In this document: one piece after another, positions 1-59,400 of the stretch
Layout of the letters: every line of letters begins with the position of its first letter
Numbering within the stretch: position 1 is the first letter of the stretch
Source of the DNA: an uncultured Bacilli bacterium
GTDB taxonomy: Bacteria > Bacillota_I > Bacilli_A > RF39 > UBA660
NCBI GenBank assembly: GCA_944331805.1
Contig: CALVIS010000001.1
Span: forward strand, 1-59,400
Reading direction: 5' to 3'
Length of the DNA: 59,400 bases
Notes under the pieces: model-generated
Database searches by the model: none
The model's input: the letters and a program-made list of their open reading frames with translations, nothing else
Told to the model about the DNA's origin: nothing
Translations under genes and position numbers: made by a program

Positions 1-225
1 TGATGAATACTTCTTCTTAAAGCTATTTGATATATCTAGAACTAAATAGTCATCCCACAACTTTTATGCAAGAACCAAAATTTCTTTAATTGTAAATATA
101 ACCTTTTTATTTTTAACTTTATCTTTATATTGTTCAAACTCTTTATCTTTTTCTGTACATATTATCATATTACCACCATAATTATATTTTAGCACAAAAG
201 AAAACAACCACGAAGTGGTTGACGA

Positions 226-984
226 ATGAAATGTAATTTCATTCCTTTTTTAGGACAAAATAGAGATTTAAGTATTAATTCTTATAATCAAGGTATGTCA
301 TATTATTTAAGAAATAAAGGTAATACTATTAATTATGATATGTTACCAACAAATCTTTCTCATGAATATTTAAGTATGTTAAGTAAAGATGTTTCTTTAA
401 GGGCTAAAGATGCTATAGTTTTTCGTTTTGTTATTGATAAAAATGGTAATATATGTTCTTCTTCAGTTAATAGAAATAAAGTTATAGTTGACTATAATTT
501 AACAAGTAATGATGCAATTAGAATATTAGATAAAGAGAAGGTTAGTAGTAAGGTTGATAAATCTATCTATTTATTAAGAGATTTATGTAAAATTATCTCA
601 GTATCTTCAACAAAACAGTATCTTTCTAATCTATCTAAAGTTACTATTGATGATATGATTGCTCTTCCTTCACTTTTAGTTAATTATTATCTTAGTGAAG
701 AGTTAGAGTTTGGTATATATAGTGAGAATGGAACATATACAAGTAAACCTGTTAGTGATATTTATATAACTGGTAGTGCCCCTTTAAGACGCTATGTTGA
801 TGATATAAATCTTGCTATACTTCTAGAACAAAAAGGATTACAGAGCTTTGCAAAAGACGATTTTAGATATTTAGAGAATAACATTGATGAGGTAATAGAA
901 CATTTAAACTGTCAAAACTTTCTTGATAAATATATTGAAAAGAATAATGCTTTAGTAAAAAAATACTATTTAAAACGGGGCTAG
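226..984 (+). CDS. hypothetical protein with a degenerate RNase II/R (RNB)-like motif
   Basis: 252-aa ORF. ITGSAPLRRYVDDINLAILL resembles the RNB signature TSPIRRYxDLxxHR. AKDAIVFRFVIDKNGN sits where RNB has its DxDDA acidic cluster, but the acidic residues are missing. By-eye motif match only. Confidence 0.3.
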   Translation: MKCNFIPFLGQNRDLSINSYNQGMSYYLRNKGNTINYDMLPTNLSHEYLSMLSKDVSLRAKDAIVFRFVIDKNGNICSSSVNRNKVIVDYNLTSNDAIRILDKEKVSSKVDKSIYLLRDLCKIISVSSTKQYLSNLSKVTIDDMIALPSLLVNYYLSEELEFGIYSENGTYTSKPVSDIYITGSAPLRRYVDDINLAILLEQKGLQSFAKDDFRYLENNIDEVIEHLNCQNFLDKYIEKNNALVKKYYLKRG

Positions 985-1000
985 TTTAATTAGCCTCGTT

Positions 1001-1618
1001 TTAAAATTTTCTATATAGTCCTACAACTTTACCAAGTATTGTAACTTCATCTAAGATTATTGGATCCATTGTATCATTTTCTGGTTGTAATCTAAAGTGA
1101 CCATTTTCTTTATAAAATGTTTTAACAGTCGCTTCATTGTTATTATTCATGGCAACTACAGTATCACCATTTCTAGCAGTACTTTGTCTTTCTACTATTA
1201 AGATATCTCCATCATATATACCTACATTAATCATAGATTCACCACTAACTTTTAAAGTAAATATTTCTTTTTTATTACCAAAAAGTTCTGTAGGTAACGC
1301 AAAGGTCTCATCAGGACGTTCTATCGCTTCAATAGGTGTTCCTGCTGTTACTTTACCAAGTAGTGGTACTTTTACAACATCATCCTCGTTATCTAAATAC
1401 TCATTATCAACTAATACTTCAATAGTTCTATTAGTCCCTGCACCTTTCTTAATATATCCCTTTTTAACTAGTTGTTTAATATGAAAATGAATAGTTGCAG
1501 GACTAGATAATTTCGCTTCATCTCCTATTTCTCTTACAGTAGGCGGATAACCATTTTTTGCAATTAGTTTTTTAATTATTTGTAATATATCATATTGTCT
1601 ATCAGTTAGTTTTTCCAC
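1001..1618 (-). CDS. lexA: LexA SOS repressor
   Basis: Winged-HTH N-domain (LSSPATIHFHIKQLVKKGYI), Ala-Gly self-cleavage site (VTAGTP) and S24 peptidase core (GESMINVGIYDGDILIV ... VKTF). Start is probably the GTG at 1618: RBS AAGGAAGGAAG lies about 8 nt upstream, giving MEKLTDRQ. The ORF-track start at 1627 is less likely. Confidence 0.93.
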   Translation of the reverse strand: MEKLTDRQYDILQIIKKLIAKNGYPPTVREIGDEAKLSSPATIHFHIKQLVKKGYIKKGAGTNRTIEVLVDNEYLDNEDDVVKVPLLGKVTAGTPIEAIERPDETFALPTELFGNKKEIFTLKVSGESMINVGIYDGDILIVERQSTARNGDTVVAMNNNNEATVKTFYKENGHFRLQPENDTMDPIILDEVTILGKVVGLYRKF

Positions 1619-1648
1619 TTTACACACTTCCTTCCTTTATTTGTTTAT

Positions 1649-1677
1649 AGTTTAGCATAACAGGTGTAAAATGTCAA
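1649..1677 (-). promoter_or_regulatory. putative sigma-A promoter of lexA
   Basis: Minus strand reads TTGACA, a 17-nt spacer, then TAAACT, placed about 30 nt upstream of the lexA start. Confidence 0.45.
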
Positions 1678-1688
1678 ACAAATCTTCG
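1675..1688. promoter_or_regulatory. weak SOS-box-like site overlapping the lexA -35
   Basis: Minus strand reads CGAAGATTTGTTTG against the Gram-positive consensus CGAAC-N4-GTTCG, with 2 mismatches. Confidence 0.25.
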
Positions 1689-1696
1689 AAAATATA

Positions 1697-1725
1697 TTGA
1701 CATAAACATCTGTTCGATATAAAAT
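1697..1725 (+). promoter_or_regulatory. putative sigma-A promoter of the small divergent ORF
   Basis: TTGACA at 1697-1702, a 17-nt spacer, then TAAAAT at 1720-1725. The SOS-like box lies inside the spacer. Confidence 0.45.
1704..1716. promoter_or_regulatory. SOS (Cheo) box-like LexA operator
   Basis: AAACATCTGTTCG matches GAAC-N4-GTTC(G) with one mismatch. It sits between the -35 and -10 of the plus-strand promoter. Confidence 0.5.
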
Positions 1726-1751
1726 GATATCAGAAAGAAGGAGTGATAGAT

Positions 1752-1910
1752 ATGTTAAATTTAAAAAATATTTTAAAAACTGCTTTAGGAGTTAGTCTAA
1801 TCTATATAATGGCTGTTGTTCTTACTTTGTTTATGTGTGATAGAGTTAATGAGTTAGAGAGTAGTGAGGAGGAAATAATCAATACAACAGTTGCTTTATC
1901 TTTAAAATAG
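1752..1910 (+). CDS. unannotated 52-aa single-pass membrane protein (candidate SOS-induced division inhibitor)
   Basis: Below the ORF-track size cut-off. RBS is AGAAGGAG 8 nt before the ATG. Translation: MLNLKNILKTALGVSLIYIMAVVLTLFMCDRVNELESSEEEIINTTVALSLK. One hydrophobic helix and an acidic tail. Divergent from lexA. Confidence 0.5.
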   Translation: MLNLKNILKTALGVSLIYIMAVVLTLFMCDRVNELESSEEEIINTTVALSLK

Positions 1911-1931
1911 TTTTTAAAAATTCTAGCAGTG

Positions 1932-1940
1932 TGGTACAAT
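1932..1940 (+). promoter_or_regulatory. extended -10 (TGgTACAAT) upstream of polA
   Basis: TGGTACAAT lies about 24 nt upstream of the polA ATG. Confidence 0.35.
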
Positions 1941-1963
1941 AAATAAAGAAAGAGTGGTTAGAT

Positions 1964-4591
1964 ATGAAGAAAATAATATTAGTTGATGGAAATAATCTTT
2001 TATTTAGGAGTTACTATGCTACTAGTTATAGTGGAGTTATTATGAGAAATTCTAAAGGTTTTCCTACTAATGGGTTGTATGGCTTTATTAATATGATGAA
2101 TAAAATTATTGAAGAAGAGAAGCCTAGTTATATTTTAGTGGCTTTTGATAAAGGGAAGACCTTTAGACATGATAAGTATGATGAATATAAAGCAGGACGT
2201 AAAGAGATGCCGGATGATTTAAGATTACAGTTTCCTAAAGCTAAAGAAATCCTTGATGCAATGGGAATTAAACATTTTGAAATAGATAATTATGAAGCTG
2301 ATGATATAATAGGTACTCTTGCAAAAGAAGTAGATGAAGAAGATGAATTTATCGCGACAATTATTTCAAGTGATAAAGACCTACTTCAATTAATTAGTGA
2401 TGAAGTAGATGTTAAACTATTAAAGACTAAAGGTTCTATTAGGTTTAACAGAGAAGTATTTAAAGAGTTTTATAAAGTAGAGCCTATCAATATGATTGAC
2501 CTCAAAGCATTAATGGGCGATATGTCTGATCATATACCAGGGGTTAAAGGTATTGGAGAGAAAACTGCTATTAATCTATTAGAGAAATATAAGACGTTAG
2601 ATAATTTGTATGCCCATGTTGATGAATTAACTCCTAAGACTAAAGAGAAGTTAATTAATGATAAAGAAAGTGCTTATATGAGTTATGACCTTGCAACTAT
2701 TTATAGAAATGTAGATATTCCATTTAGTCTAGAAGATTGTAAATATAATGGGTTAAATAGAGCTAAATATATAGATATTCTAGAAGAGTTAGAGTTTAAA
2801 TCTCTTTTAAAGAAAGTTAATAATATAGATATTAGTAAAGAAGAAGATAATGATGTTGATAGTGATAAAAATATAGAAATAAAAGAAGTAGATGTTAAAG
2901 ACTTTGATAGTAGTAGTGAATATTCCTTTTATATTGAGATGAATGCTTATAATTATAATGAATCTTTTATTATTGGCGTTAGTTTTACAAACGAGAGTGG
3001 GACTTGTTTTATAAAAGGAGAAGATATAATTAATCATAGAGAATTATTTGAAAATGATAGTCCTAAGGCTACTTATGATGTTAAGAAGTGTTATATTTTA
3101 CTAAATAAACTTGGTATTAAATTAAATAATTGTAACTATGATGCGATGATTGCATCTTACCTTTTAGATTATAAAATGAATGATGATATTACTACTTTGA
3201 TGAATGATTTAAAGGTAGAGATTAAGTCTTTTGAAGATACTTATGGAACTTTAAAAAGAAGAAAGAAAGTAGAGTTAGATGAGACTATTAGACAATGTAA
3301 TTTAAAGAGTAGTTTTATCTATAATACTAAGAGTGACTTTTTACTTAAAATAGATGAGTATGGTGAGACTAAATTATTTAGTGAAGTTGAGATGCCTTTA
3401 GCTTATGTTCTTACTGATATGGAGTTAACGGGTATTAGAGTAGATAAAGATTACTTATTAAAGTTAAAAGATGAGTTAGAAGTTAAAATAAAACAATGGG
3501 AAGAAGATATATATAAAGATGCAGGATGTACCTTTAATATTAGTTCTCCTAAACAATTAGGGGAAGTATTGTTTGTAAAGCTAGAACTTCCTTATCCTAA
3601 AAGGAGAAAAAAAGATGATACAAGTTACTCTACTAGTAGAGATATCTTAGATAAAGTAAGTCCATATCATCCTGTTGTTAATAAAGTCTTAGAATATAGA
3701 ATGCTTACTAAGTTATATGCTAACTATGTAGTTGGTCTTTTAGATAAGATAAAAGAAGATGGTAAGGTTCATACTATCTTTAACCAATGTTTAACTAGAA
3801 CAGGAAGGCTTTCATCAACTGAACCTAACTTACAAAATATCCCTATTAGAAGTGATTATACTAGATTAATTAGAAAAGCTTTTATACCTGAAGATAACTC
3901 TATTATTATGAGTTCTGATTATTCACAAATAGAGTTAAGAGTCTTTGCTTCACTATCAAAAGCGACTAATTTAATAGAGGCTTTTAAAGAAGATAAAGAT
4001 ATTCATGCTAAGACGGCTAGTGATATCTTTAAAGTAGATATTAAAGATGTAGATAAGTCTATGAGAAGAACTGCTAAAGCCGTTAATTTTGGTATTCTTT
4101 ATGGTATTAGTAGTTTTGGGCTATCTGAAGACTTAAAGATAGATGTAGGTAGTGCTAAGAAGTTTATGGATAACTACTTAGAGACTTATCCTGGTATTAG
4201 TGAATATATGGATAAAGAAAAGAAAGAAGCTTATAAGAATGGTTATGTTACTACTATTATGAACCGAAGAAGAGTTATTGATGAGCTAAAGAGTAGTAAC
4301 TATATGGTTAGAAGTGGCGGAGAGAGAATGGCTCTTAATACTCCTATTCAAGGTAGCGCTGCTGATATATTAAAAAAAGCGATGGTAGATTTACATAGAG
4401 AAATGACTAAAAGAGGATTAAAGAGTAAAATACTTATTCAAGTACACGATGAACTTGTTTTAAATGTTTATAAAGATGAATTAGAGGAAGTTAAAGAGTT
4501 AGTTAGAGATAAGATGGAAAATGTTATTAAGTTAGATGTTCCTTTAAAAGTAGATATTGAAACAGGTAATGATTGGTATGAAGCTAAGTAG
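1964..4591 (+). CDS. polA: DNA polymerase I
   Basis: 875 aa. 5'-nuclease N-domain, then family-A polymerase motifs DYSQIELR (A), RRTAKAVNFGILYG (B) and QVHDEL (C). Confidence 0.96.
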   Translation: MKKIILVDGNNLLFRSYYATSYSGVIMRNSKGFPTNGLYGFINMMNKIIEEEKPSYILVAFDKGKTFRHDKYDEYKAGRKEMPDDLRLQFPKAKEILDAMGIKHFEIDNYEADDIIGTLAKEVDEEDEFIATIISSDKDLLQLISDEVDVKLLKTKGSIRFNREVFKEFYKVEPINMIDLKALMGDMSDHIPGVKGIGEKTAINLLEKYKTLDNLYAHVDELTPKTKEKLINDKESAYMSYDLATIYRNVDIPFSLEDCKYNGLNRAKYIDILEELEFKSLLKKVNNIDISKEEDNDVDSDKNIEIKEVDVKDFDSSSEYSFYIEMNAYNYNESFIIGVSFTNESGTCFIKGEDIINHRELFENDSPKATYDVKKCYILLNKLGIKLNNCNYDAMIASYLLDYKMNDDITTLMNDLKVEIKSFEDTYGTLKRRKKVELDETIRQCNLKSSFIYNTKSDFLLKIDEYGETKLFSEVEMPLAYVLTDMELTGIRVDKDYLLKLKDELEVKIKQWEEDIYKDAGCTFNISSPKQLGEVLFVKLELPYPKRRKKDDTSYSTSRDILDKVSPYHPVVNKVLEYRMLTKLYANYVVGLLDKIKEDGKVHTIFNQCLTRTGRLSSTEPNLQNIPIRSDYTRLIRKAFIPEDNSIIMSSDYSQIELRVFASLSKATNLIEAFKEDKDIHAKTASDIFKVDIKDVDKSMRRTAKAVNFGILYGISSFGLSEDLKIDVGSAKKFMDNYLETYPGISEYMDKEKKEAYKNGYVTTIMNRRRVIDELKSSNYMVRSGGERMALNTPIQGSAADILKKAMVDLHREMTKRGLKSKILIQVHDELVLNVYKDELEEVKELVRDKMENVIKLDVPLKVDIETGNDWYEAK

Positions 4592-4597
4592 GTAATT

Positions 4598-5434
4598 ATG
4601 AGAATAGTATATTGTGGTTATGATTTCTTCTATGGTTGTTTAGAAGAATTAGTTAAAGATAAGAATAATACTATTGTAAGGATATTTACTTTTGAAACTG
4701 ATAATAAATATAATTTTAATGATAAAATAAAATCCATTGCAAGTGAAAACAAAATACCTATTACTTATGATAAACCTACTGAAGAAGAATTATTTAGATT
4801 ATTTGATAAAGAAAAAGTTGATGTAATTATCACGGCAGGTTATATCTATAAAATACCTATTATAAATCATCCTAATTTTAAAGGAATAAATATTCATCCA
4901 ACACTTTTACCTAAAGGAAGAGGGCCTTGGCCTTTGCCTTGGATAATTTTAAAGAACGAAGAATATAGTGGGGTTACTATTCATAGATTAACTGATGATA
5001 TGGATAAAGGGCCAATTCTTTTACAAGAAAAGTTTAAGGTATTAGATAATGAAGATTTAGAGACCTTATCTTGTAGAAGCCAAGTGCTTGCTAAAAAACT
5101 TATAACTGAAGTAATAAGTAATTTTGATTATTATTATGATAATGCTAAAGAACAAGGAGAGGGAGAGTATTATCCTTATCCAACAGATGAAGATATGACA
5201 TTTAATGGTTTTATGAAAGTAGATGATATTGATAGAATAATAAGAGCTTTTGGTAAGTTTGATTCTTGTACTAGCTTTCTAGGTAAAAACTTTTTAGTAC
5301 ATGATGCAACTTGTTGGAAAGAAGAACATAAATATAAGCCAAATACGATTATACATATTACTAATAAAGAAGTGCTAATGGCGGTGCTTGATGGTTTTGT
5401 TTGTATTAGATATTATGAAGAAGATAAAGATTAA
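4598..5434 (+). CDS. formyltransferase-family protein (Fmt-like)
   Basis: GINIHPTLLPKGRGPWPLPWIILKNEEYSGVTIHRLTDDMDKGPIL matches the formyl-transferase N-domain (N/H/D catalytic positions, SLLPxxRG-type loop). There is no def neighbour, so probably not the primary fmt. Confidence 0.65.
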   Translation: MRIVYCGYDFFYGCLEELVKDKNNTIVRIFTFETDNKYNFNDKIKSIASENKIPITYDKPTEEELFRLFDKEKVDVIITAGYIYKIPIINHPNFKGINIHPTLLPKGRGPWPLPWIILKNEEYSGVTIHRLTDDMDKGPILLQEKFKVLDNEDLETLSCRSQVLAKKLITEVISNFDYYYDNAKEQGEGEYYPYPTDEDMTFNGFMKVDDIDRIIRAFGKFDSCTSFLGKNFLVHDATCWKEEHKYKPNTIIHITNKEVLMAVLDGFVCIRYYEEDKD

Positions 5435-5455
5435 GTAGTAAAGGAAGTGTTATGT

Positions 5456-6274
5456 ATGCCTGAAAAACCAGAAGTAATTACAGTAAGTAAAACATTAGAA
5501 CATATTATTATAGGTAAAACTATTAAGAAAGTGGATGTCTATTGGGATAATATAATTATTGGCGATATAGATAAGTTTAAGAAGGATTTAGTAGGTGAGA
5601 AAATTGAATCTATTACGACAAGAGGGAAATGGATAGTTATCTTTCTTACTACTAAAGCCTTAATATGTCATTTAAGGATGGAAGGAAAGTTCTTCTTTAG
5701 AGACCCTAGTGTTCCTAAAGCTAAACATGAACATGTTATTATTACTTTTACTGATAATACTGATATGAGGTTTAATGATGTTAGAAAGTTTGGTAAAATG
5801 GCATGTTTACCTAAAGATGAAGTTTATAATTTAAAGCCTCTTTCTGATTTAGGATTAGAGTATTATGATAATAGTTTAACACCTAGTTATTTATTAGAAG
5901 CTTTAAGAAAGAAAAAAGTGCCCGTTAAGACAGCTTTACTTGACCAATCAATTATTACTGGTATTGGTAATATCTATGATGATGAGATTTTATTTGCATC
6001 TCATATAAATCCTTTGAGGAAAGCAGATAGTGTTAGTTTAGATGAAGCGGATGCTATTATTAAAAATACGAAGAAGATATTGGATAAAGCTGTTACTATG
6101 GGAGGTACTACTATTAAGAGTTTTACATCAGCAGAAGGAGTACATGGCTTGTTTCAAAATGAACTTGCTGTTCATGGTAAAAAAGATGGAGTTTGTCCAA
6201 CCTGTGGTGAAAAACTTATTGTTACTAAAGTAGGAGGAAGAGGAACTTACTTTTGCCCTAACTGTCAAAAATAA
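5456..6274 (+). CDS. mutM: formamidopyrimidine-DNA glycosylase
   Basis: Starting at the ATG at 5456 gives MPEKPEV, with the required N-terminal Pro after Met. H2TH region present. C-terminal zinc finger CPTCGEKL...YFCPNCQK. The track start at 5447 is an upstream GTG. Confidence 0.9.
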   Translation: MPEKPEVITVSKTLEHIIIGKTIKKVDVYWDNIIIGDIDKFKKDLVGEKIESITTRGKWIVIFLTTKALICHLRMEGKFFFRDPSVPKAKHEHVIITFTDNTDMRFNDVRKFGKMACLPKDEVYNLKPLSDLGLEYYDNSLTPSYLLEALRKKKVPVKTALLDQSIITGIGNIYDDEILFASHINPLRKADSVSLDEADAIIKNTKKILDKAVTMGGTTIKSFTSAEGVHGLFQNELAVHGKKDGVCPTCGEKLIVTKVGGRGTYFCPNCQK

Positions 6275-6303
6275 AAGACTTATATTTATTTATAAGTCTT
6301 TTT
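6274..6303. terminator. bidirectional rho-independent terminator (mutM / 305-aa gene)
   Basis: 11-bp perfect stem AAAGACTTATA / TATAAGTCTTT with a 6-nt loop. T-runs follow on both strands. Confidence 0.7.
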
Positions 6304-7203
6304 AAATATTCTTTCTATTTCTTGTTCATTCTTTATATGGTCAAAATTAATTTTATCATCCGTAAATTGATTAACATAATCAAACATTGAATTAGCATCA
6401 TCAATAATATCATATCCATGTACTCCCATTTCTTCTGGACGACAAATTACAATATCTTTTTCAGATAGATTAATTACCTTCCTAATAGTATAATCATCAC
6501 AAGTAGTCCCATAACCATAAGCCCAATTACTAGTTATATCTGGAGTTTCTTCCATAAGTCTAAACACTAATCTTCTAAAAAAAGAAGGGTGACAAAGCGG
6601 AAAAAATAATTTTTGAATATTAAGCCTTTCACCACTTCTTTTTAAATTTAATTTAACATAGTGTATTTGACCTGAACTCTCAGACATAGTAAATATATTT
6701 AATCCTACGCTGAAATTCATATTTTCAAGAATTTCTACAATACTTAAAGTTATCGCCCCACGATTGAAAATCTGCTCTGTTGAGACTTCAGATAAATTTG
6801 CAGCGTTATAATATATATCAATATGTTCTCTTTTAGGATTTTCTCTATTAAACATTGAAAGAGGATTACCTTCTAGATAAGCTTTTACATTTGGAGCATA
6901 ACCAACATAATAATTATATTGTTTATTTTTTTTAGGGGACATTTTTAAATGTTTTTCTAACATAATTTTCAAGCTTAAGAGTTTATCAAAGTTTTCGTGG
7001 TATCCATATCTGCATAGATTTTCAGCTTCTTCAAAGGAATTTGTTTCAAAAAAATCATAGCCATTTTTTTCACTTTCTAAGGTGCTATTACCATATACTT
7101 CGTCATTGATTGGGGTATTATCTATATATTCAAGAAATTCTGTTATGGAATCAAAATTATATTCCATAATATTATAATCGTCTTTTTTATAATACTTATA
7201 CAT
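6286..7203 (-). CDS. uncharacterised 305-aa partner of the AAA+ ATPase (possible degenerate vWA-like fold)
   Basis: Starts 4 nt after the ATPase stop, and its RBS TAGGAGA lies in the last ATPase codons. HIDIYYNAANLSEVSTEQIFNRGAITLSIVEILENMNFSVGLNIF has a beta-alpha-beta pattern where a MIDAS motif would sit, but there is no intact DxSxS. Confidence 0.5.
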   Translation of the reverse strand: MYKYYKKDDYNIMEYNFDSITEFLEYIDNTPINDEVYGNSTLESEKNGYDFFETNSFEEAENLCRYGYHENFDKLLSLKIMLEKHLKMSPKKNKQYNYYVGYAPNVKAYLEGNPLSMFNRENPKREHIDIYYNAANLSEVSTEQIFNRGAITLSIVEILENMNFSVGLNIFTMSESSGQIHYVKLNLKRSGERLNIQKLFFPLCHPSFFRRLVFRLMEETPDITSNWAYGYGTTCDDYTIRKVINLSEKDIVICRPEEMGVHGYDIIDDANSMFDYVNQFTDDKINFDHIKNEQEIERIFKKTYK

Positions 7204-7207
7204 CTAT

Positions 7208-8920
7208 TTATCTCCTAAGTTTTAATTGTTTAATACCATCATAATATTTATTACTTTTATCTATATCATGCATATTACCAATAATTGTATTAACGTCGTC
7301 TTGGTTTAGATTTTTTACAACGTTTGAAGTTAAAATATCTTGAATAGGTATACCATTTATCTCTTTTTTGTAAACTTTTCCTATACCACGAGTTGAAACT
7401 ATATGGGGGATTTTAGATTGATAAACAGCATCTCTAAATGACCACATAAATTCTAATATTTGTTTATTTGGGTATAGAGCTTTTTCTAAATTTCTATCAT
7501 AATCAAAGAAAATATTATCAAATCTATCAAGAGTAGCGGCATCTAGGGCATTTCTTCCTACATATTCTAAGTCTGCCCCTTTTCCCCAAGTGTTAGCCGC
7601 CGCTATTATCCTAAAGTTTGGATTTCTATCTATCGTTTCATGAGGAAAGGCCATATAGCCATTAGCTAAGGCAGAATTAATTACAATCAATGATGAAGGA
7701 TCTGAATTATCTATTTCATCTAAGAAGAATATACCTCCATTTTTAAATGCCTTATAAAATTCAGTTTCTTGATAATTACCACCTGCATCAATGAAGCCCA
7801 TTAATTTAAATTCATTTGAGGCATTATTTGTATAATACATATGTAATCCCAAAGCTTCTGCTACTTGTGCTATTGCTACATTTTTACCACTTCCAGCAGG
7901 CCCAATTAACATAATGGGTTCATCAAGCTGTACTTGGCTTAAGATTTGATTAAACTTCTCATGATAAAATGAGGCTTTAGTTTGTCCAATAACAGTGTCA
8001 TTTAGTTTTATAATATTAATAGTTGGAACTTGTATTTTACTTCTATATTCTTCTAATTTTTTATTAAGTGTATCTTCTAGTTTATCGTCTATATTATATT
8101 TTTTGATTGTTTCTTTGATAGCTTTTAAAACATCTCTTTCAATTTCCTTGTTTGTTAATTCTTTTTTTTCATCATCTTTATTTTTAGAATAAGATTTCTC
8201 AGTTATAAATTCATCATTTGGGGTATCAGCGGTTTCATTAATTGGTTCTATAGTCGGTTCATCTGATATATAAGGTAGTGATTCATCTGCTTGGGTAGAC
8301 ATTTTTTCAATTTCTTCACCATCGAATGTATAAAACTTATTGTTTATCATATATGTATTTTCTTGCATTTCATAAATTTCACTGCAAAATTTGTTTAATA
8401 TATTTTTATCATTTGAAAATATCATTTCATGGTTTCTTTTCGTATATCCATAATATAAATGTGTATAGTCATTATTTGCTTTAGTTACTGCAGCGACTAA
8501 AGAATTTTCTTTATTATCCCAAATTACTAAACAAAAATCCATATAATCACTTAATATTTTAAATTCGCCTGTCCATAGTGTATAATACAATGTATCTATT
8601 AATACAGGATTATTTGAATAGTAACCTTTATTACAGTATTTTTCTAAAGTATGATGCTTTTTTGGATTTAATTCTACATTAAAGTATGCTCCTACATATA
8701 AATTATTGATACTATTACGACTTTTATATGGTTCTTGAAAATATGAACTTTTTTCATTTTCAGGTATGATTTTTATAAAGACTGATTTGTTAGCAACTTC
8801 TTTATTTACTAAATAATTTTCAGTACACTTTTGTTTTAGTTCATCTATTAACAAATCAGTATTTACATCTTCACCATGATAAGCAATAAAGGTTTGAATT
8901 TCCTTTTCATTATTAATCAT
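7208..8920 (-). CDS. CobS/MoxR-clade AAA+ (AAA_5-type) ATPase with an N-terminal amidotransferase-like domain
   Basis: Walker A GPAGSGKN, Walker B FFLDEID, sensor AAANTWGKG and YVGRNALDAATLDRFD (CobS/MoxR-like). Acidic/Lys-rich linker at roughly aa 210-300. N-domain contains DFCLVIWDNKENSLVAAVTKANNDYTHLYYGYTKRNHEMIFSNDKNIL. RBS GAGGAGG. Confidence 0.75.
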   Translation of the reverse strand: MINNEKEIQTFIAYHGEDVNTDLLIDELKQKCTENYLVNKEVANKSVFIKIIPENEKSSYFQEPYKSRNSINNLYVGAYFNVELNPKKHHTLEKYCNKGYYSNNPVLIDTLYYTLWTGEFKILSDYMDFCLVIWDNKENSLVAAVTKANNDYTHLYYGYTKRNHEMIFSNDKNILNKFCSEIYEMQENTYMINNKFYTFDGEEIEKMSTQADESLPYISDEPTIEPINETADTPNDEFITEKSYSKNKDDEKKELTNKEIERDVLKAIKETIKKYNIDDKLEDTLNKKLEEYRSKIQVPTINIIKLNDTVIGQTKASFYHEKFNQILSQVQLDEPIMLIGPAGSGKNVAIAQVAEALGLHMYYTNNASNEFKLMGFIDAGGNYQETEFYKAFKNGGIFFLDEIDNSDPSSLIVINSALANGYMAFPHETIDRNPNFRIIAAANTWGKGADLEYVGRNALDAATLDRFDNIFFDYDRNLEKALYPNKQILEFMWSFRDAVYQSKIPHIVSTRGIGKVYKKEINGIPIQDILTSNVVKNLNQDDVNTIIGNMHDIDKSNKYYDGIKQLKLRR

Positions 8921-9069
8921 TTTGTGCCTCCTCTTAAATATATTTTATATTAATATTTATAAAACGTTTTTTATTATAGGTTCTTCAAACAATAATGTCA
9001 ATATTACTTACTTAATAGAGTCTAAATTAATATTAGATTTTTAAAACTCTTTTAATTTTAATAAAACTA

Positions 9070-9078
9070 TGCTATAAT
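9070..9078 (+). promoter_or_regulatory. extended -10 (TGCTATAAT) upstream of pyk
   Basis: Perfect TGnTATAAT about 34 nt upstream of the pyk ATG. Confidence 0.45.
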
Positions 9079-9111
9079 TGTATAGCTTGATTAGAAGGAG
9101 TGAAGTAAATA

Positions 9112-10527
9112 ATGAAAAAGACAAAAATTGTTTGTAGTATAGGTCCTGCTAGTAATGAACCTGATGTTATGGAAAAAATGGTTAGAGCAGGAATGAATGT
9201 AGCAAGAATTAATTTTTCTCATGCAACTATAGAAGAAAGGGAGAAAGCTTGTGCATCAGTTCGTGAAGTAAGAAAAAGAACTGGTATGAATGTTGCTATT
9301 CTTTGGGATACTAAAGGTCCAGAATTTAGATGTGGAATTATGGAAAATGATTCTATTGAACTTGTTCCAGGTGAAACTATTGATATAGTTAAAGAACCTG
9401 TTACTGGTACTAAAGAGAGATTTTCTGTTAATCATCCAAGTGCAATTGACTCTCTTAATGTTGGAGATATTATCTTGTTAGAGAATGCTAAGATGAAACT
9501 TGAAGTTATTGCTAAATATGAAGATAGAGTTACTTGTAAAATTATTGATGGTGGAGTATTAGGAAACCGTAAGAGTATGAGTGTTCCAGGTATAAAACTA
9601 GATATTCCATATGTTAGTGATGTTGATAGAGAAGACATCATCTACGCATGTGAACATGGTGGAGAATTTCTTGCTATTTCCTTTGTATCTACTAAAGAAG
9701 ATGTTTTGGAAGTTAAAGAAATCTTAAAAGAACATGGTAGAGAAGACTTACAAATTATTTGTAAGATTGAGAGTGCTTTAGGTATTGAAAACTTAGAAGA
9801 TATCTTAAGTGTTAGTGATGGCGTTATGGTAGCTCGTGGTGACCTTGGTACTGAAGTACCTAGTGAAATGGTTCCAATCTATCAAAAACAAATGATTAAT
9901 ACTTGTAGAAGACTTGGAAAAATATCTATTGTTGCTACTGAAATGCTTGAGACAATGATGTCTAGTGATAATATTCGTCCAAAAAGAGCAGAAACTAGTG
10001 ATATTGCAAATGCTGTATTAGATGGTACTGATGCTGTTATGTTAAGTGGTGAAACTACTATTGGAAAGCATCCAGTTGAAACAGTTGCTGCTATGGCTAG
10101 TATTTGTGAGACTACTGAAAAATATGCAAGCTTTGATTATGCTTTTGATATTGAAAGCCTAGATAATATTACTAAGTCTATTGCATCTAACGTTGTACTT
10201 AGTACAGATGCTTTAGGTGCTAAATTAATCTGTGCTGCTACAATCAGTGGTAGAACTGCAAGAGTTATTAGTAACTTAAAACCAGATGCTCCAATACTTG
10301 CTTTATGTCCAGATGAAAAAACTGGTAGACGTTTAGCTCTAAATTGGGGAGTATATGCAGGAACACTTCCATACTTACCATCAACTGATGAAGTATTAAT
10401 TCAAAGTGTAGAGAAAGCTAAAGAGTTTATGGAACTTAATGAAGGAGACTTAATTGTAATTACTGGTGGTTTCCCTAATACAGAAACTAAGAGAATTACT
10501 AACTTAATGAAGATTGAAGAAATATAA
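9112..10527 (+). CDS. pyk: pyruvate kinase
   Basis: MKKTKIVCSIGPAS, NVARINFSH, MVARGDLGTEVP and the overall 471-aa architecture. Confidence 0.96.
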   Translation: MKKTKIVCSIGPASNEPDVMEKMVRAGMNVARINFSHATIEEREKACASVREVRKRTGMNVAILWDTKGPEFRCGIMENDSIELVPGETIDIVKEPVTGTKERFSVNHPSAIDSLNVGDIILLENAKMKLEVIAKYEDRVTCKIIDGGVLGNRKSMSVPGIKLDIPYVSDVDREDIIYACEHGGEFLAISFVSTKEDVLEVKEILKEHGREDLQIICKIESALGIENLEDILSVSDGVMVARGDLGTEVPSEMVPIYQKQMINTCRRLGKISIVATEMLETMMSSDNIRPKRAETSDIANAVLDGTDAVMLSGETTIGKHPVETVAAMASICETTEKYASFDYAFDIESLDNITKSIASNVVLSTDALGAKLICAATISGRTARVISNLKPDAPILALCPDEKTGRRLALNWGVYAGTLPYLPSTDEVLIQSVEKAKEFMELNEGDLIVITGGFPNTETKRITNLMKIEEI

Positions 10528-10593
10528 AAATAAGCAGGGATTATTCCTTGCTTTTGATATATAATTCTAATATAATTACGGTAGGTGAATGAT

Positions 10594-11850
10594 ATGAAAT
10601 ATATTGATTTAACACAAAAACGTGAAAATATAGTAAAGATTGCAAATTTAGATGATAGTAGTTTAAAATATATTGCTTCTATACGTACAAATGATGATTT
10701 TGAGGTTTCTAATAATCCTAATTGTATTTATCAATATACAACTAAACATAATCCTTTCTCTTTAGAAAAAATTATGTTTAATACTAATTTACATATTAAT
10801 TATGATTATTTGCAAGAAAACTATAAAGAACTAATGGATAAAGTTTGTGCTATTTTAAAAGAACATGTAGGTAATTATATATCTTTAGATAAAGAATTTA
10901 TAACAAAAGAGACTATGGAAGCTATAGCAACTAATCAAAATATTAATAAAGTTACTCTTGCTATAGATAGTAAAGATTTATTAGAAGTATTGGAGGTAAT
11001 TAAACATAGAAGTAAAGATATTCCTTTAAATACAATTGTTATAAATATTACTGAATATAATGATTTAAAAATATTTATTAATCATATTGTTTCTATATAT
11101 AAAGATGTAAAAATTATATTTAATATTGATTTTAAAAATTTTAATGCTGATGTATTAAGTGATTTAATAACATATAAAAATATTGTAGTAAAAGAAGAGA
11201 ATCATGAAATAGATTTAGATTTAGCAATAAAAAAAGAATTAAAAATAAGAGAATTGTTAGAGCCAGTAGAATCTATAAAAGATAAACTTTCTCCTTTTGA
11301 AATATATACTAAACTATATCAAATTGTTAAAGATTTTAAATCATATAAAGAAGTAGAAGAAGGAGATGATTTAGATAAATCTAGAACTCTTTCAAAGATA
11401 TTATTTAATGAATATATTGTATGTGAAGGATATGTTAATTTATTACAAGAATTATGTAAACGTTATAATATAGAAACATATTATATGTCAGTAGATGTTT
11501 TGCCTGATGATACAAAAGACTTAAATAATACAAATGACCATGCAAGATTACTTGTTAAAATGAAAGATGATAAGTATGGTATTGATGGACTTTATGTTAG
11601 TGACCCTACTTTGGATAGTATTCACTACAGTCTTTATAATCATATATTAATGACTTTTGATGAAGTTAAAAGAGAGTTAATCGGAGAGGTTACTTTTAAT
11701 GTGGATGATTTCTTAAATGTCAAAAATAAAGAAGAGTTTTATGCATTAGTAAATAATCCTGCCGCTAGATGGAAACTTTCATTCTTAGCACCTACAATTA
11801 GAAATTTTGATGAAGAGAGTTTTGAAAAAATATGTAGAACCTCTTCTTGA
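10594..11850 (+). CDS. transglutaminase-like (Cys-His-Asp) domain protein
   Basis: C-terminal VCEGYVNLLQELCKRYNIE ... DHARLLVKM ... LYVSDPTLD fits the transglutaminase-like cysteine protease core. The ATG at 10594 (RBS GGTAGGTG) is preferred over the GTG at 10585. Ends at the TGA at 11848-11850. Confidence 0.5.
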   Translation: MKYIDLTQKRENIVKIANLDDSSLKYIASIRTNDDFEVSNNPNCIYQYTTKHNPFSLEKIMFNTNLHINYDYLQENYKELMDKVCAILKEHVGNYISLDKEFITKETMEAIATNQNINKVTLAIDSKDLLEVLEVIKHRSKDIPLNTIVINITEYNDLKIFINHIVSIYKDVKIIFNIDFKNFNADVLSDLITYKNIVVKEENHEIDLDLAIKKELKIRELLEPVESIKDKLSPFEIYTKLYQIVKDFKSYKEVEEGDDLDKSRTLSKILFNEYIVCEGYVNLLQELCKRYNIETYYMSVDVLPDDTKDLNNTNDHARLLVKMKDDKYGIDGLYVSDPTLDSIHYSLYNHILMTFDEVKRELIGEVTFNVDDFLNVKNKEEFYALVNNPAARWKLSFLAPTIRNFDEESFEKICRTSS

Positions 11851-11892
11851 CATTATGATTATTGTTTAGAAGAAACTAGTTCTTTAGAAAAA

Positions 11893-12177
11893 ATGGCTGA
11901 TTATTGTGTTAATTTTCATCAAGAACCTATAAATGGCAATGATATACTTAAAGCACTAATAACAATTCATAAATTAGAAAATCCTAATATTGATGATAAT
12001 CAAATTATAGAATATTTTAAGTTAATCAAAGAGGTTTTAAAGAATATAGAAGATATTACTCATCCTACTATTGTTATAGAAAATAATAGAGAAAAAGTTT
12101 ATGATTTTTATGAAAATAAATATAGTGATAGTGATATCGAAGATATAGTTATAAATGAAAGAAAAAATACAAGGTAA
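11893..12177 (+). CDS. hypothetical 94-aa protein, in frame with the preceding gene
   Basis: Same reading frame as 10594..11850. Separated from it by one TGA plus 14 sense codons. Confidence 0.4.
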   Translation: MADYCVNFHQEPINGNDILKALITIHKLENPNIDDNQIIEYFKLIKEVLKNIEDITHPTIVIENNREKVYDFYENKYSDSDIEDIVINERKNTR

Positions 12178-12190
12178 TTTCCTCGTATTT

Positions 12191-12880
12191 TTATTTTATT
12201 TCTATTTTAGAATTATCAAAGTCTTTAACATCATCAAGTAAGGCTTCATGGATTTTTTCTTCTTTACTATCTAGATATACTTCTTCAATTCTATCAACAC
12301 GACAACGTTCTGCTTCTAAAATAGCATCTACCTTTTTAACGGCTTTATCTAAATCATCATTGACAACTACATAGTTATATTTAGGTATTTCATTTATTTC
12401 TTCATAAGCTCTTTTAAATCTTTTTTCTATTTTCTCTAAACTATCAGTATTTCTATTAATAAGACGTCTTTTTAATTCATTCATAGTAGGAGGCATTATG
12501 AAGATAAAGACAGTTTCATCTAGTTTTTCTTTAATCTTTAAAGCTCCTTGAATCTCTATTTCTAGTATTACATCTTCTCCTTTATCTAGATGTTCTTTAA
12601 TATACTTTTTAGGAGTACCATAGTAATTACCAGAGTATTCTGCATATTCTAAGAACTCATCATTCTTAATATCATTTTCAAACTCTTCTTTAGATAAGAA
12701 ATAATAGTTAATGCCATTTTTTTCTTCACCTCTAGGTTCTCTACTAGTGCAAGAAATAGATACCCAAGTATTCTTTCTTATTTTTAACAATTCATTAATT
12801 ATACTATTCTTACCACAGCCAGATGGTCCTGATATAACTATTAAAAGCCCTTGTTTCTTTGTTTTTACCATATTATCCAT
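12191..12880 (-). CDS. gmk: guanylate kinase
   Basis: GPSGCGKN P-loop, TSREPRGEEKNGINYYF and EIEIQGA motifs. RBS GGGAGG lies in the end of the upstream gene. Confidence 0.92.
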   Translation of the reverse strand: MDNMVKTKKQGLLIVISGPSGCGKNSIINELLKIRKNTWVSISCTSREPRGEEKNGINYYFLSKEEFENDIKNDEFLEYAEYSGNYYGTPKKYIKEHLDKGEDVILEIEIQGALKIKEKLDETVFIFIMPPTMNELKRRLINRNTDSLEKIEKRFKRAYEEINEIPKYNYVVVNDDLDKAVKKVDAILEAERCRVDRIEEVYLDSKEEKIHEALLDDVKDFDNSKIEIK

Positions 12881-12883
12881 AAC

Positions 12884-14050
12884 TTATTCCTCCCTTATAG
12901 GTTTCATCTTATATTCAGCTTCTATTAAGCTTTTAGACTTATCTTTATCAAAAACTAAAGAGTATATCTTTGTGATTTTGTATTCATATTCTAACATTTT
13001 ATCTTTTTCTCTTGTAAACTTACTAATAATAGGAATATCTATTTCTTTCTTTATCTTATTTAAATAATCTCTTCCTTTATTAGAAAAACCAAGTAGTCTA
13101 ATATATTTAATATCCTTAAACTCTTTCGCTTGCTCTTTAGTATAGTCACATAATATATAAATTAACATTCTAGATATCTTAGCATAAGTAGCATTTTTAC
13201 TCTTAACTTTATTAATTAACTCATCAAAACTATAACTATTAAGAATTTCTTTCTTTAGTTTAGTAGAAATACCACTATCTACTAAATTATAAATGGTTAA
13301 ATCATTAGAACTTATTATTTTATATTTTAAAAGATTAAAATAATCATCTAACTTAGGTATTTTCTTATTATTCAAATAGTTATAAGTAATAGGTGGAACA
13401 CTATTCTTTATATCTTTACCATCCAATAAAGCTTCTCTTATACTTGTTGCGCTGTTTATACTTTTTTTATCTAATTCTTTACTATGATAATCATTAGTTC
13501 TTTTTATAGTATGAGGAGTAATCTTATAATTATTAGAAAAAATCGCTTTTACATAACTAATACCTAGAATATCATTAGGTAGTTTAAAACAATCTCCTGT
13601 AATATCTTCTAAAGCTTTAGATAAAGAAGTAGGGTAGTTATAGCCCATTCTTAAATAAACTTGAACTAAACTATCAAAATCTTTATTAAAAAGTTGGGTC
13701 TCTACAAGTTTTTTAATTCCTTCGATATCATCAGATTCACTACCAAAGACTAAATCAGTAACTCCTAGATGATTTAATATATCAATAGAACCTTTTGCAA
13801 AGATATCTGCAGAAGCGCAAGAGAAAGGGAAGGGGAGTTCTACTACTAAATTAATACCATTTTTTATGGCAATAGAAGTCTTTTCCCATTTATCTAAAAT
13901 AGAAATATCTCCTCTTTGTGTGAAGTTACCAGCTAGTACTAAGATAATAGGACTATCAGGAAACATTTCTTTAACCTTTTCTATATGATATAAATGGCCA
14001 TTATGAAAAGGATTATATTCAGCGATAATACCAACTGTATGTTTAGACAA
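12884..14050 (-). CDS. tmcAL: tRNA(Met) cytidine acetate ligase (YlbM/UPF0348 nucleotidyltransferase)
   Basis: GIIAEYNPFHNGHLYHI HxGH-type motif near the N-terminus and about 390 aa in length. The TTG at 14050 is preferred because the GTG at 14059 abuts the RBS AAAGGGG. Confidence 0.8.
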   Translation of the reverse strand: MSKHTVGIIAEYNPFHNGHLYHIEKVKEMFPDSPIILVLAGNFTQRGDISILDKWEKTSIAIKNGINLVVELPFPFSCASADIFAKGSIDILNHLGVTDLVFGSESDDIEGIKKLVETQLFNKDFDSLVQVYLRMGYNYPTSLSKALEDITGDCFKLPNDILGISYVKAIFSNNYKITPHTIKRTNDYHSKELDKKSINSATSIREALLDGKDIKNSVPPITYNYLNNKKIPKLDDYFNLLKYKIISSNDLTIYNLVDSGISTKLKKEILNSYSFDELINKVKSKNATYAKISRMLIYILCDYTKEQAKEFKDIKYIRLLGFSNKGRDYLNKIKKEIDIPIISKFTREKDKMLEYEYKITKIYSLVFDKDKSKSLIEAEYKMKPIREE

Positions 14051-14167
14051 GATTAACACCCCTTTCTTAATTTGTTTATTAATTATAACACCATTTTATA
14101 GTTATATCAATTGTTTTTTTCAGTAATATGTGATATAATTTTAGAAAAAATTTATTGGAGGAATTAT

Positions 14168-15778
14168 ATGGTTAATGAGCAAAAAGAACTTTCATTTCAA
14201 AAACTTCAAAAGGAAATAAAGGATTTAATATTTCTTTCCCAAAGAAGGAATGTATTTACAGAAGTAAAAGATTTGGTGACTAGCAAAGTTAGCTTGTCAT
14301 TACAAGATGTAATTATTTTGTATCAGGCTTATTTAAAAGATCATTTTAAAGAATTTCATACTGCAAAAGAGGAGCTTGAAAGAAAGTTATCTAGTGACCT
14401 ATCTTATCCTGCTCGTCTGTCATTATCTTTAGTTCGAGATGAATGGCGACAAGATATAAAAACACCAAAAAATATGAAAAAATATTGGTATCGTAGAAAA
14501 TATAATGATTGTTGTAGGGAAACTGTTTCTATAAATTTATTTTTTAATCATCAAGAACAGCTTTTATTAGAAGAAGTATACTTTGATCATAAGCATGATT
14601 CATATTTAAAAAGTAAAAATATAGAAGAAGTTACTAATATTTATAAAAAATATAAAAATGATTATAAAAGAATAATGAATCTATATTATAAATCTATTTT
14701 TTCTATTTCTTTTGTTGGAAAAATTAATGCTAGTGAAACTGAAAAGTCTAAACTAGAAATTTATGTTCTTCCTTTTTATTGTTCGGAAAGAAAGGATGTT
14801 TCTGTTGATCCAGATATAACTGGAGAATGGACACATGATTTACACTATTATAGTGAGGAATTTCCTATTAATCTTTTTATAAAGAAAGTTGAGCTTTTTC
14901 GTTTAAAACCATGGAATCATTATGGTAATATCTTTATTAGTTTTGATTTAGATTATCATTTGCAGGATGCTTTTCTTTATGAAGGTTGGAATTTTTTTAC
15001 TAATGATATTTCGAAACTTATCACAAAAGATAGTGATAGTAGACTTTATCCTGAAATAGAGTTTTTGATTTCTGAAGCGTTTCCTAATTTTAAAATATAT
15101 TTAAAAGATTTACCTATTTTTTTCAGTGATTATTTAGAAAAATATGTTGGAACTGATTATTTAATTGAAGGAAAAAAACAATTTGATAAAGGAAAAGAAA
15201 AGGAAAGAATTAAAAACCTTCGAATTGTTGATAGGACAAAGCAATTGGTTGCACATAACAATATAAAGATTGTAAAACTGATAAAGAAAAATCAAAAGTT
15301 GTATGAAGAGCTTGGTGAGAGACAGTCAATTACAAAGGATATTTTATGTAAGATGATTAAAGATGAAGACAATGGTCACTGGGTAATACGTCCGGAGTTT
15401 AGAGATGATTTAGAATATTATGATTTAAGCGATATATCTTTTGATAATGTAGATGTTAGAGAAGTTGATTTTAGAAATACAAATATTAAAGCTCCGAATT
15501 TTGATCCGCAGATGGTTTATCAAAAGGATTTATCTGGCTGTTCTTTTGAATCTCCAATATACTCTACTAATGGAGTATTATTTGATTATTCTACTAATTT
15601 TACAGACGTTAATTTAGAAAGTACTACTATAAAACAAGAAGCACTTGTTTTATATAATAATAGTATTGCAAATGCAAGAATTAATCAACACACTATTTTA
15701 CCGGATGAATTATGGAAAATAAGAAATGAAGCATTGCGTCAAATAAAGACTAACATAAAAAATAATTATAAATTATAA
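14168..15778 (+). CDS. hypothetical protein with C-terminal pentapeptide-repeat-like region
   Basis: The ATG at 14168 follows the RBS TGGAGGA. The C-terminus (DISFDNVDVREVDFRNTNIKAPNF ... DLSGCSFES ... TNFTDVNLESTTI) has pentapeptide-repeat character. The rest is unrecognised. Confidence 0.45.
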   Translation: MVNEQKELSFQKLQKEIKDLIFLSQRRNVFTEVKDLVTSKVSLSLQDVIILYQAYLKDHFKEFHTAKEELERKLSSDLSYPARLSLSLVRDEWRQDIKTPKNMKKYWYRRKYNDCCRETVSINLFFNHQEQLLLEEVYFDHKHDSYLKSKNIEEVTNIYKKYKNDYKRIMNLYYKSIFSISFVGKINASETEKSKLEIYVLPFYCSERKDVSVDPDITGEWTHDLHYYSEEFPINLFIKKVELFRLKPWNHYGNIFISFDLDYHLQDAFLYEGWNFFTNDISKLITKDSDSRLYPEIEFLISEAFPNFKIYLKDLPIFFSDYLEKYVGTDYLIEGKKQFDKGKEKERIKNLRIVDRTKQLVAHNNIKIVKLIKKNQKLYEELGERQSITKDILCKMIKDEDNGHWVIRPEFRDDLEYYDLSDISFDNVDVREVDFRNTNIKAPNFDPQMVYQKDLSGCSFESPIYSTNGVLFDYSTNFTDVNLESTTIKQEALVLYNNSIANARINQHTILPDELWKIRNEALRQIKTNIKNNYKL

Positions 15779-15798
15779 TTATCTATTTGTACAATCTA

Positions 15799-15826
15799 AC
15801 TGATTATATATTAATCAGTCTTTTTA
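15799..15826 (+). terminator. rho-independent terminator
   Basis: ACTGATTA / TAATCAGT 8-bp stem with a 5-nt loop, followed by CTTTTT. Confidence 0.6.
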
Positions 15827-16013
15827 CTTATATTAATTTCAGTAGGTTTTTTATTATCACATGTTGCGTGTTGTTTTTTAAGAAATAATTCTATTCTTTA
15901 TTTTAGTATCATCGCTACATCAGTGAGTACAGGTCTGCAAAAATGGTGATTAATTATTTAGTAAAATTTACAAAGTTATTAAACAGTTATATAATAATTA
16001 TGAGGATGATGTT

Positions 16014-16913
16014 ATGAAACTTGTAACTGCTAATGAAAATTTTCTAAATTACTGTGAGTTTGAAAAAGGACTTTCTAATAATAGTATTAAAAGTTATGGC
16101 TATGAGATGAAAGACTATATTAGTTTTTTAGAAAAAGAAAAGATTGATAATACTAAATCTATAACTAAAGATACTATAACTAAGTACTTAAAATATTGTT
16201 ATAATCGTAATGAAGACAGTAAAACAGTCGCTCATAAACTTACTACTATTAAGAATTTTCATAACTATTTAGAAAAAGAAGAGAATGAAACAAACAATCC
16301 TAGCGAATTTATTGATAGACCTAAAACTACTAAAACACTTCCTCATAGTTTAACTATTGAAGAAGTAGATAAACTCTTAGATATAGAATTAAACACCCCA
16401 TTTGACTATAGGAATAAAGCTATGTTAGAATTGATGTATGGTTCAGGGCTAAGAGTATCTGAACTTGTTAGCCTAACGGTTTATGATATTGACTTTAATA
16501 ATGATATTGTTAGAGTTAAAGGTAAAGGTAGTAAAGAGAGAATTGTTCCTATTAATGATGTAGAAAAGTATTATTTAAATGAATACTTAGATAAAAGACA
16601 TCTATTATTAAAAAAGAAACAGTCTGATTACTTATTTTTAAACTCTAGAGGTACTGGTATATCTAGACAAGGATTCTTTAAGAATTTAAAAGAAATATTA
16701 AAAGAAAAAGGACTTAATCCTGATATATCTCCCCATAGTTTAAGACACTCTTTTGCAACGCATTTATTAAATGGAGGTGCAGACCTTAGAAGTATTCAGA
16801 TGCTTTTAGGACATTCTGATATTGCTACTACTCGTATATATACACATATCACTAATGAAAAGGTTAAGAATGATTATTTGAATAATCATCCAAGAGCAAA
16901 GAAGGAGAATTAA
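16014..16913 (+). CDS. xerD: tyrosine site-specific recombinase XerD
   Basis: SAM-like N-domain. Catalytic GLRVSEL, HSLRHSFATHLL, LGHSDIATTRIYTH (R-H-R-Y). Adjacent to deoB, as in the Bacillus ripX-drm arrangement. Confidence 0.8.
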   Translation: MKLVTANENFLNYCEFEKGLSNNSIKSYGYEMKDYISFLEKEKIDNTKSITKDTITKYLKYCYNRNEDSKTVAHKLTTIKNFHNYLEKEENETNNPSEFIDRPKTTKTLPHSLTIEEVDKLLDIELNTPFDYRNKAMLELMYGSGLRVSELVSLTVYDIDFNNDIVRVKGKGSKERIVPINDVEKYYLNEYLDKRHLLLKKKQSDYLFLNSRGTGISRQGFFKNLKEILKEKGLNPDISPHSLRHSFATHLLNGGADLRSIQMLLGHSDIATTRIYTHITNEKVKNDYLNNHPRAKKEN

Positions 16914-16915
16914 TT

Positions 16916-18085
16916 ATGAGATTTAAAAGAATATTTTTAATGGTTTTAGATTCCTTAGGAGTAGGGGAAGCGATCGATGCTGCTAGTTATGGAGATAGTG
17001 GGGCGAATACTTTAGGTCATATTAAAGAAAATTATGATTTATTTATCCCTAATCTTGCTAAAATAGGATTCTTAAATACTTTAAATATGGATGAAAATAC
17101 TGATGTAGATGCTTACTATACTATTGCAAGACCTAATAATGCGGGAAAAGATACTTTAGCAGGTCATTATGAAATGATGGGAATTACATCTAATATTCCT
17201 TTTAAGACTTTTAATGAAAATGGATTCCCTATTGAATTAATTGATGAGATTGAAACTGTTACAGGTAGACGTGTTATAGGTAATAAATGTAGCAACGACA
17301 ATGGTATTATTAATGAACTTGGAGAAAGACAAGTAGATTATGGTTCTTTAATTGTTTATACATCAGCTGACTCTGATTTACAAATCGCTGCTCATGAAGA
17401 TGTTATTAGTCCTGAGATTTTATATAGTTATTGTGAAAAGGTTAGAGAATTAACTCTAAAAGATGAATTTTTAGTAGGCAGAGTAATTGCAAGACCTTTT
17501 ACAGGTAGTAAAGGTAAGTTTAAACTAAATAATGCGGGAAGAAAAGATTATCCAGTAGCACCTCCATCTAAGACTATTTTAGACGATTTAAATGCTAATA
17601 ATTATAATGTCATAGCAATAGGTAAGATGAATGATATCTTTAGTAAAACTAGTATAAATAAAAGTTTAAAAGCTAATTCTAATATGGATGCGATTAATAA
17701 GTTAACTAATGTTATGGATAAAAAGTTTACAGGACTTTGTATGGTTAATTTATGTGATTTTGATAATTTATATGGCCATTTAAGAGATGTGGAAGGATAT
17801 GCTAAAGCGATAGAGGAGTTAGATGTAGAAATACCTATGATTTTAAATAAACTAGAAGTAGATGACTTATTAATCATAACAGCAGATCACGGTAATGATC
17901 CAACTTTTAAAGGAAATGATCATACTAGAGAAAATGTTCCTTTAATTATTTATAGTAGAAGTTTTAAAAATCCTAAGAGATTGGAGATACAAGATACAAT
18001 GGCAGTTATTGGAGCAACTATAGCAGATAATTTTGAAATAACACCTCCAGAAATAGGAACAAGTATATTAGACGAACTAGAGTAG
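16916..18085 (+). CDS. deoB: phosphopentomutase
   Basis: FLMVLDSLGVGE, TADHGNDP and the 389-aa length are typical. Confidence 0.93.
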   Translation: MRFKRIFLMVLDSLGVGEAIDAASYGDSGANTLGHIKENYDLFIPNLAKIGFLNTLNMDENTDVDAYYTIARPNNAGKDTLAGHYEMMGITSNIPFKTFNENGFPIELIDEIETVTGRRVIGNKCSNDNGIINELGERQVDYGSLIVYTSADSDLQIAAHEDVISPEILYSYCEKVRELTLKDEFLVGRVIARPFTGSKGKFKLNNAGRKDYPVAPPSKTILDDLNANNYNVIAIGKMNDIFSKTSINKSLKANSNMDAINKLTNVMDKKFTGLCMVNLCDFDNLYGHLRDVEGYAKAIEELDVEIPMILNKLEVDDLLIITADHGNDPTFKGNDHTRENVPLIIYSRSFKNPKRLEIQDTMAVIGATIADNFEITPPEIGTSILDELE

Positions 18086-18114
18086 GGAAGAGGAGTAGTT
18101 TAGGGTATAAAAAG

Positions 18115-18137
18115 ACTAGTAGTTTAATTCTACTAGT
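18115..18137. terminator. bidirectional terminator between deoB and the DUF1540 gene
   Basis: ACTAGTAG / CTACTAGT 8-bp stem with a 7-nt loop. Confidence 0.55.
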
Positions 18138-18312
18138 TCTCTTCTTCATTTTTTTCAAAACTTGCACATACAGTTTGTTCTTGGTCACAAACTTCGTCTT
18201 TTGGACAATCACAGTTGCTACTAACCTTAATCTCATCTAAGTTGCATTCTTGATTGTTACTATTATATTTGCAACTGTCAACGTCACATTTAATACTTTG
18301 TTTCTTTTTCAT
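18133..18312 (-). CDS. DUF1540-like Cys-rich small protein
   Basis: 59 aa counting from the ATG at 18312 (RBS GAAGGAGAGAG). IKCDVDSCKYNSNNQECNLDEIKV ... CDCPKDEVC is the typical DUF1540 cysteine pattern. Confidence 0.65.
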   Translation of the reverse strand: MKKKQSIKCDVDSCKYNSNNQECNLDEIKVSSNCDCPKDEVCDQEQTVCASFEKNEEEN

Positions 18313-18804
18313 TTTTCTCTCTCCTTCAATATTTATATTTCCCAAAAAATATAATATTATTCCCCTATTTTTAAAATTCACTTCCCCTACTTTGTTTTAT
18401 ATTAAAAAAGAGTAGAATAGTAGTATGTTATACATTATAAATAATTAATTTATACATATAACTGATAACTGGATAACTTATTGATTTCAATTAAATAAAT
18501 TATAAATTTATAAATGTGATATATATAATTATGTTTTAATTATATATGCTTCCATATGCATAGTAGTTACTAAAATCAAATAATAGTTACTAATTAAAGC
18601 AGATATTTTTTTAAATCAAAAATATTATTATTAAAATGGAGATTATAATATAGAATAGTAAAAGACATAAGATTAACAATTATTCATCTAAAATAATTAA
18701 ATATTTAACTTCCTATAATATATATTATGTTAACTAGAGTATATAGTAAGCTCTGTACCTGAAAAAACATACAGTCCTTAATATCAACCCCATTAATATT
18801 ATAC

Positions 18805-19113
18805 CTAATCAAAAGAAAAAATTAATGCCATAAGAATTAAGAAAATACCTAATACTGATATAATTACAGCAGGTATTATTGTAGTATCATATAATGTTTT
18901 GCTATTTGTTTGCTCTTTTTCAATATATTCAGTTTCAGAGTTTTCTTCATCAAAAACATATTTCAATTTTTTATTTATACTAGCTAAATAACCAATGACA
19001 AAAACTACTAAAACTAATAAAAGTATTGGAAATCCATAAGTTAAAAACAAAACATAATATGAATTATATGCTATTATATTTGAAATACCTTCTACTGTAC
19101 TATTATTAACCAT
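18805..19113 (-). CDS. small membrane protein (2 predicted TM helices)
   Basis: 102 aa with two long hydrophobic stretches flanking an acidic loop. Confidence 0.5.
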   Translation of the reverse strand: MVNNSTVEGISNIIAYNSYYVLFLTYGFPILLLVLVVFVIGYLASINKKLKYVFDEENSETEYIEKEQTNSKTLYDTTIIPAVIISVLGIFLILMALIFSFD

Positions 19114-19234
19114 AAAACAAACACCTTTCTACAAGCAAATTATATCAAATTATCTAGTCTACTCCCCTACTCCCCTGCTTGTTTTACATATACTTTACAC
19201 TTCTGATATATAATAGAACTAGATATAAATCTAG

Positions 19235-20323
19235 TTAATCTCTATTATTATTATCTGGGATACATATATACTTGTTATGAATTTTTACAACTAATACTTT
19301 ATCCATTATAGAAATATTTTTTGAACTAAATTGCTTAAATGTAACATCTAAATGAACATTATATAAGGGAAAATATATTGTAACTATATTATATCTAGTA
19401 CTTGGTGAAGTACTAATATTACTTATATAGCCGTTATTAATAGAATTTATCTTATTGGATTTTAATTTTATAACAGATAATAAATTAATAAATAGAGCTA
19501 TAATAATCAATATATTAATAATTAAATAAATAGCAAGTGGTAATAATATATTTGTGTTATTGCTAGAAAGATAACTTTTAAATAAACCTAGCGGTTTAAA
19601 AAAGGAAAATAAAAATAACATAACTATAATTTGGAGAATTAATGATTTTATATAATAATTGGTTATTATCTTTTTGTTCTCTTCCGATATTTCATTATAT
19701 TTAAAATTTTTTTTAGATAGTTTATTACTTTTTAAAGCACGATTTTTTAAATTTTCTAATTGATTTAACTGATTAAATTTAAACTTTCCTTTTTTAAAAT
19801 CAAATATTTTAAATACTAAATTGTTTCTATTTTCAAAATAATCACAATAAGATTGTAAATCATTTTTATCAGTATAATTTGATATAACGTTTATTAATTG
19901 ATAAAACTCTTCATTATTTATGCTATTAGATGATAAATTATCTAAAATACTATATATTTTTTGTTTTACATTATAAATATTAATTATGTTATCCAAATTA
20001 TTATTTATAAGTATTTTTTTTATTTCAATATAAGCATTAATATATTCATTTTTAATAGTGTTATCTTTTAGACATTCTATAATACTAAAATTACAATATA
20101 AACTTTTTAATTGTTCATTGGATAAATAAATTTTTTCAATATCATAAACAGAATTAGTTTTTAAAAGCAAGCCTTTTATATTATAAATAGTATTACTAAT
20201 GTTTTCAGTTTTAGAAAGATGATAGATAAGATAAAAAACGTCTTGCATATGATAATTATTTGTATCTAGTTTTAAAATTAAATATAGCTCTAGGGCTTCT
20301 TTTGAAAAGATGTCATTATACAT
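19235..20323 (-). CDS. hypothetical membrane-anchored protein
   Basis: 362 aa. Asn/Ile-rich helical N-half, two hydrophobic helices at roughly aa 230-290, and a small C-terminal beta-like domain. Lies 10 nt downstream of the HTH gene. Confidence 0.5.
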   Translation of the reverse strand: MYNDIFSKEALELYLILKLDTNNYHMQDVFYLIYHLSKTENISNTIYNIKGLLLKTNSVYDIEKIYLSNEQLKSLYCNFSIIECLKDNTIKNEYINAYIEIKKILINNNLDNIINIYNVKQKIYSILDNLSSNSINNEEFYQLINVISNYTDKNDLQSYCDYFENRNNLVFKIFDFKKGKFKFNQLNQLENLKNRALKSNKLSKKNFKYNEISEENKKIITNYYIKSLILQIIVMLFLFSFFKPLGLFKSYLSSNNTNILLPLAIYLIINILIIIALFINLLSVIKLKSNKINSINNGYISNISTSPSTRYNIVTIYFPLYNVHLDVTFKQFSSKNISIMDKVLVVKIHNKYICIPDNNNRD

Positions 20324-20333
20324 TTTATACCTT

Positions 20334-21101
20334 TTATACCTTTCTTGATTGAATCTCAGCTATTTTCTCAAGTACTTCTTTAGCATTTGTCTCATTAATT
20401 TCACTGTACCCTAGTTCCCTTAATGCTTGTACTTTAGCAGTATTTAACTCTTGAGTACGACTAAGCTTTTCTTCTTTTTTCGCTTCAATATCTTGGACAA
20501 ATCTCTTATGGGTTTCTGCTATCTTATTTTTAGATGCACCACCATTATGATATAGAGTCATTGCAGAAAATAGAATACTTTCAAATATAAACTGTTTATC
20601 TTTATCAAAAGTAAATTCCATTGGATCAGTAAATCCCATGGATTTAGACATATAAGCCAAAATATATCTTAATTCATCAGCAGTCTCCATTGATTGTAAA
20701 TAATGATATAAATATACATATGTATTATAAGTAGTTTTAGTCTTATCTTCTGATAATTTTTCTTTTAATAGATTAATTATATCAGCCATTATTTCCTGTT
20801 CTTTTTTATTAAAACATTTAAGGTCTGCTAACACTTCTCTATTAGAAGAATCTTTTACTCCTTCATTTAATCTATTTTCAACTTCAATAATATAATCACT
20901 TGTTACAGTAATACCACTTACGCCTTCTTCATCTTCTATATTTAATAAGGCAAGTAGTCTAACTGCTTTTTCTTTAGGCCATTGTGATAGACTATCCATT
21001 GCTAAATAGTTATATAACATTTGTCTTGATACTCCTAAATACTTAGCAAGCCTTACCTTTGAAATTCCAAGTTCACTTAATAATATATTTAATTCTTTCA
21101 T
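20334..21101 (-). CDS. XRE-family HTH protein with uncharacterised C-terminal domain
   Basis: LNILLSELGISKVRLAKYLGVSRQMLYNYL is a classic HTH_3. The ATG at 21101 follows the RBS GGTGGTG. Confidence 0.7.
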   Translation of the reverse strand: MKELNILLSELGISKVRLAKYLGVSRQMLYNYLAMDSLSQWPKEKAVRLLALLNIEDEEGVSGITVTSDYIIEVENRLNEGVKDSSNREVLADLKCFNKKEQEIMADIINLLKEKLSEDKTKTTYNTYVYLYHYLQSMETADELRYILAYMSKSMGFTDPMEFTFDKDKQFIFESILFSAMTLYHNGGASKNKIAETHKRFVQDIEAKKEEKLSRTQELNTAKVQALRELGYSEINETNAKEVLEKIAEIQSRKV

Positions 21102-21122
21102 GTCACACACCACCTATAATAC

Positions 21123-21151
21123 ATTTTAATTAGTTTGACAAGTTTAGTCAA
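21123..21151 (-). promoter_or_regulatory. putative promoter with palindromic operator
   Basis: Minus strand reads TTGACT, 17 nt, then TAAAAT. The -35 is embedded in the inverted repeat TTGAC-N7-GTCAA (21135..21151). Confidence 0.35.
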
Positions 21152-21185
21152 GTAAAATCTGTGTAAAATACTTTACAAAAAGAAA

Positions 21186-21202
21186 AAAGAGATAATCTCT
21201 TT
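21186..21202 (-). terminator. rho-independent terminator after mnmA
   Basis: AAAGAGA-TAA-TCTCTTT hairpin, followed on the minus strand by a T-run. Confidence 0.5.
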
Positions 21203-21261
21203 TCAAATTATCCTCTATCTCTTTCCATGAATATCCCTCCTACTATTAGTATAAGCATATT

Positions 21262-22371
21262 TTAAAGTAAATACCAGAGTTTTTTATCATCTTTTCTAAC
21301 TTCTTTAACAATTCCACCACCTAAACAGTATTCTCCATCATAAAAAACACATGCTTGTCCAGGAGTTACCGCTTTAACATTATTATATCTAACGATTATT
21401 TCTCCATTATCTAGATATTCTAGTTTAACAGGAACATCAGGCGCTCTATATCTAAATTTAGCAGTGCACTCTAAAGGCCTTTCATCGCAGTTAAAGTTAA
21501 TAGTCTCTAAAATAGCACTATCTGAATATAAATATTCATTATCCTCCCCTTCTGCCACATATAAAACATTCTTATTTAAATCTTTTCCAACAACAAATAA
21601 CTTATCTTTAGTACCACCAACATCAAGTCCCTTTCTCTGCCCTATTGTATAGTACATAAGACCAATATGTTCTCCTAATACTTCATTAGTATCAATATTA
21701 ACAATATTACCTTTTTTGTTTGGTAAATAATTCTTAAGAAAGTTTTTAAAGTTTCTCTCACCTATAAAACAAATACCAGTAGAGTCTTTCTTTTTAGCAG
21801 TAACTAAATCATATTTTAAAGCAATCTCACGTACTTCCTTTTTATCTTTAATATCTCCTAGTGGAAATAAAACATTTTGTAATTGTTCTTTAGATACTTG
21901 TGATAGAAAATAAGTCTGATCTTTATTATGTTCATGACTTCTCATAAGTCTACCGTTTTCAATTTTAGCATAATGTCCTGTAGCAATATAGTCAGCACCT
22001 AACTTTTTCGCTTCCCTAACAAATAAATCAAACTTAATATATTTATTACACATAATATCAGGGTTAGGTGTTCTCCCCTTCTTTAATTCATCTAAAAAGT
22101 AAGTAAAGACGTCATCCCAATACTCTTTAATAAAATCTACTCTATGTAAAGGTATTCCTAACTTATCACATACCGCTTTAGCATCATTATAATCTTCTTC
22201 TTGTGGACATATATTATTACCTAAATTAGGATTACCTAAGAAGTCATTATTAATAGAACTATCCCAATTACGCATAAATAAACCAATAACATCATAGCCT
22301 TGTTCTTTTAAAAGAATAGCAGCGACAGATGAATCTACTCCACCACTTATTCCAACTACAACTTTCTTCAT
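21262..22371 (-). CDS. mnmA: tRNA 2-thiouridine(34) synthase
   Basis: PP-loop [10 protein letters not shown]. Full-length similarity pattern (CNKYIKF, GHYA, DQTYFL, C-terminal barrel). The ATG at 22371 follows the RBS GAGGTGG. Confidence 0.94.
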
Positions 22372-22469
22372 AGATACCACCTCTAACTCGTACTAATTAT
22401 ACTATATATACCCTTTACTTTCAAGGAAAATATGTTATAATATGTAGTGCAACTTTAAGGGGTGGTTTA

Positions 22470-24242
22470 ATGAATAAAAGCTTTAAAAAGATAATTAATT
22501 TAGAAGAAAATATCTCTATAGATGATTTAAAAGCAGCTTTAGAATACTTTATAACTATCAAAGATAATGATTTAAAAGAAGAATTTCTATTAAAATGTAA
22601 AAAAGTTATTATATCTTTTCTTAATAAATTATTACCTATGGTAGATGAGTATCCTATTTCTATATCATATGACAAAACAGTTTTTAAAATAGATAGGCTT
22701 CTATATTGGGCTAATTTTTTATATGGTAATAAAATTTTTCCTATATTTACTAAAGATATACAAAATATAAATGATAACTCTCTTTATTTAGCCTCTTTAG
22801 ATAGATACCGTAATAATGTCAATATAGATTTATTTGATGATAAAGAATTACTGTTAGATTTAGATATGTATAGTAAATCAATTGAATTAGAATCTAAATA
22901 TAGTGATATTAATAAAGATGTATTAGAGGAAGCTTATTACTTATATTTTAGTCTTAATAATTTTTTAGATAAAAAAGATTATGAAGAAAGAAAAAGAAAA
23001 TTTATGGATAAAAATAATATTTATCCAGGTACATTAAAAGATTATGTTGAAACATATGGAATGCTATATTTAAATATTCCCTTAAAAAAGATAGATAAGA
23101 TGATAAACTTTGTTGAAAGTGCTACTAGTCATTTTTCTAATGATTTCTTTAAATTTGAAGAAGTTTTAAACAATATCATAAATAGTAATGATATTAACTA
23201 TATAAAAGAAATTGTATTTACTAATCATCTTTCTCCATATGTAATAAAAAGTTTTATTGAAAAATATAGATTTTATAATAGAAAGTATTCTAATAATTTA
23301 GATAATATAATAAAGAAAATAAACGCTTCTATAATATCATTAGAAAAAGAACATAAATATATTCATTATTCTATCGCTTTAACTAAAATAGAAAGTAGTA
23401 ATGATTTAGAAGAAATTAAAATTATAGTAAAAAACAATATAACATATTTAACAAAAGATAATGTGGAGAGATTTATTACAATTTATAGAGTTACTTTATC
23501 TGATAAAAAGAAACAAGAATTAGAAGAAGAATTACTCAAAAAAACTGAAATAGCAAAAGAGGACATAAAAAAAGACAATGCTGCTGATAGAGCATTAGGA
23601 ATAGAAAGAAGAAAAGAAAATTTATATAATAGTATTGATTTCAATATATTTTTAAGCTCTGATATTAAGAGTAAGGATGATTTTTGTAAACTAATGGATA
23701 TCAGAGAAAGTGATTTTAATACTTTATTTTCAATGTTAGAAGTTAGAGATAATGAACTATACTTAAAAATTAAAGGAAAAATAAGAAATCTACAAGGCCA
23801 AAGATATGCAGTATTAATTAACAAAGTAAATTCTATTGCCGATAACATTATTAATGGAATAGAACTAGAAGATGGTAGTAGAAGAAATTTTGAAATACTT
23901 GATTATTTTCTTAGTACTAAATTAGACTTTAATGAATTTATAGACTTATATAATAAAAGCAGAAATATAGATATAGAATCACTAAAAGCAATTAAGATCT
24001 TCTTTGCTAAAAATAAACTAACTAATAAACTAAATATCAATCAAGAACTTGATGGAAGAACTATATTTATGGTAGATGATAAACCATATGAAGTAAGTAA
24101 AGAGGAAAAACAAACAGTTCTTAACTATCTAGGAGTTAAAGATATACCTCTTTATACAAAAGTATATAAACAAGCTTTAAAAAGACATATAAATGGTAAT
24201 TTAATATTAGAAGATGATAAAAAACTAATTAAGAAAGGATAA
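22470..24242 (+). CDS. large helical Lys/Asn-rich protein, family copy 1
   Basis: 590 aa. Paralogue of 24248..26047 along its whole length. HTH-like stretch FCKLMDIRESDFNTLFSML. Conserved tail IPLYTKVYKQALKRHINGNLILEDDKKLIKKG. Confidence 0.6.
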   Translation: MNKSFKKIINLEENISIDDLKAALEYFITIKDNDLKEEFLLKCKKVIISFLNKLLPMVDEYPISISYDKTVFKIDRLLYWANFLYGNKIFPIFTKDIQNINDNSLYLASLDRYRNNVNIDLFDDKELLLDLDMYSKSIELESKYSDINKDVLEEAYYLYFSLNNFLDKKDYEERKRKFMDKNNIYPGTLKDYVETYGMLYLNIPLKKIDKMINFVESATSHFSNDFFKFEEVLNNIINSNDINYIKEIVFTNHLSPYVIKSFIEKYRFYNRKYSNNLDNIIKKINASIISLEKEHKYIHYSIALTKIESSNDLEEIKIIVKNNITYLTKDNVERFITIYRVTLSDKKKQELEEELLKKTEIAKEDIKKDNAADRALGIERRKENLYNSIDFNIFLSSDIKSKDDFCKLMDIRESDFNTLFSMLEVRDNELYLKIKGKIRNLQGQRYAVLINKVNSIADNIINGIELEDGSRRNFEILDYFLSTKLDFNEFIDLYNKSRNIDIESLKAIKIFFAKNKLTNKLNINQELDGRTIFMVDDKPYEVSKEEKQTVLNYLGVKDIPLYTKVYKQALKRHINGNLILEDDKKLIKKG

Positions 24243-24247
24243 TGCTT

Positions 24248-26047
24248 ATGAATAAAGATAGTTTCGATAAAATTATCAATAATGATAAAGAAGATATAAG
24301 TAGTAAAGATTTTACTAAAGCAATAGAATATTTTTTATCTGTTAAAGATAATAATAGTAAAAAACAGTTTTTAAATAATTTTAAGCCATTAATTAATTAT
24401 TATTTTACAAAAAGTTCTTTAGTTTTTGAAATTGATCATGATGTTTATACTATAAATAATAATATTGCTTATAAAATAGGACAGCTTTCTTTTTACATGT
24501 ATTCTTTATATGGAAAAACTAACCTTGAAAAAATAAAAAAAGAAGAAAATATTGATTATTATAAAGGGTATAAAACTTTTTTCGATAAGTATTACTTTAT
24601 ATCTAAACTCTTTCAAAATGAGGTTCCTTTAATTAAAAGACTAAAAACATATCGAAAAGAAAAAGATATATCAGAAAAATATCAGGATTTTAATATAGAT
24701 ATATTAAAAGAAGCATATTACACAGCCTTTACCATCGATAATTATTCTGATAAAGATAATTATTATAAGAGAATTGATTCATTCCTAGAAAAATATAATA
24801 TTAATATTGATACATTTAAAGAATATATTAGAGCATATGGCTTGCTATATCTAAACACAGACTTAAAACATATAGATAATAAAATTTTATCAATTGTTTT
24901 AGCACTTAAAAAGATTAATATTACTGGTTCAAAAGAGGTATTAGCTAAAGTACTTGAAAAAAACAAAGACTCTAATGATAATGAAAACTTTGAAAATATT
25001 GTATTTTCTAAACACATATCTTTAGATGTGCTTGATTATTTATATGAAAATAAGTACTTTGATACTGATACTTATAAGAATTTATATGTTAAAGTTAGTA
25101 AAGCTATTGAAAGTCTTAGTGAAAAATATAAATATATTCACTACTCTATCGTTATGAGTAAACTAGAAAAAGAAGAAGATCTTAATATAATAGATAACAT
25201 AGTAGAAAATAATAATAATTTGATACATCCTGAGTATATTAGAAAGTTTCTTAATAATTATAGACAAACTCTAACAGAAGAAGAAAAAGAAAATTTAAAA
25301 GAACAAATAACTACTAAAATAGATGAGGCAAGAAAAAGAATTAACTATAAAAAAATGATAAAGAGAAGACAAAGTGATGTAGAAAATACTAAAGAAATAT
25401 TAAAGAATATTGATTTTACCCTATTTCTTGATAATAGTATTCGAAGCATTAAACAATTTTGCCAACTAGTAGGTATCACGGAGAGAACATATTATAAATG
25501 CATAAAAATTCTTGAAGAAGTTAATAATCCATTATATTTACAAATAAAAGAAAAAATAGAAAAACATAATAAGAAAAATAAAGAAATTAACAAATCGACT
25601 GAAAATATAATATCTATTGTTAAGCAAATAGAATGTGGAGTTATAGATAAAGATTGTAATATAAGACCGTTTGAATTATTAGATTATTTTCTTAATACTA
25701 AATTAAATTATAGTGAGTTTTTTGATATTTACATAAATAGTAATGATTGTAGTAAATCTTCTTTAACTGCTTTTAAAAATTTTATGGTTAACAATAAAAT
25801 ATCATATGTAATAGCCGATAATAAAATGGATAAAATAACTGTTGATCAAGAGCTTAATGGTACTACTATATTAATGATAGATAATGAGCCTTATGAAGTA
25901 ACAAGAGAAGAAAAAGAAGAAGTTATTAACTTCCTTCAAGAAAAAGAGATACCTCTTTATATAAAAGTATATAAACAAGCCCTAAGAAGACATATAAGTG
26001 GTAAATTAATATTGGAAGATGATAAAAAAATGATTAAGAAAGGATGA
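24248..26047 (+). CDS. large helical Lys/Asn-rich protein, family copy 2
   Basis: The ATG at 24248 aligns MNKDSFDKIIN with MNKSFKKIIN of copy 1, and the RBS AAAGGA lies in the upstream gene's end. HTH-like FCQLVGITERTYYKCIKIL. Same C-terminal tail. Confidence 0.6.
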   Translation: MNKDSFDKIINNDKEDISSKDFTKAIEYFLSVKDNNSKKQFLNNFKPLINYYFTKSSLVFEIDHDVYTINNNIAYKIGQLSFYMYSLYGKTNLEKIKKEENIDYYKGYKTFFDKYYFISKLFQNEVPLIKRLKTYRKEKDISEKYQDFNIDILKEAYYTAFTIDNYSDKDNYYKRIDSFLEKYNINIDTFKEYIRAYGLLYLNTDLKHIDNKILSIVLALKKINITGSKEVLAKVLEKNKDSNDNENFENIVFSKHISLDVLDYLYENKYFDTDTYKNLYVKVSKAIESLSEKYKYIHYSIVMSKLEKEEDLNIIDNIVENNNNLIHPEYIRKFLNNYRQTLTEEEKENLKEQITTKIDEARKRINYKKMIKRRQSDVENTKEILKNIDFTLFLDNSIRSIKQFCQLVGITERTYYKCIKILEEVNNPLYLQIKEKIEKHNKKNKEINKSTENIISIVKQIECGVIDKDCNIRPFELLDYFLNTKLNYSEFFDIYINSNDCSKSSLTAFKNFMVNNKISYVIADNKMDKITVDQELNGTTILMIDNEPYEVTREEKEEVINFLQEKEIPLYIKVYKQALRRHISGKLILEDDKKMIKKG

Positions 26048-26049
26048 AA

Positions 26050-27402
26050 ATGAAAAAAATACTTAATGATAATATTATAAAACTTGGTAACAATGTACTA
26101 TTATATTTCATAGCAAATACGATTTTAAAAATATTAAAGATGAATCTTTTTATCGCTAACTTTACTATACCAGTTCTTACTATTAAATATATTGGAGAAA
26201 TTTGTGTTAATAGATACAATAATAAGAAAAAGTTAAATCTAAGTAAAAAGAAATTAAAAGGAAAAGTAAACAGATTGAATATTGAGGGAATTTCTATTAA
26301 TGTCAACGACTTATTAGAAAATGAAATAACAAAAGAAAATCCTAATATTAAAGAGTTAAAAATAGAAAAGTCACAATCTAATCCTTACTTTAATTTTCTT
26401 AAAATACTTACTATATATATTCTTTTAAACTGTTTTAATTCTATAACTACCTCTTGTAACATTTTATTTAATGCTTCAACCACTGAAAAAGTTTTAGATT
26501 ACTTTGATGGAAAAGATAGTCTTAACAAAGAAGAACTAAATAATATTTTACATGACCTTGAAACTGAAACGATTAAAGTAACTAATGATAATAAGTTTAA
26601 ACTTGATAGTGTTGATACTAAAGAAGAAATTGATAATTATTTATTACTCAATGCTATCAATGATAATCCTTATGCTAATAAGAAAGAAAAAGAAGTAATG
26701 TATAACTTTTTAGATTTCTTTAATGATAACCCCTATTTAGATAAAGAAAAAACTTATCTTAATTTAGTTTATCTTGATTTTGACCGTAACTATAATCCCT
26801 TCTCTTCTGGAAAAGATAATAATAATGGCACTGTTACCTTAGCAGATTATGATTATGATGATATTACTTATTATACTAATCCTACTGAAGAAATAATTGC
26901 TCATGAAGTTACTCATGCTATTTTTGATACTATAACAATTCCTTCCGCTTATGTAGAAGGCTTTGCAAAAATAACAGAAAGTGAATATTTTACTAAAGAA
27001 GACGATAGTAATAATTCCTACAATAAGAACACTGCTGTTACTAAAGCTACTATAGAACTTATTGGCAAAGATAAATTTTTAAAGGCAATGAGTAATGATG
27101 ATATAAATATAATTAAAAATGCTTTATTAGATTTAAATGTTAATACTTGGTCTAATGATATTGAGGCAGAAAAAGAGATAGATAGTTTCCTAAATACTTT
27201 ATATAAAGGACTCAATGATAATGAAACTTATAGTGATATTGCAGATACTCTTATTAGTCTTGGTAGTGATTCTTTTACTGATATAGATAGATTTGGAAGA
27301 TTATGTACTTGTACTAATATTTTAAAAGTTGAAGACTATAATGTTTATCTTCCCTATTACTATTTTAATGAAGAAAAAGATAAGACTTTAACTCTTAATT
27401 AA
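26050..27402 (+). CDS. HExxH/EGFA zinc-metallopeptidase-like protein
   Basis: IIAHEVTHAIFDTITIPSAYVEGFAKI is HExxH followed 14 residues later by an EGFA-type Glu (gluzincin-like). Weakly hydrophobic N-terminal segments. Start overlaps or abuts the upstream stop. Confidence 0.5.
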   Translation: MKKILNDNIIKLGNNVLLYFIANTILKILKMNLFIANFTIPVLTIKYIGEICVNRYNNKKKLNLSKKKLKGKVNRLNIEGISINVNDLLENEITKENPNIKELKIEKSQSNPYFNFLKILTIYILLNCFNSITTSCNILFNASTTEKVLDYFDGKDSLNKEELNNILHDLETETIKVTNDNKFKLDSVDTKEEIDNYLLLNAINDNPYANKKEKEVMYNFLDFFNDNPYLDKEKTYLNLVYLDFDRNYNPFSSGKDNNNGTVTLADYDYDDITYYTNPTEEIIAHEVTHAIFDTITIPSAYVEGFAKITESEYFTKEDDSNNSYNKNTAVTKATIELIGKDKFLKAMSNDDINIIKNALLDLNVNTWSNDIEAEKEIDSFLNTLYKGLNDNETYSDIADTLISLGSDSFTDIDRFGRLCTCTNILKVEDYNVYLPYYYFNEEKDKTLTLN

Positions 27403-28028
27403 ACAACTAATTTAATTAAAGCCGGAGATAAGAATACTTCTATAAAACTACAACCTATAAATATTAATAAAACTGTTACATATACTTGTAGATATCTCTT
27501 CATAGAACTTCTTAGATTAATATCTACACCTCTAAATAAATATTTAAATAATTTAATACCAAAATAAAGGGCATAGAAGCCTAAAAATAAGCTCATTAAT
27601 AAAGTAATCAATTGATGAGGAAAAAGATAAGTAATGGCCTTTAAAATACCATTAAAATGATATGTATAAATGATAGATGATAAAGAAAAACCAAAGATAA
27701 AAGCAGATGATGCTAAACTAAAGATAATTAAAGGTATTCCTATAATAGATATACCTAATAAAAAGATAAATGTTACAAAAGAAATATTGCCAATTAAACT
27801 ATTAATTAAAGCACTCTTATAATCTATATCATTATTTTTTATACTAGTAAAGAAACTATCTAGACTTGTAGTTACTAAATTATGATCACTCTTATTTAAT
27901 ACAACAGCATATATAATACCAAGTATTAAACTTATAGTCATTACTATTATTAAAAAGATATATATTTTCTTTTGTTCTGCTAATTTGTTAGTTACTTTAT
28001 TCTTTACTTTTTTAAGTTTTAAATCCAT
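27399..28028 (-). CDS. spoIIM: stage II sporulation protein M-like membrane protein
   Basis: About 209 aa with 5 hydrophobic helices in a SpoIIM-like layout. The ATG at 28028 follows the RBS AGGTGA. Assigned by size and topology, with other sporulation genes in the window. Confidence 0.5.
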   Translation of the reverse strand: MDLKLKKVKNKVTNKLAEQKKIYIFLIIVMTISLILGIIYAVVLNKSDHNLVTTSLDSFFTSIKNNDIDYKSALINSLIGNISFVTFIFLLGISIIGIPLIIFSLASSAFIFGFSLSSIIYTYHFNGILKAITYLFPHQLITLLMSLFLGFYALYFGIKLFKYLFRGVDINLRSSMKRYLQVYVTVLLIFIGCSFIEVFLSPALIKLVV

Positions 28029-28130
28029 TATAATCACCTAGTAAATATTATTCAAAAAAGACTATTATTTACCTAAATTCATTTTACAAAAATAGACTTT
28101 TTATATATAATTAAAAATGAGGTGAAACAG

Positions 28131-28223
28131 ATGAATCAAAAGATAGTTAAAATAGTCTCTGCTATAATGTTAGTAGCAATACTAGCTGGTGTAATTAGTG
28201 TAATATTTTATTATGTAATATAA
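28131..28223 (+). CDS. possible 30-aa hydrophobic peptide
   Basis: RBS GAGGTGA 6 nt before the ATG. MNQKIVKIVSAIMLVAILAGVISVIFYYVI. Followed by the hairpin AAGAAATAG...CTATTTCTT. Confidence 0.3.
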   Translation: MNQKIVKIVSAIMLVAILAGVISVIFYYVI

Positions 28224-28247
28224 AAAAAGAAATAGGTTTTGTTTAAT

Positions 28248-29267
28248 CTATTTCTTTTTAAATTCAACAACTTTTCCATCAGTAATGTCATAATCACTAT
28301 TATCATTAAATACTACATCTTCCCTAAACAGTTCATTAATTAGTTTATCTATATCAGAAGTATATTTTTCTTTTAAGTATTCACTATCTTTTAAATCAAA
28401 TTCTTCTAAAACTTCTTCAAGTCCAAATACATTTTCTAAATGATACTTACGAATTATTTTATCTAAAACAGCATAGATATCAAAATAGAATTTTCCCCTA
28501 TATTCTTCTGCAAATTTATCAACTACTTGATAAACTATCGCTACTCGTTGCTGATTAACTCTATTAATATAATTATCCCAATTATTCTTAACTAAATCTA
28601 AGTCTTTATCTAAATTATCTAAAAGATATAAATGACCCTCTAAATATTCTTTTAAATAAAAATCTAAATTACCAATATAATCTAATAAATACTTAATATT
28701 CCCTATTTTAATCAATTTTTCTTTATCTTTAATATTTTTATGAACCATTTCTTCAAAATTCTTATCTTGATAAAATATTTCATATAAAAAACATATAGCA
28801 TAGTAATCAAGTATTAAAGGCTTGTCTTCATACTTAGATAAAACTACTTCAAAACCAAGACCTATTAATTCTTCAAGTTCTTTATCACTATTTTGAACTG
28901 CTCCTACTTCTACTCTATCTTCAGCATAAAAACCAGTTCTATATATTTTATAGTTATTAAAGACATCTTTATCTATAGAAGCCATTAAAACGATAATCTC
29001 TTTATATTCTAAACTATCTCTATCTAAACTATCTAATAAGTAATCAGCATCTTCCTGATAGACATCTAAGTTATCTTTAAAGTTAAGTAACATATATTTA
29101 ATAACATCATAACTTCTTCTATAAGATATATCTAAATAACTATAATATGATATATCATGAGATAATTTTAAAGCATCAAAAAGAAAGTTATTATCACTTT
29201 CTAATTCTTCTAAATTATCTATATCATTACCAAGAATATAATTATATATTAATCTTTTTGAATACAT
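28248..29267 (-). CDS. hypothetical acidic protein
   Basis: 339 aa, Asp/Glu/Tyr-rich, with no recognised motif. RBS TAGGAG. Confidence 0.5.
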   Translation of the reverse strand: MYSKRLIYNYILGNDIDNLEELESDNNFLFDALKLSHDISYYSYLDISYRRSYDVIKYMLLNFKDNLDVYQEDADYLLDSLDRDSLEYKEIIVLMASIDKDVFNNYKIYRTGFYAEDRVEVGAVQNSDKELEELIGLGFEVVLSKYEDKPLILDYYAICFLYEIFYQDKNFEEMVHKNIKDKEKLIKIGNIKYLLDYIGNLDFYLKEYLEGHLYLLDNLDKDLDLVKNNWDNYINRVNQQRVAIVYQVVDKFAEEYRGKFYFDIYAVLDKIIRKYHLENVFGLEEVLEEFDLKDSEYLKEKYTSDIDKLINELFREDVVFNDNSDYDITDGKVVEFKKK

Positions 29268-29274
29268 AATAACT

Positions 29275-29382
29275 CCTATTTAAACAACTTAGTAGTATTA
29301 ACTCTCTTGTTATTAGAAAAACAACTTACTTTCTTAACATTTTTCTTTTTATTATAATTTCCTTTAACTTTTCTTATTTCCA
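29275..29382 (-). CDS. possible 35-aa basic peptide
   Basis: RBS AAGGGGAG. MEIRKVKGNYNKKKNVKKVSCFSNNKRVNTTKLFK. Fills the gap between two same-strand genes. Confidence 0.25.
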
Positions 29383-29392
29383 TAAACTCCCC

Positions 29393-29695
29393 TTACCTTT
29401 CTATATATCCTTCTATTTCTGGTGTTATATCACTAACTAACAAATCACTAGTATCATACTTTAATACTATATCATTAAGCCTTTTCTTATCTTTAGCAAG
29501 ATATAATATAAGAAGTCCTGCAATTCTATTAGCAGTATATTGATTTAATTTATAAACATCACTTGGATTAATATTATATTTCCTAATAATATCGTTAATT
29601 GGGCCATATTTATATATATAATTAATATAACTTCTAGTAATTAACTCTATATTTTTATCTTTTTTTAAAAATTTAGCAGTTTTCCATACTTTCAT
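29393..29695 (-). CDS. hypothetical 100-aa protein
   Basis: RBS AAGGGGGA. No recognised motif. Confidence 0.45.
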   Translation of the reverse strand: MKVWKTAKFLKKDKNIELITRSYINYIYKYGPINDIIRKYNINPSDVYKLNQYTANRIAGLLILYLAKDKKRLNDIVLKYDTSDLLVSDITPEIEGYIER

Positions 29696-29813
29696 AGTAT
29701 TCCCCCTTAATTAGCTCTATATTATATCATATTTGATTAATATTGGCAAGATTTAACACGTCTTTTTTTCTTAAAACGCTCCATAATAGTAATGTAGCTA
29801 AGGAGTGATTAAA

Positions 29814-30821
29814 ATGCATTTTTTAAAAAAATTAAAGCTACAAATAATTTTTCCTCTTCTTATACTCTTTATTATGCCCATAAACATCTATGCTTATTCC
29901 AAATATATTATCCCAGGTGGAGAAACCATTGGTATAGAAGTTAATTCTAAAGGTGTTTTAGTAGTTGGCTTTTATGAAGTAGATAGCAAATATATTGGAA
30001 AAGATGCAGGATTTCTAATTGGTGATACTATTACAGAAATTAATAATACCAAAGTAAATAATATAGATGAAATGGTAAAAGCAGTAAATGAAGAAGCAGA
30101 TAGTAATAATCAGTTAGATGTAACTATTATTAGAAATGGTAAGTCTTCTAATTTAACTTTAGATATGATTTGTGATAGTGATGCCGTCTGTAAAACAGGT
30201 CTTTATGTAAAAGATGAAATAACAGGAATTGGTACACTTACTTATATCGACCCTAAGACTACTATATTCGGTGCTTTAGGTCATGAAATAACTGAAAGAA
30301 CTACTGGTGAAAAATTCGAGATAAAAGATGGAAAAATCTTTAAAGCAACTGTAACTGATAATACTAGAAGTGAGAATGGTTCACCAGGTGAAAAGAATGC
30401 TACTTATGATGAATCTGTAACTTATGGTAAGATTAATTCCAATGAAGAATCTGGAATATTCGGTGAATATACAAGTGAACTCTTAAATACTGAAACTTTA
30501 GAAGTAGGAACCAAAGATGATGTTAAGAAAGGTGAAGCGATAATTAGGACTGTTATAAATGGTAATGAAGTAAAAGAATATAAGATAAATATTTTAAATG
30601 TTAATAAAGATACTGATATTAAAAATATTCTTTTTGAAATAACAGATAAAGAACTTTTAAATGAAACTGGAGGTGTCATCCAAGGTATGAGTGGTTCCCC
30701 TATTATCCAGAATAATAAGATAGTTGGAGCGGTTACTCATGTTATTGTAAGTGATGCTAAGAAAGGGTATGGTATTTTTATAACAACTATGTTAGAAGAA
30801 GGAGATAAGAGTGCTAGCTAA
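29814..30821 (+). CDS. spoIVB: SpoIVB peptidase (S55)
   Basis: N-terminal signal/TM, PDZ-like segment (GFLIGDTITEINNTKV), and catalytic GALGHEI ... GMSGSPI. The ATG at 29814 lies 8 nt after the RBS AAGGAG. Confidence 0.85.
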   Translation: MHFLKKLKLQIIFPLLILFIMPINIYAYSKYIIPGGETIGIEVNSKGVLVVGFYEVDSKYIGKDAGFLIGDTITEINNTKVNNIDEMVKAVNEEADSNNQLDVTIIRNGKSSNLTLDMICDSDAVCKTGLYVKDEITGIGTLTYIDPKTTIFGALGHEITERTTGEKFEIKDGKIFKATVTDNTRSENGSPGEKNATYDESVTYGKINSNEESGIFGEYTSELLNTETLEVGTKDDVKKGEAIIRTVINGNEVKEYKINILNVNKDTDIKNILFEITDKELLNETGGVIQGMSGSPIIQNNKIVGAVTHVIVSDAKKGYGIFITTMLEEGDKSAS

Positions 30822-30861
30822 TGCTAACACTCTTTTTAATAAAAAATAACTAAATTAATAG

Positions 30862-31299
30862 TTACTTTTCTTTAGACATATCATTTAATTGAGCAGAAAT
30901 AGCGATACCTAAACGCATATTATGTTTGACATTTTCACTTAATTCTTGCTCTTTTTTAATATCGTCTAACATACTAATACATAGTGCTATTTGTTCTACA
31001 ACACCAATATTCTCCATAATAGATTCATACTTAACAAAAGTATCACCATAGAAAATCATTCCATCTATTATAGGAATTCTATCCTCTAAGCTAAAATTAG
31101 GATTGCAATAATAAGATGATATAGCTATATAAATATTACTTTTAAATATTTCTGGATTAAATTTGCCATCTATTTCACTAGTTAATAATAATCTGTCATA
31201 TATAGTATCACTTTCTTTTTTAATTCCTACAATATCATTACTCATTTTAGCATCAGCAATAGCATCAAAAAGTTGTAATTTTAAATCATTTAAATCCAT
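30862..31299 (-). CDS. hypothetical 145-aa protein
   Basis: RBS GGAGGGAG. No recognised motif. Confidence 0.45.
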   Translation of the reverse strand: MDLNDLKLQLFDAIADAKMSNDIVGIKKESDTIYDRLLLTSEIDGKFNPEIFKSNIYIAISSYYCNPNFSLEDRIPIIDGMIFYGDTFVKYESIMENIGVVEQIALCISMLDDIKKEQELSENVKHNMRLGIAISAQLNDMSKEK

Positions 31300-31525
31300 T
31301 ATAATCTCCCTCCAAAAGTAGCTTTAGTATACTACTTTTTACTAAAAAAAACAAGTACTTTTTTTTAATGCCATCTTATTAAGATGTTACAGTTCAGATA
31401 GAAAAGACTAAATAAAGTCAAATCTATCTTTTTTATTACTATTTTACTAGAAGATAAAAGAAAATAAAAGACTATCAATTAAAATATATTTTGTTTATAT
31501 TTAAATTCAAAGGTAGGTATTTAAT

Positions 31526-32239
31526 ATGACAACAAAAGGATATGTAAATGATTTTTATAAACAATTTGAAGAATTAAATAAAAAGTTAGATAAAGCAAAT
31601 AGTACTATCTTTAATATGTCATTAACAATATCTGAATTAAATGATAATAATAAGAAACTTGCAAAAGAACTAGAAAAAGCAAATCAAAAGGTTCAAGAAT
31701 TGTTACTAGAAATAGAAAGATTAAAAAACAATAACAATAAAGATAGTTCTAATTCTAGTAAACCTTCTTCTACTAATGGATATAAAAAAGTAATTACTAA
31801 TAATCGCGTGAAATCAGGTAAAAAACAAGGTGGTCAAGTTGGTCATAAAGGAGAAACTTTAACTAAAGAAAAAATAGATAAAATGATAGAAAATAAAGAA
31901 ATTGATAGAATAATAACAGTAGAAGAAAATAATACACCAATTGTAACTTATGAAATAGATATTAAAGTAGAAAAAGTCTTAATAAAACATGTTTACTATC
32001 CAACTACTCCCCAAAACATTACTTCTAGTCCAGTAATATATGGAAACAATATAAAATCAATATGTGCCTTAATGTATATGAAAGGCTCTTCTTTAGATGC
32101 GATAAAATCATTAGTAGGTGAATTTACTTATAATAAATTAACTCCATCAAAAAGTTCTATATATAATTGGATTCATGGACTATCAGATGTATTATCTAAT
32201 ACAGAATATGAAAAAATAAAAAAAGTGTACTTAAATTAA
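31526..32239 (+). pseudogene. IS66-family transposase, N-terminal fragment only
   Basis: Coiled-coil/leucine-zipper start (LAKELEKANQKVQELLLEIERLKNNN), then SKPSSTNGYKK...GKKQGGQVGHKGETL, typical of the IS66 TnpC N-terminus. The ORF stops at 237 aa, before any DDE region. Confidence 0.7.
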
Positions 32240-32360
32240 TTATTGCTTTTCCTTTTACACATCTTTAATATTCTAGATAATCCAATTTTTTTAAATCATA
32301 GATATAACTAAGGAATATTACTTTATTGTTATCATTAACTTTTATATATAATTACTTTCT

Positions 32361-33020
32361 TCAATTTAAAAATCCTCTTGGTACCATTATCTTAGTTAAT
32401 AGTTTTTGTTTATCTTCTATAGTTATTTTTGGAAGAGTATCATATTCTACCTTAAAAGGCATTATTGTATATTCTTCAGGAATTAAAGTCCTTTTATCAA
32501 TAGAGAAAAATGGGTAGTTATTACAACTTAATGCAGATGAAAAATAACTATCTTTTAAATCAAATATTGAACTTACAGATTTAATAGTATTTTCTTTATT
32601 AAAATATTTAACACTATTTTCTACAATATTATCTATTTCTTTAGAAAACTTTCTTCCTATATTTCTATGTCTAATTAATTTCATATTAGCAAGTATTGAT
32701 GGTTCACTACTTGCATACCAATTAATTTTATAAATATTTTTTTCTTTATCTTTAGTTAAATAATATGAAGAATCACCAACATTAAAAGTTAAATTCTTGT
32801 GATAATCACTATAAGAAATATCACTTATATCACTATAAGCATTTTCAATTTTTTCTCTATCACTTTCTATTCTAGACTCACATATATCAAAACGTTCTCT
32901 TAATCCTTCTAAACGTTCTTTCAAACTGATTAAATTTTCTTTACTATAACCAAAATATGTAGCTTCATCTACATCACTATCTAAAAATTTTCTAAACTCT
33001 TTATAAGTTATTTCTTCCAT
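32361..33020 (-). CDS. hypothetical 219-aa protein
   Basis: Begins 2 nt after the DUF1653 gene. No recognised motif. Confidence 0.45.
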   Translation of the reverse strand: MEEITYKEFRKFLDSDVDEATYFGYSKENLISLKERLEGLRERFDICESRIESDREKIENAYSDISDISYSDYHKNLTFNVGDSSYYLTKDKEKNIYKINWYASSEPSILANMKLIRHRNIGRKFSKEIDNIVENSVKYFNKENTIKSVSSIFDLKDSYFSSALSCNNYPFFSIDKRTLIPEEYTIMPFKVEYDTLPKITIEDKQKLLTKIMVPRGFLN

Positions 33021-33022
33021 AT

Positions 33023-33283
33023 CTATTCTCCTTTAAAATTTTCTCTTTTACTATATGGTTCTATAAGTTCGAACTTATAAACTTGTTCTACATTAGGATA
33101 CTTTTCATGATTAACTTTCCCCATAAAATCTTTTAAAGGCCTAACCCAACAACTTCCATCTTCATATAATTTTCTATAAATTACTACATCTTCTAAGGTT
33201 TCACAGTCTTTAGCAATTTCTTCTACTAAATAGTAATCTCCTTTAAAGTGTTTATAAATACCATGTATTTTAATCTCTCTCAT
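33023..33283 (-). CDS. DUF1653-like protein
   Basis: GIYKHFKGDYYLVEEIAKDCETLEDVVIYRKLYEDGSCWVRPLKDF matches the DUF1653 pattern (YxHYKG..Y...A.hsET...VvY..LY....WvRP...F). Confidence 0.6.
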   Translation of the reverse strand: MREIKIHGIYKHFKGDYYLVEEIAKDCETLEDVVIYRKLYEDGSCWVRPLKDFMGKVNHEKYPNVEQVYKFELIEPYSKRENFKGE

Positions 33284-33285
33284 AA

Positions 33286-33516
33286 TTATGCTTCTACTTC
33301 TCCTTTGAACTCAGATAAACTTCCATCTTCGTTAACTATAGATGTAAGTGCTTTCTCAGCGTTCTTTAAATCTTTATCACATTCACTAGCAAGTTTAGTT
33401 GCTTTTGTAAAATAATCTATCGCTTTATCTAAAGGAACATCTCCATTTTCTAAGGCTTTAACAAGATTTTCTAATTCGGTTATTTTTTCTTCAAATTTCA
33501 TTTCTTTTTTTTCCAT
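33286..33516 (-). CDS. xseB: exodeoxyribonuclease VII small subunit
   Basis: 76 aa. FEEKITELENLVKALENGDVPLDKAIDYF is the typical XseB helix-hairpin. Directly follows xseA. Confidence 0.88.
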   Translation of the reverse strand: MEKKEMKFEEKITELENLVKALENGDVPLDKAIDYFTKATKLASECDKDLKNAEKALTSIVNEDGSLSEFKGEVEA

Positions 33517-33527
33517 AATTATTCCTC

Positions 33528-34781
33528 CTACTTTATGATAGCTTCCTTACTGCCATCTTTTAATTCTATATTTATTAAATCATCTTTTTTTAAGTCTTTA
33601 ATACTAGTTATAGCTTTATCACCAATTTTAACAATACCATAACCCCTCTCAAGTGTTTTTAAAGGTGATAAGGCATCTAATTTACTTAATAATAATGCAT
33701 ATTTTTGTTTAGTCTTATCTAATATTACTAAAGGATTACTAAACAAAGGTCTTGTTTTAATATTATTTAGTTTAATCTTTTCTTTATCAATAATATTTTT
33801 ATAGTTTTTAACCAAGCTTTCTGTCAAATAATCAAGTTTTTGAATCTTAGCAGAGTATAAATCTAAAGGATTATTTAATATGTAATGTCCTTTAATACTA
33901 TCAAGTTTCTTCTTCTTTAATTCTAGTATTGTTCCTACTGCTTTCCTACTTCTTAAATTTAACTGATTAATATAATTTATAACATCAGTCTTATTAGGAA
34001 CTGCAATCTCTGCCGCTCCAGTAGGTGTAGGTGCTCTAAGGTCTGCTACAAAGTCTGCTATAGTAAAGTCTATTTCATGACCTACGGCACTAATTATCGG
34101 TATAGGACATTCAAAAATAGCACGAGCCACTATCTCTTCATTAAAGGCCCATAAATCTTCAATAGAACCTCCACCCCTACCTACTATTAGAACATCAAGA
34201 TTATAATCTTTAGCTCGCTCTATTTGCCTTACAATATCTTCTTTAGCACCTTCTCCTTGTACTAAACTAGGAAAAAGTATTACTTCTGTTAAAGGAAATC
34301 TTCTATTAATAGTAGATATTATATCACGAATAGCAGCACCTGTTGGTGCAGTTATTACTCCTACCCTTTCTGGTATTTTAGGTATTCTTTTTTTTCTAGC
34401 CTCATCAAATAATCCTTCTGAAGCTAACTTTTTCTTTAACTGTTCAAAAGCTACATAAAGATTACCTACTCCATCTTCCATCATTTCATTAACATAGATT
34501 TGATATCCCCCTGTCGCTTCATAAACAGATATTCTTCCAGTTACAAGAATCTTCATACCATCTTCAGGAGTGAACTTTACTTTGCTAGCACTACTTGCAA
34601 ACATGACTGCATTAATCCTACTACCTTCATCTTTAATTGTAAAATAAAAGTGACCCCTAGTATGAGCTTTAAAGTTAGATATTTCTCCTTTTAAATATAC
34701 TTCTCTTAAGTTTACATCGTTATCTAATTTATATTTAATATATTTAGTTAACTGACTAACTGTTAAGTATTCTTTATTCAT
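33528..34781 (-). CDS. xseA: exodeoxyribonuclease VII large subunit
   Basis: OB-fold N-terminus (VYLKGEISNFKAHTRGHFYFTIKDE), catalytic core (GVITAPTGAAIRDI, VGRGGGSIEDLWAFNEE, GHEIDFTIADFVADLRAPTPT). Confidence 0.94.
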   Translation of the reverse strand: MNKEYLTVSQLTKYIKYKLDNDVNLREVYLKGEISNFKAHTRGHFYFTIKDEGSRINAVMFASSASKVKFTPEDGMKILVTGRISVYEATGGYQIYVNEMMEDGVGNLYVAFEQLKKKLASEGLFDEARKKRIPKIPERVGVITAPTGAAIRDIISTINRRFPLTEVILFPSLVQGEGAKEDIVRQIERAKDYNLDVLIVGRGGGSIEDLWAFNEEIVARAIFECPIPIISAVGHEIDFTIADFVADLRAPTPTGAAEIAVPNKTDVINYINQLNLRSRKAVGTILELKKKKLDSIKGHYILNNPLDLYSAKIQKLDYLTESLVKNYKNIIDKEKIKLNNIKTRPLFSNPLVILDKTKQKYALLLSKLDALSPLKTLERGYGIVKIGDKAITSIKDLKKDDLINIELKDGSKEAIIK

Positions 34782-35190
34782 TTACATCCTCACTATGATA
34801 AATATTATCTAAAACCCCATTTAACATCTTAGTAATTTTCTCATCACTATATTTTTTAGATATTTCTATCCATTCATTAATACTAACAATGCTAGGAGTA
34901 TCTAGATATTTTAATTCATAACTAGAAAGAAGAAATAAAGCTTGATCTACTTTATTAAGTCTATTAAGTGCCCAATCAGACATATATTTATTAACTAAAT
35001 CAGTTAATTCATCTTTTTTTTCTATAACACCATTAACTAGGGAATTAACAAAATCATTTTCTACTTCATATTCTTCTTTAATTAAATCATTTACATCATA
35101 ATATACTTTAGCATCATCAAATATATTTATCTTATAAATTATACGAAGAGCTATTTCTCTTACTTCATTTCTTGTTTTCAAAAGTATCAC
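34774..35190 (-). CDS. nusB: transcription antitermination factor NusB
   Basis: REIALRIIYKINIF..., ALNRLNKVDQALFLLSSYEL. Overlaps xseA by 8 nt. The start is uncertain: GTG at 35190 or TTG at 35181. Confidence 0.85.
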   Translation of the reverse strand: MILLKTRNEVREIALRIIYKINIFDDAKVYYDVNDLIKEEYEVENDFVNSLVNGVIEKKDELTDLVNKYMSDWALNRLNKVDQALFLLSSYELKYLDTPSIVSINEWIEISKKYSDEKITKMLNGVLDNIYHSEDVNE

Positions 35191-35296
35191 TCGCTTTCTT
35201 ACTTTATTTTATCAAAAAAAGTCACATATGAAAAGAGCAAACATTATAAAATGTTTGTTCTATTAATTATTATTATACTTTTAATCATATACAACT

Positions 35297-35330
35297 AAGA
35301 AAAACGCCCTATTACAACTTTGTAATTAGG
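35297..35330 (-). terminator. rho-independent terminator upstream of nusB
   Basis: Minus strand reads CCCTAATTACAA-AG-TTGTAATAGGG (one bulge), followed by CGTTTTTC. Confidence 0.5.
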
Positions 35331-35422
35331 GTGTTCACTCAAAAACATTGGAGGTAACACCCAAAAGCAGAACTAGGTATTCCTCTTTTTTATAATATGT
35401 AAATTTTCTTTACATATACATA

Positions 35423-35956
35423 TTACCATAAATATTGCTTTCTAGCAAGTAGCTTTAATAATCTAAAACTATTGACTGGTCTATATAAAAGAAATAAAAA
35501 CGAAGTCATTATAGTACTTGTAAACAAAAGAAAATTAATAGTAGTAATATTTTGATATAGTATTAAATTTAAAACTGTAAGCATAAAGAAAGCAATTAGT
35601 AAGATAAAGTATTTAATTCTAAATGATTTATTCTTCTTATACATTTCTCTTAGTTTATCTAAAGACACTTTCTTACCTTTTTCTTTAAAAATATCTTTAA
35701 TAGTAGAATTGGCAATAAGTGTTATAACTATACCAAAGATAATTCCAACTAGTACTATAAATAGATATGAATATGGTAAATAATAACTAAAACAAGCGAA
35801 AGTAAGATAGAAAATAAATCCTATAATAATGCCTATTATTCCCATTATGTTACAATTATTATTTTTATTATAACTAGTATAAACTAATTTATCATTAAAA
35901 TTATAATAGTAGTTTATATTCTTTTTAGTATCTTTATATATTAATACATAATTCAT
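35423..35956 (-). CDS. hypothetical membrane protein (about 4 TM)
   Basis: 177 aa with hydrophobic helices. Overlaps the upstream gene by 1 nt. Confidence 0.5.
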   Translation of the reverse strand: MNYVLIYKDTKKNINYYYNFNDKLVYTSYNKNNNCNIMGIIGIIIGFIFYLTFACFSYYLPYSYLFIVLVGIIFGIVITLIANSTIKDIFKEKGKKVSLDKLREMYKKNKSFRIKYFILLIAFFMLTVLNLILYQNITTINFLLFTSTIMTSFLFLLYRPVNSFRLLKLLARKQYLW

Positions 35957-45147: not shown

Positions 45148-46066
45148 TTAATATTAACAAATCTATTATTATATTATTTTCATAAATACCACTTTTAATT
45201 TTATAGTCGATATTAGATAGATTCTTAAGTAATTTTCTTATCTCTTTTAAGGTATAATATCTAACTAGTTCTAACGTTTTCTTAACTCTAAAAGGATGTA
45301 CTTCTAAGATACTTGCCATATCGTTATAGGAGATATTTCTTTTATTTAAGACTTTTACTTGATAAAGTAGTCTATACTGACTTTCTAATAGTCCAAATAA
45401 AGCATAACTTTCAATATTATAACTAAGTAGTTCATTATAGATATTTAAAGCTTTCTTCTTATCTTTTAAAGCTATTTCACGAACTAAATCAAAAGCAAGA
45501 GTATCTTGTTTATTTAGAGGTTTAACTAGTAAATCAAGTGCCTCTTTATAAGTAATTTTCTTAATATCAATAAATGCCAAAGCTAGTTTTTTAGTCTCAC
45601 TAATTAGTCTTTCTAAGTCTTCACTATAATACTCTTCTAAAAGATTAATAACTCTATACTCTACATCATAGCCTTTTAATATATCTTTAACTATTTCTTT
45701 AGTATTAGTACTAATATTAACTAAAGAAAGTTTATTAATAGTTTCTTTAACTATCTTTTTTCTTGTATCTATATTAGTAGTTACAAAGATTAATAAAACA
45801 TCATTATTAGGATTATCTAAGTATTTAGATAAGGCTTTAATATTTTTATCATCTAGATTATTATTAGATAGATTTTTACCTATTATTACTTTACTAGGTG
45901 TTAGAAAAGAGATAGTATCAGCATCTTCTATTAGAGTGATGATACTATCTTCTTCTAAATCATAAGTAGTAATGCTTGCATCACTAAAGTTTTTTTCTTT
46001 AATTAACTCTTCTATTTTTTTATCTATAAGACTAGTAGCATTACTTTTAATTAAATAATTATTCAT
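45137..46066 (-). CDS. holA: DNA polymerase III delta subunit
   Basis: 309 aa. C-terminal LEVHPFRVKKTLELVRYYTLKEIRKLLKNLSNIDYKIKSG matches the HolA pattern (hp.rvk.a....fs...l......l...D..iKsG). Confidence 0.78.
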   Translation of the reverse strand: MNNYLIKSNATSLIDKKIEELIKEKNFSDASITTYDLEEDSIITLIEDADTISFLTPSKVIIGKNLSNNNLDDKNIKALSKYLDNPNNDVLLIFVTTNIDTRKKIVKETINKLSLVNISTNTKEIVKDILKGYDVEYRVINLLEEYYSEDLERLISETKKLALAFIDIKKITYKEALDLLVKPLNKQDTLAFDLVREIALKDKKKALNIYNELLSYNIESYALFGLLESQYRLLYQVKVLNKRNISYNDMASILEVHPFRVKKTLELVRYYTLKEIRKLLKNLSNIDYKIKSGIYENNIIIDLLILNIK

Positions 46067-48749
46067 TAATTAAGCCCTCTACTGCACTTTTTATCTCTTT
46101 TAAATGACTCTTATCTTTAATACCACCTTGAGCGAATGTAGGACTTCCTCCTCCATTACCATCAAAGGCTGTTGTGATATTTTTAATGACATATCCAGCA
46201 TTAACTGATGGGATAGAACTACGACAAATAAAGTTAACACTATTATCTTCTTTAATATTAGCAAGTAAAACTACCACTTCATCAAATTTATTACATAAAT
46301 TATCAGCCATGGATTTTACTAAGAACATCTCAATATTATCAAGTTCTAAGTATAATAGTTTTTTACCATTAATCTCTTTTGCTCTAGATAGGTAAGCATC
46401 TAAGCTTGATAAAGTTAATTTCTCTACTTCATTATTATAAGTCTTCTCTAAGGCTTTAACTTCACTTTGAACATAAGATAGTTCATTTTGATTATAAATG
46501 ATATCTTTATAAGAAGTTGGTGCACTATTATCTATTTCCACATCAAAATCTAAGTTAATGTTTTGTCTTTTAGCAAGGGCAAGGATTTCTTTCGCTTTTA
46601 TTAATAGTTTAACCATCTCATCATTATAAGGTTTAATTACTTCAAATAAAGTATTCTCTAATCTATTACCAGTAACCGCTTCTATTCTATAAGTATTACT
46701 TCCTTTAGATTCAAAGTTGAATATGGCAAACTTACCTATATCTTTTGTGTTAGCAACATGAGTACCACCACATAATTCTATAGATTTATCTATTTTAACA
46801 ACTCTAACAGTACTACCATATTTCTCACCAAATAAAGCCATTGCACCCATTTCTTTCGCTTTGTCTAAAGGCATAGTCTCAGTAGAAGTTATAACGTGTC
46901 TATTAATGATATTATTAACAAAGTCTTCAGTCTTAACTATTTCTTCATCACTAATTTTTGTTGGACAAGTAAAATCAAATCTAAGTTTTTCTTCATCTAC
47001 ATAACTACCTGCTTGTCTAATATTTTTATCAACTACTTGTTGTAGAGCATATTGTAAGATATGTACGCTTGAATGATTCGCTTCAATCTCTTTTCTTCTT
47101 TGTTTATCAATAATTACTTCCACTTCATCATTTACTTTTATAATACCATCTAATAGTTTTACTTTATGAATATGTTGTCCATTAGGACCTTTAAAGACAT
47201 CAACTACTCTTGCTTTAAAGTTCTTACCTACAATCATACCTGTATCAGACACTTGTCCTCCAGACTCAGAGTAGAAACATGTTCTCTTTAAGATGATATA
47301 ACCAGAATGATCAAGAGACTTCTCTAACTTATCTTTACTTACAATTGCAAGAACACTACTCTTTAAACGATATAATCCATAAACAAATGTAGATGGTTTA
47401 GTAAAGTCCATTAAGACTTTCTTCTGACTAGCCATAGATGTCTTAGAACGAGAATTTTTCTTAGCTTGTTCCTTTTGTTTTGCCATATAATCATTAAATT
47501 CTTGTTCATTAACAGTATAACCATTTTCACTAGCAATTTCTTCTGTAAGTTCTAATGGGAATCCATAAGTATCATATAATCTAAAAGCATCATAGCCACT
47601 AATAACTTTATCATTATCATCACTCATAATCTCTTTTAGACGTCTTTCACCATCTTCTAGAGTATTAAAGAATAGTTTCTCTTCATCTAATATGTATACT
47701 GCTACTTCCCCTGAGTTTTTCTTTAACTCAGGATAAGCCTCTCCCATTACTTGAACAATAGTAGGTACTAATTTATAAAGGAATGGTTCACTAAAGCCTA
47801 AAGTTCTTCCAAATCTAACACTACGTCTAACTAAACGTCTTAAGACATAATCTCTTCCTGTATTGCCAAAACTTGCTCCATCACTTATGGCAAAAGTTAC
47901 AGCCTTCATATGGTCTGCAATTACTTTAAAGGCAACTTCTCCATTATATAAAACGCCACTTAACTCTTCTATTTTCTCAATAATTGGTTTAAATAAATCT
48001 GTCTCAAAGTTAGACTCTGCACCTTGGAAGATACAAGCCCATCTCTCAAGTCCTGCTCCTGTATCGATATTTTTATGAGGAAGTTCCTGATATTTTTCAC
48101 GAGGAACACCTGGTTTAGAGTTAAACTGACTAAAGACATTATTCCATATCTCAACATAACGATCTTGATCTTCATCATGAATAAACTTCTCCCAAGCATT
48201 GTTTTCAGGATCTAATTTTTCTCCTTGATCAAAGAATATCTCACTATCAGGACCACATGGACCTTCTCCTATCTCCCAGAAATTGCCTTCTAATTTTATA
48301 ATGTGATCTTTAGGCATACCTAACTCAACCCATTTATTATAGGCATCTGCATCGTTTGTATAGACTGTTACATAAAGTTTCTCTTTAGGAATATCAAACC
48401 AATCTTTACTAGTTAAGAGTTCATAGGCAAACTCTATCGCTTCGTCTTTAAAATAATCTCCAATCGAAAAGTTACCCATCATCTCAAAGAAAGTATGATG
48501 TCTTTTGGTAACTCCAACATTTTCTATATCATTAGTTCTAATACATTTTTGAATATTAACAATTCTTCTTGATTCTGGTGTAACAGTACCATCAAAGTAT
48601 TTTTTTAAAGGCGTAACACCAGCATTAATCCAAAGAAGTGAATCATCATTAATAGGTATTAAGGGTGCTGACTTAACATATTTATGTCCATGTTCTTCAA
48701 AGTATTTAATCCACATCTTTCTAATTTCATTACTAGTCATATATCTCAT
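46059..48749 (-). CDS. alaS: alanine--tRNA ligase
   Basis: MRYMTSNEIRKMWIKYFEEHGH, class-II core, editing-domain HSSVHILQ...CGGTH, and C-terminal DHHA1 (GGGSPTFAQGG). RBS AAGGAGAG. Confidence 0.96.
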   Translation of the reverse strand: MRYMTSNEIRKMWIKYFEEHGHKYVKSAPLIPINDDSLLWINAGVTPLKKYFDGTVTPESRRIVNIQKCIRTNDIENVGVTKRHHTFFEMMGNFSIGDYFKDEAIEFAYELLTSKDWFDIPKEKLYVTVYTNDADAYNKWVELGMPKDHIIKLEGNFWEIGEGPCGPDSEIFFDQGEKLDPENNAWEKFIHDEDQDRYVEIWNNVFSQFNSKPGVPREKYQELPHKNIDTGAGLERWACIFQGAESNFETDLFKPIIEKIEELSGVLYNGEVAFKVIADHMKAVTFAISDGASFGNTGRDYVLRRLVRRSVRFGRTLGFSEPFLYKLVPTIVQVMGEAYPELKKNSGEVAVYILDEEKLFFNTLEDGERRLKEIMSDDNDKVISGYDAFRLYDTYGFPLELTEEIASENGYTVNEQEFNDYMAKQKEQAKKNSRSKTSMASQKKVLMDFTKPSTFVYGLYRLKSSVLAIVSKDKLEKSLDHSGYIILKRTCFYSESGGQVSDTGMIVGKNFKARVVDVFKGPNGQHIHKVKLLDGIIKVNDEVEVIIDKQRRKEIEANHSSVHILQYALQQVVDKNIRQAGSYVDEEKLRFDFTCPTKISDEEIVKTEDFVNNIINRHVITSTETMPLDKAKEMGAMALFGEKYGSTVRVVKIDKSIELCGGTHVANTKDIGKFAIFNFESKGSNTYRIEAVTGNRLENTLFEVIKPYNDEMVKLLIKAKEILALAKRQNINLDFDVEIDNSAPTSYKDIIYNQNELSYVQSEVKALEKTYNNEVEKLTLSSLDAYLSRAKEINGKKLLYLELDNIEMFLVKSMADNLCNKFDEVVVLLANIKEDNSVNFICRSSIPSVNAGYVIKNITTAFDGNGGGSPTFAQGGIKDKSHLKEIKSAVEGLINE

Positions 48750-48792
48750 ATTACTTCTCTCCTTCTTGTACGATTTTTATATTCATGTAATT

Positions 48793-48901
48793 GTGCAGAT
48801 GCGTCTGCACTAATTAAATTTTCTATTACTTCTTATAGTTGTGCAACAAGGTGTTGCACAACTTTATCTATTAAAGCTCTTAATTTTTCCACTGGCGGTG
48901 G
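48793..48901 (-). promoter_or_regulatory. structured alaS 5' leader (three GC-rich hairpins)
   Basis: GTGCAGA-TGCG-TCTGCAC (48793-48810). GTTGTGCAAC-N5-GTTGCACAAC (48838-48862, a perfect 10-bp stem). CCAC-N5-GTGG (48889-48901). None is followed by a U-run. Confidence 0.4.
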
Positions 48902-48908
48902 CAAAATA

Positions 48909-49457
48909 TCATTCATTATCTATTTCATCAAGTATCTCTTCTAATCTTTTATAAAAACTACTAAGATCTCCATTATTTAAGATATAATAATCCGCAAAGG
49001 CAATAGGACCACCTTTAGCAGAGTTTTCTATCTCGGCAACATCTCTTTTAATAATATCTTCATGATTAAAAGGCCTATCAGGTCTTGACTCAACTCTATT
49101 ATATCTAATTTTCTTATCTGTGCAAACACAAATTAGTTTTAAATCTTTGAATCTTTCTTTAAGTATTAAATACTCATCCCAAGAATATAATCCATCTAAA
49201 ACGGTATCTCCTATACTATAAGCATCACTTATCTTAGGAAGTAGGATCTTGGCAACTACTCCCATACCATGTTCTTTTCTTAAATTCTCTCTAAACTCTT
49301 TTTGACTATCAGGAGTAATCTCAATACCTGCTTCTTTCATCTTATCATAAATTACTCCTCCAAAGTATATCTTCTTATAACCCTGATCTTCTAGATATGT
49401 TGTCGCTACACTCTTACCTGTTCCACTCATACCAACGACTGCGATTAATTTTTTCAT
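48909..49457 (-). CDS. P-loop nucleotide/nucleoside-monophosphate kinase-fold protein
   Basis: MKKLIAVVGMSGTGKS P-loop at the N-terminus and 182 aa. Layout resembles dephospho-CoA-kinase/UPF0200-like small kinases. Confidence 0.5.
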   Translation of the reverse strand: MKKLIAVVGMSGTGKSVATTYLEDQGYKKIYFGGVIYDKMKEAGIEITPDSQKEFRENLRKEHGMGVVAKILLPKISDAYSIGDTVLDGLYSWDEYLILKERFKDLKLICVCTDKKIRYNRVESRPDRPFNHEDIIKRDVAEIENSAKGGPIAFADYYILNNGDLSSFYKRLEEILDEIDNE

Positions 49458-50002
49458 AAATACTCGACCCCACTTTCTATATCCATAATCTTATCTGCCT
49501 CTTTATATAACTCTTCTTTAGTAGTATTTTTAACAACATAATCATAATCTTTATAATTATCCATATCAGTCTCAGTAATATGCTCTTTTTCTTTAAGAGT
49601 TAATTTATTATCATAATTATCTCTAATTACATGAATTATCTTTATCTCAGGAAATCTTTCCCTTAACAAGTTAAACTCACTAACAAGTCTTCCATCAGTA
49701 ACAATAAAGACATCAAAGTAATGTTTTAATATATCTATATCTTCACATAATCTATCTACTAGAAATGTATCTTTATGTAAGGTATTTCTAATTACTTCAA
49801 TTCCCATCTCTTGTAAAAACTCTCTTGGTTTATTTCTCATATCACCATCCCAACTAAAATAGTTTCTAGCATACTCATATAAAGGTGTCGTTATATGAAG
49901 AATACAAGCACTATCACCTTTAAAATCGTATTTAGTCTTCATATAACTTCCAAGTAAATCTTTACCACAACCAGCTTTTCCTGCTAATAAAAATATCTTC
50001 AT
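49454..50002 (-). CDS. deoxynucleoside-monophosphate kinase-like protein (T4 gp1-type)
   Basis: MKIFLLAGKAGCGKDLLGSYM parallels the T4 dNMP kinase N-terminus MKLIFLSGVKRSGKDTTADFI. 182 aa. Overlaps the next kinase by 4 nt. Confidence 0.55.
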   Translation of the reverse strand: MKIFLLAGKAGCGKDLLGSYMKTKYDFKGDSACILHITTPLYEYARNYFSWDGDMRNKPREFLQEMGIEVIRNTLHKDTFLVDRLCEDIDILKHYFDVFIVTDGRLVSEFNLLRERFPEIKIIHVIRDNYDNKLTLKEKEHITETDMDNYKDYDYVVKNTTKEELYKEADKIMDIESGVEYL

Positions 50003-50025
50003 CTAAACCAACTCCTAAAATTACA

Positions 50026-50079
50026 TAAAAAAGACCACTGTAGGAGTGTATAATACACGTTACCATCCTACTTTGGTCT
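50026..50079 (-). terminator. long imperfect hairpin plus U6 terminator after the AI-2E transporter gene
   Basis: Minus strand reads AGACCAAAGTAGGA...GTGTA-TTA-TACAC...TCCTACAGTGGTCT followed by TTTTTT. Confidence 0.6.
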
Positions 50080-50156
50080 TAATTTTGATAAAGGTCATCC
50101 CTACAAAACTCTAGAACTAGCTTTCCAAAAGAGTCTTAGTTAATTCTCACCTACCA

Positions 50157-51362
50157 TTAACTCTCTTCTATAAGACTCTCTTTTGTACTCTTTTCCTTCG
50201 TAGTTTTCTTATTATTTTCTTGATAATTATTAAACGCTTCACCTATACTAGAATGCTCCATAATAAATTCAAAAATTATCTTAATTGTAGCGATTACAGG
50301 TGTTGCAACTATCATTCCTATCATACCAAAGAAATAGTTAAAAAGCAAGAGTCCAAGCATAATTGTAACAGGATGTAATTTCATAGTCTTGCCCATAATT
50401 AGAGGTTGATAGAAGTTATTTTCAAGTAACTGGCAAACTACAACTGAAACTAAGCAGAATACTCCTACCATCGGATCAATGGTAAAGCCAACGATTACTG
50501 CTGGAGCACCACCAATCCATGGACCAATATATGGTATTACATCGGTAATAGCACAGAACAAAGCGAAAAGGAATGGAGCGGAAAGTCCGGCTAAAGAAAA
50601 GCCAATAGACTGAGTAATAAAGACTAGTACCATTATTAAAAGTACTCCCCCAACATAACTTCTAAGTTTACCATTTATACGTCTCATCAAGTCTTTAGCA
50701 TTCTTATGCCAACTTTTAGGCATAATACTAAGTAAATGTCCCTGAAATTTACGAAAATCAAATAGTAAATAGAAACCTATCATAATACCTAAAATAATAT
50801 TAGTCGCACCACTAATAACTCCTCTACCAAAGTTCCAAATAGTATTAGGTAGACTACTTGCAAGATTAGTTCCTACATTTTCTATCTTATCAAGCATAGT
50901 ATTTTTATAGTTTTCAATTTGACTACTATCACCAAATTTCTCTAACATATCGCTTGCAAAATCTTGGGCATTATCAACGATATCAGGAACAACTGAAACT
51001 ATATCAGTAACCCCACTTGAAAATGTAGGAATAGTCAAAACAAGAATTAAAATAATACCACCAAAGATGATTAAATAAGTTAGGATACATGCTAAAACTC
51101 TAGGCATTTTATGAGAAAACTTAGTTGCTAAAGGATCAAGTAGCCAGGCGATAACAAAGCCTATAAAAACAGGAGATATAACTGATAAAATAGTACCAAT
51201 TATACCAAGAATATTCCATTCCTTAATTAAGTAAGTTGCAAGAAGTATAGCAAGTATAATAACTAAAGCAAGAACAAACTTTAATAAGTTATTAGAAGTA
51301 TAAAAGAATCTATTAATAGCTTTATAATCTAATTCATCACTTTTATTATTTTTACGAAACAT
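50157..51362 (-). CDS. AI-2E family transporter (PerM/UPF0118)
   Basis: 401 aa with about 8 TM helices. Central cytosolic loop and C-terminal conserved block (ITDVIPYIGPWIGGAP...HPVTIMLGLL) are typical of the family. Confidence 0.75.
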   Translation of the reverse strand: MFRKNNKSDELDYKAINRFFYTSNNLLKFVLALVIILAILLATYLIKEWNILGIIGTILSVISPVFIGFVIAWLLDPLATKFSHKMPRVLACILTYLIIFGGIILILVLTIPTFSSGVTDIVSVVPDIVDNAQDFASDMLEKFGDSSQIENYKNTMLDKIENVGTNLASSLPNTIWNFGRGVISGATNIILGIMIGFYLLFDFRKFQGHLLSIMPKSWHKNAKDLMRRINGKLRSYVGGVLLIMVLVFITQSIGFSLAGLSAPFLFALFCAITDVIPYIGPWIGGAPAVIVGFTIDPMVGVFCLVSVVVCQLLENNFYQPLIMGKTMKLHPVTIMLGLLLFNYFFGMIGMIVATPVIATIKIIFEFIMEHSSIGEAFNNYQENNKKTTKEKSTKESLIEES

Positions 51363-52140
51363 ATAATCCCTCCATCTATATGAAGTATTCTATCACAAAC
51401 ATTATTAAGAGTAAATAACCTATACTTAGTATAACCAAAAGAAAAAGTTATAAACCAAAATATTTATAGCTTCAACTTAAACTTATTATTAAACTAAATT
51501 TCTTATTTGACTTTTAGAAAGTCCTGTCGCTTTAACTATATCTTTTATAGGCATACCTATATTAAGAAGATTCTTAGCAATAGACTTTTTCTCATTACTA
51601 ACACCTTCTTCTCTAGCAATATTACTATGATATTCTATTTTTAATGCTTCTTCTTCTTTTCTTCTTTTCTCAGGATCATATAGTCCTATATTATCAATGT
51701 TATCTGTTAGTTCATATAATTTATCAGCAACTTCCATTAATTCATCGTCTCCTTCCGCTATTTTTTTAATTTCTAGATAATCATCTAACATTAATATTAC
51801 TAATTCTTTGTCTAGTTTAGTTAGCTCTTCTCCATTAAGATATTTGTTATAACTTTTCATCATATCTATATGTATCTTTTCACTTGTTTTAGTTTCTATT
51901 ATATTTTCATTATTCTTCATATAAAATTTAGATATATTTTCTTTTCCTAAACATTCTTCAAAGTTATTAAATATATCAAAATTAATCTGTATTACTTTTA
52001 TTTTTTTTACTATATTCTTCTCCTTTACTTAATAATTCACCTTTTAGTTTTCCAAAATAAGCATCATTTCTCTCTATTAGGCCATCCCAGTATCCACGAT
52101 TACACTCTAAGTTAATAATAAACCCTGGTAATTTAAATAG

Positions 52141-52158
52141 AGTTGTTCGGAAATTAAA
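52141..52158. repeat. IS terminal inverted repeat (left)
   Basis: AGTTGTTCGGAAATTAAA. Confidence 0.85.
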
Positions 52159-52995
52159 TTAAGCAATATAAAAGTTATACAATGCACAAATCAAAACAGA
52201 AAATGGTGCAAAAAAATTTAAATTATTTCTAAATTTAGTACTAAGTATCTTAAACCTTTTAATCCAACCATTAGTATGTTCAATAAATATTCTAGTCGAG
52301 CCAATCTCCTTATTATAGTTTATATCATCTTCAGTAAGAGGATGATTTTTACTTTTCTTTTTAGGAATTTTACTATTATTGTGAATCTTATTTATTCCAA
52401 CATATCCTAAATCTGCTGTGTAAGTAACATTTTCGGGAGTTCCTTCAAATGTCCTCTTAAAAAGGTGAAAATCATGCTCTGCACCTAATCCAATCTGTAT
52501 TTCATAAATAAAGCCTGTATCTGTTCCTTTAATAATTTGAATTTTCATTGTATGATATTTCTTTTTACCAGAATATTTACTTTTTTGATTGTATTTTGGT
52601 CTTTGAATTCTGATTTCTGTAACATCTAGTAATCTGTTTTCAGAATTTTCATTTTTTGTGCATTTAGAACCCATAAGAGTAAAATTTCTATCTTTTAAAA
52701 GTGTATCTAATACAAAATGTATATATTCACATATTACACTTTTAGATACACCCCATTCAAAAGCATAATCTTCCATTGCATTATATTGCTTTATGTATAA
52801 AAGAAATATTATAACCATTTCTCTAGCACCATATTTAGGTGTTCTTCCTCTTTTATTTTTATGCTTTTTATTTAATTCTTTTTGAATTGTTCTTATCATT
52901 GCATAAAATATTACTCTTCCAACTCCTAATAATCGTACAAACTTTGTATAATTTAACTTGCTTAATCTTTCTTCTGAATACTGCTCTTTTCCCAT
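52159..52995 (-). CDS. DDE transposase (DDE_Tnp_4 / IS5-family type)
   Basis: N-terminal HTH region, then LLDVTEIRIQRP...YSGKKKYHTMKIQI...GAEHDFHLF...YTADLGYVG...STRIFIEHTNGWIKRFKIL, which follows the D-D-E pattern of PF13359-type transposases. Confidence 0.85.
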   Translation of the reverse strand: MGKEQYSEERLSKLNYTKFVRLLGVGRVIFYAMIRTIQKELNKKHKNKRGRTPKYGAREMVIIFLLYIKQYNAMEDYAFEWGVSKSVICEYIHFVLDTLLKDRNFTLMGSKCTKNENSENRLLDVTEIRIQRPKYNQKSKYSGKKKYHTMKIQIIKGTDTGFIYEIQIGLGAEHDFHLFKRTFEGTPENVTYTADLGYVGINKIHNNSKIPKKKSKNHPLTEDDINYNKEIGSTRIFIEHTNGWIKRFKILSTKFRNNLNFFAPFSVLICALYNFYIA

Positions 52996-53128
52996 TTTTA
53001 TTCCACTAAAATAGCCTTTATGGAATAACTTAGGAAATTCAAATTGCTAGATATGAATTAAAGTTACTCCATAAAGGCTACTTTCTAATTTCCTTCTTTC
53101 ATATCTAGCACTTAAATTGTACCACATT

Positions 53129-53146
53129 TTTAATTTCCGAACAACT
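53129..53146. repeat. IS terminal inverted repeat (right)
   Basis: TTTAATTTCCGAACAACT, the exact reverse complement of 52141-52158. Confidence 0.85.
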
Positions 53147-53480
53147 TTAATATAAAATCTGAGACTTTTTTTCTTTCTAGAGCATTCGCTATTTTATGTT
53201 CACCATTCTGTTCTTTAAAGTTTTTAATAATAAAATCTTTATCAAGACCGGTTAATTTAGATATTATATCTCCTAAATATAAAAGACAACCTCCCATAAT
53301 GGCTTTAAAAACACCATCAAGAGTCGCTTCGTAGACAAAGTTATTAGATATCATATAATCCCTAATCTTTTCATTAGAGACATTCTTAGGAATATTTCTT
53401 TCCCTAATTTTTCTCATAAATTCCTCCTCTCTGCAATATTTATAGCATGCTCTAAAAATCATTGCAAAAAGGTAATTTTC

Positions 53481-53595
53481 AAAATTCACTGTTTAATCAA
53501 GGGCCAATTTAGTAAATTCACTAGATGAAAATACAAAATTCACCCTAAAAAACAACCTCAATTTATAAAATTCATATTTTTTTCAAGAATTTCAT
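53481..53595. repeat. five phased copies of AAATTCA(C/T)
   Basis: AAAATTCAC at 53481, TAAATTCAC at 53513, AAAATTCAC at 53535, AAAATTCAT at 53567 and GAATTTCAT at 53587. Spacings are 32, 22, 32 and 20 nt. Confidence 0.5.
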
Positions 53596-53738
53596 TTCTC
53601 TCCTTTCCCCATCTTTTATACATCGACTCTTCTATTTACAACGTATCATAATAGATAATATTAGTCAATAAAAAATGAACACATTATTTGTATTTTATAG
53701 CTATTTACTGTAAACTTAAATATAGAAAGGAACTAATT

Positions 53739-54320
53739 ATGAAAAGTATTATAAATAAAGAAATATATGAAATAACTATTAAAAATTCTAAATTTATAGG
53801 AGTTATTATACCTATAGAATCTCTTGATGATGTTAAAGATAATTTAACTAAACTTAAAGAAGAATATAAGAATGCTACTCACTACTGTTATGCTTTTAAA
53901 CTAATTAATGATAAAGGATTTAGTGATGATGGAGAGCCTAATAAAACAGCAGGTATACCTATTCTAAATGTTATTGAAGGCAATGATTTAGTAAATGTTT
54001 TAGTTGTAGTAATAAGATACTTTGGAGGTATTAAATTAGGACCAGGAGGTCTTATTAGAGCCTATTCTAATACTTGTAAAGAAGTTATTAATAAATCTAC
54101 TTTAATAGAGTTAATTAAAGGAATGGAAGCATCTATTACTTTTAATTATTCTAAAGAAAAAGAAATTAACTATTTACTTAAAGATAGTATTATTAAAAAT
54201 AAATTATACGAAGAAAACTGTACTTATATAATAGAGACTACTAAAGAGGTATTAGATAGTATCTCTAACTCAGTAACAATAAACTATAAACATGAAAAAA
54301 TAATTCCTAAACATAATTAG
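53739..54320 (+). CDS. yigZ: YigZ/IMPACT-family protein (UPF0029)
   Basis: IKNSKFIGVIIPI, ATHYCYAFKL, DDGEPNKTAGIPIL, VVVIRYFGGIKLGPGGLIRAYS. The ATG at 53739 follows the RBS AGAAAGGAA. Confidence 0.85.
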   Translation: MKSIINKEIYEITIKNSKFIGVIIPIESLDDVKDNLTKLKEEYKNATHYCYAFKLINDKGFSDDGEPNKTAGIPILNVIEGNDLVNVLVVVIRYFGGIKLGPGGLIRAYSNTCKEVINKSTLIELIKGMEASITFNYSKEKEINYLLKDSIIKNKLYEENCTYIIETTKEVLDSISNSVTINYKHEKIIPKHN

Positions 54321-55696
54321 GAATTATTTTCGTTAAAGAATTCTTTATTATTATTTTTTATTATATTAATATTATTACTACTAGTCTTAATAGTAACTTT
54401 ATATTCATTTAACCTATCATAATTATAGATCTTACCATCTTTAATATCATTACTTATTATATCTAATATATCTTTAAAACTAACTTCATTAGGGCTTTCT
54501 TTATATACTAATAAGTTATTATTATGTACTTCTATCTCTATATTATTATTTATTAAGTAATCATAATAAGTAACATCTACCTCTATTTCATCTGTTAAGG
54601 TATCATCTACTACATAATCTATATCATTATGATAATATCCTATAGTTTTAAAATCACTTGTCATAGGAAGTGTTTCCGTAATTTCTTTAGTCTTTACATC
54701 TTTAGGTAGACTATCTACATAAGTAATAGAGAAGAACTCGAAAGCAAAGATAATAGATCCTATAATAATTATTATTAGAGATATAAGTAGTGTAAGCATT
54801 ACTCTTTTATAGTTATTCTTATGATTAATAACAAAATTAAGTGGTACTTCAAAACATAATGAAGTAATAATAAGTCCTGCTATTGTCCATAAAAGTATTC
54901 CTATTAAAGGAAGTCCTTTAAAGACAAATAACACTTCAAAACCTAACATTACGGCAAGTACTACAATACAAATTAGGGGAGCGAAAAGAAATAATACTAC
55001 AAAGAACTTAATTATATAAATAATTATCTTAGCAAGTGTTCTTGTTAAAGAATTACTACCAGTATTATCTTTAATAATAACTTCCCCCACTTCTTCTACT
55101 CTTTTCTCTTTTTCTTTTACTACAATCTCTTTGCTAGTTTCTTCTTTAATTTTAATTCTATCTAAGTATTTAATTTTTAATACATAGATAAATACTACTA
55201 TAGCAAATACACTATATAAGATATCTACTATTAAACAAAATATAGTATCTAAAGTAGGACCAACATATGCAATATCATATAAAAGACCATCTCCTATTAG
55301 ATTCTCTATAATATCTTTAGGTATAGTCCCTATTAAAATAATAATTATTAAAAGAAATACTGTTACTAAAAACTCTATTATCTCTTTAAAGCTCATACTC
55401 TCAAATAGACATACTATCTTTTTCATTAAAGTATTAAACTTATCTAATAAATCTTTAGTATTAATAGTAGTCTCTTTATCTTGTTTTTTCTCATCTAAAA
55501 CATCTCCATTTACTAAGGTATCCATATCTACATTAAATATCTTACAAATAGAAATTAATTTATCCATCTCTGGATAACTCGCTCCACTTTCCCATTTAGA
55601 TACAGATTGTCTTGTAACATCTAATTTTTCAGCTAATGCTTCTTGAGACATATTTTCTCTTTTTCTTAACTTTTGCAAATTACTAGCAAAATTCAT
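54317..55696 (-). CDS. membrane-anchored XRE-family HTH protein
   Basis: N-terminal HTH_3 (LQKLRKRENMSQEALAEKLDVTRQSVSKWESG), several TM helices, and a C-terminal extracytoplasmic domain. The ATG at 55696 follows the RBS GAGGTGAG. Confidence 0.7.
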   Translation of the reverse strand: MNFASNLQKLRKRENMSQEALAEKLDVTRQSVSKWESGASYPEMDKLISICKIFNVDMDTLVNGDVLDEKKQDKETTINTKDLLDKFNTLMKKIVCLFESMSFKEIIEFLVTVFLLIIIILIGTIPKDIIENLIGDGLLYDIAYVGPTLDTIFCLIVDILYSVFAIVVFIYVLKIKYLDRIKIKEETSKEIVVKEKEKRVEEVGEVIIKDNTGSNSLTRTLAKIIIYIIKFFVVLFLFAPLICIVVLAVMLGFEVLFVFKGLPLIGILLWTIAGLIITSLCFEVPLNFVINHKNNYKRVMLTLLISLIIIIIGSIIFAFEFFSITYVDSLPKDVKTKEITETLPMTSDFKTIGYYHNDIDYVVDDTLTDEIEVDVTYYDYLINNNIEIEVHNNNLLVYKESPNEVSFKDILDIISNDIKDGKIYNYDRLNEYKVTIKTSSNNINIIKNNNKEFFNENNS

Positions 55697-55728
55697 TTTT
55701 CTCACCTCTGTTTAGAATTTATCAAAAA

Positions 55729-55779
55729 ATTTGGTTGCGGCCTACCAATTTTTAGTTAATTTATGTAAATTTTTGGTTG
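55729..55779. promoter_or_regulatory. direct repeat TTTGGTTGC x2 upstream of the HTH-membrane gene
   Basis: Copies at 55729-55737 and 55771-55779, 42 nt apart. The first is part of the small hairpin TTGGT-N7-ACCAA. Confidence 0.3.
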
Positions 55780-55785
55780 CATTAA

Positions 55786-55810
55786 AGAAAAAAGACTAGT
55801 TTTTACTAGT
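55786..55810 (-). terminator. rho-independent terminator of trxA
   Basis: Minus strand reads GACTAGT-AAAA-ACTAGTC followed by TTTTTT. It overlaps the trxA stop. Confidence 0.65.
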
Positions 55811-56111
55811 CCCTTGGTAACCAAGATACTATTTCATCTAGATTATGGTAACCTACTTCTTTTTTTACTAAAGTTCCATTTCTATAAACTTCTATAGTAG
55901 GTACACTCATAATACCATGAGCTCTTGTTAAGTCATCAAACTGATCAATATCTACTTTTACTACTTTTATTCTTGGAAACTTCTCGGCTATTTCTTCTAA
56001 TACTGGACTTAACATCTTACAAGGTCCACACCAAGTAGCAAAGAAATCTACTAAGACATCTCCTTCTTTAATTAATTTTTCAAAATCACTAACATTTTCT
56101 AAATAATTCAT
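55806..56111 (-). CDS. trxA: thioredoxin
   Basis: 101 aa with VDFFATWCGPCKMLSP active site. Confidence 0.93.
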   Translation of the reverse strand: MNYLENVSDFEKLIKEGDVLVDFFATWCGPCKMLSPVLEEIAEKFPRIKVVKVDIDQFDDLTRAHGIMSVPTIEVYRNGTLVKKEVGYHNLDEIVSWLPRD

Positions 56112-56113
56112 AA

Positions 56114-56827
56114 CTATTCCTCCCTATATTTATCTATTACACTATCAAGGCCTGATATTTCATCTAGTTTACCAGTAGATTTAACATCATCCATAAAATC
56201 AGTTGTAACTACATCATATTTTAACATAATATCAATTACTTTTAAATCATTAGTATTTCTATCATCTTTACTAGATAAGCTAAGTACATCTTCAATAGCA
56301 TAGTTTAAACCACCAATTGAATCTTTAAGTACTGGTGTATCATTAACAATAAACTGTCTAACACCTGAAGACATAAATAGTTCACTTCCACTCATAGGTA
56401 TAGCGACTACATTTAATATTATAAACATTAGTATATAACCTTCTAATAGTCCTACAATAAATCCTAATAGTTTATTAGGTAAAGCTAATATTATAGTAGC
56501 ATTAATAATTTTATTAAATATTCCTGTAACATCAACTAATATTTGAAGTATTAATCTAAATAAAATTACTAATATTAAAAATGCTATTAATTGATAGAAT
56601 ATAATATTTAAGCTTACTAAATTACCTAAAGGTATTCTAAAATTAAAGAATGGTAAGTTTTGACAGAAAAGAGATGCTACTACATCTTTTAATAAAAATG
56701 ATAATACAAATACTACTATTGTCCCTACAATTATAACAATTTCTTTAAGTATTCCCCTTCTACTTCCAATAACACCACAGGCTAGTATTAGAAGAATGAT
56801 AATAACACTAAATATATTTGGGCTCAT
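56114..56827 (-). CDS. cvpA: CvpA-family membrane protein
   Basis: 237 aa with 4 TM helices at the N-terminus and a soluble tail. Located next to rnhC, as in Bacillus. Confidence 0.6.
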   Translation of the reverse strand: MSPNIFSVIIILLILACGVIGSRRGILKEIVIIVGTIVVFVLSFLLKDVVASLFCQNLPFFNFRIPLGNLVSLNIIFYQLIAFLILVILFRLILQILVDVTGIFNKIINATIILALPNKLLGFIVGLLEGYILMFIILNVVAIPMSGSELFMSSGVRQFIVNDTPVLKDSIGGLNYAIEDVLSLSSKDDRNTNDLKVIDIMLKYDVVTTDFMDDVKSTGKLDEISGLDSVIDKYREE

Positions 56828-56904
56828 AAAACCACACTCCTTCTATATTTATTATAAACTATATTTTAAAACTATGCTATAATATTTTGTAAGAGGTGTA
56901 AAGT

Positions 56905-57816
56905 ATGAACGTTGTTATAAAAGTAAATGATGAAGTTAAACAAAAAATGATAGAGTATTATAAGGATAAAATGCGAGATAAAAAGATTCCTTATGTCGTC
57001 TTTCAAGCGAAAGATGAAGATACTGTTATTACGATGTATGAGTCTGGTAAAGTTATGTTTCAAGGGACTAGTGCTGATGTAGATGCAGCGATGTGGGGAA
57101 CTTTTCTATCTAACACAAAAGAAGAAAAAGAAAAACAAAAAGAAAAGGATTCTATATATCATAACTGTTCATCTGTTGGTAGTGATGAAGTCGGAACAGG
57201 AGATTATTTTGGTCCTATTGTTGTAACTGCAACATATGTAAGTAAAGAAAATGTAAAATACTTAGAAGATTTAGGAATAAGAGATTCTAAAAAACTAACT
57301 GATGATTTTATTTTAAAAGTAACCCCTGAACTTATTAAAAAGATTCCTTATCGTAGTTTAATTTTAACTAATAAAGAATATAATGAAAAATATAGTAAAG
57401 ATATTAATATGAACAAGATTAAAGCCATTATGCATAATAAAGTACTTTATCAGATAATGACAGAATTAAAACCAGAAGTTGATTATATTATTGTTGATGA
57501 ATTTGCAAGAGAAGCTAGATATTACGATTATATTAAAGATGTTCCTAATATTCAAAGAGGTATTACTTTTGTTCAAAAGGCAGAAGATAAGAATCTAGCA
57601 GTTGGAGCTGCCTCTATTATTAGTAGATATATATTTTTAAAAGAGTTTGATAAATTATGTGATGAAGTTTCTCTACCTCTTCCTAAAGGAGCAGGAAGTG
57701 AAGTTGATAAAGTTGGTGAAGAATTAGTTAATAAATATGGTGAAGAAAAGTTAAAAGATGTAGCAAAGTATAATTTTAGAAATACCCAAAGAATATTAAA
57801 GACTCTTATATTTTAA
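56905..57816 (+). CDS. rnhC: ribonuclease HIII
   Basis: N-terminal DUF3378-like domain (VVFQAKDEDTVITMYESGKVMFQG), then RNase HII/HIII core (GSDEVGTGDYFGPIVV, DSKKL). Confidence 0.9.
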   Translation: MNVVIKVNDEVKQKMIEYYKDKMRDKKIPYVVFQAKDEDTVITMYESGKVMFQGTSADVDAAMWGTFLSNTKEEKEKQKEKDSIYHNCSSVGSDEVGTGDYFGPIVVTATYVSKENVKYLEDLGIRDSKKLTDDFILKVTPELIKKIPYRSLILTNKEYNEKYSKDINMNKIKAIMHNKVLYQIMTELKPEVDYIIVDEFAREARYYDYIKDVPNIQRGITFVQKAEDKNLAVGAASIISRYIFLKEFDKLCDEVSLPLPKGAGSEVDKVGEELVNKYGEEKLKDVAKYNFRNTQRILKTLIF

Positions 57817-57818
57817 AA

Positions 57819-57856
57819 AAAGATAATGCATGGTAACTATCCTATACATTATCTTT
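57819..57856. terminator. bidirectional terminator
   Basis: AAGATAATG ... CATTATCTT stem flanked by an A-run and a T-run. Confidence 0.55.
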
Positions 57857-57857
57857 T

Positions 57858-58331
57858 TTATAAAGTTTTACCTTTTTGTTTCTTTAGTTCTTCTATCAAT
57901 AAATCAGTTGTTAATTCTCTTATATGTCCTTCCCCATTTATTTTCGATTCCATTAATAAGTTTCTATACTTCTTATTATTATAATAAAGAGGCTCTTCTG
58001 AATAAATTCCTACATTAAATAATTTATTATCACTTTCTAAATTACGAAAATAAGGCAACTTCTCTTCAACATACTCTATTTGTTCATCTGATAAATCTTT
58101 AGGTAAATATAAAATACATCCTGTAGTTTTATATGCTACTATCAAATTTTCCATAGAAATATATCCTCTACTAATTAACCCAGTAGCCGCTGCTTCATTA
58201 CTAGTAAGAGAAATAGGAATTTTAAACTTATCCGCAAACTCTTTATAACCTTCAAGATGTACTCTTAAAGGAATATATTTTTGTTTATAAATTTCAGTTC
58301 CATTTTCATCGATTATTTTTAGTAAATCCAT
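57858..58331 (-). CDS. hypothetical 157-aa protein, full-length copy of the gene flanking the Fic/Doc gene
   Basis: The ATG at 58331 follows the RBS GGAGGTG. Its C-terminal half (ILYLPKDLSDEQIEYVEE...EEPLYYNNKKYRNL...LIEELKKQK) is homologous to ORF 59032..59298. Confidence 0.55.
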   Translation of the reverse strand: MDLLKIIDENGTEIYKQKYIPLRVHLEGYKEFADKFKIPISLTSNEAAATGLISRGYISMENLIVAYKTTGCILYLPKDLSDEQIEYVEEKLPYFRNLESDNKLFNVGIYSEEPLYYNNKKYRNLLMESKINGEGHIRELTTDLLIEELKKQKGKTL

Positions 58332-58369
58332 TGTAAACAACACCTCCACAGAAATAAAACTCTAATAAC

Positions 58370-59026
58370 TTAATTTATTTCTAAACCAAATATACACTTA
58401 TCATATAGAAAAGAGATGATTTTGTCTTTGTTACCAGTATTGTAATATTCCGTTAATAGTCTATTAAATTCATTGATATCATCTTCTTTAATAGAAATAA
58501 TACCACAACCATTACTTATAAGGAGTTTATTAGCAACTATCATAGCAGTTCTTTTATTACCATCCCAAAATAGTTGGCTTCTCATTAGATAGAGCATAAG
58601 ATTCAAACTTCTTTTAGTAATATTTTCTTCTTTTAAAATAGTTTCTATATTAGTAATTACATCTTCTCTTTCTGGAATATCAGGAATATAATCTACTCCG
58701 TTTATACCAACTTTACCAGTCCTTAAAACACCCCACTCTAAAGATTCATTCCTTGATACAAAAAAATTTACTTTACATATAAAATCAAGAGTAGTATCAG
58801 CATCTATATTAGAACATGAAAAATTCCAAGCCTCCCTCAGATTTAAAATACAATTTATTTCATCTAATCTTAAACTAGGTACATTTACTCCTTCTAAAAC
58901 TTTCTTAGTATCTTCATAAGTTATATTAATTCCTTCAAGTCTAGCACTATTATAAATATTAGAAACTAACTCTTCTTTTGCCAAAAATAAATTTTGCTCT
59001 TTTCTTAAATGATATTTATCTTGCAT
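58370..59026 (-). CDS. Fic/Doc (Fido)-fold protein with non-canonical active-site loop
   Basis: Fic_N-like SARLEGINIT ([S/T]xxxE[G/N] motif), LRTGKVGINGVDYIPDIP, and the loop QLFWDGNKRTAM in place of HPFxDGNGRxxR (Fic) or HxFxDANKRTA (Doc). The ATG at 59026 or the GTG at 59035 could be the start. Confidence 0.7.
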   Translation of the reverse strand: MQDKYHLRKEQNLFLAKEELVSNIYNSARLEGINITYEDTKKVLEGVNVPSLRLDEINCILNLREAWNFSCSNIDADTTLDFICKVNFFVSRNESLEWGVLRTGKVGINGVDYIPDIPEREDVITNIETILKEENITKRSLNLMLYLMRSQLFWDGNKRTAMIVANKLLISNGCGIISIKEDDINEFNRLLTEYYNTGNKDKIISFLYDKCIFGLEIN

Positions 59027-59031
59027 ATAAA

Positions 59032-59331
59032 TCACTTCTTTTTAGATTCAATTATCTCTTTTTGCCTTGCAAGTTCTTCTTCTAAAAGCTCTGTAACTAA
59101 AGTTTCATTTTTCTTTTTTCCTTCTAAAATATCAATTTCGTCCTCAATATACAAATCTCTATATTTTTTATGATTATAATAAAGAGGTTCTTTAGAATAA
59201 ATTGCAATTTCAATATATTTATTTTTCTCTTCTTCTTTATAGAAGGCCAAAACATTCTCCAAATAATTAATTTGTTCCTTACTACAAATTTCTGGCAAAT
59301 ATAATAAATATCCTACTCTTAAATTTAATAA
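59032..59331 (-). pseudogene. 5'-truncated copy of the 57858..58331 gene
   Basis: Homology (RVGYLLYLPEICSKEQINYLEN vs TTGCILYLPKDLSDEQIEYVEE) extends upstream of the track's TTG start to an in-frame TAG at 59332-59334. The N-terminal ~70 aa of the paralogue are absent. Confidence 0.5.
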
Positions 59332-59400
59332 CTAATAAGCATACAGTGTATGGTTATTAGTCTAGGGTTTAATTCCCCGTTGCTTGCAACGTAAGGCCGA
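59323..59400. other. structured, relatively GC-rich element running off the window edge
   Basis: 13-bp imperfect hairpin CTAATAAGCATAC-AGT-GTATGGTTATTAG (59331-59359) and perfect palindrome CGTTGC-TT-GCAACG (59378-59391). It begins exactly where the truncated gene loses homology. Confidence 0.35.

Follow-up and report, generated by a model that had tools for sequence, protein, structure and literature searches.

Several AAA_5 motors are encoded alongside an obligate partner protein, as in the NorQ-NorD, CbbQ-CbbO, RavA-ViaA and CobS-CobT pairs. In two of these pairs, the partner reaches into the pore of its ATPase, with a shaft in CobT and a finger in NorD (bioRxiv 10.64898/2026.07.21.739949; PMC13036017). 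The cobST cluster, composed of a CobS AAA+ ATPase and a CobT vWA adaptor, is spread in viruses, including tailed phages and archaeal viruses (PMC8651126). Genes for CobS-like ATPases rank with the most widespread 'auxiliary' genes that tailed phages carry, and the label 'porphyrin biosynthesis' is routinely given to them on no evidence. The locus described here resembles viral cobST in consisting of two adjacent genes, which in tailed phages lie in the non-structural regions, and in encoding a related ATPase, as a cyanophage CobS was matched at 30% identity and both proteins belong to PHROG 249. However, the viral partner is CobT, a protein of 600-700 aa whose N-domain is M48C-like and whose C-domain is vWA/MIDAS, whereas the partner here is a DUF7192 protein of approximately 290 aa, and the bacterial form adds a pseudo-amidotransferase domain to the ATPase. 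Like the NorD finger and the CobT shaft, DUF7192 has a conserved protruding segment which, by analogy, could enter the pore.

In the window (the whole 59,400-nt stretch of DNA analyzed), the two coupled minus-strand genes lie between two plus-strand genes, fpg/mutM (5447-6274) and pyk, encoding pyruvate kinase (9112-10527) (Table 1). The ATPase stop codon TAA (7210-7208) is followed by a 4-nt gap, ATAG (7204-7207), and then by the ATG of the partner gene at 7203. Both genes have a strong ribosome-binding site. The sequence-level statements of an earlier note on this DNA, covering the open reading frames, their coupling, the ribosome-binding sites, the terminator and the AT-rich spacer, were all confirmed. 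That note is silent on a consensus promoter, predicted here, which is the only perfect site in 6100-9300 and is found within the 191-nt AT-rich spacer (8921-9111). At the opposite end, the hairpin shared with fpg (arms 6273-6284 and 6291-6302) has a fold energy of -11.9 kcal/mol, with z scores of -4.6 on the plus strand and -4.0 on the minus strand, and U-runs on both strands. It is likely a bidirectional terminator, and was missed by a generic terminator scan because its stem contains too few G-C pairs. Overall, the cassette is a genuine two-gene operon, with the same G+C content as its surroundings. Rfam and tRNA scans of the whole window found no RNA genes, and the repeats around the cassette were AT-rich chance matches only, with neither target-site duplications nor terminal inverted repeats. 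An exact look-up of the Fpg protein of the window, meant to show presence or absence of the pair among strains, returned no record.

Table 1. Features of the two-gene cassette and the basis on which each was assigned.
Feature	Position	Strand	Basis
ATPase gene, 570 aa: pseudo-amidotransferase N-domain, acidic linker, AAA_5 motor	7208..8920	-	ORF
N-terminal domain, residues 1-206, class II glutamine amidotransferase / Ntn-hydrolase fold (modelled)	8303..8920	-	AF2 + Foldseek
Acidic disordered linker and helical segment (predicted), residues 207-300	8021..8302	-	AF2 + composition
AAA+ motor module, residues 301-570	7211..8020	-	motifs + conservation
Top-conserved 20-residue ATPase window, residues 362-381, YYTNNASNEFKLMGFIDAGG	7778..7837	-	conservation 1.00 (ATPase alignment A2)
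Sensor 1 / post-sensor-1 insert / arginine region, AANTWGKGADLEYVGRNALDAATLDRFD	7517..7600	-	conservation
Partner gene, 305 aa, Pfam DUF7192 / PHROG 1909	6286..7203	-	ORF + profiles
Conserved partner loop, residues 95-117, ...QYNYYVGYAPNVKAYLEGNPLSM, proposed 'finger' entering the ATPase ring	6853..6921	-	conservation + analogy
Partner alpha/beta core, residues 124-280	6364..6834	-	AF2 + diverse alignment A3
Partner RBS AGGAGA, within the final ATPase codons	7211..7216	-	read from sequence
ATPase RBS GAGGAGG, 6 nt upstream of the ATG	8927..8933	-	read from sequence
Predicted sigma-70 promoter of the two-gene operon, TTGACA-17 nt-TATAAT	8973..9001	-	12/12 consensus match
Perfect 12-bp hairpin common to the convergent fpg and partner genes	6273..6302	.	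inverted repeat + folding

The ATPase is a CobS/MoxR-class (AAA_5) protein, as had been proposed from its motifs. It matched Pfam AAA_5 over residues 336-467 (E 2.9e-13, 50.4 bits, cut-off 22) and PHROG 249 at 1e-56, and PDB profile matches were obtained with midasin (1e-26), CobS (1e-4; 9ujv 1.3e-4) and CbbQ (2e-3); its core is nearest to the phage "CobS-like" PHROG 249, midasin and CobS. The motor module carries a Walker A motif, GPAGSGKN (7880-7903), a Walker B motif, FFLDEID (7709-7729), and the segments AAANTWGKG and YVGRNALDAATLDRFD. These motifs are almost entirely invariant among 55 homologues, in which Walker A, Walker B, sensor 1 (AAANT) and the R456/R466 region are unchanged, and column identity is approximately 0.9-1.0 over most of the length of the module. 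Judging from these motifs, the ATPase is catalytically competent, and it presumably assembles into a hexameric ring. Two fully conserved segments, residues 362-381 and 444-455, are located where pore hairpins are expected. The former was placed at the helix-2 insert (pore hairpin) because it lies between Walker A and Walker B, while the window of residues 441-460, around the latter, has a conservation of 0.97, and the positions of the sensor 1 / post-sensor-1 insert / arginine region are mostly invariant. The AF2 model of the AAA+ part is poor (pLDDT below 50 for residues 401-474), and is of low confidence at both segments.

The unusual N-terminal domain and the acidic linker noted earlier were also recovered. 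Residues ~10-205 fold confidently in the AF2 model (pLDDT mostly 85-93, lower near 85-110), while residues 207-259 are acidic by sequence and predicted to be disordered (pLDDT below 50), and helices are predicted at 248-293. Foldseek matched the N-domain to AsnB (1ct9, E 1e-10), the glutaminase domain of GlmS (1xff, TM 0.55-0.59), beta-lactam synthetase and EgtC, in addition to weak Pfam matches to DUF3700/GATase_7. The four-layer Ntn fold is present in the model; no Cys, Ser or Thr nucleophile is conserved before strand 1 (FIAYxG), the preceding position being occupied by T, I, Y, W, F, S, K and others. The domain is an amidotransferase-like pseudoenzyme, probably with a binding or regulatory role. 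The N-domain of beta-lactam synthetase and the plant DUF3700 proteins likewise combine the Ntn sandwich fold with a missing N-terminal catalytic cysteine; what distinguishes the domain here from such inactive class II amidotransferase domains is its connection, via the acidic linker, to an AAA_5 motor. No description of an architecture joining an amidotransferase fold, an acidic linker and AAA_5 was found. Among homologues the N-termini vary, comprising the pseudo-amidotransferase domain, weak LRR-like matches and longer forms, and in one locus (L042) the amidotransferase-fold domain is a separate 216-aa ORF adjoining the pair. A bacterial clade has the fused domain, which was not found in the phage ATPases checked. 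A word-indexed homologue search with the N-domain alone returned one fragment. As a hypothesis, a dead glutamine amidotransferase domain joined to the motor suggests metabolite- or client-dependent control.

The earlier note had described the partner as unrecognisable. This description did not hold, as the protein is a full member of Pfam DUF7192 (PF23822; E 9e-33, 114 bits, cut-off 27) and PHROG 1909 (1.3e-38), with residues 6-253 aligned to model positions 5-256 of 281. Moreover, Foldseek against BFVD returned DUF7192 phage proteins (E 1e-11 to 1e-6, TM 0.4-0.64). The family comprises approximately 4,700 clusters at 50% identity and has no described function, and the partner matches no characterised family; DUF7192 is not mentioned in the literature searched. 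As had also been observed, a DxSxS/MIDAS motif is missing: none is conserved, and D129 varies across the family. A weak vWA likeness was found by Foldseek (TM 0.19-0.26), the top PDB match being the NorD vWA bound to NorQ (9qh6_G, E 0.078, TM 0.19), followed by TRAP, collagen VI and C2a. Sequence profiles give this relation no support, and the Pfam vWA models matched none of 21 diverse DUF7192 members, even at E 10. A PDB profile search with the partner alignment A1 gave no match; the only match with the diverse alignment A3, a MIC60 fragment (E 3e-5), covers a helical, lysine-rich stretch, and was treated as compositional. Kinship with CobT was also rejected, since hhalign against one cyanophage CobT-like protein gave a probability of 0.3%.

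The best-conserved window of the partner, residues 103-117 (0.97, alignment A1), is found in a loop within the AF2 low-confidence segment 88-123. The only family-wide invariant residues are G112, in this loop, K188, R210 and F214, and the core also has nearly invariant E218 and Y231-G232. No catalytic-type acidic residues are conserved in the family alignment, and neither protein gave a match to an effector domain, be it nuclease, protease, TIR or another type. The partner may nonetheless have an enzymatic role, because those four residues are the ones that are invariant family-wide.

Among the 58 bacterial loci in which the upstream region is included, 55 have the ATPase and DUF7192 genes side by side, which bears out the earlier expectation of a functional unit co-varying across genomes; in the three others (L021, L061 and L063), DUF7192 has no adjoining ATPase. 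The pair is likewise adjacent in all seven IMG/VR loci and in the five phage genomes checked, where the partner beside the related ATPase was DUF7192 in every case. In a phage collection, each protein matched 236 Staphylococcus phage records, and the pair occurs in Staphylococcus Kayvirus, Listeria Pecentumvirus, mycobacteriophages, and Acinetobacter, Enterococcus and IMG/VR phages. The two genes are thus a recurrent module of lytic phages and uncultured gut bacteria, and a large branch of the CobS-like phage ATPases pairs with DUF7192, not with CobT. No third gene travels with the pair: the next best neighbour was found in 8 loci of one subclade. A link to glmS or glutamine metabolism was rejected, as glmS adjacency is limited to one subclade (8 loci). 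The ATPase goes unmentioned in a paper on the Kayvirus transcriptome, and gp102 of phage K turned out to be an unrelated HTH protein. A tblastn search with the Acinetobacter phage DUF7192, tried for a link to the MoxR of E. coli phage Bas54, returned Acinetobacter phages only.

In bacteria, the pair is found in Bacilli, Clostridia and Eggerthellaceae, with tandem paralogues in two loci (L020 and L057). Its flanks, surveyed as Pfam-labelled neighbours in a small sample of four clades plus the window, are housekeeping genes that differ by clade (rpoC, aminoacyl-tRNA synthetase, ddl, murL, cdaA, addAB and glmS), and no defence-island or mobile-gene setting was found there. The neighbourhoods examined contain no cobalamin, NO-reductase, Rubisco or gas-vesicle pathway, settings that the earlier note had named as counting against its reading. 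The pair diverges at a rate similar to that of its housekeeping flanks: between L011 and L015, identity is 85% for AddA, 84% for the ATPase, 80% for DUF7192 and 79% for GlmS. In L009 and L013, by contrast, the pair is 88-89% identical and the flanks are unrelated, which indicates that the pair moved between these close relatives. Its cross-phylum spread, this transfer, the variable ATPase N-termini and the tandem paralogues are features that would fit a mobile or conflict module.

Altogether, we favor the reading, with a probability of about one half, that the locus is an operon, self-contained and expressed constitutively, which encodes a two-component AAA+ remodelling machine with a loop of the partner in the ring, and that it represents the chromosomal, mostly vertically inherited version of a module widespread in lytic phages. 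The housekeeping flanks, the flank-like divergence, the unaltered G+C content and the consensus promoter count in favor of this reading. The DUF7192 protein would act as obligate partner and adaptor of the ATPase. Its conserved flexible loop (residues ~95-117) would enter the ring pore, where the helix-2-insert and post-sensor-1 hairpins, which are just as conserved, would grip it, much as CobS acts on the CobT shaft and NorQ on the NorD finger. This contact is proposed by analogy, and is consistent with the top conservation window of the partner (103-117) being in an AF2-disordered loop and that of the ATPase (362-381) at a pore-hairpin position, and with the NorD vWA bound to NorQ being the top, if weak, PDB match of the partner. 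With the client protein bound to the alpha/beta core of the partner, ATP hydrolysis would pull or twist it. The N-domain pseudoenzyme, on its flexible acidic tether, would represent a binding or regulatory element. Such a machine would differ from the MoxR-vWA chaperones, as the partner has no MIDAS motif and no client enzyme gene is found near the pair.

The earlier note had instead put the pair forward as a candidate defence or stress module. In an anti-phage defence or conflict system, the variable N-domain would allow the ATPase to sense or remodel a component of the invader, with DUF7192 as effector or adaptor. We consider this unlikely, even though the patchy distribution across phyla, the homologues in phages, the L009/L013 pair conserved amid unrelated flanks, the varied N-termini and the tandem paralogues all speak for it. 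In addition, a transposon screen is reported (bioRxiv 10.1101/2025.11.20.689424) in which a phage needed its MoxR ATPase gene, one that may be unrelated to the family here, to overcome a predicted defence system. However, the PADLOC-DB v2 match of the ATPase was sub-threshold only (mad8, E 0.017), with no stretch passing alone, and the partner had none; neither an effector domain nor conserved catalytic acidic residues were found, and the neighbours are housekeeping rather than defence genes. Moreover, the AAA+ columns are close to invariant, the pair diverges like its flanks, strictly lytic phage lineages carry the module, and a plasmid search found no copies of it. There is thus no positive evidence of a defence role, and we infer a function outside defence. 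It is also conceivable, if doubtful, that the module serves on both sides of the arms race. The phage version would then be a counter-defence or host-takeover remodeller, the Kayvirus, Pecentumvirus and mycobacteriophage copies stripping or disassembling a host complex, and the captured copy of gut Bacilli would protect or monitor the same target, with the added pseudo-amidotransferase domain as its sensor. If true, this would be a new AAA+-driven immunity/anti-immunity machine with a non-vWA adaptor.

Quite unlikely, in our view, is a domesticated or leftover phage gene pair (a moron) with a phage-related role, e.g., superinfection exclusion or host takeover. Both families are PHROGs, the partner is structurally most similar to phage proteins, and the cassette is compact, has a promoter and a terminator to itself and is wedged between convergent and divergent housekeeping genes. 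Nevertheless, neither an integrase nor att-like repeats nor further phage genes are found close by, the IMG/VR relatives are only distant (23-35% identity), and the bacterial clade, with a fused N-domain of its own, evolves at a housekeeping rate. A McrBC-like restriction system, in which an AAA_5 NTPase with an N-terminal DNA reader works with a nuclease partner, is very improbable. Gene order and sizes do match (a variable N-domain and AAA_5 core, then a partner of ~300 aa), and the weak Foldseek matches of the partner include PD-(D/E)xK-fold proteins (E 0.2-0.8), but no McrB/McrC-family match was obtained in Pfam, NCBIfam or PADLOC, a D...(D/E)xK motif is not conserved in the partner, the ATPase has a long post-sensor-1 insert and motifs like those of CobS, and the N-domain fold is that of an amidotransferase and not of a DNA reader. 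Finally, the identity that many phage records give the ATPase, a cobaltochelatase ('porphyrin biosynthesis') CobS subunit, has the label of PHROG 249 and weak CobS matches (TIGR01650 E 2.5e-4; PDB 9ujv) in its favor, but is, as far as membership goes, effectively refuted by a TIGR01650 score of 20.3 bits against a cut-off of 558.55, by a partner that is not CobT, with no vWA/MIDAS motif, and by neighbourhoods with no cobN or cobalamin genes in any of those examined.

Phages used therapeutically against Staphylococcus and Listeria carry the pair, and small-genome gut Bacilli keep it as a predicted strongly expressed operon. Phage K genetics represents a tractable entry to its ATP-driven function. 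Moreover, if the loop-in-pore model is true, the adaptor principle of MoxR/CobS ATPases would extend beyond vWA/MIDAS proteins.

We read the two-gene cassette between fpg and pyk as a motor of the CobS/MoxR class paired with a proposed non-vWA adaptor, and rate the fusion at the N-terminus of the motor as novel. Both minus-strand ORFs described in the earlier note, an ATPase and its partner, were confirmed at the positions collected in the table. The pair is flanked by Fpg/MutM and pyruvate kinase, with LexA, PolA, a formyltransferase-like protein, a HIGH-nucleotidyltransferase family protein and Gmk nearby. Its predicted promoter is the sole perfect sigma-70 consensus of the region, and the hairpin (-11.9 kcal/mol, which 0 shuffles reached) has U-runs on both strands. 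Moreover, the cassette did not differ from its surroundings in G+C content, neither flanking repeats nor an integrase were found at it in the window, and a scan of the whole 59.4 kb returned 0 tRNA genes and 0 Rfam families at the gathering threshold.

Features of the cassette and of other ORFs in the window
Feature	Position	Strand	Remark
ATPase ORF	7208-8920	-	570 aa
Partner ORF	6286-7203	-	305 aa
ATPase stop codon	7210-7208	-	followed by ATAG, then partner ATG at 7203
Partner AGGAGA	7216-7211	-	within last ATPase codons
GAGGAGG before ATPase ATG	8933-8927	-
Predicted sigma-70 promoter, TTGACA-17-TATAAT	9001-8973	-	in 191-nt spacer towards pyk
Perfect 12-bp hairpin	6273-6284 / 6291-6302		common to convergent fpg and partner
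Formyl_trans_N protein	4598-5434	+	278 aa, between polA and fpg
ORFs directly downstream of pyk	10585-11850, 11893-12177	+	421 aa, 94 aa
Adjacent ORFs	22470-24242, 24242-26047	+	590 aa, 601 aa

Three other places in the window deserve mention. The Formyl_trans_N protein (E 1.9e-23) falls short of the usual length of a methionyl-tRNA formyltransferase, and the ORF at this position in the homologous locus L007 is just 121 aa, without a match to window proteins. The two ORFs downstream of pyk had no Pfam match at E<=0.001, and in the closest relative (L008) the larger gene, at the same place, is broken into two ORFs. The 590- and 601-aa ORFs have similar N-terminal sequences (…INLEENISIDDLKAALEYFITIKDN… vs …NNDKEDISSKDFTKAIEYFLSVKDN…) and look like tandem paralogues.

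The best family match of the ATPase is PHROG 249 (phage 'CobS-like / porphyrin biosynthesis' ATPases; E 1e-56), and its residues 336-467 match Pfam AAA_5 (E 2.9e-13). A profile of 55 homologues compared with the PDB matched the midasin AAA domain (1e-26), CobS (1e-4) and CbbQ (2e-3). Among these homologues the Walker A, Walker B, sensor and arginine regions are invariant, and conservation of the AAA+ module is unusually high (column identity ~0.9-1.0 over most of its length). Conservation peaks at residues 362-381 (identity 1.00), which lie at the expected place of this clade's helix-2 insert. The AF2 model of the AAA+ part was poor, and confidence was high for residues ~10-205, within the N-terminal domain (residues 1-206), which is joined to the motor by an acidic, disordered linker (residues 207-259) and helices.

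Foldseek assigned this N-terminal domain to the class II glutamine amidotransferase / Ntn fold, with matches to AsnB (E 1e-10), the GlmS glutaminase domain (TM 0.55-0.59), beta-lactam synthetase and EgtC, and weak Pfam matches to DUF3700/GATase_7 are in agreement with this fold. It is most likely a pseudoenzyme, because the catalytic N-terminal nucleophile is absent, with no conserved Cys, Ser or Thr before strand 1 (FIAYxG), and the residue preceding that strand is variable. Phage ATPases of the family (338-469 aa) lack the domain, and the N-terminal region is longer or different in some bacterial relatives, with weak LRR-like matches among these variants. At locus L042, the domain is also encoded on its own, by a 216-aa ORF directly following the pair (8958-9608) and 42% identical to residues 1-211 of the window ATPase.

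The partner clearly belongs to Pfam DUF7192 (114 bits; cut-off 27) and to PHROG 1909; no mention of DUF7192 was found in the literature searched. A search of 1.84 billion representatives yielded 4,758 DUF7192 clusters at E<=1e-3, and among the best 150 of these almost every one is a stand-alone protein 260-320 aa long. The AF2 model (pLDDT 76) consists of an N-terminal beta-hairpin, a helical region, a low-confidence loop (residues 88-123) and an alpha/beta core. Its best structural matches, in BFVD, are phage DUF7192 models (E 1e-11 to 1e-6), followed at E ~0.1 by phage CobT-like and vWA proteins among others. No PDB structure matched significantly: at the top stood the NorD vWA domain bound to NorQ (E 0.078, TM 0.19), and below it other vWA domains intermixed with Ras and PRTase folds. 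Profile searches of the PDB gave nothing meaningful, no vWA model turned up when 21 diverse family members were scanned against Pfam with E as high as 10, and hhalign detected no similarity between DUF7192 and one cyanophage CobT-like protein.

In the diverse family, invariance is limited to G112, K188, R210 and F214. The earlier note had seen no intact MIDAS motif in the partner, and the alignment agrees: D129, in the 'HIDIYYN' strand singled out there, is not conserved across DUF7192, and the partner therefore has no MIDAS site. Within the close family, the best conserved window is residues 103-117 (APNVKAYLEGNPLSM, identity 0.97), inside the predicted flexible loop. A match of the diverse-family profile to the MICOS subunit MIC60 (PDB 9qwr_A, E 3e-5), spanning partner residues ~30-126 (6826-7116) and aligning a VAGAKPHITAAEGKLHNM stretch to the conserved loop, was judged probably compositional.

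A bacterial scan with one genome per species recovered 58 DUF7192 loci, mostly from uncultured gut 'Bacilli' / 'Tenericutes' MAGs, but also from Clostridia and from Eggerthellaceae such as Gordonibacter. Of these 58, four start at a contig end and miss the upstream region; with eight loci from other routes added, bacterial loci containing that region numbered 58, and the ATPase adjoins DUF7192 in 55 of them, in either gene order (the exceptions being L021, L061 and L063). No third gene is common to the loci beyond one subclade. At L061, L063 and L064 (Clostridium sp. CAG:452 and relatives), the DUF7192 is divergent (272 aa) and forms, with genes for 340, ~655 and 188 aa, a conserved block that lacks a recognisable ATPase of this family; this may be a different partner arrangement. 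Beside the pair on the metagenomic contig L066, twelve consecutive minus-strand genes of ~180-280 aa without Pfam matches (7922-14891) may form a paralogous array.

The pair is also a recognisable phage-type module. In the phage collection, the ATPase and DUF7192 each matched 236 Staphylococcus phage records, and the ATPase was also found in 70 Listeria and 80 Mycobacterium records, with further ones from Acinetobacter, Gordonia, Rhizobium, Clostridium and cyanophage. The two genes adjoin in Staphylococcus V1SA15, Listeria LP-048, Mycobacterium Halena, Acinetobacter Herod and Enterococcus vB_CECAV_04, and in 7/7 DUF7192 loci of IMG/VR, whose DUF7192 proteins are only 23-35% identical to that of the window. 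In cyanophage S-RIM44, the ATPase is adjoined not by DUF7192 but by a 711-aa protein annotated 'peptidase'; cyanophage cobT is usually misannotated in this way (PMC8651126). No plasmid carrying DUF7192 was found.

In bacteria, the neighbours are housekeeping genes that vary by clade (for example, addAB and glmS; rpoC and an aminoacyl-tRNA synthetase; ddl; murL and cdaA), and the fpg and pyk flanks of the window are common only to the two closest genomes. Within syntenic subclades the pair diverges about as much as its flanks (L011 vs L015: AddB 83%, AddA 85%, ATPase 84%, DUF7192 80%, GlmS 79% identity), and this sequence comparison therefore indicates vertical descent under purifying selection. 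Signs of mobility are the pair of L009 and L013, 88-89% identical in unrelated flanks, the spread across phyla, and tandem copies. Of the latter, L020 has a second, divergent pair (765-aa ATPase and 349-aa DUF7192; 10355-13702) ~1.5 kb downstream of the canonical one, and at L057 a single ATPase gene precedes two DUF7192 paralogues in tandem (7093-8897).

The patchy spread and the variable ATPase N-termini would fit a defence system, as would the finding of a screen that a phage MoxR ATPase, of no established homology to this family, was needed against a predicted defence system. Nevertheless, we consider this unlikely, since PADLOC gave no credible match, no effector domain was found in the pair, its flanks and its evolutionary rate are those of housekeeping genes, and lytic phages carry the module. 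The earlier note was right that the unit is real and uncharacterised, but its defence or stress module gains no positive evidence. A cobaltochelatase annotation was rejected, the ATPase scoring 20 bits against the CobS equivalog, far below its threshold of 558. McrBC-like restriction is very unlikely, the partner showing no conserved nuclease motif.

In MoxR/CobS-class motors, an adaptor puts a protrusion into the pore of the ring. In CobST, helix-2-insert and post-sensor-1 hairpins encircle the CobT shaft (bioRxiv 10.64898/2026.07.21.739949), and in NorQD a finger of the NorD vWA domain goes into the NorQ pore, and ATP hydrolysis then twists a linker, by which the client is remodelled (PMC13036017). 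The two most conserved elements of our pair, the predicted flexible loop of the partner and the ATPase segment at the expected pore-hairpin position, sit in matching places, a likeness that leads us to propose a loop-in-pore model for motor and adaptor. DUF7192 would be a non-MIDAS adaptor plugged into a hexameric ATPase ring, and the pseudo-amidotransferase domain may be an additional, flexibly tethered module that binds a client or a ligand.

Follow-up and report, generated by a model that had tools for sequence, protein, structure and literature searches.

A catalytically dead AsnB-type amidotransferase domain at the head of a phage-type CobS-like AAA+ ATPase in uncultured gut Bacilli

What does an amidotransferase-like domain do at the head of an AAA+ motor? 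The question is raised by a protein of an uncultured Bacilli bacterium (RF39; UBA660), encoded in a 59,400-nt stretch of contig CALVIS010000001.1 (assembly GCA_944331805.1), here called the window. A reading made from the letters without database searches (the sequence-only reading) had taken the N-terminal region for a class-II (Ntn) glutamine amidotransferase fold that has lost its nucleophile, possibly a ligand sensor, fused to a MoxR/CobS ATPase, and knew of no described fusion of this kind. Pseudo-amidotransferase domains are known, and so are MoxR/CobS-like motors. Their combination appears to be undescribed: literature searches, which also covered DUF7192, the family of the protein encoded by the second gene of the operon, likewise found no description of a pseudo-amidotransferase fused to a MoxR/CobS-like motor.

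The annotated start of the 570-residue protein, whose N-terminus reads MINNEKEIQTF, is well supported. Behind it stand an RBS that precedes the ATG at 8920, as had been pointed out, a sigma-70-type promoter (Table 1) and an in-frame TAA at 8947-8945. This codon, 27 nt ahead of the ATG, closes the frame, so that an MC... N-terminus cannot be regained from a start further upstream, in agreement with the earlier remark that none is visible. The operon has polA, fpg, pyk and gmk as neighbours, with no cob genes, and no RNA features came out of scans of the window for Rfam families and tRNAs.

Table 1. Features of the ATPase/DUF7192 operon, in positions of the window.
Feature	Residues	Positions (strand)	Remarks
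Promoter, sigma-70 type, TTGACA-17-TATAAT		8973..9001 (-)	12/12 matches; assigned to the two-gene operon
RBS AAGAGGAGG		8927..8935 (-)	6 nt before the ATG of the ATPase gene
Whole ATPase gene	1-570	7208..8920 (-)	570 aa: pseudo-amidotransferase domain, then charged linker, then AAA+ ATPase
N-domain	1-203	8312..8920 (-)	Diverged AsnB-type class-II (Ntn) glutamine amidotransferase fold without the catalytic residues
Former glutamine-pocket half	1-119	8564..8920 (-)	Site of Cys1, Arg49, Asn74-Gly75 and Asp98 in true enzymes; E7-I8 and G77-A78 in the window protein
Conserved sheet half	120-203	8312..8563 (-)	Segment aligned to AsnB in the sequence-only reading
Linker	204-315	7976..8311 (-)	About 110 residues, rich in Lys, Glu, Asp, Ile and Thr
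ATPase module, AAA_5 (MoxR/CobS/midasin type)	316-570	7211..7975 (-)	PHROG 249
Walker A, GPAGSGKN	340-347	7880..7903 (-)	Invariant in 118 relatives
Walker B, FFLDEID	398-404	7709..7729 (-)	Invariant in 118 sequences
Partner gene, DUF7192/phrog_1909		6286..7203 (-)	305 aa; starts 4 nt after the ATPase stop

The resemblance of the N-domain to AsnB-type amidotransferases is confirmed as real and more than chance. Its AlphaFold2 model (pLDDT 87.8, pTM 0.87) shows the four-layer alpha-beta-beta-alpha Ntn sandwich with class-II topology in Foldseek comparisons, in which class-II amidotransferases made up all 50 of the top 50 PDB matches and all 25 significant matches in a viral library. The best PDB match was the Escherichia coli AsnB glutaminase domain (PDB 1CT9; GATase_7/GATase_6), which has the same four-layer fold (E 2.9e-9, TMq 0.65), followed by GlmS, PurF, ASNS, beta-lactam synthetase and EgtC. 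In hhalign, the family alignment matched a set of nine AsnB-type domains with 96% probability (E 3.8e-9, 139 columns) and AsnB alone at E 3.8e-4 over 155 columns, in the very register of the sequence-only reading, whose quotations of residues 115-200 and of E. coli AsnB are both accurate; VNG-YN, FxFxxxD, xLYxGY, xxSx and the strand that follows all align in register. The same comparison with the GlmS glutaminase domain was not significant (E 0.43); the affinity is specifically with the AsnB type. An exhaustive phmmer search of 1.84 billion proteins picked up the fragment P0160, a true GATase_7 sequence (E 8.6e-4); the pairwise match to it has 32% identity over 69 aa (E 1e-11), and P0160 is 39% identical to E. 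coli AsnB over 75 aa. The N-domain descends from a class-II amidotransferase of the asparagine-synthetase type, more exactly from its glutaminase domain.

That the likeness arose by chance, or stems from faulty annotation, for instance a misplaced start or two genes joined in one, is scarcely credible. It could draw on a pairwise BLASTP of the window protein against E. coli AsnB that was not significant (E 0.33), on PDB sequence searches with the N-domain or its profile that returned nothing relevant, and on Pfam amidotransferase scores of the window protein that lie under the gathering cut-offs (GATase_7, 12-16 bits against 25), but it is refuted by the significant profile and fold matches. 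Against it, too, 118 full-length relatives share the N-domain plus ATPase architecture, and the start of the window gene is backed by its promoter, its RBS and the stop codon ahead of it. Among 49 family members, five do match GATase_7, the best at E 4.7e-7. The N-domain is not covered by any Pfam or NCBIfam model, and a word-indexed homologue search with the N-domain alone as query returned one fragment only; full-length and exhaustive searches were needed. The best Pfam match of residues 128-184 is DUF3700 (E 2.6e-4, 21 bits against a cut-off of 27), the family of aluminium-induced, Wali7-type single-domain class-II amidotransferase-like proteins, which also matches some relatives; these proteins stand alone, whereas the N-domain of the window protein is fused to an ATPase and scores below the cut-off.

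The loss of the N-terminal Cys nucleophile, as claimed, holds for the window protein and throughout the family: Cys at position 2 occurs in none of the 118 full-length relatives and in none of 39 distant representatives. By secondary-structure register rather than superposition, Ile8/Gln9 in the window protein and Gly/Gln in the consensus stand where Cys1 is in AsnB. The loss is wider than had been proposed. The positions of Arg49 and Glu76 of AsnB fall in family-wide deletions of the profile alignment, and the oxyanion-hole pair Asn74-Gly75 aligns to Gly77-Ala78. Asp98 of AsnB aligns to position 103, an Asn in the window protein, or, with a one-residue shift, to Asp102 of the consensus, a Ser in the window protein. 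Any ammonia-accepting partner domain (Asn_synthase, SIS or PRTase) is also absent from the window protein. On its residues, the N-domain is a pseudoenzyme predicted to be unable to hydrolyse glutamine, because the N-terminal Cys is missing, deletions have removed the positions of Arg49 and Glu76, and Gly-Ala replaces Asn74-Gly75.

Dead domains of this descent have a precedent. Beta-lactam synthetase-type N-domains have kept the AsnB-type glutaminase domain without its Cys, and beta-lactam synthetase and related AsnB descendants (PDB 1JGT, 1MC1) match the model at E 1.5e-5. In beta-lactam synthetase, however, the dead domain is still fused to an adenylating synthetase domain and helps to form the substrate site, whereas in the window protein it is joined to an unrelated motor; unlike in AsnB, a linker and an AAA+ ATPase follow, and no synthetase domain.

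The motor itself is intact. Walker A, Walker B, sensor 1 and the Arg finger are all present, with sensor-1 N443, R456 and LDRF (464-467) as invariant in the 118 sequences as the Walker motifs, and with an Asn after the Walker A Lys as in phage homologues. Pfam AAA_5 scores 50.4 bits (cut-off 22), the PDB matches of the module are midasin (1.7e-18) and NorQ, and phrog_249 matches at 9.9e-57. The MoxR/CobS assignment therefore stands as far as AAA_5 goes, the protein being an intact phage-type CobS-like member of that family and close kin of the phage K-like AAA ATPase; it is not a true CobS, the cobaltochelatase subunit, as TIGR01650 gives 20.3 bits against a cut-off of 558 and no cob genes lie nearby.

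The same motor, with the same partner, is found in phages. The partner matches phrog_1909 at 1.3e-38, and a DUF7192 gene adjoins the ATPase gene in 17/17 related genome loci, as it does in the Staphylococcus phage GH15. The ATPases of Firmicute phages, among them phage K-like Staphylococcus phages (GH15 ORF047/ORF046), are 36-43% identical to the bacterial one and have a GxAGSGKN Walker A, and in GH15 the downstream partner is a DUF7192 protein (6e-86) in identical gene order. The N-terminal amidotransferase-like domain, in contrast, is an addition that the phage proteins lack, and tblastn with it against 50,697 phage records gave no match; the bacterial pair, unlike the phage pair, is located among housekeeping genes. 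PADLOC defence models returned nothing meaningful.

With its AAA_5 family and a dedicated adjacent partner gene, the operon resembles MoxR-class AAA+ proteins that have vWA partners (NorQ/NorD, CobS/CobT, RavA/ViaA, midasin), but DUF7192 is not demonstrably vWA. A vWA identity was considered and not assigned: the best structural matches of the partner (NorD vWA, Rea1 MIDAS and vWF A1) reach only E 0.05-0.3 at a TM of about 0.2, so that no fold match is significant, a PDB sequence search gave no match, and the DxSxS motif is absent.

Conservation along the protein is very uneven. Identity to relatives is only about 25% in the former glutamine-pocket half of the N-domain (residues 1-119), the fastest-evolving part, 56% in the sheet half (residues 120-203; 56-61% across all subgroups) and 85% in the ATPase module (range 85-88%), which points to a strongly selected function. 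F129, C130, D135, AxVT, L155-Y-Y-G158, S169-N170, C179 and NTY (188-190) are the conserved residues of the sheet half, and residues of this C-terminal half stay conserved in every subgroup; in 49 sequences at less than 75% identity, nine positions of the N-domain are invariant and about 25 nearly so. The family spans well over 100 sequence clusters from uncultured gut Bacilli of humans, rabbits, goats, deer and chickens. In relatives, the N-domain also occurs in tandem arrays of two to four copies. Among family members the linker can be as short as 68 or as long as 151 residues, and its last part is helical and common to phage ATPases.

We consider it probable that the pseudo-amidotransferase N-domain is a non-catalytic recognition module of an AAA+ motor that acts with DUF7192. 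This reading draws on the fall in identity from the ATPase (85%) through the C-terminal half (56%) to the pocket half (25%), and on sheet-half residues that are conserved in all subgroups, tandem arrays and variable linker length. Judged by this conservation pattern and by the architecture, the dead domain would be the N-terminal recognition module of the motor and would use its C-terminal half, the conserved sheet, to bind a client protein, the partner or another subunit. The ring, by hydrolysing ATP, and DUF7192, whose gene is co-transcribed with that of the ATPase and which is the constant partner of the ATPase in bacteria and phages, would then remodel whatever the N-domain binds, much as MoxR/vWA pairs like NorQ/NorD and CobS/CobT do, an analogy that is weak for the DUF7192 partner. 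One elaboration is a long shot. AsnB-type enzymes pair through their glutaminase domains, so the pseudo-domain could pair with a genuine class-II amidotransferase of the cell; it would then serve as bait that hands this enzyme to the motor, and the operon, of phage host-takeover descent, would be an ATP-driven system dedicated to the regulation or remodelling of nitrogen-transfer enzymes of these reduced gut Bacilli.

Most of the family, unlike the window protein, keeps Ser7-Gly8, Asn/Ser77-Gly78 and Asp100/Asp102, and with these residues a working pocket is still conceivable for the majority type. Their joint loss was considered as a sign of a live pocket there and set aside, as the subgroups without Ser-Gly have diverged across the whole N-half. 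Such a pocket might hold glutamine, asparagine or a related amide that gates the ATPase allosterically, which would make the N-domain a small-molecule sensor. The oxyanion pair is indeed kept in most relatives (position 77 is Asn in 76 of 118, or 64%, and Ser in 30, or 25%; position 78 is Gly in 105, or 89%), Lys50 is present in 113/118 and each of two Asp close to the position of Asp98 occurs in 93/118. Yet the substrate-holding residues of AsnB, Arg49 and Glu76, are deleted family-wide, the window protein has also lost the Asn-Gly and both Asp, no part of the protein is less conserved than the half that bears the pocket, and tandem arrays of the domain suit a scaffold better. A sensor is hence unlikely, and the ligand-sensor role suggested by the sequence-only reading is not supported for glutamine, given how fast the pocket half evolves. 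Less probable again is that the N-domain is a decaying, functionless remnant, a mere folded spacer or solubility tag before the ATPase. The low identity of the N-half and the phage homologues, which work without the domain, would fit such decay, but not its invariant and nearly invariant positions, the even conservation of the C-half in all subgroups, or its retention in so many sequence clusters and duplication in tandem.

The residues at the start of the majority-type domain bear on a further possibility, that of a self-processing Ntn hydrolase in which removal of a six-residue leader (MxxxEK) would free Ser7 to act as nucleophile; the window protein would then be a recently inactivated member. 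Position 7 is Ser or Thr in 94/118 relatives and is followed by Gly in 100/118, the distant relative P0154 has Cys-Gly after a six-residue leader, and propeptide removal is known from Bacillus subtilis PurF. However, predicted secondary structure matched to AsnB puts Cys1 at position 8 or 9, not 7; the family-wide loss of Arg49 and Glu76 counts here too; P0072 keeps SG at the start of an internal repeat, where there is no free N-terminus; the SG-less subgroups have diverged over the whole N-half and not at site residues specifically; and the window protein has Glu7-Ile8. An active hydrolase of this kind is thus very improbable.

Whatever the N-domain binds in bacteria may reveal the target of the phage ATPase/DUF7192 motor. 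In the phage K-like therapeutic phages this pair is core, and it is routinely mislabelled 'porphyrin biosynthesis'.

The sequence-only reading, from an alignment made by eye, had taken the N-terminal domain of the ATPase for a class-II (Ntn) glutamine amidotransferase fold without its Cys nucleophile. That alignment alone fails a pairwise test, since residues 1-210 had no significant direct BLASTP match to E. coli AsnB and PDB sequence searches gave no match for the domain, but every test more sensitive than pairwise comparison supports the resemblance. Residues 128-184 weakly matched DUF3700 (E 1e-3) and GATase_7 (E 0.19) in Pfam, and among 49 non-redundant N-domains of full-length relatives GATase_7 was matched by five (best 4.7e-7), DUF3700 by four and GATase_6 by two. 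Exhaustive phmmer over 1.84 billion representatives yielded 39 relatives. One of these, P0160 (whole-library E 8.6e-4), is a true GATase_7 fragment (Pfam 1.7e-12) and bridges the two sequences, with 32% identity to residues 128-196 (pairwise E 1e-11) and 39% to E. coli AsnB. With hhalign, the 49-sequence alignment matched E. coli AsnB 1-202 over 155 columns (E 3.8e-4), reproducing the register proposed by eye, and profile-profile comparison with nine diverse AsnB-type domains from plasmids and E. coli reached a probability of 96% (E 3.8e-9). The GlmS domain alone gave no alignment, which places the affinity with the AsnB branch. In an AlphaFold2 model built on the family alignment (pLDDT 87.8, pTM 0.87), the best 50 PDB structural matches were all class-II amidotransferases, among them AsnB (E 2.9e-9, TMq 0.65), GlmS, TsnB9, human ASNS, beta-lactam synthetase, PurF and EgtC, as were all 25 significant matches in a viral structure library. 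The proposed fold thus holds.

Features of the operon, the former active site and the regions of the ATPase fusion protein (family, 118 full-length relatives; identities are medians to relatives)
Feature	Location	Strand	Window gene or protein	Family
ATPase fusion gene	7208..8920	-	570 aa, N-terminus MINNEKEIQTF	
RBS AAGAGGAGG	6 nt before ATG of ATPase fusion gene			
Promoter TTGACA-17-TATAAT	9001-8973		perfect match, ahead of ATPase fusion gene	
In-frame TAA	8947-8945		upstream of ATPase fusion ATG	
Partner gene (DUF7192)	6286..7203		305 aa, begins 4 nt past ATPase stop	
AsnB Cys1			N-terminal strand outside profile alignment	likewise; consensus N-terminus MxxxEKSGQIFIAYKG
AsnB Arg49			inside three-residue deletion	deleted
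AsnB Asn74			Gly77	Asn 76/118, Ser 30/118
AsnB Gly75			Ala78	Gly 105/118
AsnB Glu76			deleted	deleted
AsnB Asp98			Asn103 (Ser102 with one-residue shift)	consensus Asp102 only with one-residue alignment shift
N-half of dead domain (former glutamine site)	residues 1-119			25%
C-half of dead domain	residues 120-203			56%
Linker	residues 204-315			30%
ATPase	residues 316-570			85%

The start codon is secure: the RBS, the promoter and the in-frame TAA bear out that no upstream start restores a Met-Cys N-terminus. The Cys nucleophile is indeed absent from the encoded N-terminus, and Cys at position 2 occurs in none of the 118 full-length or 39 distant relatives. When residues invariant in the AsnB-type alignment were projected onto the window protein and the family (table), the loss at this site, judged from the aligned sequences, extended beyond the nucleophile. 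With no Cys1 and with these deletions and substitutions, the domain can have no glutaminase activity. If the predicted first strand (residues 11-15, with a helix from 21) is set against AsnB CSIFGVF, Cys1 falls at position 8 or 9, which are Ile and Gln in the window protein and Gly and Gln in the family consensus.

There is a small chance that the majority-type members, with Ser-Gly near the N-terminus, are self-processing Ser hydrolases, given that 94 of the 118 relatives have Ser or Thr at position 7 and that the distant relative P0154 begins MAGSTRCGKYFVAYKG, with Cys-Gly in place of Ser-Gly after a six-residue leader. This beginning is reminiscent of a propeptide-bearing Ntn enzyme. However, the Cys1 register disfavours a nucleophile at position 7, Arg49 and Glu76 are deleted across the family, the same SG motif heads an internal repeat, and in subgroups without SG divergence spans the whole N-half rather than the site residues alone. 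The window protein itself has Glu7-Ile8, and a live Ser hydrolase is the less likely reading.

What the gene encodes is a dead AsnB-type domain that a flexible linker connects to an intact AAA+ motor of the phage type, and this motor has a fixed partner. The motor matches Pfam AAA_5 at residues 336-467 (50 bits), solved structures of midasin and NorQ, and, over residues 212-518, phrog_249 ('porphyrin biosynthesis', phage CobS-like; 1e-56). No NCBIfam model scored above its cut-off, and CobS identity was rejected (TIGR01650 scored 20 bits, where the cut-off is 558). All 118 sequences have the same Walker A (GPAGSGKN), Walker B (FFLDEID), sensor-1 Asn443, Arg456 and LDRF. Walker A (window 7880-7903; also loci L020 3228-4307 and L019 3021-4430) has Lys-Asn at its end (GxAGSGKN), where Lys-Ser/Thr is usual; this ending, invariant in the 118 bacterial relatives and common to the phage homologues, may be a signature of the clade. 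In phage genomes, tblastn gave 664 records, mostly Staphylococcus, cyanobacterial, Mycobacterium and Listeria phages, all confined to residues ~258 to 567, and no phage record matched the N-domain. Staphylococcus phage GH15 ORF047 is 36% identical to the ATPase, with the same GAGSGKN, and ORF046, which follows it, is a DUF7192 protein (E 6e-86), as is the protein encoded downstream of the ATPase in the window, which matches phrog_1909, the equivalent of Pfam DUF7192. In Enterococcus phage vB_CECAV_04 (L019 3021-5623) a homologous ATPase has another N-terminal extension, ~230 residues long and unmatched in Pfam, and the 380-aa gene downstream gives no DUF7192 match; the motor therefore seems to accept varied N-terminal modules and partners. 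One related genome holds a second ATPase-module copy (L001 11480-12151; 27% identical) ~3.7 kb downstream of the main operon.

In uncultured gut Bacilli (classified as Bacilli incertae sedis), the ATPase and DUF7192 genes were adjacent at all 17 genome loci, with varying flanks. The window operon lies between housekeeping genes on both sides (lexA, polA, formyltransferase, fpg, pyk, gmk, HIGH-nucleotidyltransferase); in other lineages the pair adjoins rpoBC, tRNA synthetase, addAB or glmS, and the vicinity has no genes of mobile elements. In one lineage (L023/L024 10677-12477) the operon and glmS, which encodes a true class-II amidotransferase, lie tail-to-tail, probably by coincidence, since neighbours differ elsewhere. 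A DUF7192 model (pLDDT 77) had no significant match among solved structures; its top weak matches, the vWA/MIDAS domains of NorD, Rea1 and vWF A1 (E 0.05-0.3, TM ~0.2), are partners of AAA_5 motors and offer only a hint of likeness.

Within the dead domain, (near-)invariant residues kept across all subgroups concentrate in the C-terminal sheet half (F129, C130, D135, A143-T146, L155-G158, T160, E165, S169-N170, C179, N188-Y190). The linker ranges from 68 to 151 residues, and the domain occurs in tandem, twice ahead of the ATPase in the 812-aa relative P0072, twice in P0122 (537 aa) and four times in P0124 (906 aa, without an ATPase motif). Conservation, copies and linker together fit a module that binds or scaffolds through a surface other than the old pocket; a glutamine sensor is less likely, as is a remnant without function. 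The binding module would serve as the recognition part of the motor, its conserved sheet contacting a client, the partner or a neighbouring subunit, and ring and DUF7192 may then remodel the protein so bound, in the way that MoxR-class motors work with their vWA partners.

Each component has precedents: beta-lactam synthetase and DUF3700 proteins likewise contain AsnB-type domains without the nucleophile, MoxR/CobS-like motors have dedicated partners, and the same ATPase/DUF7192 pair is catalogued, though uncharacterised, in phages. New are the fusion itself and its wide, well-conserved occurrence in gut Bacilli; as the sequence-only reading had supposed for MoxR/CobS ATPases, searches of Pfam, NCBIfam and the literature turned up no dead amidotransferase-ATPase fusion.

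Near the operon, two long ORFs (10585-11850 and 14111-15778; 421 and 555 aa) had no Pfam match at E 1e-5. A 252-aa ORF at 226-984 aligns to the RNB (RNase II/R) profile over no more than positions 50-164 of its 326 and may represent an exoribonuclease gene that is truncated or split. G+C is 21-23% at 18000-30000 and 25-31% elsewhere in the window, and cumulative GC skew stops rising and begins to fall at ~28-32 kb, the same place at which the genes change strand.

Follow-up and report, generated by a model that had tools for sequence, protein, structure and literature searches.

Background

Gluzincins (clan MA(E)) are zinc peptidases with an HExxH motif, in which the glutamate ligand on the Glu helix follows an ExxA rule (PMC6414381). 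In the M1 peptidases and the M1-like proteins of 400-500 aa that occur in the same class as the organism studied here (PF01433), beta-strands precede the HExxH helix, and a Glu helix (E-x-x-A/T) follows it. The glutamate stands in an (N/D)EG(F/L)(A/T) context 19-20 residues past the second histidine, and a conserved tyrosine lies about 80 residues past that histidine. M1 aminopeptidases also carry a GxMEN exopeptidase motif upstream of HExxH and QWW or QWF after the second histidine. Flagellinolysin (NCBIfam NF033876) is a peptidase domain of the HExxH type that clostridial flagellins carry as an insertion. Among gene pairs, RRNPP regulators, BlaR1/BlaI and ImmA/ImmR place a helical-repeat DNA-binding protein beside a zinc protease. 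In RRNPP regulators the HTH comes before the repeats.

We have analyzed a three-gene locus, A-B-C, in a window of 59,400 nucleotides (the whole stretch of DNA studied) from an uncultured Bacilli bacterium. Its gene content is like that of the pairs just named, a likeness that we take to be one of content and not of membership; no sequence or profile match of A-B-C to RRNPP, BlaR1/BlaI or ImmA/ImmR was found. Unlike in those pairs, the peptidase domain of C is predicted to lie outside the cell, and the A-B-C genes occur independently of each other. The explanation that we favor, with a probability of roughly 0.55, is a lineage-restricted accessory cassette of functionally separable genes, made up of an envelope-facing gluzincin, C, and two helical, likely DNA-binding proteins, A and B.

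Results

Layout of the cassette

Gene A (22470..24242, + strand; 590 aa), gene B (24248..26047, + strand; 599 aa) and gene C (26050..27402, + strand; 450 aa) are co-directional, with intergenic gaps of 5 nt (A/B) and 2 nt (B/C). Alternative ATGs at 24242 for B and 26044 for C would give overlaps of 1 nt and 4 nt, respectively. The preliminary description, which had the three genes at most 5 nt apart or overlapping and a ribosome-binding site, AAAGGA, embedded in the KKG-stop end of each preceding gene, was therefore accurate: AAAGGA lies 8 nt before the B ATG within the end of A, and 5 nt before the C ATG within the end of B. The ribosome-binding site of A, read from the sequence on the + strand before the ATG at 22470, is AAGGGGTGG. 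A consensus scan placed a promoter-like site for the A-B-C unit at 22414..22441 (+ strand; TTTACT-16-TATAAT with the TG of an extended -10) and a divergent one facing mnmA at 22396..22424 (- strand; TTGAAA-17-TATAAT, 11/12), both being pattern matches only, of a kind whose number in the region is not above that in shuffles. From the spacing, we infer that A-B-C forms a tightly coupled, co-transcribed unit where all three genes are present, and this unit would be read from its own sigma-A-type promoter. Rfam gave no match anywhere in the window.

Insertion between spoIIM and mnmA

The host, represented by a metagenome-assembled genome, is an uncultured member of the gut Bacilli in a genus resembling Candidatus Onthousia, and the cassette is found in one subclade of that genus. 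A-B-C is a real accessory, lineage-restricted insertion, placed between spoIIM and mnmA on the opposite strand, where the stop codon of C overlaps that of the convergent spoIIM by 4 nt. The empty site is seen in two distant congeners (G048 and G002), in which spoIIM is followed directly by mnmA, co-directional and 39-58 nt apart. The GC content of the cassette (0.21-0.23) is below that of its flanks. No mobility genes, terminal repeats or mobile-element ends were found around it. A further sporulation gene, spoIVB, is also near the cassette.

Protein C, a probable compact gluzincin

The zinc-site motif of C, HEVTH-x13-EGFA (HEVTHAIFDTITIPSAYVEGFA), was located at 26902..26967 (+ strand) and comprises H285, E286, H289 and E303. 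E303 lies 14 residues past the second histidine, as had been noted when this arrangement was first likened to that of a compact gluzincin, and an invariant tyrosine, Tyr324, follows 21 residues past E303. The two histidines and the glutamate of HExxH are kept in 21/22 closer homologues, the exception being P0072, in which a degenerate NQVAY replaces HExxH; E303 is kept in at least 90% of these and G304 in all. When relatives from other genera are aligned as well, the H, E, H, E and G positions are all invariant (14/14 diverse relatives), and the pattern HExxH-x12..22-EG(F/L/M)(A/T) is conserved into those genera. HExxH is thus conserved as in gluzincins, and the third ligand, E303-G-F-A306, is of the ExxA type and falls on the predicted Glu helix. 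An AlphaFold2 (AF2) model of C gives the order beta-strands, active-site helix (280-292) and Glu helix (299-314).

Alignment of C with the M1-like proteins of the same class by hhalign gave a probability of 71% (E = 3.7e-5, 68 columns) over a span that takes in HExxH, EGxA/T and the conserved tyrosine. In a Foldseek search of full-length C against the PDB, nothing was returned at E <0.9, the top peptidase being IRAP (an M1 aminopeptidase) at rank 8 with a probability of 0.18, so the gluzincin assignment rests on the motifs and one moderate hhalign score. A search of BFVD with C gave nothing significant.

C shares with the M1 and M1-like proteins the HExxH helix followed by a Glu helix, the downstream tyrosine and the beta-strands before the active-site helix, and its EGFA corresponds to their (N/D)EG(F/L)(A/T). 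It differs from them in spacing, with the glutamate 14 instead of 19-20 residues (x13, not x18) and the tyrosine 35 instead of about 80 residues past the second histidine. C has no GxMEN upstream of HEVTH (...TLADYDYDDITYYTNPTEEIIA) and no QWW/QWF after the second histidine; it is predicted to be membrane-anchored and has a conserved subdomain of its own, NYLLLNA...EKE...NPYLD. PF01433 did not match the C protein of the genome under study, and Peptidase_MA_2 (PF13485) matched nothing in that genome, nor C or its relatives in hmmscan, and gave three sub-threshold matches only across the class. The sole curated model with a signal for C was that of flagellinolysin (E = 0.0028, 17 bits, residues 262-311), which covers the strand and HExxH region, is far below the 205-bit cut-off and appears in 1/14 C family members; C lacks a flagellin scaffold.

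N-terminal hydrophobic helices of C are followed by a Lys-rich loop (about residues 56-110) that is predicted to be cytoplasmic and varies in length, a third hydrophobic helix, and a zincin domain of ~260 aa. A hydrophobic anchor or signal peptide precedes the peptidase domain in every member of the C family, the hydropathy of the window's own C being borderline (maximum 1.56). From this arrangement and its motifs, the best reading of C is a compact gluzincin that is anchored in the membrane and has an extracytoplasmic peptidase domain. H285, H289 and E303 would be its zinc ligands, with E286 as the putative catalytic base, and Y324 may stabilize the transition state. C would most likely be an endopeptidase that cleaves proteins of the envelope or outside the cell.

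Proteins A and B

The alignment of A with B spans both proteins entirely, at 38% identity (E = 1e-102), which confirms that the two proteins of about 590-600 aa are paralogs over their full length. A is predicted to be an all-helical cytoplasmic protein. Hydropathy revealed no hydrophobic segment in either protein; with the domain of C behind an anchor or signal peptide, A/B and C are thus predicted to occupy different compartments. In the AF2 model of B (pLDDT 88), helical repeats take up the N-terminal part (about 1-340), and after them come a long helix, the HTH-like helices, two beta-hairpins and further helices at the C terminus. The core of the superfamily is a conserved C-terminal module of ~200 aa; it was placed by superfamily alignment at 23637..24239 in A (+ strand) and lies at 25415..26044 in B (+ strand), where it bears the motifs RxFELLDYFL and PYEVTxEEK...IPLYxKVYKQALRRH. 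A search with the module only gave E = 5.7e-68.

The HTH-like segment of B (25439..25522, + strand; residues 398-425, IRSIKQFCQLVGITERTYYKCIKILEEV) was recognized from the AF2 model, which has a helix-turn-helix formed by H401-408 and H412-425, and from weak profile matches. These matches recur to the HTHs of serine invertases and resolvases and of small terminases (HTH_28/HTH_7; PHROGs 125 and 4102), whose likeness to B is the predicted helix-turn-helix itself. HTH_28 gave E = 0.035 and 14.6 bits against a cut-off of 25, the DNA-invertase PHROG 125 gave E = 0.0012, and the small-terminase PHROG 4102 matched weakly; all HTH scores for A and B are under the curated thresholds. The HTH-like segment that the preliminary description saw in the paralogs is accordingly plausible, through the AF2 helix-turn-helix in B 401-425 and with weak sequence scores. 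Unlike serine invertases and resolvases, A and B have no recombinase catalytic domain, and in contrast to known HTHs theirs sits in the ~200-aa module, which has invariant motifs specific to it (F..LDY, EK and Y..A..R).

No consistent Pfam match was obtained across 21 module sequences, and the module has no counterpart in Pfam or the PDB. Foldseek with full-length B against the PDB returned generic alpha-solenoids alone, at TM-scores around 0.1. A and B are probably helical, DNA-binding proteins. They would be cytoplasmic helical-repeat proteins in which the C-terminal module with its HTH-like element most likely binds DNA, and could serve as a regulator or as a nucleoid- or recombinase-associated factor.

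None of the three proteins had been recognized as a described family at the outset, and our searches agree. Against Pfam, NCBIfam, PADLOC and PHROGs, nothing scored over threshold for A, B, C or their relatives, and PDB sequence searches with three profiles found no match.

Sequence evolution of the cassette

Values of dN/dS were 0.15-0.50 for A, B and C, compared with 0.02-0.07 for mnmA. A, B and C are real genes under relaxed purifying selection, with no sign of diversifying selection at the whole-gene level (dN/dS <1). The cassette evolves fast relative to its flanks, and its dS is discordant with theirs, which suggests allele exchange between species. The last 216 nt of A and B are 81% identical. 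Gene conversion was considered as the cause and set aside, since constraint explains this identity equally well; these 3' ends encode the part that is best conserved throughout the protein family, and third-position identity between A and B is no higher there than elsewhere.

Independent presence and absence of A, B and C

Across congeners, the slot between mnmA and spoIIM was found, on contiguous DNA, in the states ABC, AB, A+B'+B (ABB), AC, A alone, B-like alone and C alone. Full-length C is present in 15/53 species of the genus and A/B in about 19, with both in 9; species with any component comprise 9 with A/B and C, 6 with C only and 10 with A/B only. The HExxH..EG motif is still intact in the C-only genomes, while A/B-type genes carry in-frame stops in two species. 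The slot states are scattered over the tree of the flanking genes, which points to repeated losses. The genes therefore show neither the co-occurrence nor the joint loss of an obligate multi-gene system, and the partial combinations share one slot. Because any one, two or all three genes are kept in related species, A-B-C does not look like one interdependent defense or conflict system. On the flank tree, at least four separate branches nevertheless retain the full trio, as does a divergent metagenomic relative with a C of just 39% identity; taken with the tight translational coupling, this retention in several subclades may yet mean that the genes are functionally connected. How closely genes are packed in an operon is, by itself, a poor guide to whether they make up a functional "system", as genes here come and go independently.

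Discussion

The coupling of A, B and C and the recurrence of the trio, down to the divergent metagenomic relative, speak for integrated signaling, in which a surface protease C matures or senses an extracellular cue and A and B respond as helical-repeat and HTH receptors or regulators. The logic would be that of RRNPP peptide sensing or of the BlaR1/BlaI and ImmA/ImmR protease-regulator pairs, with the helical repeats and HTH-like element of A/B on one side and the variable cytoplasmic Lys-rich loop of C on the other. We regard this as unlikely. Every partial combination exists with its genes intact, and relatives of A/B in other genera stand without a peptidase neighbor. The order of domains in A/B, repeats then HTH, is the reverse of that in RRNPP regulators. 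As the protease domain of C is predicted to be outside the cell, direct cleavage of the cytoplasmic A and B is unlikely. An RRNPP-like propeptide gene was also sought; A, B and C fill the cassette, leaving no space for such a small ORF.

A broader version, in which the A/B superfamily comprises new DNA-binding regulators or recombinase-associated factors that became coupled to a compact surface gluzincin in the Onthousia clade as a protease-linked signaling or conflict module prone to decay, appears quite unlikely to us.

The preliminary description likened the trio to sensor/effector conflict modules, and an anti-phage or conflict system, with A/B as sensors or scaffolds and C as protease effector, would suit a fast-evolving accessory insertion of low GC in a variable slot, its putative interspecies allele exchange, and the defense-like genes (DUF2357, DUF87/HerA and ToxN) near some distant relatives. 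The proposal is not supported, in view of the partial slot combinations, the searches of defense collections, and the predicted separation of C outside from A/B inside the cell. With E values of up to 0.1 allowed, no PADLOC-DB 2.0 family matched A, B or C or any of three relatives, and PHROGs gave no defense match. Components stand alone in many genomes, where a C-only "effector" keeps its catalytic motif, and the association of the family with peptidase genes that had been suggested as a check is not seen among A/B relatives elsewhere. An extracytoplasmic protease would be an odd effector of abortive infection, and the locus has neither flanking mobility genes or terminal repeats nor whole-gene diversifying selection. 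We judge a conflict system to be very unlikely.

A role in sporulation or envelope remodeling, with C as a forespore or mother-cell surface protease and A/B as stage-specific regulators, has in its favor the nearby spoIIM and spoIVB, a short C paralog in an envelope glycan operon and a module-family member with a SpoVID-N/LysM neighbor, but is very unlikely given the opposite-strand placement, a promoter that is sigma-A-like and not of sporulation type, absence of the cassette from congeners with sporulation genes and an intact spoIIM-mnmA junction, and family contexts otherwise unrelated to sporulation.

Wider occurrence of the two families

The accessory cassette of separable genes draws on two protein families outside current libraries, the probable compact gluzincin C, whose active site HExxH-x13-EGxA...Y is unusually short, and the helical A/B superfamily. 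Both occur in an abundant, uncultured group of Bacilli that live in animal and human guts and have ~1-Mb genomes, and both merit consideration for new Pfam/MEROPS entries and for study by structural and biochemical means. If C acts on host or envelope proteins, it could bear on the gut interactions of these reduced-genome commensals.

The A/B superfamily, which is large and undescribed, has the C-terminal module as its defining feature and comprises 539 clusters at 50% identity; it was seen here only in small-genome gut Bacilli. Outside the cassette, its members are single genes scattered among housekeeping genes; a 540-aa relative always adjoins a large serine recombinase, and the member mentioned above adjoins lon as well as the SpoVID-N/LysM protein gene. 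For the C family, the short paralog in the same genome (310 aa) stands at the end of a GT4 / Alg14 / Alg13-like / SGNH operon, as its last gene, and a 414-aa relative adjoins a glucosaminidase-like gene.

Operon structure and coding potential

The operon of genes A, B and C is real, and its preliminary description as a tightly coupled unit proved correct in all details checked (ORFs, spacing, AAAGGA and paralogy). Three co-directional ORFs fully take up positions 22470-27402 of the low-GC (about 25%) window, namely A (22470-24242; 590 aa), B (24248-26047; 599 aa) and C (26050-27402; 450 aa). The source MAG (1.37 Mb, 69% complete) belongs to an uncultured organism. Five nt separate the A stop from the B ATG and 2 nt separate the B stop from the C ATG, with AAAGGA ahead of both the B and C starts, embedded in the codons for the ...IKKG C-terminus common to A and B. 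Upstream of A are a strong RBS and a promoter-like site of the extended -10 type; a divergent promoter-like site pointing to mnmA overlaps the latter, and both sites are pattern matches only. The 3' end of C reaches 4 nt into the 3' end of the convergent spoIIM gene.

A and B are paralogues over their full length (38% identity, E = 1e-102). Their 3' ends are 81% identical across 216 nt, which is adequately explained by stronger constraint on the most conserved region of the family. Values of dN/dS were 0.15-0.50 for A, 0.23-0.26 for B and 0.32-0.45 for C, compared with 0.02-0.07 for mnmA, and all three are genuine genes subject to relaxed purifying selection.

Protein C resembles a gluzincin with a predicted extracellular domain

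No match to C was found in Pfam, NCBIfam, PADLOC, PHROG or PDB sequences, the sole weak signal being to flagellinolysin (17 bits, in one of 14 members). Its homologues occur only in the same bacterial family, which comprises several hundred genera with genomes of about 1 Mb. In an alignment of five genera and a 310-aa paralogue from the window's own genome (G000), HExxH-x12..22-EG(F/L/M)(A/T)E..EY and a downstream Tyr are invariant; the motif has been lost in one close homologue. Gluzincins are marked by E-x-x-A on the helix after the active-site helix (PMC6414381). In the AF2 model of C (pLDDT 77 overall, about 90 in the domain), strands are followed by helix 280-292 and helix 299-314. Profile-profile comparison with M1-like proteins of the same class reached a probability of 71%, with HExxH, EGxT and the conserved Tyr all in the aligned region. 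C lacks GxMEN and has a His-to-Glu spacing of 14 residues, and is therefore not an M1 member. PF13485 was likewise rejected, as its model does not match, and Foldseek searches with the model of the whole protein gave no informative result.

Every member of the C family has a hydrophobic anchor or N-terminal signal-like segment ahead of the domain, and, judging from how charges are distributed around the anchor, the domain is predicted to lie outside the cell. In C of the window and of comparison genome G006, about 76 residues of a predicted cytoplasmic loop are deleted in frame relative to most orthologues (about 526 aa; window 26050-27402 compared with locus L014:8777-10357). The 310-aa paralogue is the last gene of a GT4/Alg14/Alg13-like/SGNH operon on G000 contig 7, and a 414-aa relative follows a glucosaminidase-like gene; these neighbours point to the cell envelope. 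The contig 7 operon (L020:1806-5886) encodes a GT4 glycosyltransferase, Alg14-like and Alg13-like (Glyco_tran_28_C) proteins and an SGNH/GDSL hydrolase, and ends with the paralogue of the C peptidase domain, which is secreted and overlaps by 8 nt.

Proteins A and B belong to a large superfamily

Neither A nor B contains a hydrophobic segment. B was modelled by AF2 (pLDDT 88) as helical repeats spanning about 340 residues, then a long helix, an HTH-like pair (401-425), two beta-hairpins and terminal helices; the model retrieved only generic solenoids in Foldseek. When 1.84 billion representatives were searched exhaustively with a profile, 539 clusters of relatives emerged at an E-value limit of 1e-3, and 293 at a limit of 1e-10. 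These proteins are 135-812 aa in length; nearly all of them align over the C-terminal 200-300 residues, and in many the match reaches further towards the N-terminus. None of the 31 relatives scanned had a Pfam domain, and the superfamily had no PDB sequence match. Full-length A/B types are confined to the genus; the conserved C-terminal module occurs in 28 of 150 genera of the family, usually as one copy per genome.

Relatives with this module are encoded singly, flanked by housekeeping genes (ileS, lspA/rluD, lon, gatB), and for one 540-aa branch the gene order is invariably Sua5, module protein, large serine recombinase, Bro-N protein. Because of this association and weak matches to invertase and terminase HTHs, our best guess is that A and B are putative DNA-binding proteins. 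The Sua5 arrangement, with a relative of 530-550 aa, occupies the same site in at least six species (L030:4038-7398 in G057, L031:3865-7195 in G067, L108, L109, L110 and L111). Its recombinase is a highly conserved 519-aa protein (Resolvase, Recombinase, Zn_ribbon_recom and DUF4368), and the locus is possibly an excision element, either domesticated or of the sporulation type. On another uncultured Bacilli contig (L057:7179-11094), the gene for a 754-aa member of the module family precedes those for a 607-aa protein lacking any Pfam match, a DUF87 (HerA/FtsK-like) ATPase and a ThiF-family protein.

A proposed permissive insertion site with separable genes

Close relatives of the cassette occur in MAGs labelled uncultured Bacilli or Tenericutes and in Candidatus Onthousia excrementipullorum. 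In the distant congeners G048 and G002, mnmA directly follows spoIIM on the same strand (gap 39-58 nt); since the junction is uninterrupted there, A-B-C is an opposite-strand insertion. No repeats, recombinase or transposase were found flanking it. Within the insertion-bearing subclade, where every state was read on contiguous DNA, the junction holds A, B and C in the window, G006, G014, G019 and one metagenome contig; A and C in G022; A and B in G061 and G067; A, B' and B in G024; A only in G053, G058 and G004; a B-like gene only in G068; and C only in G016, G021, G020 and G052. Among 53 species of the genus, 15 have full-length C, about 19 have A/B and nine have both. These states are interleaved on the tree of the flanking genes mnmA and spoIIM, and the simplest history would be a single gain, after which any of the members was lost repeatedly and independently. 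Cassette genes and flanks disagree in dS, in both directions, a pattern suggestive of allele exchange between species. In-frame stops occur in two A/B copies; the A/B-type genes G013:C37:903-2219 and G015:C49:1936-3252 carry one TGA and one TAG each, which indicates decay in some species.

The independent retention of the genes and their different predicted compartments argue against an obligate three-part machine, as do the lack of a defence-model match and the occurrence of A/B relatives elsewhere without peptidase linkage. We therefore favour, with a probability of roughly 55%, a permissive insertion hotspot in which the accessory genes are separable, one encoding a surface gluzincin and one to three others encoding copies of a DNA-binding-like helical protein. 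That A-B-C forms a protease-linked signalling module is doubtful. The conflict module proposed in the preliminary description is improbable, and a sporulation or envelope accessory role is equally so.

The whole neighbourhood of the cassette is variable. A 339-aa gene beside spoIIM (28248-29267) and a 362-aa membrane gene after an HTH regulator (19235-20323) vary in presence among close species. The spoIIM (27399-28037) and mnmA (21262-22380) genes of the window lie side by side in the same orientation in distant congeners (L091:7946-9748 and L092:11128-12899), and their junction is a recurrent point of rearrangement or insertion, with an aminoacyl-tRNA synthetase gene in G047 and a Peptidase_S51 gene in G046.
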